A DNA stretch of 31,167 nucleotides, the filler included, from an uncultured virus (IMG/VR IMGVR_UViG_2061766007_001353) (lineage: Duplodnaviria > Heunggongvirae > Uroviricota > Caudoviricetes). It is 2 parts of one record of this genome, joined end to end, with 100 filler letters (N's around TTAATTAATTAA, not from the genome) between each part and the next. Parts side by side here need not be neighbours in the genome. Positions count along the whole stretch, not along the records: positions 1 to 29,461 come from IMGVR_UViG_2061766007_001353; 1 more part is not named here. One strand, 5' to 3'. Made by a program: the position numbers and the translations under genes. Positions 1-31,167 of this stretch are shown here, in pieces (within the stretch, counting starts at the first letter, position 1; each line of letters opens with the position of its first letter). The notes beneath the pieces were generated by a model. The model saw only the letters and a program-made list of their open reading frames with translations. It ran no database searches and was not told where the DNA came from.

Positions 1-364
1 GATTTTCTTTCTACAGTACACGATGAAATTAACTTTACTATAGACAAAGATGTAATAGTACAATACTTACGAGAGATACAAGATATGATGACTTTCAACT
101 TAGATAGCTGGGAGTTTCCGCTAGAAACTTCTATTGACGTGGGTAATAACTATGGACAATGTTTCCCATTCAAATGGGCTGATAANNNNNNNNNNCGTAA
201 TAGTACAATACTTACGAGAGATACAAGACATGATGACTTTCAACTTAGATAGCTGGGAGTTTCCACTAGAAACTTCTATAGACGTGGGTAATAACTATGG
301 ACAATGTTTCCCATTCAAATGGGCTGATAAGGAAAGAACTAAACTAGTCCCTGATAATGTCTAG
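1..364 (+). CDS. polA: Family A DNA polymerase, C-terminal end (partial; 52-185 repeated at 197-330 across an N gap)
   Basis: Frame +1 from base 1 reads DFLSTVHDEINFT...FPLETSIDVGNNY. VHDE is motif C of family A polymerases. The second copy ends at TAG 362-364. Confidence 0.85.
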
Positions 365-368
365 GAAT

Positions 369-397
369 TAGACAACAAAATAGTTTTATGGTATAAT
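369..397 (+). promoter_or_regulatory. sigma70-type promoter
   Basis: TAGACA (369-374), 17-bp spacer ending TGG, TATAAT (392-397). Confidence 0.7.
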
Positions 398-423
398 GAA
401 CTTGTAGAGAAAGACGGTGAGTA

Positions 424-921
424 GTGTTTTATAAGGTTAGGAACTTTTTTGCAAGTACTGCAAGAATATTTAGTTATCTTCCAGTTATATGGAAAGACAG
501 AGACTGGGATTATGATTTTTTATTAGACTTACTAGAGTTTAAATTAAAGAGAATAAAAAAGTATTTTTTAGAGTCTAAAAACTGGAAAACCTTTCCAGAA
601 ACTTTAGAACTTCCAAGAGAGATACCACATACAGATCATTATTCTACTAGAGATATTATAATAGATTTGAATAGAGTTCTAAAACACATAGAAAACTATA
701 GGGGCGAAGAGTATCTAGCAGAACCTTTACCTTTCGAGATAGACTGGGTACCAACTAATAAAGGTATAGTTGTTATAAATAAGGGAACAGGGAAACCTTT
801 GAGTCAAAAAGAGGAAGAATTGTATTCTAATTTTGTTATTGCTGATCATCTAGAAAGAGAAAAAGAATACAATGCTATATTTACAGATTTAGCTAAATAC
901 AGTAGTTATTGGTGGGATTAA
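424..921 (+). CDS. Hypothetical phage protein (WKDRDWDY motif, ends SYWWD)
   Basis: 165-aa ORF directly after a promoter; similar to 3424-3951. Confidence 0.75.
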   Translation: MFYKVRNFFASTARIFSYLPVIWKDRDWDYDFLLDLLEFKLKRIKKYFLESKNWKTFPETLELPREIPHTDHYSTRDIIIDLNRVLKHIENYRGEEYLAEPLPFEIDWVPTNKGIVVINKGTGKPLSQKEEELYSNFVIADHLEREKEYNAIFTDLAKYSSYWWD

Positions 922-953
922 TTAGTAAAAGAGAGTAGTTAGGGGATAAGGGA

Positions 954-2786
954 TTGGACAATCGAGAAGAGCAAGAAACACGTAAAATATTACGTCTGTT
1001 TAAAAGTGCAATGTTGAAGGTAGGTAAAATAGAGAAAGTTTCACCTATAAGTATATCGGCAAGTCAGTATAATAGGGTATGTAGAGAGCATGATATTGAT
1101 TATGTAAAATTAGAGGTTTTGAGAACTCTTGGTGGATTTATATACTTACGAGATAATATTTTTAAAGAATTGAAGAAACAAGATAAGAAAGCTAAAAATA
1201 AAGGGCACTATAAAGATATTGTCTTAGCAACATTAAAGGACTTTATATCAGAAAAGCACAGTATACCTTCTTTTAACGAGTTCAAGAAGACTTGTAGTAT
1301 TGGTGTTAAGGGTGTTTACAAGAATATGCAAGAGGTGTTAACAGACCTGTATAAAGCATATCCGTCTCTAGAAACAGAAACACTAAATGAAAGTGTGTAC
1401 ACTGTAGATTATAAAGAAGAGATAGATGATATTATTGCTAAAAGTAACAAGTTTGTTATAACTACAGCAGTAGTAGATAAGAAAGTTGACGAGGACTTTT
1501 ATAATAGTATAAAGAACTATAGTGAAAAGACAGGTGCCGTAGTTTTAGTATTACCATGTCAGGACGTTGCAAGTAGGCATGCTGCTTTTGAATGGACTTT
1601 AGACCCTAAATTAAGAGAGTTAGGTCATGTTCTGTTTAGTAGTAAGAGGATAAATGAAAATCTTATTATTTGGGATATAAAGACTTCTGCGAAACAGATA
1701 AAGCCCATCACTGGTTTAAATAGAATGGTGCAACCATTAGATTCTAGTATCATTATTGCTTCACCAAAACAGTATTTAGAGTACACACCTACACGACCTT
1801 ATCAGATTCCACATGCTGTTATGACTACAGGAGCAATTACAGTAGATGATTATAATTCAGATTTTTATATGTCTCACAGATTGTCAAAAATTGCAGAAAT
1901 TGACCACAAATTAGGTGCTATTGTTGTAGATAAGATAGATAGCAAACGTTTTCAATTCAGGCATGTTGAAGCGAGTGAGAATAAAACTTTTACAGATATG
2001 GGTTATGAATATTTTCCAGATGGTACGGTTAAGAAGTTAGAGAATACTATTATGGTATTGGGAGACTCTCACAGCTCTACAGACATGGAGCCGTTATACC
2101 AAGAAGTATTTAAGACGATAGAAGACTTGAACATTACGGAAGTAGTATTACACGATATATTTAACGCAAGCTCTGTGTCACCTCATGATATAGGTAAAAT
2201 AGCTATACAGTCAGCAAAAGCTATAAGGGGCATATCTTCTATTGAAAAAGAAGCATACATGTTAAAAGGTTATCTAGAAAATATAGGGAATCACGTAGAT
2301 AAGGTTACAGTTGTCAAAAGTAATCATGATATGCATTTAGACAGATATTTAATAGAGGGTAGGTTTCTGTACTCACCAGAGGATTTTTATATTGGTTGCC
2401 ATTTAGCGACTAAGGTAATAGAGGGTGAGGACCCATTAAAATACCTAATGACTATGTGGGTAGGGTTAGATATAGATAATATTAAATGGTTAGGAGTTGA
2501 CGAAAGTTATAGTAGATATGGTATAGAGTTAGGGCAACATGGCTCATGGGGTGCTAATGGTGCAAAAGGTTCTAAAAGTACCTTTGATATGTGCTTAGGG
2601 AAATGTATAGTCGGACACACTCATACAGCTTCTATAGCAAGAAATGTATATACAGTAGGGATTGCTTGTAGTAAAGATCAAGGGTATAATAAAGGGTTTA
2701 GTTCTTGGACTTATACGTCTGCAGTAGTATATGAAAACGGTACTAGACAACTTATTAACTATATTCCGAGTTTTGATATTAACTAG
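954..2786 (+). CDS. T5 A1-like protein / calcineurin-like metallophosphoesterase (putative nuclease)
   Basis: Motifs GDSH, HDIF, SNHD, QHG..GANG.KGS and GHTH, plus an A1-family-like TTGAIT...GAIVV segment. Confidence 0.7.
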   Translation: MDNREEQETRKILRLFKSAMLKVGKIEKVSPISISASQYNRVCREHDIDYVKLEVLRTLGGFIYLRDNIFKELKKQDKKAKNKGHYKDIVLATLKDFISEKHSIPSFNEFKKTCSIGVKGVYKNMQEVLTDLYKAYPSLETETLNESVYTVDYKEEIDDIIAKSNKFVITTAVVDKKVDEDFYNSIKNYSEKTGAVVLVLPCQDVASRHAAFEWTLDPKLRELGHVLFSSKRINENLIIWDIKTSAKQIKPITGLNRMVQPLDSSIIIASPKQYLEYTPTRPYQIPHAVMTTGAITVDDYNSDFYMSHRLSKIAEIDHKLGAIVVDKIDSKRFQFRHVEASENKTFTDMGYEYFPDGTVKKLENTIMVLGDSHSSTDMEPLYQEVFKTIEDLNITEVVLHDIFNASSVSPHDIGKIAIQSAKAIRGISSIEKEAYMLKGYLENIGNHVDKVTVVKSNHDMHLDRYLIEGRFLYSPEDFYIGCHLATKVIEGEDPLKYLMTMWVGLDIDNIKWLGVDESYSRYGIELGQHGSWGANGAKGSKSTFDMCLGKCIVGHTHTASIARNVYTVGIACSKDQGYNKGFSSWTYTSAVVYENGTRQLINYIPSFDIN

Positions 2787-2828
2787 AAAAGTACATAATT
2801 ATATTTTATAAGGGACGGTAAATAGGAA

Positions 2829-3440
2829 ATGTTGACAAAGGTTAAAGCCTTCATAGGCTATGAAAGAAGTGGAAAAGACTACCAGTGTGATAGATTGGTA
2901 AAACAAGGTTGGAAAAAAGTGTCTTTTGCAGACCCATTGAGAAAGATAGCTTTTAAAGTAATTGGGTTAGACTTTAAAGAGGGTATGGCACAATATAACG
3001 ATTTAAAGAAAACTGAATTAATTAATGGACAAACTTTTCGTAATATTTTAGAAAATCTAGGTGAAGGTGTTCGGGAATACGATGAAGATTACTGGGTTAC
3101 AGCAGCTCTTTCTGAAATGGAAAAATCTCTAAAGAATGTATGTATTAGTGATATGAGGTACGCTAATGAGTATATAAAGGTGTACAACTGGTGTAAAGAA
3201 AAGAATATCGAGTTTAAGGCATATTTGTGTGACTACCATTCACCTGACTATAATCCGAACAACAAGCATTCTTCTACAAGTTTCGCACGTTACTTAATAG
3301 AGGATAGAATGATACATGATTTACAAGAAGTACCGTATAGTTTTGTCATAGACTACTATAATAATACGCACTTTAATAAAGTAAGTTCAGAACTTTTGAA
3401 AAAGATAGGGGATTTAAAACTTAATGGATTCGTGCATTAA
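2829..3440 (+). CDS. Deoxynucleoside monophosphate kinase-like P-loop protein
   Basis: IGYERSGKD P-loop, SFADPLR and ISDMRY.NE motifs typical of phage dNMP kinases. Confidence 0.8.
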   Translation: MLTKVKAFIGYERSGKDYQCDRLVKQGWKKVSFADPLRKIAFKVIGLDFKEGMAQYNDLKKTELINGQTFRNILENLGEGVREYDEDYWVTAALSEMEKSLKNVCISDMRYANEYIKVYNWCKEKNIEFKAYLCDYHSPDYNPNNKHSSTSFARYLIEDRMIHDLQEVPYSFVIDYYNNTHFNKVSSELLKKIGDLKLNGFVH

Positions 3441-3951
3441 CGAAGATTACTTAACAAATAAGTCAATGTGGCTTATCAACTTACCCATACCTATAGGTAA
3501 TGTTATGTTTAAATTATTACTTTTTTACAAACGGGTAGTAGGGTTGTGTAAATATATTGGTTTTTTGTGGAAATACCAGTGTACTTTAGACCACGATTAT
3601 AGGGAAATACTAGACTTAATGTGTTTTAAGCTGCAGAACGTCAGACAGCAATTTAAACAGTCTGGAAAAACGACAGAAGAACGGAACATGATACAGTCTG
3701 AACTTTTTCTCCATCAATATCTACGACCAGACTTGTATGTAACAATACCTGAATTTCTGCAGGGTAAAGATATATTAGATTTTATAGAAGTGAAAGTAGA
3801 TAGTAGTGGTGAGGTTTCTATAGAGACTAAGCTAGACGGTGAAGAGTTAGAAGCTTTTAATAAGTACAAGGGAGAGTTAATTCGCTTTAAGGAAAGCAGT
3901 TGGGAGTTTTTCTGGAGTTCTTTAGCGACAAATGCAAGAAGTTGGAAGTAA
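3424..3951 (+). CDS. Hypothetical protein, distant paralog of 424-921 (start may be further downstream)
   Basis: LWKY..LDHDY..ILDLM.FKL resembles IWKDRDWDY..LLDLL.FKL; Trp-rich C-terminus in both. Confidence 0.7.
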   Translation: MDSCINEDYLTNKSMWLINLPIPIGNVMFKLLLFYKRVVGLCKYIGFLWKYQCTLDHDYREILDLMCFKLQNVRQQFKQSGKTTEERNMIQSELFLHQYLRPDLYVTIPEFLQGKDILDFIEVKVDSSGEVSIETKLDGEELEAFNKYKGELIRFKESSWEFFWSSLATNARSWK

Positions 3952-4450
3952 ATTGAAACAATATAAGACAGTAATTTGTGACATTGACAATGTAATTTGT
4001 GATAGTAGGGAATGGGCTAAGACAGCACCATGTTGTGAAAATGACGGTTCTCATAATAGAGAAGCATGGGACGAGCACCATAAAAGAATAGATTTGATAA
4101 AAAGAAATGAAGATATTGAATCTGTTTTTCGTTTTCTTATTAAAAACGGCTTAGAGCGAGTATTTTTCATAACTTCAAGGGAAGATATAAATGGATTAAG
4201 AGAGAGTTCGGTACGACAAATAAGGGATATTTTACAAAACTTGCGTGGTTTATCGGATGTTTCATTATATTTATACATGAGGAACGCTTTAGATTACAGA
4301 CCAGCGTGGCTTTTAAAACAAGAGACGTTTTTGCAGAAAATATTTCCATATTATTATGTGGATCTAGTAATAGATGACGATATAAAGAATATAGAAATGT
4401 TTAAAACGTATAATATAGAAACATTACATTACACGAAATATTTAATATAA
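3932..4450 (+). CDS. HAD-superfamily phosphatase (PNK 3'-phosphatase-like)
   Basis: HAD motif I CDIDNV, motif II FITSR, motif III K and motif IV IDDD. Confidence 0.75.
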   Translation: MQEVGSKLKQYKTVICDIDNVICDSREWAKTAPCCENDGSHNREAWDEHHKRIDLIKRNEDIESVFRFLIKNGLERVFFITSREDINGLRESSVRQIRDILQNLRGLSDVSLYLYMRNALDYRPAWLLKQETFLQKIFPYYYVDLVIDDDIKNIEMFKTYNIETLHYTKYLI

Positions 4451-4478
4451 CCTTATTTCTTATTTATAACAGTACATA

Positions 4479-4518
4479 TTTTAGCATGCTTTTCCTCCTT
4501 TAGCATGCTTTTTCTTTT
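4479..4518 (+). promoter_or_regulatory. Hairpin / direct repeat (TTAGCATGCTTTT x2) with an anti-Shine-Dalgarno loop; possible terminator or translational control element
   Basis: AGCATGCT palindrome twice (4483-4490, 4502-4509) flanking TTTCCTCCTTT, followed by a T-run. Confidence 0.5.
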
Positions 4519-4545
4519 GACAAGTTCTGTTATTTTTGATAAACT
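4517..4545 (+). promoter_or_regulatory. sigma70-type promoter for the ligase gene
   Basis: TTGACA 4517-4522, 17 bp, extended -10 TGa-TAAACT 4540-4545. Confidence 0.65.
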
Positions 4546-4580
4546 GTAATTAATAAGAGATAAGATAGGAGGAAGTTAGC

Positions 4581-6056
4581 ATGTCTCTAACAAAAGATGA
4601 TTTATTGAAGAAAGCTTATAGCTGGAATGTTACATTGGACGAAAATATTAATTGGACAAATGAGAAACTTATAAGAAGATTAGGTTATGAGTTTCTAAAG
4701 TTCCACCCTGAATTAGATGGTTTCGGGGTACAGTATGTACAACATTTAGAAACTGTTATGTTATGTAAGCATGCTAAAGACGAAATAAAGAATTTCGATG
4801 TTCCACCTATAGAGAGTGAAGACTATGTTGCAGAATTTAAGGAAAACGGTTGTAGAATATTATTAACATATTCACCAGAGGAAGGGTTTGGTTTATTTAC
4901 ACGTAAAGAAAGTGATTTAACTTGTTTAAATAATAATATAGCGGATAAGGCACTATTTATTAAAAACGGTTTAGTGACAGAACCTAAGAAATGGGCTCAC
5001 AAATTCCCTTACAGATTTGTACTAGATGGGGAAATTTTAGCAGACGGTGATATGGTTATAGATGGGGTTCAATATAGTGAATCTAACGTAGAAGACTTTA
5101 TACAAAGTATCTTTTCTGCTAACACAGAAAAAGCTAAACAAATCCAGTTAAGCGGACATAACATAAGTTTACATATTTTTGACGTACTTTATTTCCAAAA
5201 AGACAATTTAGACTTTATTCCAAAATTTGAATATCAATATACAGAAGATGAGCTAACTAAAGAAGATGAAGATTTCATTGAGAATTATTATCATGACTAT
5301 CTAGTTTCTGCAGGTTTCATAGGTGGTAAGAAAAAGGCAAAACCAAAGAAACTATACAGTTACCTCAAGAAATTAAGACATGAATGTAAATATGACGTTA
5401 TGCATTTACCATTCATAAAACGTAGAAGTTTAAGAAAGCAGTTAGTAAATTTACTAAGTAAGAGTGGTGTACCTGTAGTTGAAGTTGACGGTAGGGACGA
5501 TATGAAAGTAACTTACTTAGAGGAAGTATTACAGGCAGGTGCAGAAGGTTGTGTTGTTAAGAATTGTCATGCACCATATATTGCTGGTTTACGTAGTTCT
5601 AGATCGCATAGAGCAGCTTTGAAATACAAACAAAGTATTAGTGAGTTAATGAACGGTGCTCAAATGTACGCAGATTTCGATGTATTTATTACAGGTGCAA
5701 ATCCACCAAAGTCACCACGTATAAAAGATATGATAGGTTCTTTAAAGTGCTCTATTTACATGATAGATGATAGTGGAGAGCAAGTAGTACACGAAATTGC
5801 AAATGTTTCTGGTATTTCACATGACTGGAAACGTGAATTAGCTGTAATAGATGAAAACGGTAAAATCACATTGAACCCTAAATATTTGAATAAAGTTATA
5901 GCAGTCGACGGTATGGCATTGTCAGGAACTTCTTTAAGATTTCATCATGCTGTGCTGAAGAACAAAGAAACTCTTGAGTTCAAGGCTAAACAACCTACAG
6001 ATTGTGTTTGGGATAAATCAACACTTGAAGATATGGTATTAGTAAGGGGGAAGTAG
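4581..6056 (+). CDS. ATP-dependent DNA ligase
   Basis: Nucleotidyltransferase motifs I EFKENGCR, III LDGEI, IIIa FDVL, IV EGCVVK and V LKYK, then an OB-fold-like tail; RBS AGGAGG. Confidence 0.85.
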   Translation: MSLTKDDLLKKAYSWNVTLDENINWTNEKLIRRLGYEFLKFHPELDGFGVQYVQHLETVMLCKHAKDEIKNFDVPPIESEDYVAEFKENGCRILLTYSPEEGFGLFTRKESDLTCLNNNIADKALFIKNGLVTEPKKWAHKFPYRFVLDGEILADGDMVIDGVQYSESNVEDFIQSIFSANTEKAKQIQLSGHNISLHIFDVLYFQKDNLDFIPKFEYQYTEDELTKEDEDFIENYYHDYLVSAGFIGGKKKAKPKKLYSYLKKLRHECKYDVMHLPFIKRRSLRKQLVNLLSKSGVPVVEVDGRDDMKVTYLEEVLQAGAEGCVVKNCHAPYIAGLRSSRSHRAALKYKQSISELMNGAQMYADFDVFITGANPPKSPRIKDMIGSLKCSIYMIDDSGEQVVHEIANVSGISHDWKRELAVIDENGKITLNPKYLNKVIAVDGMALSGTSLRFHHAVLKNKETLEFKAKQPTDCVWDKSTLEDMVLVRGK

Positions 6057-6109
6057 GTGTAGTAAGATGGTAAAAACAGGGGATGATTTTGCATTTAGNN
6101 NNNNNNNNC

Positions 6110-6322
6110 ATGATAGACGAAAATGGTAAAATCACATTGAACCCTAAATATTTGAATAAAGTTATAGCAGTCGATGGTATGGCATTGTCAGGAACTTCTT
6201 TAAGATTTCATCATGCTGTGCTGAAGAATAAAGAAACTCTTGAGTTCAAGGCTAAACAACCTACGGATTGTGTATGGGATAAATCAACACTCGAAGATAT
6301 GGTATTAGTAAGAGGAAAGTAA
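6110..6322 (+). other. Second (strain-variant) copy of the ligase 3' end, placed after an N gap
   Basis: Protein identical to the last ~69 aa of the ligase, with synonymous SNPs and a different downstream sequence. Confidence 0.8.
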
Positions 6323-6337
6323 AGGAAGGGTACGAAT

Positions 6338-7393
6338 ATGACAAAAACGAAAAATGGTATTACTTTTAGTGTAACGAGAAATGGTAAAGAGTTAGATGAA
6401 TCTCTATATACTTGGGATGGGTGGACTTCCACATTTACTACGGAAGAATGTGATTTAGTGATTGATTTTTCAGGAGTAGATGGAGTTACTTTTAATGTCG
6501 GTCGACATTGCATACTTAAAACTGGGGCTAACTGTACGTTCAAGACTGGTTTTAATTGTGCATTTATTACAGGACCTTATTGTACATTCAAGACTGGTTC
6601 TTACTGTACATTCAAGACTGGTTCTTACTGTACATTCAATACTGAAGATAGTTGTACATTTAATACTGGCTATGATTGCACGTTTGAGACTAGTATGGGT
6701 TGCACATTTAATACTCACTCTAATTGTACATTTAATACCGACTCTATTTGTACATTCAAGACTGGTTCACGTTGTACATTTAATACTGGTTCTAGATGTA
6801 CATTTATTACTGAGTTTAGCTGTACGCTTATCACTGGTTCTGGATGTGTGATAGTTCGTAGCGATACTTTTAGTGTTGACAGAATTATCGACGTAGAAAG
6901 AACCCCTGAAAATGAAGAAATTCTGTTATGCCCTATCAATATTCCAGGTTATGTACTCAATGGCTATTATTATAAAGACGACGAAAAACAATATAAGGCG
7001 ATAATAGCTGATGGTATACTATCAGAGATAATAAATCATAAAGGTAATGTATATAAAGTAAAAAATTATGGCGAAGATACTATCACGTATCTTGTAAAAG
7101 ACGGTGATATTTACTCTCATGGTAAGACATTAGAAGAAGCAAGAGAAAATTTAAAGTATAAAATTTCAAATCGTGATACGTCAATGTATAAAGGTTATAC
7201 ACTTGAAACAGAAATTACACTTGAACAAGCTATAAAAATGTATAGAACAATTACTGGATCTTGTGAGACGGGTGTAAAATATTTCGTAAAAAACAATGAA
7301 CTACCTGAAAAAATGACAGTTAAAGAGTTAATTGAAATTACACAAGGTCAATATGGTAATAGAGAATTAGTAGAATTTTTTGGGGGTAAGTAA
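6338..7393 (+). CDS. 8-aa (xCTFxTGx) repeat protein, predicted beta-solenoid, with a conserved C-terminal domain
   Basis: About 14 tandem CTF.TG repeats; paralog of 9146-9985. Confidence 0.8.
   Translation: MTKTKNGITFSVTRNGKELDESLYTWDGWTSTFTTEECDLVIDFSGVDGVTFNVGRHCILKTGANCTFKTGFNCAFITGPYCTFKTGSYCTFKTGSYCTFNTEDSCTFNTGYDCTFETSMGCTFNTHSNCTFNTDSICTFKTGSRCTFNTGSRCTFITEFSCTLITGSGCVIVRSDTFSVDRIIDVERTPENEEILLCPINIPGYVLNGYYYKDDEKQYKAIIADGILSEIINHKGNVYKVKNYGEDTITYLVKDGDIYSHGKTLEEARENLKYKISNRDTSMYKGYTLETEITLEQAIKMYRTITGSCETGVKYFVKNNELPEKMTVKELIEITQGQYGNRELVEFFGGK
6506..6847 (+). repeat. 24-bp coding tandem repeat (consensus about TGTACATTYAAKACTGGTTCTNAY), ~14 units
   Basis: Visible directly, e.g. tgtacattcaagactggttcttac twice in a row. 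Confidence 0.9.
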
Positions 7394-7810
7394 ATGCAGA
7401 TAAAGTCAGAGGAACGTGTTAAGAAGCATGGGGAAGTATTTACAAATAATAGAGAGGTAAATGCTATGCTTGACTTAATACCTAATATAACTGTTGATAT
7501 GACTTTTTTAGAACCGACTTGTGGAAATGGAAATTTTGTTGTTGAGATAATGAAACGAAAGTTTGATTTATGTAAGAAAAAACCAGATTATATACGAGCG
7601 TTAGAAAGCGTTGTAGCAATAGATATTATGGCTGATAATATCCAAGAGTGTAAGCAAAGGGTAAAAGATTTGTATTTGTCTTATGGACAAAAAGAAAACA
7701 TAGATGTTATTCTTGATACACAAATATTTCAGGGAAATAGTTTAGCAATAATGAGGTTATTGGAAAAATGCCAAGATGGACAAGTTGTTATGTTGACCCA
7801 AGAGCCATAA
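7394..7810 (+). CDS. DNA amino-methyltransferase, N-terminal SAM-binding half
   Basis: Motif X GEVFT and motif I FLEPTCGNGNF; no NPPY. Confidence 0.8.
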   Translation: MQIKSEERVKKHGEVFTNNREVNAMLDLIPNITVDMTFLEPTCGNGNFVVEIMKRKFDLCKKKPDYIRALESVVAIDIMADNIQECKQRVKDLYLSYGQKENIDVILDTQIFQGNSLAIMRLLEKCQDGQVVMLTQEP

Positions 7811-8945
7811 AAAACGAAGGACAAATGGGCTTATACAAATGCGAGAGGTGTGGTAGGCTGCATTGGTATAAAATGTGTGCAAGAAAAAGCAAAGCAGAGT
7901 ATGACAGAGGTGAGGAGCTTGAAACTCACGCATATAGTTTCATCCATACCGACGAACAGCGAAACTCCGCTTTGTTTCGGAGGTTAAAAGATATGAAATT
8001 TGACGTAATTATAGGGAATCCGCCCTATCAATTAAGCGATGGTGGGCATGGAGCAAGTGCAATGCCAATATATCATCTGTTTATTCAACAAGCAAAACGA
8101 TTAAATCCGAGATATTTAACCATGATTATACCTGCAAGGTGGTATGCTGGTGGACGTGGTTTAGAAAATTTTAGAGATGAAATGTTACATGATGATAGAA
8201 TAAGTATATTAGTTGATTATCCTGTATCTGAAGATTGTTTCCCTGGTGTGAATATTGAAGGTGGTATTTGTTATTTTTTATGGAATAGAGATGATAAAGG
8301 AATATGCCTAGTTAAGACTTATAAGGGAAATAATAAAATTTCTGAAATGAAAAGACCCTTATTAGAAGAAAATTGTAAAACTTTTATTCGATATAACGAA
8401 GCAATATCTATTTTAAGAAAAGTTCAAGCAAAAAAAGAAAAATTATTAATTGACCAAATTAGTTCAATGAAACCGTTTGGCTTACGTACTTATTTTGATG
8501 AATATGAGCAAAATGAATNNNNNNNNNNNNNNNNNNNNNNNNNNNNNNNNNNNNNNNNNNNNNNNNNNNNNNTACTCAATGGATACCTTTATATAAAGTA
8601 ATTATTTCAAGAGCTTATGGAATGGGAAATACTCAACCTTATCAGGTAATAAATAAACCAATAAATGCTGGGAAGAATTCGTGCTGTACAGAAACCTATA
8701 TAGTTTTAGGAAATTATCAAAATAAAATAGAAGCTCAAAATTTATATAATTATATTAGAACTCGTTTGTTTAGGTTCTTAGTATTGTTAAGAAAAAATAC
8801 ACAGGATGCTCCAAAACATGTTTATTCATTTGTTCCTATCCAAGATTTCAACGAAGAATGGACTGACGAAAAATTATACAAAAAATACGGATTAACACAA
8901 GATGAAATTGATTTTATCGAATCAATGATAAGACCTATGGATTAA
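7768..8945 (+). CDS. Eco57I-like N6-adenine methyltransferase catalytic and target-recognition part (one gene, broken in the ORF track by the N gap 8519-8572)
   Basis: FDVIIGNPPY, IIPARW, FPGV.IEGG. After the gap the frame TQWIPLYKVIISRAYG runs into ORF 8622-8945, which ends WTDEKLYKKYGLT..EIDFIESMIRPM. Confidence 0.8.
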
Positions 8946-8957
8946 GGAGGTGTATTT

Positions 8958-9152
8958 ATGAATACATTTAAGTTAGCAGAAGCACTCAGAGTAGATACTA
9001 CCTGTAAGAAGGAAGAAATTACTAGAATTAGAAATGAATTTGGTGTGGGTATAGAAACTGCTATGGAGTTAATTATTGAACCTAGAATAATAGCTAGAAT
9101 TGAAGAACTTGTATCTATTTTGTTAGAGGAAGTAGGTGTAGTAAGATGGTAA
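8958..9152 (+). CDS. Small hypothetical protein
   Basis: Strong RBS AAGGAGGTG before ATG; 64 aa. Confidence 0.7.
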   Translation: MNTFKLAEALRVDTTCKKEEITRIRNEFGVGIETAMELIIEPRIIARIEELVSILLEEVGVVRW

Positions 9153-9985
9153 AAACAGGGGATGATTTTGCATTTAGCATAACACAAAACGGAAAAGAAC
9201 TAGATAAAAGCAAATATACTTGGGATGAAAAAACAAGAACATTAAGTACTGTAGAAAGTAACCTAGTATTAGATTTCTTTGGGTATGACGAAGTAACATT
9301 CAATACTGGTTCACACTGTACATTTAAGACTGGTCATAGTTGTACNNNNNNNNNNNNNNNNNNNNNNNNNNNNNNNNNNNNNNNNNNNNNNNNNNNNNNN
9401 NNNNNNNNNNNNAATAGTTGCACATTCAGAACTGGTTCCGATTGCGTAGCTGTAAGACGAGATATTTTTGAGGTTATAATATTACCTAAAAACGAAACAG
9501 TGCAATTATGCCCTGGTGGTATAGAAGGTTATGTGAAAGACGGTTATTATTATAAAAACAACAAAAAACAATACAAGGCGATAATAGCAGACAAAATATT
9601 GTCAGAAATAATTAATCATAAAGGTAATGTTTATAGAGTTAAAAATTACGGTTCAGATAAAATAACTTATTTGATTAAAGACGGTGATATATACTCTCAT
9701 GGTGATACATTAAAAGAGGCTAAAGACAGTTTAATTTATAAAATCTCAAACAGAGATACATCAATGTATAAAGATTATACACTTGATACAAAAATTACAC
9801 TTGAACAAGCAATAAAGATGTACAGAACAGTTACAGGAGCTTGTGAGGGTGGTACCAGGCATTTTGTTGAAACTCACGAATTACCAAAGAAAATGACAGT
9901 AAAAGAATTAATTGAAATTACACAAGGTCAATATGGTAATAGAGAATTAGTAGAATTTTTGAGGACGGTAAGTAAATGCAGGTAA
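9146..9985 (+). CDS. Second 8-aa CTFxTG repeat protein (repeat tract partly in a gap)
   Basis: Same N-terminal NGKELD.S.YTWD segment, same repeats and near-identical C-terminus as 6338-7393. Confidence 0.8.
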   Translation: MVKTGDDFAFSITQNGKELDKSKYTWDEKTRTLSTVESNLVLDFFGYDEVTFNTGSHCTFKTGHSCXXXXXXXXXXXXXXXXXXXXXXXNSCTFRTGSDCVAVRRDIFEVIILPKNETVQLCPGGIEGYVKDGYYYKNNKKQYKAIIADKILSEIINHKGNVYRVKNYGSDKITYLIKDGDIYSHGDTLKEAKDSLIYKISNRDTSMYKDYTLDTKITLEQAIKMYRTVTGACEGGTRHFVETHELPKKMTVKELIEITQGQYGNRELVEFLRTVSKCR

Positions 9986-10009
9986 GGTCAGAGGAACGTA
10001 TTAAGAAGT

Positions 10010-10666
10010 ATGGGAAGTACCGTGAAACTAAAGTGGACAAATAAAGAGTTAGACTTTTTACAAAGCAGTTACCCTTATCTAAACTCACATAAGTTGGAAG
10101 ATATATGGTTTGAGAAGACAGGTGTTCATAGAACAGCATCTGCCATAAGGACAAAAGCTAAACGTCTTAAAATCAAAGCAAGTAAATATACTAGAATTAA
10201 AAAGCATGATTATGCTATTTGTCTTAATTGTGGTAAGAAGTTTTACAGGAATGCTCATTATATAAATGTAGACGTACGTTTTTGTAGTCCCCAATGTAGA
10301 GGTGAGTATAAAGCGAGAAAATGTGGTGAGAAACTAAGGTTATCTAACCAGCAGTATAATAAAGTATACCGTAGAGATTACAATTATATAATAAGGTCAT
10401 TTGATTCTTATGCAAAGAAAAATAAGTACTATGCCTTTGAGGATTTAATAGAATATTTCTGGAAATATCAGTTTAAATATTATGTAGAAATTTGTAGTAG
10501 GAGAAATAAAAGAATAAAATTAGATAAGTTTATATTATATGCGAGACTACACGTTTATAGAGATATGAAAAAAGATTACAGGCTGAAAGGGGAACTTATA
10601 AGGGAATTAAAGACTCTCTATAAAGACGAGTTTGACTTAACAATACCTACGTGGTATGATAAATAA
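10010..10666 (+). CDS. Basic putative DNA-binding protein (Myb-like WT..E start, CxxC...FCSxxC zinc finger)
   Basis: KWTNKELDFL, CLNCGKKF, FCSPQC; K/R-rich; no HNH motif seen. Confidence 0.6.
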   Translation: MGSTVKLKWTNKELDFLQSSYPYLNSHKLEDIWFEKTGVHRTASAIRTKAKRLKIKASKYTRIKKHDYAICLNCGKKFYRNAHYINVDVRFCSPQCRGEYKARKCGEKLRLSNQQYNKVYRRDYNYIIRSFDSYAKKNKYYAFEDLIEYFWKYQFKYYVEICSRRNKRIKLDKFILYARLHVYRDMKKDYRLKGELIRELKTLYKDEFDLTIPTWYDK

Positions 10667-10681
10667 AAGAGGTTGTTATAA

Positions 10682-11167
10682 ATGATTGAGGCGATAAGAG
10701 AACAATTAGTTAATTTATATGAAAATGACGGCTCTATTCTAATGAGTAGAATGAAGAAACTTATTGATAAGATAGACGCTGTTATAGAGGAACGTAAACA
10801 AGCACATGTTCCACAATTAGTTCGGGAGACATTGCTTAGATATGACGAGCAGATCATGGTAGAGAAAAACAAGTTTTCTGCACTAGAAAAGACGAGTAAT
10901 ACAGCTTTAAAGAGAACTTATATTGCACAAGAAATATTGTGTTTGTTAAGTCAGAAAATAGCATATATTAACTATATTTCTAGTAGTTACTTTGCAGCTC
11001 TTTCACCGCAAAGTAAGAAAGATCAGATGGAAAATTTGTTTTTAATGTGTAATGCAGATAAGGAAGACGCTAGTAGGTGGCAAACGATAGTAAGCAATAA
11101 CACCAGGGAATTAGACCTTATTAATGCAAAAATGCGTATTAAGATTGGAGAAACAGGTGACACCTAA
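10682..11167 (+). CDS. Hypothetical helical protein
   Basis: 161-aa ORF, RBS AGAGG. Confidence 0.7.
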   Translation: MIEAIREQLVNLYENDGSILMSRMKKLIDKIDAVIEERKQAHVPQLVRETLLRYDEQIMVEKNKFSALEKTSNTALKRTYIAQEILCLLSQKIAYINYISSSYFAALSPQSKKDQMENLFLMCNADKEDASRWQTIVSNNTRELDLINAKMRIKIGETGDT

Positions 11168-11714
11168 ACCAAAAAGAGTACAAGTCCCTTCAAGTATTTG
11201 GGACAACGGACTAAAGCAGATTTTTAATGCTGTGGGTGTAGAAGCTACAAATATACAAAGAGAGAAAATATTTTTCTATATTTTCTCTGTATTAGCGTCA
11301 TATTTAAGAGACAACGCACATACATATTTCCGTATGGGTTATATTGATATACTTAAAGACTCTTTCAATGAGCAAAAGTTATTTACTGTTGTATTAAATG
11401 ATTTAAAGAAAATCCCTACAGCAGTAGAGCTTGAAAGATATTATACGCAAGGTGGATTAGAAGCTGAAAAAGTTTCGGAAATGATAGAGCCATTCCTTGA
11501 AAATTTAGCAGAATATTCTACACGTCAAGAAAAAGCTACAACGAAGTTGCTAAAGTGTAAAGACTATGAAAGCATAGTTGAACGTAAAAGAAGACAACAT
11601 AGAATGAGCATGCGTAGATATAGAGCTAAATTAAGAAAGAAGAAAAAAGAGGAACAACGCAAAGAAAAACGCTTGATACAGAAGATAAAAGATAGCAGGG
11701 GTTTAGAAGATTAA
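11124..11714 (+). CDS. Hypothetical protein with a very basic C-terminal helix (start possibly the GTG near 11157)
   Basis: Long ORF in the operon; RKRRQHR...RKKKKEE tail. Confidence 0.7.
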   Translation: MQKCVLRLEKQVTPKPKRVQVPSSIWDNGLKQIFNAVGVEATNIQREKIFFYIFSVLASYLRDNAHTYFRMGYIDILKDSFNEQKLFTVVLNDLKKIPTAVELERYYTQGGLEAEKVSEMIEPFLENLAEYSTRQEKATTKLLKCKDYESIVERKRRQHRMSMRRYRAKLRKKKKEEQRKEKRLIQKIKDSRGLED

Positions 11715-11719
11715 GTTAT

Positions 11720-11748
11720 TTGACATGCTTATTCCCACATGTTATCAT
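11720..11748 (+). promoter_or_regulatory. sigma70-type promoter of the recombination operon
   Basis: TTGACA 11720-11725, 17 bp, TGt-TATCAT 11743-11748. Confidence 0.75.
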
Positions 11749-11804
11749 GAAAATACAAAAGGAAATTTAAGGTTAGAGGAAAACACAGAAAGGTAGGAAA
11801 ATTT

Positions 11805-12941
11805 ATGGGTAGAGTATCCCTATTAGAAGCGACTAAACCGCAAGCAACACAAGAGTATTTTAGTAGTAAATATTCTTTAAAAACTATTGCTGGATTAGCA
11901 GTAGAGAAAGAAGTTTGTGTAATACCATTAGGCTTAGGTCAAGGTATTTACAAAACTGCATATCACAAGGTAAGAGCTAAGGCTAATGGAAAACCAAATG
12001 GTGGTTTTAAAGGTTGGTATGATACAAACATTATTTGCAAATCATATTTAGACGACGGTACAAGAGTAGACGAACCAGCTATTTGTTGCCAATTAGCACA
12101 AGCAGAAAAAGACAGAGTACCAGATAAAGAAAAATCTTCTGAAAGAAAAATAGGTTTTACGAACTGGGTAGTACATATTCCAGTATTAGTATTAGTAAAC
12201 AAGTTAAGTGACGATAGAGTAGTTAAGAAAGCTCCTATTGAATATCAGTCTATGGGTGCTACACCTTTGTTCTCTTATTTAGAATTATCATCACAAGTAT
12301 TTGAGACAGACATTGTTGGTGGATTGAGAAAGAAATTAGAAAATGACGGCTTAATTACTATTGATACAGACGAAGAACAAGCACAACAACTTATTCAAAA
12401 ATGGCTAAGAAATTCTTTGATTAAGGTTACTTGTGAACCAACTAAAAAGAATTTACCTTATGAAAGATCATATTTAGTAATTCCGTTCTATGAAAAACGT
12501 ATTGGGGCTAAGTCTGAAGAGCACGAACAAATTGTTCACTATAATAAGTTCCCAGAAATTACTAACCAAATTTCTAGTTTCTTAACATTATTTGATACAG
12601 AATATCCGAAATTAATGAAAGATTGGACTGAAAGCGAATTACTAAACTATGTTAATTCAACTTCACAACAAGAAAATATTGAAAAAGCTATCGCAGTAGA
12701 CGAAGTTAAACAAGCACTTCCAAAAGAAGAACAAATTGTTGAGATGGTTACGGAAGAACCTGCTATTGAAACTAATGTAGCAGAAGATTTTGACGTAGAT
12801 GTGGATATGGATTTTGACGTATCAACTTTAGATAAAGAAGACACAATAGTTGCAGAAGCACCTGTTGAGATTGCAGATGAAGAAATTTCATTTGAATTAG
12901 ATGACGACGCTTTTTGTGACGATTTAGATTCGTTTTCATAG
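11805..12941 (+). CDS. Putative single-stranded DNA-binding protein (gp32-like organisation)
   Basis: H..C..CC potential Zn site, very acidic aromatic C-terminal tail (DDDAFCDDLDSFS), upstream of RuvC and RecA. Confidence 0.55.
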   Translation: MGRVSLLEATKPQATQEYFSSKYSLKTIAGLAVEKEVCVIPLGLGQGIYKTAYHKVRAKANGKPNGGFKGWYDTNIICKSYLDDGTRVDEPAICCQLAQAEKDRVPDKEKSSERKIGFTNWVVHIPVLVLVNKLSDDRVVKKAPIEYQSMGATPLFSYLELSSQVFETDIVGGLRKKLENDGLITIDTDEEQAQQLIQKWLRNSLIKVTCEPTKKNLPYERSYLVIPFYEKRIGAKSEEHEQIVHYNKFPEITNQISSFLTLFDTEYPKLMKDWTESELLNYVNSTSQQENIEKAIAVDEVKQALPKEEQIVEMVTEEPAIETNVAEDFDVDVDMDFDVSTLDKEDTIVAEAPVEIADEEISFELDDDAFCDDLDSFS

Positions 12942-12950
12942 GAGATTACA

Positions 12951-13523
12951 ATGACTCTGTTGTCGATAGGGGTTGACCCTGGTGGACGAAATGGAGCTAT
13001 CTCTGTGATAGACACTAACTTAAATATTCTACTGGTAGAAAGTGCACCTTTCTACCTAGTAGAAAATAAGAATAAAAAGTTAAAACCGAAACTTAATAAA
13101 CAAACGGGAATGTTTGAGGACAGATATAGCTCAAGAGCATGGACAGACTTTAAAAAGCTGGGGGAAGTATACAAACCATTTATTAATAAAAGGAATAAGA
13201 TTATCTATACTATAGAAAAAGTATCAGTAAGACCAGGAGAGGGTGAAACGTCGTCATTTATCTTCGGAGACTCTCTTGGTATACATAGAGGAATGTATAA
13301 CTACTTACAACCTATTGCTTATTATGAACCAACACCACAAATTTGGAAAGCTGAAATGAAAGTAACAAGCGATAAATCTACTAGTATAGAAAGAGTGGAA
13401 GATATATTTCAATGTAATTTAAAAGATTATAAAAAAGTGGGAAAAGTTGATGATTTGGCAGAGTCACTATTGTTAGCTTTCTACGGATTAAAAAATTATT
13501 TAGAGGAAATAGGAGAAGTCTAA
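12951..13523 (+). CDS. RuvC-like Holliday junction resolvase
   Basis: IGVDPG..GA, IEKV, P.PQ.WK and DDLAESLLLA RNase H-fold acidic motifs. Confidence 0.8.
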   Translation: MTLLSIGVDPGGRNGAISVIDTNLNILLVESAPFYLVENKNKKLKPKLNKQTGMFEDRYSSRAWTDFKKLGEVYKPFINKRNKIIYTIEKVSVRPGEGETSSFIFGDSLGIHRGMYNYLQPIAYYEPTPQIWKAEMKVTSDKSTSIERVEDIFQCNLKDYKKVGKVDDLAESLLLAFYGLKNYLEEIGEV

Positions 13524-13551
13524 TAAGACTTCAGGAAGGACACAATAAATT

Positions 13552-14688
13552 ATGGCAACAAAAACAAAAAGTGCGAATAGTGCTACAAAGACACTAGACG
13601 CAGATAATATGAAAGTCCCTATGGTTGAAACAGGTTGTTTGCCCTTTGACCTAGCAATGACAAATGGTAAAGGTTTACCTTTAGGCAGTTCTATACTTCT
13701 ATATGCAATGCCAGGTGTAGGGAAGACCACCTTGTTCGCAGATGTAACAAGAAATTTGCTAAGAAAAGCTAAAGAAAAAGACATACCTTTTAAAGTATTA
13801 TTTGTAGACGTAGAGGGTAGTACAGAACTTTTAGTAAGTATGGGACTCAAACCATATATAGTATCTGGTGATATTATTGTTAAGACAGGTCAAATAACTT
13901 TCGGGGAACTTTCAAACATGTACGAAAAAGTTCTAGCATGGCATGAAGGTGCAGACTCTAGGAAGTTAGACGAAGAGTATAAAGATGTTAAGTTGATTAT
14001 TGTAGACTCGCTATGCCAAGTACAATCTCAAGCTTTACTGGATAAAGACGTAGACGACGGTGATTTCGGTTCTAACGCTAAAGAACGTGCTAGATTCTAT
14101 CCTAAATTCTTAGGTAGATGTAAAACAGCAGGTGTAACAAGTATGTTTATTACGCAAGTACGTGTTAAACAAGGGGCACAAGCATTTGAGGATCCTAAAC
14201 GTCCAGCATGTACAGATACAGACATACATAATTGTGAGATATGTTGTAAGTTGAGTAAAGGTGCTAATACTACAGTAGCAGGAAAGAAAGAAGTTAAAAC
14301 TACTTTTGGGGTAAAACAATTATCGTCACGTGGTATTATTAATATTAAAACGTCAGGGACTGGAAACGTTAAAAATAGATTTTGTACAATTCCTGATATT
14401 GAATGCTTAATAGAGTACGGTAAAGGTGTTATTAATTCATATACAGTTAAAGAAATGTTGATGAATTTAGGGTACATTAAGCTAAGTGGTAGTAGATATT
14501 GCTTTGGGGACGAGATTGTAGCAGCAATGGGTTGGACAGACGTAGAACCCAATGTTGGTATAGAGAAAGTTCCATTTAATCAACGTATTTCAGCAAATAC
14601 TAGTGAATTAGTAGGATTTTTGAAGAGTAAAGATAGTTTTCTTGTGTTGCCAGAAAATTCAGTAGACTATGGGGATGGTCTTACTTAA
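13552..14688 (+). CDS. RecA/UvsX-family recombinase
   Basis: ETGCLPFD, Walker A AMPGVGKTT, FVDVEG, Walker B IIVDSL, FITQVR, VKNRF. Confidence 0.85.
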   Translation: MATKTKSANSATKTLDADNMKVPMVETGCLPFDLAMTNGKGLPLGSSILLYAMPGVGKTTLFADVTRNLLRKAKEKDIPFKVLFVDVEGSTELLVSMGLKPYIVSGDIIVKTGQITFGELSNMYEKVLAWHEGADSRKLDEEYKDVKLIIVDSLCQVQSQALLDKDVDDGDFGSNAKERARFYPKFLGRCKTAGVTSMFITQVRVKQGAQAFEDPKRPACTDTDIHNCEICCKLSKGANTTVAGKKEVKTTFGVKQLSSRGIINIKTSGTGNVKNRFCTIPDIECLIEYGKGVINSYTVKEMLMNLGYIKLSGSRYCFGDEIVAAMGWTDVEPNVGIEKVPFNQRISANTSELVGFLKSKDSFLVLPENSVDYGDGLT

Positions 14689-14704
14689 TGGTAAGTGTCA
14701 AATT

Positions 14705-14739
14705 CTAACGCTAATGTTCTTCCTCCTTTCTAGCGTTAG
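14705..14739 (+). promoter_or_regulatory. Hairpin with an anti-Shine-Dalgarno loop
   Basis: CTAACGCTA / TAGCGTTAG 9-bp stem enclosing ATGTTCTTCCTCCTTTC. Confidence 0.5.
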
Positions 14740-14767
14740 GTTAGTTGCCTTATATAAGGCAACTAAC
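14740..14767. terminator. Perfect 28-bp palindrome; probable (bidirectional) terminator
   Basis: GTTAGTTGCCTTAT|ATAAGGCAACTAAC after the recombinase gene. Confidence 0.65.
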
Positions 14768-14769
14768 AT

Positions 14770-14798
14770 TTGACAGTACACGATATTTGTAATAATAT
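14770..14798 (+). promoter_or_regulatory. sigma70-type promoter
   Basis: TTGACA 14770-14775, 17 bp, TAATAT 14793-14798. Confidence 0.7.
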
Positions 14799-14836
14799 AT
14801 AGTAGAGGGATATTTAAAAGAAAGTGAGATTGAGGA

Positions 14837-15664
14837 ATGATTCAAAGTATAAAAGAGTCTGATTTTGTTAAGGCACTTGTAGAGGAAGTTGATGATACTA
14901 TACAAGTACAGATAGTAGACAAAGAGACTAAGAAAGAATTAGATTTAGATTTAGACGGTAAGACAGACGTATTAGTAGGTCATGGGGATAAAGAGATTTT
15001 AAATCCTGACGCTGAAAAAATGTCTATTGTAGATGACGAAGAAAAAGTCAGTGAAGACTTAGAAGAAAAAGAAGATTTGTATGAGTTTGATCAAGTTGGT
15101 AATTACGTTGAAAGTAGGGAACAGTTCATGGACTTACCTATTTGGAAATGTGTAGCTGTTGATTTGACTAAGTTAATTGAAGACTATTCAAACGAGGTTG
15201 GTGGGGATAAAGAGGATGCAGAGATAGTATCTATTATATCACCAGATGAAATTGTAAAATTAGCTATTGAAAATGATACGTTAAAAGATCAAATTAGATA
15301 TACTTACTATGAGTCACAGGTAGACGGTTCATATATAGGTGATTCAAGATATTCTGAAGACTTGTTAAAGTTGTTAAAAGAACATGGTATTACTTATATG
15401 GAATCTTTTGGTAGTGGTAGTGTGGCAAATATTGGCTACTCACCAAAAGAAAATAAATGGTATGGCTGGTCACATAGAGCATTCTACGGATTTGGTTTAG
15501 GTGACGTTGTACAAGAGGGCGATATAACAAGCATACCAGCTTTAGAAGACTCTTATGCAGTGCAACACCCTGAAATGTGTTATAATTTGCCAGTAGGTTT
15601 CACAGCATTTACATTAAATGACGCTAAGAGAATGGCTATGGCATTTGCAGATTACGTTGGATAA
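14837..15664 (+). CDS. Acidic hypothetical phage protein with a C-terminal IGYS...KWYGWSHRA motif
   Basis: 275-aa ORF after a promoter; conserved-looking aromatic motif, function unknown. Confidence 0.75.
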   Translation: MIQSIKESDFVKALVEEVDDTIQVQIVDKETKKELDLDLDGKTDVLVGHGDKEILNPDAEKMSIVDDEEKVSEDLEEKEDLYEFDQVGNYVESREQFMDLPIWKCVAVDLTKLIEDYSNEVGGDKEDAEIVSIISPDEIVKLAIENDTLKDQIRYTYYESQVDGSYIGDSRYSEDLLKLLKEHGITYMESFGSGSVANIGYSPKENKWYGWSHRAFYGFGLGDVVQEGDITSIPALEDSYAVQHPEMCYNLPVGFTAFTLNDAKRMAMAFADYVG

Positions 15665-15665
15665 T

Positions 15666-15875
15666 ATGTTAAATATTGACGAAGTATATGATGATATAGG
15701 TGAGACTATTCAACGAATTACAGAGTTGAATAGTCAATACATAGGAAAGCAGATGACAGAAAAAGAAAGAACAGACGTTTTGGACGCTTTGTCATTTGCT
15801 TACCTAAAATTAGAGAAATTAAGGGAACAGTTAAAGAAGGATATTATAGAAAATGGAAATGAATTGTTTGGATAG
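15666..15875 (+). CDS. Small hypothetical protein
   Basis: ATG at 15666, immediately after the upstream stop, preferred to 15618. Confidence 0.6.
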   Translation: MLNIDEVYDDIGETIQRITELNSQYIGKQMTEKERTDVLDALSFAYLKLEKLREQLKKDIIENGNELFG

Positions 15876-16314
15876 GAAAACACAGGTTAAAATTAGACGT
15901 GTAGCTAATGTAGAATTACCAAAGTATGAAACAGCGGGTGCTAGTGGTTTGGATTTAAGAGCAGCTATTAGTGAACCGATGACTTTAAAACCAATGGAGA
16001 GACAATTAGTACCTACTGGTATTCAAATTGAACTTGAAAGAGGTTGGGAAGCACAAGTTAGACCTCGTTCTGGTATGTCGTGGAAAAGAGGTTTAACGTT
16101 AGTAAATTGCGTAGGAACTATCGACAGTGACTACCGTAATACTATTATGGTTCCAATGATCAACTTATCAGAAGAAGAACAAACTATACAACCTAATGAT
16201 AGAATTGCACAAATGGTTATCTGTCCAGTAGAGCAGGTAGAATTAGTAGAAGTAGAAGATTTATCAGATACAGTTCGTGGTTTAGGTGGTTTTGGTAGTA
16301 CAGGTGTTCAATAA
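15853..16314 (+). CDS. dut: Trimeric dUTPase
   Basis: SGLDL, VRPRSG, GTIDSDYR, RIAQ, RG.GGFGSTG motifs. Confidence 0.95.
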   Translation: MEMNCLDRKTQVKIRRVANVELPKYETAGASGLDLRAAISEPMTLKPMERQLVPTGIQIELERGWEAQVRPRSGMSWKRGLTLVNCVGTIDSDYRNTIMVPMINLSEEEQTIQPNDRIAQMVICPVEQVELVEVEDLSDTVRGLGGFGSTGVQ

Positions 16315-16685
16315 TGATTAGTGACGACTTGGTTCTTATTAAGAATATATCTTTAAGAGTGGCAAAATTCTTTTTAGTGATGTTGGAGTATATGATACGT
16401 TTTTTGTATCTACTCTGTCCATTTGGCTTAATACTTTTGGCAGTATCATTAAGAGACAAAATGAACACAGCGAGGGTGTTAAATTTACATTTGAACGATA
16501 AATCAGTGTTCCAATTTATATACCCTAATACAATAATAGTATTGCAGGATAAGGATAAGATGAAAAATTCAGTGAAAAAAGTTAGTTTTAAGATTAATAA
16601 CTTCTTAGGAGAGTACAAGTATCTATTAGTTACAGCTCTTTTATCAGCAGTTATTATTGCAATTTGTTTAAGTGGAAGGGTATAA
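16314..16685 (+). CDS. Putative membrane protein
   Basis: Hydrophobic stretches near both termini; TAATG coupling to dut. Confidence 0.6.
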   Translation: MISDDLVLIKNISLRVAKFFLVMLEYMIRFLYLLCPFGLILLAVSLRDKMNTARVLNLHLNDKSVFQFIYPNTIIVLQDKDKMKNSVKKVSFKINNFLGEYKYLLVTALLSAVIIAICLSGRV

Positions 16686-16686
16686 G

Positions 16687-17283
16687 ATGGTAGAAAAAAT
16701 AGAAAGAGAATTAGAAGTATTACGAAATACTATTAAGTCAGAAATTCCGTATGATAATGCATATTTCATGCATGTACATACAGTATGTACAGACATAGTT
16801 AATAACTTTATTTCAGAACCTGAAGACGAAGTAGGTATTTTGAGATTAGTAAATAAAGCACTACCTTACGCTAAGAGTGGTGGTAATATGAATACAGAGT
16901 TAGTTGCTCTTACTTATTTAATGGAAATTCCAGAAGTCCTACAGGAAGAAAAGTTAAAAGAATTAGAAACAACTAAGAACACAATTATTAAGACTTTACA
17001 AAAAAGAGCAGATGTAGATTTCTTCCACCCAAGAAAGTATGTTGCTTACTTAGTTAAACTTGCAAATGATAAAGAATTTACAGCTTTATTAGCAGAGTTT
17101 TTGTATTTACAAGTAATGGCAGAAATCGGTTTAGAAGAAGGCTCAAGAGTTGATAAGTTAATTAACAATACAACTTTAGCGTATATAGATACACAATTAG
17201 ATTTGAATGATTTAGCATTAGACTCTCTAACTAGAGGTGCTAGAAACGATTTTGCTATACTAGTTAATAAATTTGATATTTAA
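16687..17283 (+). CDS. Hypothetical protein, weakly HD-domain-like (degenerate)
   Basis: ATG 16687 with RBS GGAAGGG; AYFMHVHTV recalls the PY..H...V HD-domain start, but there is no HD dyad. Confidence 0.6.
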   Translation: MVEKIERELEVLRNTIKSEIPYDNAYFMHVHTVCTDIVNNFISEPEDEVGILRLVNKALPYAKSGGNMNTELVALTYLMEIPEVLQEEKLKELETTKNTIIKTLQKRADVDFFHPRKYVAYLVKLANDKEFTALLAEFLYLQVMAEIGLEEGSRVDKLINNTTLAYIDTQLDLNDLALDSLTRGARNDFAILVNKFDI

Positions 17284-17315
17284 TGCCTCATTTTGGTTGT
17301 TTGTATCATATGATT

Positions 17316-17349
17316 GTCAAACACTGTTATCAGTGTTTGACTTTTCTTT
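17316..17349 (+). terminator. Rho-independent terminator overlapping the next -35 box
   Basis: GTCAAACACTG-TTAT-CAGTGTTTGAC followed by TTTTCTTT. Confidence 0.8.
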
Positions 17350-17365
17350 ATTTTTATGGTAAAAT
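17337..17365 (+). promoter_or_regulatory. sigma70-type promoter
   Basis: TTGACT 17337-17342, 17 bp, TGg-TAAAAT 17360-17365; the GTG start only 6 nt later implies a near-leaderless mRNA. Confidence 0.65.
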
Positions 17366-17371
17366 GAGCAT

Positions 17372-17674
17372 GTGAAGCGTGAAGATAAATTATTAGGTGG
17401 TGAAATTGTCTTTTTGAGTATTATTGGATTAATACCAGTTATCAATATTGCTCTAATTATTTATGAAATATCACATAGTTTACATATACTAAGCTATTTA
17501 ATAATTGGGGAAGTAGTAGTATATGTAGAAGATTATTTAAGAGAGTTTCTTATTTGCTTAGCTTTATTACCAGTAGCATTTATTACAGCAAATGTAGTAT
17601 TGTTTATGTTATTAGTATTTAACATGGCAGGTTATGCTTACTTGGTAATGAGAAGAGTAAGTAAGGTAAAATAG
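17372..17674 (+). CDS. Small multi-pass membrane protein (about 3 TM segments)
   Basis: 100 aa, mostly hydrophobic, basic C-terminus RRVSKVK. Confidence 0.65.
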   Translation: MKREDKLLGGEIVFLSIIGLIPVINIALIIYEISHSLHILSYLIIGEVVVYVEDYLREFLICLALLPVAFITANVVLFMLLVFNMAGYAYLVMRRVSKVK

Positions 17675-17724
17675 TTAGAAATTTAGTAGTTAAGATTATA
17701 TTTTAAGGGTAGAGAGAGTAATTA

Positions 17725-18021
17725 ATGAGAGTAGACAGAATCGGGGTGACACCTCAAGCTACAAGTTTGAAAAACATTAGCTTTATGAAGGATGAGATGG
17801 AAAATAGGAAAGTTATCTTGAGAGATAACATATACAGAAGATGGGTGTCAACCCCTGTGAACGAGGACACTTATGAACAACTATTAGCAGAATATAGTTC
17901 ATACTTACAGTCTAATGTATGTGACGATAAAATTATAAGAACAGATATTATAGCTGTCTTATATAAAGGGTTAATAGAAAAATTTAATAAGTGGCTAAGA
18001 CTAGGAAAAGAAGAAGATTAA
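17725..18021 (+). CDS. Hypothetical protein
   Basis: 98-aa ORF with purine-rich RBS. Confidence 0.65.
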   Translation: MRVDRIGVTPQATSLKNISFMKDEMENRKVILRDNIYRRWVSTPVNEDTYEQLLAEYSSYLQSNVCDDKIIRTDIIAVLYKGLIEKFNKWLRLGKEED

Positions 18022-18047
18022 TTTCAATTTCGCAGATCTAAAATAAC

Positions 18048-18076
18048 AAGAGGTTTTAACAAACCTCTTTTCTTTT
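18048..18076 (+). terminator. Rho-independent terminator
   Basis: AAGAGGTTT-TAAC-AAACCTCTT followed by a T-run. Confidence 0.8.
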
Positions 18077-18081
18077 ACTTT

Positions 18082-18110
18082 TTGACATGTTTGAATTTTT
18101 ACTGTAATAT
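18082..18110 (+). promoter_or_regulatory. sigma70-type promoter
   Basis: TTGACA 18082-18087, 17 bp, TAATAT 18105-18110. Confidence 0.7.
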
Positions 18111-18124
18111 ATTATATAAGAGGT

Positions 18125-18634
18125 GTGCGTGTGAAAATAGCGGACTTAGAAATTGATTTAAAAACAGTAAATGATTTAGCAGTAGAGTTAAACAAGAGTA
18201 ATATTAGTTTAGAGGAATTTACAGACAAAAGTACATTACTAGAGGGATTGAGTAATACAGTAAATTTACTCATTGCTAACAAAGTATTAAAAAGTGGAGA
18301 TATACACGCTTTTGTGCAACAAAAACTAGAAAGAATTTTCTGGGGCAAAGAACTTACACCTACTGAGGTTTTATTTGAACAAACTTTTGGTGTGGTGATA
18401 GGTGAGGTTACGGATACTTTATTATGTGAACTACTATTGTTTTTAACACAAAAGAAGACAATAACATTACCTACACTACCGAATAGAGATGTATTATTTA
18501 ATACAATACTACTAAGTATATTAAATTTACATATGCTAATATCACAGAAGAGTATTTTTAGGAATGAGGTTAAAAGAGTTTATATGAGGGCGGTTAGAAA
18601 TGGATTCAGACAAACAAAAGATAGAACAAAGTGA
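18125..18634 (+). CDS. Hypothetical protein (start 18125 or GTG 18131)
   Basis: 169-aa ORF after a promoter, RBS AGAGGTG. Confidence 0.7.
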   Translation: MRVKIADLEIDLKTVNDLAVELNKSNISLEEFTDKSTLLEGLSNTVNLLIANKVLKSGDIHAFVQQKLERIFWGKELTPTEVLFEQTFGVVIGEVTDTLLCELLLFLTQKKTITLPTLPNRDVLFNTILLSILNLHMLISQKSIFRNEVKRVYMRAVRNGFRQTKDRTK

Positions 18635-18734
18635 TATTTTTTACACTGGTGAAGAAACTATGATAGACATACCAGATGACGCAATAATTATAAGAGTAGA
18701 AGATTTAAAAGATTTTAAGATCGTGGAGGAATAA
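18600..18734 (+). CDS. 44-aa acidic small protein, not in the ORF track
   Basis: MDSDKQKIEQSDIFYTGEETMIDIPDDAIIIRVEDLKDFKIVEE*; fills the gap before thyX and has GAGGG upstream. Confidence 0.5.
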   Translation: MDSDKQKIEQSDIFYTGEETMIDIPDDAIIIRVEDLKDFKIVEE

Positions 18735-18736
18735 GG

Positions 18737-19507
18737 ATGAATGTAGATTTAATTAGTCATACACCTAACATACTAGAGGTAATATATAGAGCTGCAAGAA
18801 CTTGTTATAGTGCAATGACACCAAGAGATATGTGGAATAAAGTTCTCCGAGAAAATTTGTCTGAAGAGGAACTAAAGGGTAAAATGACTTTTTTAATAGA
18901 TAAAGTTTTAGGTAGTTGTCATGAGAGTATCGCAGAACATGCTTACTTTACTTTTGCTGTAGAGGGTATTGACAGAGCAACCCTTGCACAAATTACGAGA
19001 CATCGTACTGGTATTGCTTTCTCAGTACAGTCACAAAGATATGTCGAAATAAAAGAAAGTAAAAAAGACTTGGTAAAATTACTAGATAATTATGACCAAG
19101 CAGAAATATATACATTAGTAGATAAATACTTTGTAGTAGATAGAGAAGACCATGCTTTGCAACATATTTGTTTGATGTCTTTAATTAACTATAGAGATCT
19201 AATAGAAAATCATGGTAAGAAAGCAGAAGACGCTAGAGCAGTCTTACCAAATTGCACGAAAACAAATATGATCATTTCAATGAACTTGAGAGAATTTATG
19301 CATATCTGTAATTTACGTTTATGTACAAAGGCACAACTACCGATAAGACAAATGGTACAAGCAATGGTTAAAGAGGTAGTAAAAGTAGAACCTGCAATTA
19401 GTAAATATTTAGTACCTAAGTGTGTGTCTATGGGTTATTGTAATGAATCAGATAGTTGTGGCAGAGTTAAAGTTACGAAAGAAGATTTAGTAGGATTGCA
19501 AAAATAA
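18737..19507 (+). CDS. thyX: Flavin-dependent thymidylate synthase
   Basis: HESIAEH, QITRHR...SVQSQRY signature, EDAR.VLP, NLRE, AQ..IR. Confidence 0.95.
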   Translation: MNVDLISHTPNILEVIYRAARTCYSAMTPRDMWNKVLRENLSEEELKGKMTFLIDKVLGSCHESIAEHAYFTFAVEGIDRATLAQITRHRTGIAFSVQSQRYVEIKESKKDLVKLLDNYDQAEIYTLVDKYFVVDREDHALQHICLMSLINYRDLIENHGKKAEDARAVLPNCTKTNMIISMNLREFMHICNLRLCTKAQLPIRQMVQAMVKEVVKVEPAISKYLVPKCVSMGYCNESDSCGRVKVTKEDLVGLQK

Positions 19508-20283
19508 TGAACTACATGGGAAGCAAGAGAAGACTAGCTAAGTATATAGTACCTATACTACAGCACATAATTGATATGCATAACTTAAAATATTATGTAG
19601 AACCGTTTTGTGGTGGTTGTAATATTGTGGACAAAATAAAAGGTATTCCGAGAATTGCAACAGATTATCATAAGTACTTGATAGAGTTATACCGTAATAT
19701 TGATAAGCTTTCTACACTGGACACAAATCTTAGCAGAGAGGAGTACAATAATATTAGGGAGTCTTATAAACAAAAAGACAAAAAGTATGAAGATTGGTAT
19801 TATGGTGCTATTGGCTTCTTAGCTTCCTATAAAGTTAAATTTTTTGATTGTTATGGGGTGAGAGACAGTAAAAATTCTAGGAACTACTTTGAGGAACGTA
19901 TTAGAGGGTTGATAAAGCAAGCTCAAGATTTAGCAGACGTTAAATTTTACGCTAAAGACTATATGTATATATCGAAGTTAGAAAACTGCTTAATATATTG
20001 TGATCCACCTTATAAAGATACAAAAAGATATGCTACGGGTAAATTTGACCATGATAAATTTTGGGACGTAATCAGAGAAGTGTCGAAGAAAAATATAGTT
20101 TTTGTTAGCGAACAAATAGTACCAGACGATTTCAAAATAGTTTTCGAGAAAGACTTAAAATGTACATTAGATGCTGATAAAAGTAAAAAGACACACTCTA
20201 TTATTTCTGAAAAATTCGTAACAATAAATAATATAGAAGGATTAGAAGATTGGATAAAAGACAGCAAGCTAATAGAGAGATAG
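19507..20283 (+). CDS. Dam-like (D12 class) DNA adenine methyltransferase
   Basis: MNYMGSK, EPFCGG and YCDPPY motifs. Confidence 0.9.
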   Translation: MNYMGSKRRLAKYIVPILQHIIDMHNLKYYVEPFCGGCNIVDKIKGIPRIATDYHKYLIELYRNIDKLSTLDTNLSREEYNNIRESYKQKDKKYEDWYYGAIGFLASYKVKFFDCYGVRDSKNSRNYFEERIRGLIKQAQDLADVKFYAKDYMYISKLENCLIYCDPPYKDTKRYATGKFDHDKFWDVIREVSKKNIVFVSEQIVPDDFKIVFEKDLKCTLDADKSKKTHSIISEKFVTINNIEGLEDWIKDSKLIER

Positions 20284-20462
20284 TTAAGCATGTACAAAGT
20301 GTTATAGAAGAACACCCTGAATTAAGATTTCACCAAATTTTATGGCACCTTAATATAGAAGATGGTACAGACCAATTCTATGAAGAGAGTACAGCTACAT
20401 TAGCTAGATTACAAGGGTCTTTTACGGAACAAAATAATATTGAAGAGTCTTTGGAACTTTAA
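20250..20462 (+). CDS. Small hypothetical phage protein (HPELRFHQIL motif)
   Basis: 70 aa; P.LRF.Q and D.FYEES pattern typical of small phage ORFs. Confidence 0.7.
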   Translation: MDKRQQANREIVKHVQSVIEEHPELRFHQILWHLNIEDGTDQFYEESTATLARLQGSFTEQNNIEESLEL

Positions 20463-20465
20463 AAC

Positions 20466-20494
20466 TTGACAAGCATGTGAAAGCATGTTATACT
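20466..20494 (+). promoter_or_regulatory. Strong sigma70-type promoter driving the non-coding region; tandem AAGCATGT boxes in the spacer
   Basis: TTGACA 20466-20471, 17 bp, TGt-TATACT 20489-20494. Confidence 0.8.
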
Positions 20495-20500
20495 AGAAAT

Positions 20501-20760
20501 ATCAAAAGGTTTCATATAACCTACGAGACAGATAAGTAAATTATATGACCAAATTCTGTGAGGGATAATCAGACGGTAAATTTTCTCCGATAGCGTAAAA
20601 ATCGAGTTTAAATCTAAACGACGTTAGAATAGATTTCGGGCTTGTGGTGACGTCAGGACCACGTTGGTTGATTCTGGTCTAGAAACCAACTAGAATATAT
20701 GTAGGAAGAAGTAATTGCTCTTCTTACATATACTCGAACAAAACTAGTAAATTCACTAGA
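20501..20760 (+). ncRNA. Candidate structured ncRNA, 5' domain (multi-branch junction)
   Basis: No ORF of 60 aa or more; TCGAGT/ACTCGA closes four consecutive hairpins. Confidence 0.55.
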
Positions 20761-20772
20761 CAAATTGAACAT

Positions 20773-21171
20773 TAATAACTTAATATGTGTACAGTTGGCT
20801 GAACAAACTTGACAGAGTTTAAAGCATTATGTTATGAGGTATGGAAACACCTTCATACTCTTATCAAAGGGGAAGTAACATAAATACAACTTCTTTATGA
20901 ACTACAAGTACCTGTAGGAACTACTAATTATCTCTGCAAAGGGAACTATTAGTAGGGTAGCTTAAAATTCCACTTACGGGGTACACTGCCAAAGTCTACC
21001 ATGGAGCTAAGCAATACTATTTGAGGATGTCTGGTAGCATGTTCATGACAATCATGCGTCTAATTTAAAGCAAAGAGTAGCTAAATTTGTGAGACGAAAC
21101 TTGTGAACGTTTATAGAGATAGAAGTTATAGGTAATCCTTAATCCTATACTGTACACATATTAGGTTATTA
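20773..21171 (+). ncRNA. Candidate large structured ncRNA, ~400-nt domain closed by a 22-23-bp terminal helix
   Basis: 20774-20795 pairs with 21149-21170 (one G-U); at least 7 internal helices, a GCAA tetraloop and an 8-bp candidate pseudoknot. Confidence 0.65.
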
Positions 21172-21227
21172 TAATAAATTCCATAAATAACACCACAGTC
21201 ATGGTGTTACTCCTTTAAAAACGGTTA

Positions 21228-21262
21228 GGTCACTTAAAACTTAGTTTATAAGTGGCTTTTTA
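21228..21262 (+). terminator. Rho-independent terminator ending the non-coding transcript
   Basis: GGTCACTTA...TAAGTGGCT stem followed by TTTTATT. Confidence 0.7.
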
Positions 21263-21281
21263 TTATGTAGTATGAGTTAAT

Positions 21282-21310
21282 TTGACACATGCTTTTGCAT
21301 GTGGTAAGAT
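21282..21310 (+). promoter_or_regulatory. sigma70-type promoter with a palindromic CACATGC-TTTT-GCATGTG operator-like spacer
   Basis: TTGACA 21282-21287, 17 bp, TGg-TAAGAT 21305-21310. Confidence 0.75.
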
Positions 21311-21352
21311 AGTAGTATAAGAAATAAGGGAATAGGGTAGTAGATAAATAAG

Positions 21353-21817
21353 ATGGGCTTAGTGGTCAAAGAGTTATTTGAGGAGTTCTGCAAGGACGAT
21401 TTAAGTACGTATTATAAAACTCGTTTACAGCTAGAGGGTGCAATGTCTGAGAAATTTGTTGTTTTAGAACTAACAAAGAAAGAGTTAGCTAAAATAGAAA
21501 AATCAGGACGTAGTGATAGATTAGCACCGTACATTAAAGTAGTGGGTTATGAAATTATAGATAACCCTAAAGAAGTCAATTACTTCAATGATGAGATAGC
21601 ATTAAACCTATTGCAGTTAGTAATGGAGCAATTTTATGTTACGAAAAAGGGTTCTGGACACTGGGTTTCTTTTAATGCATTTAAGAAAGGTGACGGTTTT
21701 TCTGTTCAAACACCACGTTCTTATTCATTAAAAGATGCTATAGCTCATTTAGTATTAAGAGTTAAAGATAGTTTAGATAGGCATAAAGTAGTGTCAATGT
21801 TAAAGAGAAAGGATTAA
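21353..21817 (+). CDS. Hypothetical protein
   Basis: 154-aa ORF after a promoter. Confidence 0.7.
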   Translation: MGLVVKELFEEFCKDDLSTYYKTRLQLEGAMSEKFVVLELTKKELAKIEKSGRSDRLAPYIKVVGYEIIDNPKEVNYFNDEIALNLLQLVMEQFYVTKKGSGHWVSFNAFKKGDGFSVQTPRSYSLKDAIAHLVLRVKDSLDRHKVVSMLKRKD

Positions 21818-21818
21818 G

Positions 21819-22094
21819 ATGAAACTATTTGACAAGATGTTAGACAAAATGATAGGTAAATACATTGAAAAGAAATTTGAAGAGTTCAAACCTGTCTTAG
21901 AACACTTAAAAAGTGAGGGTAAGAAGCAAGCTGCAGCTAAACTGAAAGATTTACAAGGTAAAGCGTTAGAAAATATTGAGTTATTTGTAACTGGTAAGAA
22001 AGCAGAAATTGCAACAATGCTTGAAGTTAAAAAAGCTGAACTATTAGAAGAGCTTAAGAATATAGCTCTTGAAAAGTTAAATAAGAAAAAATAA
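21819..22094 (+). CDS. K/E-rich helical hypothetical protein
   Basis: 91 aa, RBS AAAGGA. Confidence 0.7.
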   Translation: MKLFDKMLDKMIGKYIEKKFEEFKPVLEHLKSEGKKQAAAKLKDLQGKALENIELFVTGKKAEIATMLEVKKAELLEELKNIALEKLNKKK

Positions 22095-22111
22095 GTTAAC
22101 CTTTTATTCCT

Positions 22112-22143
22112 GTAAGTGCTGCACTACGTAGCACTTACTATTC
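22112..22143 (+). terminator. Hairpin, probable terminator or stabiliser
   Basis: GTAAGTGCTGC-ACTAC-GTAGCACTTAC 11-bp stem, weak T tail. Confidence 0.55.
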
Positions 22144-22184
22144 TAAAATAAGAGAGAAATAGTAAAGATAGAGAGATTTGAGAG

Positions 22185-22430
22185 ATGAGAACTAAATACG
22201 AGTTGATTTTAGAGAATAGAGCGTTAAAGCAACTACAGAGAAAAGCTGATTACATCACAAATTATACAGATATATTAAAGGATTATGTACAAGTTGTAGC
22301 TAACGAAAAAGAGGAACATAAGGATTTAGGTCTAACCTTGTGCTCTGATATTAATAATTTGTGTGAAGAAATGCAAGAAATGTTAGGTATAATGTTAGTA
22401 TGTAATGAAAGTTTAGTAGAATGCAGATAA
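22185..22430 (+). CDS. Hypothetical protein
   Basis: 81-aa ORF, GAGAG RBS. Confidence 0.6.
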   Translation: MRTKYELILENRALKQLQRKADYITNYTDILKDYVQVVANEKEEHKDLGLTLCSDINNLCEEMQEMLGIMLVCNESLVECR

Positions 22431-22645
22431 AGAACATGTTATTTAAGTTTGATACTGGTGATAGTGTACAAAATATAGCTTTAAAAACTATACAAAGTAT
22501 TACTATAAAGCATGACGGACTTCTACAAATAAGAACTAAAGAAAATGTTATATTTACTATTAGTTTATGTAACGACTTAATTCCTTTAGTACAAGAATAC
22601 TATAATGATTATTTGTGGGAAAAAACGGATAGNNNNNNNNNNTAG
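22421..22645 (+). CDS. Hypothetical protein (end in gap)
   Basis: Overlapping operon ORF. Confidence 0.55.
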   Translation: MQIKNMLFKFDTGDSVQNIALKTIQSITIKHDGLLQIRTKENVIFTISLCNDLIPLVQEYYNDYLWEKTDXXXX

Positions 22646-23521
22646 ATGATAAAGAATTGTTTTAACTATGTTGCAAGTAAAGATAGGTTGCTTGCACAAA
22701 TTAAGCCGTTATTTGACGTAACTAAGAAAAATTTTGTAGATTTATTTTGTGGTAGTGGTGTAGTAGGTGTAAATTGCTTAGATAGTTTTAGTAATGTACA
22801 TCTAAATGACGGTTGTTGGCAAGTAATTAGAATGCTAGAGTATTTTACTAATAGTAGTGTTGATAAGTTACTTAGTGAAATCGGTTCTTGCATTAAGAAA
22901 TATAACTTGAATAAGTGTAATAAAGAGGGTTTCTTAAAAGCGAGAGACGTTTATAACACTTTATGTAATACAGAGGATACGTTTAACCCTATACTTTGTT
23001 ATTGTTTAATAACACATGCTTTTAGTTATAATATAGTATTTAATAAGAATGGTGGTTTCTCAGTACCGTCTGGTGCAGGTAGAAGTTACTTTAACTTAAG
23101 TTTGAGAGATAAGTTAATTGCTTTTACAGGCATGTTACAAGAAAATAAGAAGAAATTGTCTTTCAGTAGTGTACACTCTACTAATTTTGATATGTTTGTT
23201 AAAGGTATAGACGTAAGTGATACTTTCTTTTATGTGGATCCACCATATTATATTAGTGACAGTTCTTGTAGTAGAAGTTATGGTTTGAGATGGACAAAAG
23301 AATTAGATCTGAGACTTCTTTCTTTTTTAGATGAATTAGATAAGGGGCATGCTACTTTCGCTTTATCTAATACTATAGAGAATAATGGTTTAATTAATTC
23401 TCATTTAGCGAACTGGGCTGAAAAGTACAATATACATGACTTAGACGTTACTTATGATTACTGTCATCACCAACGTAAGAATAGAGGAACAACAAGGGAA
23501 GTTCTTATTACTAATTATTAA
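22646..23521 (+). CDS. Dam-like (D12 class) DNA adenine methyltransferase
   Basis: FNYVASK, DLFCGSG, YVDPPY, FALSN and C-terminal EVLITNY. Confidence 0.9.
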   Translation: MIKNCFNYVASKDRLLAQIKPLFDVTKKNFVDLFCGSGVVGVNCLDSFSNVHLNDGCWQVIRMLEYFTNSSVDKLLSEIGSCIKKYNLNKCNKEGFLKARDVYNTLCNTEDTFNPILCYCLITHAFSYNIVFNKNGGFSVPSGAGRSYFNLSLRDKLIAFTGMLQENKKKLSFSSVHSTNFDMFVKGIDVSDTFFYVDPPYYISDSSCSRSYGLRWTKELDLRLLSFLDELDKGHATFALSNTIENNGLINSHLANWAEKYNIHDLDVTYDYCHHQRKNRGTTREVLITNY

Positions 23522-23659
23522 CTTTTAATTTATAGAGANNNNNNNNNNNNNNNNNNNNNNNNNNNNNNNNNNNNNNNNNNNNNNNNNNNNNNNNNNNNNN
23601 NNNNNNNNNNNNNNNNNNNNNNNNNNNNNNNNNNNNNNNNNNNNNNNNNNNNNNNNNNN

Positions 23660-24633
23660 CAATAAATACTCTGTGGAAAATCTTGGTCAGTCTGTTGATT
23701 CAGATATACCACTAGTAGACGCTAGACTACATTTAAAAGATGGTACATTATTAAATAAAAGTGGGATATATACAAATTTTGTTGATTTTATGGAAGATTT
23801 NNNNNNNNNNNNNNNNNNNNNNNNNNNNNNNNNNNNNNNNNNNNNNNNNNNNNNNNNCAACTTATGGTTGTTGTGGTTGTTACGTAGTAGATACTACAAA
23901 CCATACTGTAAGACTTCCAAAAGTAAGTGAAGATAATGATAGATACTTGATTAAAGCATATACAAGTAATGGTATAACTTGTAGAATATACTCCGATGGT
24001 TGGTGTGAGCAAGAAGGTATTTGCTACGGATTTACACCTGTTACTTTGTTAAAACCTTATTTAGATACAAATTATACATTATTGCTATCTATATTAGGTG
24101 GAGGTGCTGTCTATGGTTATTACTATGGTGGAGCAATTATAAGCAATTCTAGTTTTCAAGCGGGTAGTATTGGAACTACTGCGAATGAACACCGTTGGAA
24201 AACAGAAGGTTATATCTCTTTATCAACTCAAACACCAGCGAAAAAATATAGCTATGTATGTGTTGCAACTTCAGTAAAACAACCAGCAGTTGTGGAGATA
24301 GATAACGTTGTGACAGACTTAAACGGCAAAGCAGACGTAGACTTAAGCAATTGTACAAGACCTTACATAATTGACTATTACGTTAACGGTCTGAGCGGTT
24401 ACGTTGTTTACTCTAATGGTTACTGTGAACAATGGGGATATACTAATTTAACACTTACAACTACTGTTAATCTATTAAAGACNNNNNNNNNNAATGCTAG
24501 TTCAGGTTATGCTCAAGGTAATTGTAGATTTTATGCAAATTCAGGAAGTCAAATTACCGTAATAAGTGGTATAGGTACAGCATGGGCAGTATATTGGCAT
24601 ACTTGGGGTCAATTAGCAGAAGGAGAATACTAA
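23660..24633 (+). CDS. Tail fibre protein, gapped alternative allele of 24880-26517
   Basis: Near-identical to the downstream copy except for the first YSDGWCEQ domain; flanks duplicated; interrupted by N gaps. Confidence 0.65.
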
Positions 24634-24825
24634 TATGGAACTTAAAGAAACATTAAATAAACCATANNNNNNNNNNATACAATATACATGACTTAGACGT
24701 TACTTATGATTACTGTCATCATCAACGTAAGAATAGGGGGACAACAAGGGAAGTTCTTATTACTAATTATTAACTTTTAATTTATAGAGAAGAGAGATAA
24801 GGTGGCTATTAAGTTTCTTGTAAAT

Positions 24826-24854
24826 TTGACAGTCACCTTTTTACATGATAATAT
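24826..24854 (+). promoter_or_regulatory. sigma70-type promoter for the tail fibre operon
   Basis: TTGACA 24826-24831, 17 bp, TGa-TAATAT 24849-24854; implies the CDS starts at ATG 24880, not GTG 24802. Confidence 0.7.
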
Positions 24855-24879
24855 ATCTATAAGGGAAAGGAATTTAAGA

Positions 24880-26517
24880 ATGAGTATAAGACAGGCATTA
24901 ACTTCTAGCACTGCTGCGTATATAGCAGGTAATAAATACTCTGTGGAAAATCTTGGTCAGTCTGTTGATTCAGATACACCACTAGTAGACGCTAGACTAC
25001 ATTTAAAAGATGGTACATTATTAAGTAAGAGTGGGATATATACAAATTTTGTTACAGAAATGGAGAAAAAGTATACAGAAGCACTTGCTAATGTTGCTAC
25101 GGAATATAACATAGTAACACAAGGTAGTTTGACTAATACAGATGGTGTTCTAAGCGGGTTTAGCACAAGTAACTATGCAAGTTTACCTACGACGTTTAAC
25201 CCATTATCTGATACGTGGGAATTTAATTTTAAGATTACAACTGGTACACTAGGTACTCCACAAATGTATTTTTCACGTACTGATAACACATATTATGGTG
25301 TAGTTCTTGGTATTGCTAATACCTCGAAATTATACATGGCTGTTGCTTCGGGTGCATCTACTTTAATCAGTGAAATAGAGGGAAATACAACCTTGACAGC
25401 AAATACAACATACTATGTAAAAGCTGAATTTACTGGAAGTGCTTATAATTTGTATTTATCAACAGACGGTACTACTTACAACTCCGAAATTACAATTACA
25501 TCCTCAACACCGATATTTTCGTCAGCAACAGCAACACTTATCGGTTTACAAAATACGTCTATAGGAAGACCATTTTTAGGGACTATAGATTTATCAGGTT
25601 GTTACATTAAGATTAATGATGTTTTATGGTGGTCTGGTACAAGCCAAATATTAGACGGTTTTTGCACAGAAGAAGAATGGCAAGATTCTAATTCTCGTTT
25701 TGGGTGTTGTGGTTGTTATGTCGTTGATACTACTAACCATACTGTTAGACTTCCAAAAGTAAGTGAAGATAATGACAGGTATTTGATTAAGGCTTATACA
25801 AGTAATGGTATAACTTGTAGAATATACTCCGATGGTTGGTGTGAGCAAGGTGGGATAGCTGCTACACAGACAAATGGCTATGCGTATATAACATTGCTAA
25901 AATCTTATGCTGAAACTAACTATACTAGATTAGTAACTATCGGTAATAGAAATGATAACACTACTTGGGCTATCTATCCAGCAGATAAATATACTGCAGG
26001 ATTTAATGTTTGGTCACCTGTAACTGGTTATAATTTATTGTTTGATTGGTACACAGAAGGTTATGTAACTTTACCAACTCAAACACCAGCGAAAAAATAT
26101 AGCTATGTATGTGTTGCAACTTCTGTAAAACAACCAGCAGTTGTAGAAATAGATAATATTGTAACAGATTTAAATGGTAAAGCAGATGTAGACTTAAGTA
26201 ACTGTACAAGACCTCATATAATTGATTATTATGTTAATGATACGAGCGGTTACGTAGTTTACTCTAATGGTTATTGTGAACAATGGGGATATACTAATTT
26301 AACACTTACAACTACTGTTAATCTGTTAAAGACATATACGGATACATCTTACAATGGTGAAGTAACTGAAGCTGGTAATACTAGTTCAGGCTATGGTCAA
26401 GCTAACTGTAGATTTTATGCAAATTCGGGAAACCAAATTACCGTAATAAGTGGTATGGGTTCAGCATGGGCTGTTTACTGGCATACTTGGGGTCAATTAG
26501 CAGAAGGAGAATATTAG
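24880..26517 (+). CDS. Tail fibre / receptor-binding protein with a LamG/ConA-like domain and two gp53-like (H-type-lectin-like) tip domains
   Basis: Thr/Ser/Gly-rich; beta-sandwich region ending PFLGTIDL; YSDGWCEQGG and YSNGYCEQWG repeats; RBS AAGGGAAAGGA. Confidence 0.75.
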   Translation: MSIRQALTSSTAAYIAGNKYSVENLGQSVDSDTPLVDARLHLKDGTLLSKSGIYTNFVTEMEKKYTEALANVATEYNIVTQGSLTNTDGVLSGFSTSNYASLPTTFNPLSDTWEFNFKITTGTLGTPQMYFSRTDNTYYGVVLGIANTSKLYMAVASGASTLISEIEGNTTLTANTTYYVKAEFTGSAYNLYLSTDGTTYNSEITITSSTPIFSSATATLIGLQNTSIGRPFLGTIDLSGCYIKINDVLWWSGTSQILDGFCTEEEWQDSNSRFGCCGCYVVDTTNHTVRLPKVSEDNDRYLIKAYTSNGITCRIYSDGWCEQGGIAATQTNGYAYITLLKSYAETNYTRLVTIGNRNDNTTWAIYPADKYTAGFNVWSPVTGYNLLFDWYTEGYVTLPTQTPAKKYSYVCVATSVKQPAVVEIDNIVTDLNGKADVDLSNCTRPHIIDYYVNDTSGYVVYSNGYCEQWGYTNLTLTTTVNLLKTYTDTSYNGEVTEAGNTSSGYGQANCRFYANSGNQITVISGMGSAWAVYWHTWGQLAEGEY

Positions 26518-26518
26518 T

Positions 26519-26968
26519 ATGGAACTTAAAGAAACATTAAATAAACCATATACAAAAGAGCAAAAGAATAGTTTTATCATAAAGTATCAGTATAACTATG
26601 ATGTTAGAGATACAGATGTAGCTTTAGAAGCTTGGGGTTATACTGATCAAGAGATAGCAGAACAGGAACAAGAACGAATCGGTGACTTACATATGACTCG
26701 TGGCGACTTCTTTGAAGCTATGTTATATGCTAAGCAAGTAGGAAAATCCCAACTAAGAGCATTAATTGAAAATTCTGAGTCAATTCCAGCAGCACTAAAA
26801 CCGATTTACTTAAACAGGTTTGATGAAGCAGGTAACTTTTACCGTAAATATCCAGTATTTGATTTACTTTGTGAAGAATTGGGTATCACTACACAACAAT
26901 TAGATAACTTCTTTAAATCAAAAGATTGGCATGATTTACTCCCAGTAGATAATAGTGAGGAAGAATAG
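26519..26968 (+). CDS. Tail fibre assembly/chaperone-like protein
   Basis: Directly after the fibre; L.KPYT and AWGYT motifs, GITTQQLDNFF end. Confidence 0.6.
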   Translation: MELKETLNKPYTKEQKNSFIIKYQYNYDVRDTDVALEAWGYTDQEIAEQEQERIGDLHMTRGDFFEAMLYAKQVGKSQLRALIENSESIPAALKPIYLNRFDEAGNFYRKYPVFDLLCEELGITTQQLDNFFKSKDWHDLLPVDNSEEE

Positions 26969-27390
26969 TGGAAATTAAAGGTATACTAGATAAACCTTAT
27001 ACTGACTTAGAAAGGTTAAAGTTCATTACAGAAAATAAAGGTTGTTCTTTTAGAGAAGAAAAAGATGAGCTACAAGCATGGGGTTACACTGATAAAGAAT
27101 TAGCAGAAAAAGAGAAACAAGAAAAGTTAGCTACTTTAAAGATAACTAAAAGAAACTTTTTCTTATATGTAGCTAAACAGTTTAATATAAAGTATTGTGA
27201 TATGGTAGATAAAATAAAAGAAGACGATACTTTATATGCATGTTATGACGGTTGTGACTACATATTTAAACAGGATAAAGAACTTGTAAGTTCTTTAAAA
27301 TCAGTAGTAAGTTCTTTATCTAGTAACTTTAATAATAAAAAATTCGATAATTTGTTAGATAATGCTTTTGAAGAGCACAATGTAATATAA
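26968..27390 (+). CDS. Paralogous tail fibre chaperone-like protein
   Basis: Shares L.KPYT, AWGYTD.E.AE and (M/I)T(R/K)..FF with the upstream gene. Confidence 0.6.
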   Translation: MEIKGILDKPYTDLERLKFITENKGCSFREEKDELQAWGYTDKELAEKEKQEKLATLKITKRNFFLYVAKQFNIKYCDMVDKIKEDDTLYACYDGCDYIFKQDKELVSSLKSVVSSLSSNFNNKKFDNLLDNAFEEHNVI

Positions 27391-27406
27391 TAATGAGGAA
27401 GATAAA

Positions 27407-27583
27407 TAGGTTGAAAGTCCTAAAAAGAAAGTCACTTCCTAGTAAGGAATACTCTGAATACAAATAGAATTAAATAGAAGTTTAGTCTTAAAAAGTTAAG
27501 AATACCCTAAGTTCTAGGGGAATTTAAGCCTTTAGAGAACTAAAATCACTAAAGTAGCTTAAGCGAAATAGAGTTCAGTGAAG
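27407..27583 (+). ncRNA. Candidate structured RNA element with loop-loop (kissing) complementarity
   Basis: Nested stems TCACT/AGTGA and ACTCT/AGAGT enclosing hairpins; loop AGTTC complementary to loop GAACT. Confidence 0.4.
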
Positions 27584-27602
27584 ANNNNNNNNNNAAGATA
27601 AA

Positions 27603-28820
27603 ATGACAGTTAAAAACGCAACATTAAAAGATAAGAGTGGGAATACAATACATCCTATTACAAAAGGGGTATTGGTAATTAACAATGATAGTGAAAACTT
27701 AGGTGATGTAGAAGCTGGTGCACAAGTTAATACTATAGAGGGTGTACAAGTAGCAAGTTCTGATTTAACTCCAGATTCTTCTACGAAAAAAGTAAACATT
27801 CCTGTAGCTAGTGCTAATACTTACGGTGTTATTAAAGCAGAAGCTAAAACTTCAAGTGATACACAAGAAGTTAAAATAGACGCTACAACTGGTAAGTTAT
27901 ATATAGCACCTGGTGGTGGAGTACCAGTAACTAAAGCACAATATGATACCTTAGTAGCAAACAGTCAGCTAATTCCTGGTGTTGTTTATAATATTACAGA
28001 TGACGTAACAGAAGATATAACCCCAGACGCTACAAGTAGTGTAAAAGGTGTAATGAAGCTGTATAATACAGTAGGTACTAATACAGACGGTGCCATGACA
28101 CAAGCTAGTATCGAGAGTAATTATATAAATAGTAGTAATTACCTACCCGATGGCACAACAATAACAGTTGGTGCAAGTGGGGCTGACTATACGGACTTAC
28201 AAAGTGCTATTAATTTTCTTACAGGTAAGTGGAGTAGTGGTACAGTTGTAATCTCTCTAGCACAGGATACTTACACAACTTCTAATACCATTACAATTAA
28301 TGGTGCAGTATTTAATATACCAAAATTATCTATTGAAGGTAATAACTCTACTTTAAGTATCACAAATACAACTGATTGGGCTGGTGGTATATTAATACGG
28401 CAAGGTAATGTTAGAATAGAAAACTTAATAATAGATAGAAATAGCAATAAAGGTGGCAATAATACCAGAGGACTTATAATAGAAAGACCTGATACCACTG
28501 TTCTTGCAATAAATGTTACAATTCAAAATGTAGGGCAAGATGCTGCTTATGTTGCCAGTGGTGCACATTTGAATACTGAACAAACATATATTACGATGAA
28601 TTGCGGTACAGGTATATTTTGTAGTGATGGATTTTTTACAGCAGGTTATAATACATCATTTACTGGCAATAATGTAAATACGTATTTCCAAGTAGGCGGA
28701 GGGGGTTATTTGTCGTTTCATTTTGCAAGAAGAACTTTTACAAATGTTGCAAATCAAACTTCACGAACTATTGGCACTGTTGGCACTGACGGTATCATCA
28801 CAGGTGTATGGTTGAATTAG
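27603..28820 (+). CDS. Tail fibre/spike protein with a C-terminal pectin-lyase-like beta-helix
   Basis: Fibre repeats (ASANTYGVIK, ATSSVKGVMKL); TITVGASGADYTDLQSAI beta-helix cap; G/N/T-rich rungs. Confidence 0.65.
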   Translation: MTVKNATLKDKSGNTIHPITKGVLVINNDSENLGDVEAGAQVNTIEGVQVASSDLTPDSSTKKVNIPVASANTYGVIKAEAKTSSDTQEVKIDATTGKLYIAPGGGVPVTKAQYDTLVANSQLIPGVVYNITDDVTEDITPDATSSVKGVMKLYNTVGTNTDGAMTQASIESNYINSSNYLPDGTTITVGASGADYTDLQSAINFLTGKWSSGTVVISLAQDTYTTSNTITINGAVFNIPKLSIEGNNSTLSITNTTDWAGGILIRQGNVRIENLIIDRNSNKGGNNTRGLIIERPDTTVLAINVTIQNVGQDAAYVASGAHLNTEQTYITMNCGTGIFCSDGFFTAGYNTSFTGNNVNTYFQVGGGGYLSFHFARRTFTNVANQTSRTIGTVGTDGIITGVWLN

Positions 28821-28844
28821 TTAATTAATAAAAAGGGTTATAAA

Positions 28845-29186
28845 ATGGAAAAATATATTGAAAAAATACAACAAGTATTAAATTTAATAAAAATGCGTTA
28901 TGATGAAAAAATGAACGAGTTACATATTATCGGTAATTACGGTGTTAAAGGTATGTTTGCGGATAAATATGCGATTGCATATACTGCAATGCTTGATGAT
29001 GAAGCAGAGGGATTAACTCCTGTTATCAATGCCAGCGTTTATGATAAAGACGGCAAATTATTTAATCAAGATTTTACAAAAGAGGAATTTTTGACATTAT
29101 ATCGAGAAGTAAAAGTAATTGTAAAAGAAATTGAAAAGAAATATCAGCAATATTTATCNNNNNNNNNNNNNNNNNNGAAAGATTAA
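28845..29186 (+). CDS. Putative tail fibre-associated chaperone (end in gap)
   Basis: Follows the fibre gene; paralog of 29253. Confidence 0.55.
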   Translation: MEKYIEKIQQVLNLIKMRYDEKMNELHIIGNYGVKGMFADKYAIAYTAMLDDEAEGLTPVINASVYDKDGKLFNQDFTKEEFLTLYREVKVIVKEIEKKYQQYLXXXXXXXKD

Positions 29187-29252
29187 ATTACATCATTACA
29201 CATAATGAATTTTAGTTATTAAGATAGTTAATTTAAGAAAGGGTAAAGACAA

Positions 29253-29461
29253 ATGGGATTAAATGTAAATGAGTATATAGATCCAGTCCAGTTAGATCCA
29301 CAAGCACAGTATAGAATGAAGTTAAATGAAGTATTTGGCTTAATTGGTGCTAGATACGAAGATGAGTTAAATAAAGAATATAACTTTGAACAAAACAATG
29401 AAGTTGTATATAAAATTAAACCAATGTTTGCAAGTAAATACAGTATAGCTTATACAGCAAT
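29253..29461 (+). CDS. Paralog or variant of the 28845 protein (truncated by gap)
   Basis: RY.DE.N and K.MFA.KY.IAYTA shared. Confidence 0.55.
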
Positions 29462-29561
29462 NNNNNNNNNNNNNNNNNNNNNNNNNNNNNNNNNNNNNNN
29501 NNNNNTTAATTAATTAANNNNNNNNNNNNNNNNNNNNNNNNNNNNNNNNNNNNNNNNNNNN

Positions 29562-30071
29562 ATTTTCTCTCCAACGTGTAGGTATTATTAAGAACACGTC
29601 TTTCGCATTCGCAGTATCTAGTATTTTACAAGTCCATTTTTCATATTCACTGTATGGTGGATTACAAAAGATATATTCTACTGGTTTATCTATTAGCATA
29701 GTAGTATTGAAATCTGTACCTAAAACAATAACGTCTTTATCTAATTTTTGTAGTAATGTAGTACTCTTCTCAATAACATAGTATTCAGATAAATATACTT
29801 GTGCTTTTCTAACATTTATCACATTTACTAAACCTTTTTCGTATTTCTCAACTTCATTATTATATAATCGGTCTTGCTGATTTACAAACTCGTTAAAATA
29901 CTTTTTAAAATTACAAGTTCCACAACCTATGTCTAAAATATCTATATCTTTACTACAACTAGTATTGTTTAAATAGTCGAAAATAACTTTTACCATTTCT
30001 TTAGTTGTAGGGTAAAATTCAAAATCCTCGTTATTCTCTTTTAGTTCTTTTATTAGTGCTTGTGTACTCAT
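29562..30071 (-). CDS. Class I SAM-dependent DNA amino-methyltransferase, N-terminal part (DUF4942-type; truncated by gap)
   Basis: FEFYPT, ILDIGCG, IFCNPPYS and IIP.RW motifs; RBS AAAGGA. Confidence 0.8.
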
Positions 30072-30145
30072 ATTATTTGTCCTTTTAATTTACTATTTCA
30101 TTATAATTATACTATACTAGTATTTACTTGTAAAATTCTATGTAA

Positions 30146-30544
30146 CTACAATTTTATTAATTCTAATTTTTCGCCACAATGACAAGAGTAGTACCCAATC
30201 TCATATTTAGGTTTTCTGCTATAATAGTAAACTCTCCCACAATGTAAACATCTCATTATGTATTTTGCTTTTTGTTCTCTCTTAATTTGTTTTGAGATAC
30301 TGACTATCTTTTTAGCGTCTTTGCGTATCTGTTGTTTTTCGTCCTCAGTTTCACACAAAGATAAATCCCAACGTATTAATCCCTCTCCACCGTCATGTAA
30401 TTCATTTACATTACATTCTACAATGCTGATTAAATTACTTAAATCATTTTCTTGTCCGTCCTCTGCTACTGCTACCATATAACAATACATAGTAGGTAAA
30501 GAATACAGATCCTTATATAATTTACTAGGATTATCTAAATACAT
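30146..30544 (-). CDS. Hypothetical protein with a C-terminal SprT-like zinc ribbon
   Basis: GGAGG-6nt-ATG at 30544; KYIMRCLHCG...YSCHCGEKL; no HExxH. Confidence 0.6.
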   Translation of the reverse strand: MYLDNPSKLYKDLYSLPTMYCYMVAVAEDGQENDLSNLISIVECNVNELHDGGEGLIRWDLSLCETEDEKQQIRKDAKKIVSISKQIKREQKAKYIMRCLHCGRVYYYSRKPKYEIGYYSCHCGEKLELIKL

Positions 30545-30545
30545 G

Positions 30546-30664
30546 CTAGTCCTCCAAAATCTTATCAAAAATACCTCTAATATTACTTATTTGTTTATCA
30601 ACTTTATCCTGTGCAATAAACTCTTTGTATGTGTTATGGTGTCTAAAATCAGATAAATTTATTA
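30546..30664 (-). CDS. 3' end of a minus-strand gene (partial); variant copy at about 30675-30820
   Basis: Reads NLSDFRHHNTYKEFIAQDKVDKQISNIRGIFDKILED*; the region is repeated with SNPs after the gap. Confidence 0.5.
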
Positions 30665-31167
30665 NNNNNNNNNNAACCCTTATATAATTTACTAGGGTTA
30701 TCTAAATACATACTAGTCCTCTAAAATCTTATCAAAAATACTTCTAATATTGTCTAATTGTTTATCAACTTTATCCTGTACAATAAACTCTTTGTATGTG
30801 TTATGATGTCTGAAATCAGANNNNNNNNNNNNNNNNNNNNNNNNNNNNNNNNNNNNNNNAATTCTACTTGCATAACTGTATCTCCTTTTTATTACTACTT
30901 ATTTATATTATACGCTCAAAAATTTTTTAAGGTTCCCTCGAAACTTTTACATGAGATTATAAGGTTTCTTTACAATCTTCTTCAANNNNNNNNNNCTAAT
31001 TTAGCAGGTTGTATTGCAGATATACTAACTTGCTTCTGATTATTTTCGTTAACAACGTTAGAAATATCAGAGTTTCCGTCAACTTTACACAAAATGTNNN
31101 NNNNNNNACTAGCCCAAGTATAACCACTTCTTGTATCTAAAGTAGTTACCCAAGTTCCAGTTGTTGG

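What the first reader, a model, noticed from the sequence alone, without database searches (positions are those of the whole stretch)
20466..21262. Candidate large ornate phage non-coding RNA with its own promoter and terminator
Seen: this is by far the largest ORF-free, gap-free stretch (~890 bp) in a gene-dense phage. It has a near-consensus promoter (TTGACA-17-TATACT, 20466-20494) and an intrinsic terminator (21228-21262), defining a ~760-nt transcript. Its 3' part is closed by a 22-bp helix (20774-20795 with 21149-21170) whose only non-Watson-Crick pair is G-U on the + strand. Inside are nested helices: 20809-18/20857-67 enclosing 20833-40/20849-57; 20869-76/20889-96; 20902-06/20913-17; 20921-28/20948-55 capped by TCTCT-GCAA-AGGGA (GNRA loop); 20956-60/20996-21000; 21041-48/21101-08 enclosing CGTCT/AGACG; and 21127-32/21144-49. 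The loop of the last hairpin (ATCCTTAA, 21135-42) can form an 8-bp pseudoknot with TTGAGGAT (21021-28). Known: ROOL and GOLLD are phage-associated large ornate RNAs of this size class with unknown function. Inference: this is a member of such a class or a new one. I saw no hallmarks of tmRNA, RNase P, group I/II introns or tRNA.
Basis: partly seen in the sequence, partly recalled or inferred. Interest (0 to 1): 0.88.

Follow-up and report, generated by a model that had tools for sequence, protein, structure and literature searches.

The report
Orphan abundant phage non-coding RNA locus
A gene-free 890-base stretch of an uncultured cattle-gut phage is a self-contained RNA gene whose RNA shows up in gut RNA libraries, matches no known RNA family, and has no relatives that could be found, so its fold and job remain open.

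Summary
Positions 20463-21352 are the only ORF-free gap of 300 bp or more in the window. It carries a near-consensus extended -10 promoter (20466-20494), a + strand intrinsic terminator (21227-21262) and a 23-bp long-range helix (20773-20795 with 21149-21171).

New evidence: contigs from RNA libraries of three studies lie on this stretch. They cover 20804/20808-21155/21157 (about 350 nt, "RNA-B") and, in one run, 20566-20706 ("RNA-A"). Both contig right ends fall inside the two longest duplexes, and RNA-B's left end lies 9-13 nt past the stalk's 5' arm.

My reading is a stand-alone ncRNA unit whose roughly 760-nt precursor is trimmed at these duplexes into stable products.

It is not ROOL, GOLLD, tmRNA, RNase P or an intron: Rfam gave only noise (13-16 bits). 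No homologue was found in any collection or in the two syntenic relative phages, so covariation could not be tested.

The "ornate" interior is unproven. Its fold is no better than shuffles (z -1.66). The pseudoknot is at chance level (91 of 500 shuffles).

Function is inferred only: a trans-acting stable phage RNA, comparable to ROOL, GOLLD or the phage K lncRNAs.

The parts
20466..20494 (+). Promoter P1: TTGACA-17-TATACT with TG extended -10. The predicted start is near 20501.
   Evidence: It belongs to a 5-site + strand promoter family (4517, 11720, 20466, 21282, 24826).
20501..20563 (+). Leader with a small hairpin (20512-19/20541-48). It varies between strains.
   Evidence: Fold (-8.5 kcal/mol). 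In DNA run X6, 4 substitutions and 4 indels are listed in these 63 nt plus 20565 (tables 3-4; 83 rows were not shown).
20564..20706 (+). RNA-A: about 143 nt, covered by an RNA-library contig. An adapter is joined at its left end, and its right end lies in the 5' arm of the 17-bp hairpin.
   Evidence: X3 record 2 covers 20566-20706 at word depth 235, with a loose end of adapter letters before 20566. Fold z is +1.30, so it is not specially structured.
20693..20735 (+). Long hairpin with a stem of 14-17 bp, a candidate double-strand RNase site between RNA-A and RNA-B.
   Evidence: -18.3 kcal/mol, 0 of 200 shuffles as good; probability 0.96.
20736..20772 (+). Variable linker with a small hairpin (20744-48/20755-59).
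   Evidence: X6 shows six insertions totalling 14 nt at 20744-20757 (table 4).
20773..20795 (+). 5' arm of the 23-bp stalk that closes RNA-B.
20804..21157 (+). RNA-B: about 350-nt core RNA covered by RNA-library contigs of three studies. Predicted parts: a 5' hairpin domain (20827-20883), a multi-branch domain closed by 20892-20909/21099-21119 that contains a GCAA-capped hairpin (20921-20955), and a 3' hairpin (21128-21148).
   Evidence: X3 20808-21157 (350 nt, depth 604), X5 20804-21155 (352 nt, depth 6.6), X11 20887-21148 (262 nt, depth 6). Folds.
21149..21171 (+). 3' arm of the 23-bp stalk. The RNA-B contigs end inside it, at 21155/21157.
21188..21209 (+). 8-bp hairpin between the stalk and the terminator.
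   Evidence: -8.9 kcal/mol, 1 of 200 shuffles as good.
21227..21262 (+). Intrinsic terminator: a stem of 10+4 bp with one G-U on +, followed by UUUUUAUU.
   Evidence: probability 0.93.
21282..21310 (+). Next promoter of the same family, serving ORF 21353-21817. It marks the right border of the RNA unit.

Best explanation
The locus is a stand-alone non-coding RNA gene of an uncultured, AT-rich virulent-type phage from the cattle gut.

Proposed mechanism:
1. Host sigma-70 RNA polymerase starts at an extended -10 promoter of the phage's own promoter family, near 20501, and stops at the intrinsic terminator near 21262. This gives a precursor of about 760 nt.
2. The precursor's two long perfect duplexes are cut by a double-strand-specific RNase, as RNase III cuts the stalks of rRNA precursors. 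These duplexes are the 17-bp hairpin at 20693-20735 and the 23-bp stalk 20773-95/21149-71. The leader, linker and tail are discarded.
3. A core of about 350 nt (RNA-B) and a piece of about 140 nt (RNA-A) accumulate.
4. RNA-B then acts in trans as a stable folded RNA that serves the phage during infection, as a scaffold or decoy for a host or phage macromolecule, as is supposed for ROOL, GOLLD and the phage K lncRNAs.

Shown: non-coding; promoter and terminator; the long duplexes; RNA-library contigs on exactly these parts; no known family; single copy.

Inferred: processing by RNase III; the strand (from promoter, terminator, G-U pairs and energies); the interior fold; any function.
For: Promoter and terminator:
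- Own promoter of a statistically real + strand family: 5 sites against 0.12 expected.
- A + strand terminator, with the next gene's promoter directly behind it.

Non-coding:
- No frame opens in six frames under four stop-codon readings.
- Six-frame translation has no match in the two relative phages.
- G and C are balanced (GC skew 0.00-0.15 inside 20500-21199 against 0.2-0.5 in coding flanks) and GC is raised (0.36-0.385 against about 0.30).

RNA libraries:
- Contigs from RNA libraries of three studies lie on 20804-21157. In X3 a contig also lies on 20566-20706. Word depths are 604 and 235 in X3.
- Contigs of two studies start at 20804 and 20808 and end at 21155 and 21157 with no loose ends. 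A DNA-run contig (20641-21105) runs on across the left end. The tool rates this as a weak hint of a discrete end.
- The X3 contig on RNA-A ends in adapter letters at 20564/20566, so many fragments share that end.
- Both contig right ends (20706; 21155-57) lie inside the only two duplexes of 14 bp or more in the transcript.

Strand:
- G-U pairs in the stalk and terminator.
- Full-length z -7.15 against -4.27, and RNA-B -82.2 against -70.1 kcal/mol.

Precedent: phage K makes abundant intergenic lncRNAs from its own early promoter (PMC9241854, passages read). ROOL and GOLLD are abundant phage and prophage RNAs (PMC5737381 and PMC12286853, passages read).
Against: - No homologue was found, so there is no covariation and no proof of a conserved fold.
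- The interior of RNA-B folds no better than shuffles (z -1.66, 6 of 100), and RNA-A does worse (z +1.30).
- Of the 7 variant positions seen in RNA-B across four runs, 1 keeps a predicted pair (C-G to U-G), 3 break one and 3 are unpaired. None is compensated.
- Contigs cannot show ends, strand or level, and the runs were picked because they hold this stretch.
- The left end of the RNA-B contigs (20804-08) lies 9-13 nt past the stalk arm, not in it.
- The two syntenic relatives lack the RNA, so it is dispensable for the lineage.
- One strain in DNA run X6 has unrelated sequence left of 21161.
Confidence: 0.55

Rival explanations
1. A member of a self-assembling 'ornate' class in the strict sense: the whole 594-nt span 20564-21157, which is ROOL-sized, is one RNA. 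On this reading the gap between the two contigs is only an assembly or reverse-transcription drop-out at the stable hairpins.
For: The span 20564-21157 is 594 nt, against a ROOL mean of 581 nt (PMC5737381, passage). Both parts are deep in the same run, at 235 and 604. GOLLD likewise has a variable 5' part and linker and a conserved 3' part (PMC12286853, passage). The uncovered part is exactly the most stable hairpin plus the stalk arm.
Against: Rfam gives no ROOL or GOLLD match even at E up to 10 on 406-1151 nt. The depths of the two parts differ 2.6-fold. RNA-A has no fold signal. No tRNA gene lies in the 31-kb window. Covariation is not available.
Confidence: 0.15
2. Functionless by-products: a strong promoter drives a spacer transcript, for example an insulator or a remnant of a lost gene cassette. 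Its nuclease-resistant hairpin-rich fragments simply survive and are picked up in RNA libraries.
For: The interior fold is not better than chance. The relatives lack the region. It lies in an accessory island with strain-level deletions and replacements. A decayed copy of the promoter sits inside RNA-B at 20805-20838 (and direct reading).
Against: It has a dedicated promoter-terminator pair and a perfect 23-bp stalk maintained with a + strand G-U. RNA-B contigs from three studies differ from the window at only 1-3 of 262-352 positions. Base composition is balanced, as in paired RNA.
Confidence: 0.15
3. A small mobile cassette (MITE-like) bounded by 23-bp terminal inverted repeats, which happens to be transcribed.
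For: There is a 23-nt inverted repeat at both ends of a 399-bp unit. In DNA run X6 one strain diverges exactly inside the right arm, at 21161. The region is absent from the relatives.
Against: It is single copy in the window. The arm 22-mer occurs at 1 locus, as one arm only, among 185,579 genomes' contigs, and at 0 in IMG/VR. The internal 21-mer has 0 matches in the genomes. There is no target-site duplication by direct reading of the flanks, and no transposase nearby.
Confidence: 0.05
4. The RNA in the libraries comes from another replicon, such as the host or a plasmid, that shares this sequence. The phage copy is a captured passenger.
For: The RNA contigs are short and stop at the cassette borders, and the cassette is replaceable between strains.
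Against: A DNA-run contig joins RNA-A, the linker and RNA-B in the phage arrangement (X6, 20641-21105). There is no match in the genome, metagenome or phage collections. The cassette sits between a phage promoter and a terminator.
Confidence: 0.05
5. A replication origin or primer-RNA region, or a decayed protein gene.
For: It is a long non-coding, hairpin-rich stretch next to DNA-metabolism genes.
Against: There are no iterons or tandem repeats, only two-copy short repeats. Cumulative GC skew does not turn. There is no protein-level similarity, and stops are frequent in all frames.
Confidence: 0.03

Closest known systems
ROOL RNA (Rfam RF03087; accession recalled)
   Same: It is phage-borne, comes from the rumen or gut, is found in RNA libraries, has no ORF and is of unknown function. 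The span 20564-21157 (594 nt) is close to ROOL's mean of 581 nt.
   Different: There is no match to the Rfam model at E up to 10. There are no neighbouring tRNA genes. The contigs point to pieces of 350 and 140 nt. Junctions and pseudoknots are not shown.
GOLLD RNA (Rfam RF01998; accession recalled)
   Same: It is a phage RNA with a variable 5' part and linker and a better-kept 3' domain. The function is unknown.
   Different: There is no model match. It is much shorter than 800 nt, and there is no tRNA in the linker.
Phage K (Kayvirus) lnc001 and lnc002
   Same: These are abundant intergenic non-coding RNAs of a large virulent phage, one of them from its own early promoter, with unknown function (PMC9241854, passages).
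   Different: There is no sequence likeness (blastn against 50,697 phage records). The phage K RNAs lie near tRNA genes and have no reported closing stalk.
RNase III processing stalks of rRNA precursors (recalled textbook knowledge)
   Same: The mature RNA is bracketed by a long duplex formed from its two flanks, and the observed contig end lies inside that duplex.
   Different: Cleavage was not shown here. The left contig end lies past the arm rather than in it.
phi29 prohead RNA (pRNA)
   Same: It is a phage-encoded stable RNA from a strong early promoter that is trimmed after synthesis and acts as an RNA multimer (recalled; cited in PMC12286853's reference list).
   Different: There is no Rfam match. 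This is a different phage type, of 100 kb or more by its relatives, and the RNA is twice the size.

Membership tests
ROOL | Match to the family covariance model | tested here: not met
   No ROOL row at gathering score or at E up to 10 on 1151, 406 and 281 nt.
ROOL | [quoted passage not shown] | not testable with these tools
   No homologues were found. The single proposed pseudoknot is at chance level.
ROOL / GOLLD | Frequent position next to tRNA genes | tested here: not met
   ARAGORN finds 0 tRNA genes in the 31-kb window.
GOLLD | Match to the family covariance model | tested here: not met
tmRNA (including the permuted form) | tRNA-like domain plus tag reading frame | tested here: not met
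   ARAGORN at default settings gives none. At 80% threshold it calls a permuted tmRNA on the - strand with an atypical tag, but the same setting gives 6 calls in 60 shuffles. There is no Rfam tmRNA match.
Group I / II introns, RNase P, 6S, pRNA, HEARO, OLE, raiA | Match to the Rfam models | tested here: not met
   The only rows returned are manA 12.9-13 bits (gathering 55.2), Hatchet 16.4 (51), snoZ40 15.3 (50) and mir-784 13.7 (94), at E 0.5-6.
MITE / small non-autonomous transposon | Terminal inverted repeats | tested here: met
   23-nt arms, 96% complementary.
MITE / small non-autonomous transposon | Many copies and a target-site duplication | tested here: not met
   Single copy. The arm occurs at 1 single-arm locus in genome contigs and 0 in viral contigs. 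The flanks ...AACAT and TAATA... share no duplication.
Type III antitoxin RNA (ToxI-like) | Tandem direct repeats before a terminator and a toxin gene | tested here: not met
   There are no tandem families, only two-copy repeats of 10-19 nt. The downstream ORF has its own promoter and no family.
Bacterial sigma-70 transcription unit with intrinsic terminator | -35 and extended -10 elements, and a GC-containing hairpin plus U run on the same strand | tested here: met

The most novel reading that the evidence does not exclude
RNA-B is the first member of a new class of large phage RNAs. It is excised from its precursor through a dedicated 23-bp processing stalk and folds into a defined, perhaps multimeric, architecture. 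It works as an RNA-only device for host takeover or counter-defence. It sits in an accessory island that also holds an anti-Thoeris Tad6 homologue and three DNA methyltransferases.
Probability: 0.2. Interest if true: 0.8.

Novelty: new variant of a known kind. Interest (0 to 1): 0.6.

Why it matters
Large stable phage RNAs such as ROOL, GOLLD and the phage K lncRNAs are abundant, yet none has a known function. Each independent class with a clean gene structure gives a new handle on that question.

This locus has a short, well-bounded unit: one promoter, one terminator and a bracketing stalk. Its RNA is seen in gut RNA libraries of several studies, and strain variants exist with the cassette replaced. 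Those features make deletion, expression and structure tests straightforward once a host or a surrogate is available.

If the interior proves unstructured, the case instead shows that long ORF-free, hairpin-bounded phage transcripts can pass for 'ornate' RNAs.

Tried and rejected
Homologue searches that found nothing:
- blastn (distant mode) against 50,697 phage records gave no match at 1e-5. At E up to 5 it gave only 36-45-nt chance pieces in 9 records.
- Exact words in IMG/VR: a 19-mer gave 0, the RNA-B hairpin 18-mer gave 1 locus with the seed only, the stalk arm gave 0 and the RNA-A 18-mer gave 0.
- An 18-mer in the JGI metagenome contigs gave 7 loci, all matching the seed only.
- In the genome contigs, a 21-mer gave 0 and the stalk arm gave 1 single-arm locus.
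- Flanking proteins 21353-21817 and 19507-20283 have no relatives in IMG/VR. The former has only its own cluster among 5.8 billion proteins and no Atlas hit.
- Two syntenic IMG/VR relatives were found: G001 (111 kb) and G002 (139 kb). They were fetched whole. nhmmer, blastn and six-frame tblastn of the region found nothing.
- The large 'gaps' in those relatives are a coding radical-SAM-like frame (G001 28060-28928) and a divergent promoter region (G002 122103-122815).
- Rfam on all of G002 gave 0 matches. The ligase has no match in the phage records.

RNA-library cover:
- The three RNA runs gave no cover of the flanking genes 16000-20419 and 21304-22600, apart from four 35-40-nt pieces in X5 at under 90% likeness. 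The DNA run covered 28 of 30 bins.
- A 40-nt piece (20835-20874, 4 differences) inside an otherwise unlike X5 contig could be a distant relative or chance.

Other checks:
- Antisense targets: there is no complementarity of 13 nt or more to the rest of the window. There were 2 twelve-mers, against 3.8 in shuffles.
- The motif GRAACTAY is not enriched: 9 against 5.3 expected.
- The manA likeness (CUGAACAAACUU) scores 12.9-13 bits at E 0.5-1.5 and was rejected.
- The search of earlier findings and the window's own genome were not available.
- Literature searches listed no paper on this RNA. I read only listings for all papers except the three cited. Supplements of PMC10690425 (ten thousand candidate viral RNAs; abstract start seen only) were not opened and could hold a related motif.

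Full report
WHAT IS THERE

The window is 31.7% GC, with nearly all ORFs on the + strand. It encodes phage functions:
- a T5 A1-like protein;
- dNMP kinase and a ligase-like protein;
- a resolvase and a UvsX-like recombinase;
- dUTPase and ThyX;
- several DNA methyltransferases;
- a Tad6 homologue.

Between 20463 and 21352 there is no ORF of 60 aa or more in any frame. It is the only gap of 300 bp or more under a greedy ORF cover. Reading any one stop codon as sense does not open a frame; the longest is 92 codons, and every frame holds 2-15 of each stop.

BORDERS

The left border is TTGACA-17-TATACT with TG, and this is not an isolated consensus hit. The pattern TTGACA-N14-16-TGNTANNNT occurs 5 times, always on +, at 4517, 11720, 20466, 21282 and 24826. 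Only 0.12 are expected, and 0 of 100 shuffles reach 5. Four of the sites sit in the short gaps before ORFs or before this RNA.

The right border is a hairpin of -11.0 kcal/mol followed by UUUUUAUU on the + strand. The - strand folds at -5.8 kcal/mol and has no U run. Twenty bases later the next promoter of the family begins. The unit is therefore bounded on both sides and reads on +.

STRUCTURE

The 23-bp helix 20773-95/21149-71 is real: 22 Watson-Crick pairs and one G-U on +, against 0.01 chance matches. It is the best long-range inverted repeat of the window, with probability 0.97. A second long duplex is the hairpin 20693-20735, at -18.3 kcal/mol with 0 of 200 shuffles as good.

These two, together with the terminator and the small hairpins, produce the strong whole-transcript signal: z -7.15 on + and -4.27 on -. 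Inside the stalk the fold is not distinguishable from shuffles. It gives -82.2 kcal/mol, z -1.66, with 6 of 100 shuffles as good; the - strand gives z -0.21.

- 20921-28/20948-55 (0.98);
- its GCAA-capped tip (0.97);
- 21057-61/21092-96 (0.96);
- 21128-32/21144-48 (0.76).

Four others score 0.01-0.03 and are replaced by 20892-20909/21099-21119 (0.91-0.94) and 20911-18/20973-80 (0.80). The proposed 8-bp pseudoknot is matched or beaten in 91 of 500 shuffles. The base composition fits a paired RNA: GC skew falls to 0.00-0.15, from 0.2-0.5 in the coding flanks, and GC rises to 0.36-0.385.

IS IT MADE AS RNA?

The stretch's sampled words are held by 20 public runs. Twelve of them are on record as RNA, from 6 studies, all labelled bovine gut. 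I laid three RNA runs from three studies and one DNA run on 16000-22600. The RNA-library contigs lie on:
- 20808-21157 (X3, 350 nt, word depth 604);
- 20804-21155 (X5, 352 nt, depth 6.6);
- 20887-21148 (X11, 262 nt, depth 6);
- 20566-20706 (X3, depth 235).

They differ from the window at 1-3 positions each.

The two full contigs start within 4 nt of each other and end within 2 nt of each other, without loose ends. A DNA-run contig (20641-21105) continues across the left end. The tool rates that as a weak hint of a true end.

The X3 contig on 20566-20706 runs into adapter letters at its left end. Two letters fit 20564-65 if 20565 is T, a variant also seen in X6, so many fragments share an end at 20564. 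From my memory of Illumina adapters this is the read-1 read-through. In a dUTP-stranded library that would make 20564 the 5' end of a + strand RNA, but the library type is not on record.

Contigs cannot give level, strand or ends, and these runs were chosen because they hold the stretch. I therefore state only that RNA libraries of three studies hold these parts.

PROCESSING MODEL (INFERENCE)

The contig right ends at 20706 and at 21155-57 fall in the 5' arm of the 17-bp hairpin and in the 3' arm of the 23-bp stalk. These are the only long duplexes of the transcript.

The parts that no RNA contig covers are the leader, the 3' half of the hairpin plus linker plus the 5' stalk arm, and the tail. 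The first two of these are also where DNA run X6 lists the most differences. There are 8 events at 20507-20565 and 14 inserted bases at 20744-20757, against 3 substitutions and 1 insertion listed in 20808-21105. This carries a caveat: 83 rows were not shown, and that contig has 12 substitutions in all.

This is the pattern of a precursor trimmed at bracketing duplexes, as with RNase III and rRNA stalks. The left end of RNA-B lies 9-13 nt inside the arm. That needs further trimming, or it reflects weak end cover.

WHAT IT IS NOT

- Rfam 15 gives nothing at gathering score for the window. At E up to 10 on the region and its halves it gives only four rows of 13-16 bits: manA, Hatchet, snoZ40 and mir-784. 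That excludes ROOL, GOLLD, OLE, HEARO, raiA, tmRNA, RNase P, 6S, pRNA and introns as far as these models reach.
- ARAGORN finds no tRNA or tmRNA. A permuted-tmRNA call at an 80% threshold is noise, since the same setting gives 6 calls in 60 shuffles.
- It is single copy. It has no tandem repeats or iterons and no antisense match of 13 nt or more to the rest of the window.
- The stalk arm is not the end of a spread mobile element: 1 single-arm locus in the contigs of 185,579 genomes and 0 in IMG/VR.

RELATIVES

No homologue of the RNA was found by blastn in 50,697 phage records. Exact words in IMG/VR, the JGI metagenomes and the GTDB genomes also found none.

The phage lineage itself is barely sampled. 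The downstream ORF has only its own cluster and the ligase has no phage-record match. Two IMG/VR contigs share the gene order A1, dNMP kinase, ligase, resolvase, UvsX-like, dUTPase, methyltransferase, at 30-57% identity. In both, the dUTPase and the methyltransferase homologous to 22646-23521 lie less than 1 kb apart.

Window positions 16314-22646, which hold the RNA, ThyX and a Dam methylase, therefore form an accessory island. Neither relative holds the RNA, though by CheckV they are only 57% and 71% complete. Covariation, the decisive test for structure, could not be run.

STRAIN VARIANTS

In DNA run X6, one contig joins 20284 to 20449, so the 70-aa ORF before the promoter is missing there. 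Another contig matches 21161-21453 and then continues for 359 nt unlike anything in 16000-22600. In that strain the cassette is replaced from a point inside the right stalk arm. This fits an exchangeable accessory cassette. It is also the best argument for the mobile-cassette rival.

COMPARISON WITH KNOWN RNAS

In what it works like, the locus is closest to the abundant, function-unknown phage RNAs:
- ROOL, with a mean of 581 nt, found in rumen, phages and prophages, often by tRNAs (PMC5737381, passages);
- GOLLD, with a variable 5' part and a conserved 3' part (PMC12286853, passages);
- the phage K lncRNAs, made from an own early promoter (PMC9241854, passages).

In membership it fails the only testable defining feature of ROOL and GOLLD, the family model, and it lacks tRNA neighbours. 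I file it as a new, so far orphan, variant of the kind 'large stable phage ncRNA'.

VERDICT

- The RNA call is strengthened by RNA-library contigs.
- The 'ornate' structure and class membership are not supported.
- The function is unknown, with a trans-acting scaffold or decoy role as the working guess.
- Interest is 0.6. It is a clean, testable, unclassified phage RNA gene, but it is an orphan without comparative support.

Noticed in passing
window 14837-15664 (+): The ORF's C-terminal half matches Pfam PF25188, the Tad6 type I Thoeris inhibitor (E 2e-37). Together with the methyltransferases at 7394-8601, 19507-20283 and 22646-23521, it makes the neighbourhood look rich in counter-defence genes.
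   Followed up: no
window 4517, 11720, 20466, 21282, 24826 (+): A family of extended -10 promoters, TTGACA-N15-TGNTANNNT. By eye, four of the five spacers (not 4517) carry a CATG core, extended to GCATG(T)/(A)CATGC at 11720, 20466 and 21282. The spacers of 20466 and 21282 are inverted copies of each other (I5). This may be a shared regulator site.
   Followed up: partly
window 20805-20838: The start of RNA-B repeats the promoter P1 (AAACTTGACA ... AAAGCAT ... TGTTAT), but its -10 is spoiled to TATGAG (D7, read). It may be a decayed second promoter, which hints that the cassette was once its own unit.
   Followed up: partly
window 16314-22646 against G001 and G002: In both IMG/VR relatives the dUTPase and the 22646-type methyltransferase are adjacent, less than 1 kb apart. 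The 6.3 kb between them in the window is therefore an accessory island. ThyX lies elsewhere in the relatives.
   Followed up: partly
G001 (L010) 17674-19272: The ThyX homologue matches in two pieces separated by about 900 bp. It may be an intron or intein-type insertion, or a frame break.
   Followed up: no
window 20284-20449, 19625-19989 and 21161: DNA run X6 holds strain variants: a joint that removes 20285-20448 (the 70-aa ORF); a joint 19625 to 19989 inside the Dam gene, with a shorter side of only 25 nt; and a contig that becomes unrelated left of 21161.
   Followed up: no
L032 1001-1024: A 24-nt exact copy of the right stalk arm occurs once, without a partner arm, in a contig titled as an uncultured Saprospiraceae MAG. 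It is probably chance.
   Followed up: partly
window 6338-7393 and 9146-9985: The two ORFs begin with visibly similar N-termini (translations), so they are likely paralogues of unknown function. Neither has a PHROG or Pfam match.
   Followed up: no
window, 17 runs of N (534 bases): Masked or unknown stretches lie at, among others, 8519-8572, 9346-9412, 23539-23659 and 23801-23857. None lies in 16000-22600.
   Followed up: yes

Follow-up and report, generated by a model that had tools for sequence, protein, structure and literature searches.

The stretch from 20501 to 20760 behaves as a real, apparently expressed module at the 5′ end of an orphan phage non-coding RNA that is new. It is the front part of a non-coding RNA gene of about 760 nt, whose source is an unclassified low-GC phage from the bovine gut, and it was analysed within the whole stretch of DNA available to us (31,167 nt, filler included; hereafter the window). 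In the reading that we prefer, and to which we give about an even chance, a single ∼760-nt non-coding RNA unit consists of a variable leader, a block of hairpins (20610–20732), a hypervariable linker and then a 3′ domain. The single junction that the initial annotation had drawn around the hairpins is not favoured by the folding predictions, which point to a modular 5′ part instead. With its own promoter, no Rfam family and a presence in cattle-rumen RNA libraries, this is an orphan RNA gene of a size comparable to GOLLD and ROOL.

Genomic setting and limits of the RNA unit

The gene occupies an 890-bp gap around 20501–20760 (20463–21352) that is devoid of any ORF of at least 40 aa. Ten ORFs of at least 20 aa can be found in this gap, the longest of which (39 aa) lies on the minus strand, and the presence of one-base indels in a natural DNA relative (contigs X4) is a further sign of its non-coding nature. 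The neighbours are genes of nucleotide metabolism and DNA methylases; no packaging gene was identified among them, and ARAGORN detected no tRNA gene anywhere in the 31 kb. The unit as a whole is delimited by the following elements:

20466–20494, + strand: promoter P1, near-consensus sigma-70 (TTGACA, 17-nt spacer, TATACT, with TG before the −10)
20501–20600, + strand: leader, variable, with hairpin H0 (20512–19/20541–48) and a weak structure signal
20738–20772, + strand: linker, hypervariable, with hairpin H5 (CUAGU/ACUAG, 20744–59; pair probability 0.96–0.97)
20773–21171, + strand: 3′ domain, with a 23-bp closing helix (20773–95/21149–71, 96 % complementary), corresponding to the “400-nt domain” of the initial annotation
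21188–21209 and 21227–21258 (region 21188–21266), + strand: two 3′ hairpins, the second one followed by UUUUUAUUA
21282–21310, + strand: next promoter (TTGACA, 17 nt, TAAGAT), which serves the ORF 21353–21817 and marks the end of the RNA unit

P1 matches 11 of the 12 consensus positions in a promoter consensus scan and is among the seven exact TTGACA-N17-TAnnnT sites found on the + strand, where 0.78 would be expected. It is unchanged in X4, whose contig spans 20449–20660 and first differs from the window at 20507, and we infer a transcription start near 20501. At the other end, the terminator-like hairpin at 21227–21258 is read as the terminator of the unit; the consensus scan called no terminator at 21188–21266, and Rfam yields only a weak match there, to the terminator shape of ctRNA_pT181 (E 10). 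From promoter and terminator it would follow that the whole unit is transcribed by the host RNA polymerase. The spacers of both promoters flanking the unit carry CATG-rich repeats.

On the + strand the complete unit folds with −198.8 kcal/mol (z −7.6, 20 shuffles), compared with z −5.5 for the minus strand. An antisense target of the 5′ domain was not found within the window, where the longest complementarity is 12 nt (E 0.4). A search for the tandem or direct repeats of a repeat-type decoy RNA found none, the only repeat families being two-copy ones of 10–19 nt, with neither direct repeats nor iterons.

Search for related RNAs

Rfam covariance models gave 0 matches in the whole window at the gathering threshold and, at E up to 10 over 20300–21400 on both strands, three weak matches only (ctRNA_pT181, Hatchet and manA); the models for ROOL, GOLLD and phi29 pRNA matched at neither setting. 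Among 50,697 phage records, neither blastn nor megablast retrieved a relative, the nine matches that appear at E up to 5 being noise (each with E = 2). The other copies of the RNA that could be found are all near-identical and come from bovine-gut sequencing runs. Exact 19–24-nt patterns of the RNA were absent from the viral, metagenome and genome contigs searched. One further genome-contig pattern produced two matches in high-GC bacteria, which were rejected as chance matches since only 21–24 nt matched there.

As to the neighbouring genes, the 154-aa neighbour stands alone among 5.8 billion proteins, and neither this ORF nor the Dam methylase led to relatives in IMG/VR. ThyX pointed to two IMG/VR loci (L001, 42 % identity; L002, 35 %) that have no other gene in common with the window and no RNA similarity, and the 571-aa protein to seven loci with a 34-residue match and a 34–38 % relative of the next gene, again with no RNA similarity. 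Across these nine loci the largest ORF-free gap is at most 368 nt. A literature search found no description of this RNA in the parts of the articles that were accessible; the supplements of PMC10690425 and PMC10465536 could hold the RNA or the phage.

The hairpin block

Six elements make up the block and its proposed closing stem P0:

20602–20607, + strand: 5′ strand of P0 (TCGAGT), which competes with GAGUUU/GGGCUU, an extension of H1
20610–20636, + strand: hairpin H1, AACGACGUUAGAA, 7-bp stem AAATCTA/TAGATTT and 13-nt loop with the near-palindrome GACGUU (20620–25)
20644–20662, + strand: hairpin H2, GACGUCAGG, 5-bp stem GTGGT/ACCAC and 9-nt loop with the palindrome GACGUC (20649–54)
20663–20690, + strand: hairpin H3, 7-bp stem GTTGGTT/AACCAAC plus an inner 4-bp stem, adjoining H2 without a spacer
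20696–20732, + strand: hairpin H4, 14-bp stem with one G-U, plus two inner pairs and an AAUU loop
20732–20737, + strand: 3′ strand of P0 (ACTCGA)

All stems and coordinates of the initial annotation could be confirmed in the sequence. Its four hairpins, however, are not of equal strength: H2, H3 and H4 are robust, with pair probabilities of 0.77–0.84, 0.76–0.87 and 0.95–0.96, respectively, whereas H1 is marginal (0.45–0.54). In the X4 variant, H4 retains the same value while H2, H3 and H1 reach 0.65–0.77, 0.49–0.66 and 0.16–0.17; H0 in the leader ranges from 0.44 to 0.84 in the window sequence and is at 0.2 in the variant. H4 is also the longest short-loop hairpin of the 31-kb window, and dinucleotide shuffling of the 260 nt produced a contiguous stem of at least 13 bp in no more than 6 of 2000 trials. 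In the full-length fold the hairpins of 20501–20760 pair only locally. This predicted local folding agrees with the separate 5′ domain of the initial annotation.

Natural variation

The variant X4 differs from the window sequence in an uneven manner, although its contig depth is 4.5 so that single differences may be errors. Six substitutions and four one-base indels affect the leader (10 changes in ∼94 nt). The linker has acquired 3 substitutions and 14 inserted bases, and the variant linker folds into a different hairpin whichever order two 4-base insertions take. This rewriting of the sequence in between agrees with the division of the 5′ part from the 3′ domain made in the initial annotation. 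In the hairpin block (20601–20737) there are just 3 substitutions, all of them in hairpin loops: G20620A and A20629G in H1, and A20713G in H4. No change is listed for H3 in X3 (a haplotype from an RNA library, see below) or in X4. That three substitutions should all fall outside the stems has a chance probability of (59/137)^3, about 0.08, which makes it weak evidence. Moreover, the block diverges to the same extent (∼2 %) as the adjacent coding sequence, where 16 differences were counted over 662 nt, and is therefore not specially conserved; it is the leader and the linker that are specially variable. Since only near-identical haplotypes were found and all stems are invariant in them, the base pairs come without covariation.

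One long-range contact could be discarded. GACCA (20547–51) and TGGTC (20675–79) are complementary, as had been pointed out, yet their pair probability is 0.00–0.01, and A20548T in X4 breaks the pairing with no change listed at the TGGTC partner.

RNA libraries, the 3′ domain and a possible spacer role

Assembled contigs from RNA libraries prove neither transcription, nor ends, nor strand, but they do occur for both structured parts of the unit. A contig of RNA library X3 covers 20566–20706 at a depth of 234.7; the sequence that precedes 20566 in it is presumably an Illumina adapter remnant. The separate assembly of this piece in a single RNA library is consistent with a 5′ part that stands by itself. 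It was obtained in one of the three RNA runs examined (X3, not X7 or X8), and its absence from the other two is not counted as evidence; the shares given for 16 further runs that contain the sequence are left out of account as well. The 3′ domain, for its part, is found in the RNA libraries of three studies, namely X3 (20808–21157, depth 604), X7 (20804–21155) and X8 (20803–21081). Within X3, its depth is 2.6-fold that of the 5′ contig (604 versus 235). In the three runs the flanking genes, the leader (20501–20563) and the linker (20707–20802) show only pieces of 34–40 nt with 4–7 mismatches, which are likewise not counted as evidence.

The ends of these contigs deserve some attention. Those of the 3′ domain start at 20808, 20804 and 20803 without a loose end, at a place where the X4 DNA contig continues, and two of the three stop at 21157 and 21155, a weak hint that contig ends correspond to RNA ends. 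The hairpin block and the 3′ domain might accumulate as stable RNA, with the leader and the linker serving as spacers, and the contig ends faintly suggest that the pieces could stem either from a cut in or close to the long helix, which is a substrate of the RNase III type, or from a second start near 20793. Long helices of this kind serve as processing stems in rRNA operons and, as RNase III sites, in T7 early transcripts. The present unit resembles such precursors in that a 23-bp helix brackets an abundant 3′ piece and variable spacers separate conserved blocks. It differs from them in its RNA-contig ends: since these begin 8–13 nt inside the 5′ strand of the helix and end within the 3′ strand, a simple staggered cut does not fit. 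The 23-bp inverted repeat was also weighed as the possible termini of a miniature transposable element, since TA stands at the end of its arms and the DNA contigs of X4 depart from the window sequence at 21161/21170.

These data raise the question of whether the 5′ stretch merely serves as leader or spacer in a precursor RNA, being transcribed on account of its position between promoter and functional 3′ domain, and has no function of its own; its hairpins would then slow down exonucleases or be incidental in AT-rich DNA. The 3′ domain is indeed the piece that was assembled in all three RNA runs and at the higher depth in X3, it is closed by a helix like those of processing stems, leader and linker are hypervariable, and the local z-score of the 5′ part is ordinary for this phage. 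On the other hand, changes are about five times rarer in the hairpin block than in the adjoining leader, and the three that it has avoid the stems, the depth of the 5′ contig still amounts to 235 in an RNA library, and related hexamers in two neighbouring loops, described below, are improbable by chance. We therefore regard a pure spacer as unlikely, though it has to be taken seriously. Were it correct, the analysis would still have shown how a new phage RNA gene is laid out and where its stable pieces probably start and stop.

The proposed five-way junction

In the full model of the initial annotation, TCGAGT and ACTCGA would close H1–H4 into a five-way junction, and the GACGUC loop would then mediate kissing-loop homo-multimerisation as in phi29 pRNA or ROOL/GOLLD. 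On the evidence of the folding predictions and loop statistics that follow, this combination appears quite unlikely. The closing helix does exist as six Watson-Crick pairs; shuffling of its two flanks (15/16 nt) yields a helix of at least six such pairs in 937 of 20000 trials (∼5 %), a rate that still counts as chance. Its formation, however, depends strongly on context. The pair probability of P0 is about 0.7 in isolation only (0.68–0.72 for 20595–20745 or 20600–20739), falls to 0.26–0.31 when the RNA is cut to 20564–20737/42, and is 0.03–0.06 with the natural flanks and 0.01–0.02 in the X4 variant. With values of 0.03–0.31 beyond the isolated fragment, an enclosing single junction is not favoured. 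The competing extension of H1 reaches 0.28–0.47, and base 20732 is common to H4 and P0. When H3 and H4 are folded without their inner pairs, the annotated structure lies ∼5.5–6 kcal/mol above the minimum (20564–20737). P0 is invariant in the haplotypes seen, hence there is no covariation for the closing stem; the same lack of covariation and of any Rfam match weighs against the junction and the multimers alike.

Self-complementary loop hexamers

The 8-nt palindrome TGACGTCA is present at 20648–55 as described, but its frequency alone is at chance level. Palindromes of 8 nt occur at 4.5 per kb in the window, so that 1.2 are expected in 260 nt, where one is seen; GACGTC is found once in the window against 1.26 expected. 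Shuffling of the H2 loop gives a 6-nt palindrome in 1512 of 20000 cases, and a self-complementary hexamer is carried by 3 of 18 hairpin loops where 1.2 would be expected (P = 0.077). In favour of multimers, the GACGUC of the H2 loop is accessible in the manner of a symmetric kissing-loop site (predicted unpaired probability 0.49–0.96) despite the chance frequency of the feature, and across three haplotypes no change is listed for the H2 loop (none in X3 or X4).

The statistically most unusual feature is the relationship between two loops. A possible contact of the palindrome with GACG in the neighbouring loop had been mentioned in the initial annotation, and this suggestion has gained weight: GACGUU in the H1 loop and GACGUC in the H2 loop are related hexamers that can form six contiguous pairs, which loop shuffling reproduced in 114 of 20000 trials; self-complementarity of the two loops at once arose in 349 of 20000. 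Duplex energies amount to −8.1 kcal/mol for H1 with H2 and −7.5 kcal/mol for H2 with itself. The substitution G20620A of X4, read from a contig of depth 4.5, turns the GACGUU of H1 into the perfect palindrome AACGUU; it keeps and even improves self-complementarity and cuts the H1–H2 pairing from six pairs to five, a change that would favour pairing between copies over the contact in cis. Taken together, the shuffling statistics and this one natural substitution suggest that the hexamers (G/A)ACGUU and GACGUC may contact each other, either within one molecule or between copies. There are precedents for the second possibility: PMC12286853 documents kissing loops of the symmetric, palindromic type in OLE, GOLLD and ROOL, and ROOL is reported there and in PMC5737381 to be very abundant and to have kissing loops between chains. 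How far the present RNA resembles these and other systems is considered in the following section.

Comparison with known RNAs

GOLLD and ROOL are large structured phage RNAs of unknown function that were recently shown to build RNA-only cages, and to our knowledge only few classes of large cage-building phage RNAs are known. Many members of GOLLD exceed 800 nt and GOLLD is often located near tRNAs. ROOL usually lies near tRNA genes in phages or prophages, which is typical of it without being strictly defining. The RNA described here is like GOLLD in being phage-encoded, long (∼760 nt) and made of two parts, and its candidate loops recall the symmetric kissing loops with palindromic cores that belong to GOLLD according to PMC12286853. 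It differs from GOLLD by the lack of an Rfam match, of tRNA genes in 31 kb, and of a family or covariation. With ROOL it shares the origin from cattle rumen or gut and from a phage, and both are long non-coding RNAs that form a separate transcription unit; the phage setting itself thus agrees, while an Rfam ROOL match and tRNA neighbours are missing.

Two smaller systems offer partial parallels. In phi29 pRNA, one molecule has two complementary loops, which allows loop-to-loop pairing between copies. Six pairs could likewise form between the loops of H1 and H2, but here the loops are also self-complementary, the RNA is far longer, and neither an Rfam match nor a packaging gene nearby was identified. 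The kissing hairpin of the retroviral dimerisation initiation site (HIV-1 DIS type) consists of a short stem and a 9-nt loop with a G+C-rich palindrome of 6 nt. H2 has the same outline (short stem, 9-nt loop, 6-nt palindrome), with the differences that its palindrome begins directly at the stem, whereas that of the DIS is flanked by purines on both sides, and that the biology is unrelated.

A bolder proposal is that this RNA is the founding member of a third class of large rumen-phage RNAs, unrelated to the others and capable of protein-free assembly. The ACGU-centred loops of H1 and H2 would be two “hands” that pair with themselves between copies to give chains or rings, and the 3′ domain would be the body. 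We rate this as a long shot. It would explain the high-depth assembly of the RNA in several studies despite the near absence of the phage from sequence collections, and if the 5′ block were such a loop-loop association module, its ∼175 nt would offer a small, testable handle on the assembly of such RNAs.

Fold statistics and the two least probable readings

The local fold signal of the domain is ordinary for this phage. Among 150-nt sliding windows its best one (20626–20775, z −3.69) ranks only 11th of 414, the window 20476–20625 has a z of +0.5, and the whole 260 nt gives only z −2.44 with 2 of 200 shuffles as good. Furthermore, stems of 5–7 bp, a 6-bp closing stem and a palindrome are each individually common by chance. 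One could hence argue that, apart from H4, these are chance hairpins in AT-rich non-coding DNA that have no meaning as a domain. We find this very unlikely in view of the core (20600–20740), which reaches a z of −3.44 that none of 200 shuffles equalled, of the rarity of an H4-like stem (6/2000) and of the loop-loop complementarity (114/20000), and because the stems are untouched in a relative with a leader change of ∼10 %.

The minus strand of the domain folds equally well (z −3.12), so that energy alone cannot choose the strand. Inverted repeats that act in DNA, be it as protein-binding palindromes, as an origin or as a packaging signal, would be expected to behave in this way, TGACGTCA is a perfect 8-bp palindrome, and the promoters on either side of the unit have CATG-rich spacer repeats, but a DNA-level role is hardly credible given the background rate of 8-nt palindromes, the lack of direct repeats or iterons, the position of the stretch downstream of a near-consensus promoter, its presence in an RNA library, and the G-U pairs (H4 has one, the extension of H1 four), which are usable in the + strand RNA only.

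A probable non-coding transcription unit

The stretch 20501–20760 is a real and probably expressed module within a phage RNA that is new and an orphan. It lies in an 890-bp gap between the ORFs 20250–20462 and 21353–21817 that holds no ORF of at least 40 aa; ten ORFs of at least 20 aa overlap the gap, the longest (39 aa) on the minus strand. The unit is bounded by the following elements:

20466–94, + strand: main promoter (TTGACA, 17 nt, TATACT; 11 of 12 consensus positions; TG before the −10)
21227–58, + strand: second of two 3′ hairpins that end the gap in the fold, followed by UUUUUAUUA
21282–21310, + strand: following promoter

A consensus terminator scan does not call the 21227–58 hairpin. 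Folding of 20498–21265 gives −198.8 kcal/mol (z −7.6, 20 shuffles) for the + strand and z −5.5 for the minus strand. Exact TTGACA-N17-TAnnnT sites number seven on the + strand against 0.78 expected (4517, 11720, 14770, 18082, 20466, 21282 and 24826) and lie mostly 5′ of genes, so the phage seems to depend across this region on host promoters of the sigma-70 type, one of which belongs to the RNA itself. CATG-rich repeats lie in the spacers of the two promoters flanking the unit, GCATGTGAAAGCATG (20473–20487) and CATGCTTTTGCATG (21287–21301); the pattern, which may be a shared operator, is matched four times in the window where 0.5 would be expected.

The hairpin block and its natural variation

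The stems proposed in the initial annotation all proved correct against the sequence, down to their coordinates; base 20732 is common to H4 and to the helix said to close the junction.

Table. Partition-function pairing probability of each helix in four naturally flanked contexts
H1, hairpin 20610–36: 0.45–0.54
H2, hairpin 20644–62: 0.77–0.84
H3, hairpin 20663–90: 0.76–0.87
H4, hairpin 20696–20732: 0.95–0.96
H5, hairpin 20744–59: 0.96–0.97
Closing stem, TCGAGT 20602–07 with ACTCGA 20732–37: 0.03–0.06
Long-range pair, GACCA with TGGTC: 0.00–0.01

The idea that the 5′ stretch is a mere spacer is rather unlikely. A relative haplotype is present in a DNA run (X4). Its flanking genes diverge by about 2 % from the window (16 differences in 662 nt), and the differences are spread very unevenly across the RNA gene; since the contig depth is 4.5, single differences may be errors.

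Table. Differences of the X4 haplotype from the window
20449–20506, including the promoter: none
20507–20600, leader: 6 substitutions and 4 one-base indels
20601–20737, hairpin block: 3 substitutions
20738–72, linker: 3 substitutions and 14 inserted bases

The three substitutions of the hairpin block all fall in loops (G20620A and A20629G in H1, A20713G in H4), leaving the paired positions of H1–H4 and of the closing stem as they are in the window. Such a pattern fits a structure without amounting to covariation; by simple arithmetic, the chance of all three missing the stems is about 0.08. In the linker, a different hairpin takes the place of H5. Folding of the variant retains H4 (0.95), H2 (0.65–0.77) and H3 (0.49–0.66), while H1 drops to 0.16–0.17 and the closing stem to 0.01–0.02.

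Closing stem, possible loop contacts and competing explanations

The initial annotation had drawn the hairpins on one junction and had invoked kissing-loop multimers like those of phi29 pRNA, ROOL and GOLLD, a full model that we consider doubtful, slightly more so than a mere spacer. With natural flanks, the pairing probability of the closing stem (0.03–0.06) leaves the single junction unsupported. A closing helix of at least six pairs is ordinary (937 of 20000 flank shuffles), and the stem seen here competes with GAGUUU/GGGCUU, which extends H1 (probability 0.39–0.47), and in one context with CGAG at 20524. The stem reaches 0.26–0.31 when the RNA is taken as 20564–20737/42, and about 0.7 only with 20595–20745 folded alone. 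With the inner pairing of H3 and of H4 left out, the proposed structure lies 5.5–6 kcal/mol above the minimum (20564–20737). The junction is thus possible though not favoured, and since energy models handle multibranch loops poorly, these values do not amount to a refutation. The long-range GACCA/TGGTC pair, also proposed there, is refuted by its probability (0.00–0.01) and by A20548T in X4, which breaks the pairing with no compensating change listed at the TGGTC partner.

As to the loops, palindromes of 8 nt are at chance level (4.5 per kb in the window, with 1.2 expected and one seen in the 260 nt, N runs swelling naive counts in the window), GACGTC occurs once against 1.26 expected, and a 6-nt palindrome arises in the H2 loop in 1512 of 20000 loop shuffles. 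What stands out most is the pair of related hexamers in adjacent loops, GACGUU (H1, 20620–25) and GACGUC (H2, 20649–54), rather than the palindrome as such. The two loops can form six contiguous pairs (−8.1 kcal/mol), as in 114 of 20000 shuffles in a test picked post hoc. With G-U pairs counted, each hexamer can also pair with itself, which holds for both loops in 349 of 20000 shuffles (again post hoc); of the 18 hairpin loops in the whole RNA, 3 contain a self-complementary word of this kind, where 1.2 would be expected (P = 0.077, likewise post hoc). The kissing-loop hypothesis gains modest statistical support from the related loop pair and not from the palindrome alone. In X4, G20620A makes the H1 hexamer perfectly palindromic (GACGUU to AACGUU), which would improve self-pairing between copies and costs the H1–H2 contact one pair. 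For OLE and GOLLD, palindrome-switching loops have been taken as evidence for symmetric inter-chain contacts (PMC12286853). Here the switch amounts to a single substitution in a single contig of low depth and is no more than a hint.

Chance is an improbable explanation of the stretch. H4, which no other short-loop hairpin of the window exceeds in length, has a 14-bp stem that includes a single G-U, and a contiguous stem of at least 13 bp appears in 6 of 2000 domain shuffles; the core 20600–20740 has z −3.44, with none of 200 shuffles as good. The whole 260 nt reaches z −2.44 only (−3.12 on the minus strand), the top 150-nt window of the domain ranks 11th of 414, and windows of this size give no fold signal in its first 100 nt. 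An element acting at the DNA level is the least credible explanation, and a very improbable one.

RNA-library contigs and two proposed modules

The reading we prefer, at roughly even odds, joins one unit, two modules with spacers, a hairpin string H2–H4 and an H1/H2 loop contact. A single transcription unit would contain two conserved, stably accumulating modules, the hairpin block (~20564–20737) and the 3′ domain (~20803–21157), with fast-changing spacers preceding and separating them. In the 5′ module, H2–H4 would follow one another as a string of hairpins; the loops of H1 and H2 probably contact each other in cis or between copies.

The evidence from RNA runs consists of contigs, which are no proof of transcription or of the strand, ends or level of an RNA. 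An RNA library (X3) yields a 166-nt contig on 20566–20706 (depth 234.7), in which 20566 is preceded by 25 letters, which we take to be Illumina adapter, and then by two bases fitting 20564–65 with the X4-type T at 20565. Adapter joined to fitting bases suggests, from this one contig, that numerous short inserts end at 20564 and, provided that the library was stranded, that the RNA is of the + strand. All three RNA runs, each from a different study, yield an assembled contig of the 3′ domain:

20808–21157: depth 604.2
20804–21155: depth 6.6
20803–21081: depth 7.4

These contigs align whole, with no loose ends, while the X4 DNA contig continues across 20803, which hints weakly that RNA ends lie near 20803–08 and 21155–57. 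By rough arithmetic (604 × 350 letters / 213.5 million) the 3′ domain makes up about 0.1 % of X3, word depth being a poor measure of expression.

The two pieces could arise if the transcript is cleaved in or close to the 23-bp helix 20773–95/21149–71, although the contig ends do not match a simple staggered cut there. Alternatively, a second start could be made from a weak promoter-like site at 20757–86 (TAGACA, 18 nt, TAATAT; 9 of 12 matches), just 5′ of the RNA contig starts; it would be expected near 20793, some 10 nt before the contigs. A 10-mer of the main promoter, AAACTTGACA (20462–71), recurs at 20805–14. The 23-bp inverted repeat that closes the 3′ domain (20773–21171) is 96 % complementary, with arms ending in TA, and could on sequence grounds represent the two ends of a miniature mobile element, as its terminal repeats. 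In X4, one contig departs from the window sequence after 21170 and another joins at 21161, with a 10-nt overlap, which suggests an insertion or mosaic joint exactly at the helix end.

Relation to known RNAs

The RNA resembles GOLLD and ROOL in lifestyle, being phage-borne, long, non-coding, in its own unit and from the rumen, and resembles GOLLD further in that the 3′ part is better kept and the 5′ part looser in both. No Rfam family reaches threshold in the window; the ROOL, GOLLD and phi29 pRNA models give no match at E up to 10 in 20300–21400, where three noise matches alone appear, and the RNA gene has no tRNA neighbours. It is a member of none of the three. No relative was found in the phage, viral, metagenome or genome collections searched, nor any description in the literature, the supplements of a phage structured-RNA survey (PMC10690425) and a rumen virome database (PMC10465536) aside.

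The phage and its surroundings

The window is phage-like, with a GC content of about 32 % and nearly all genes on the + strand. The stretch under study is present whole or in part in 20 public runs from 14 studies (11 recorded as RNA), almost all labelled bovine gut. The 534 N letters of the window fall in 17 runs (e.g., 23539–23659 and 9346–9412), with none in 20463–21352. Recognisable genes encode a T5 A1-like protein, dNMP kinase, polynucleotide kinase, ligase, resolvase, a UvsX-like recombinase, dUTPase and ThyX. Genes resembling DNA methyltransferases number at least five in 31 kb (at 7394–8601, 19507–20283, 22646–23521 and 29514–30071), two or three of them of the D12 adenine class, which suggests a heavy anti-restriction investment. 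The proteins are distant from every deposited phage: the A1-like protein reaches 38.9 % identity in its top tblastn match, and a neighbouring 154-aa protein matches itself alone among 5.8 billion proteins. None of 50,697 phage records gives a DNA match.

Directly upstream of the RNA gene, 164 bases (window 20284–20449, most of the 70-aa ORF 20250–20462) are swapped in X4 for 184 other letters, a mosaic joint next to an identical promoter. The strongest local fold of the window lies at 15676–15825 (z −10 with 25 shuffles, −7.0 with 200), where two long hairpins with stems of about 11 and 14 bp sit within the ORF 15618–15875. Another strong hairpin pair, at 14626–14775 (12-bp stem GUUAGUUGCCUU/AAGGCAACUAAC; z −4.9 to −7.0), occupies the gap after the UvsX-like gene, just 5′ of the promoter at 14770, and is probably a terminator.
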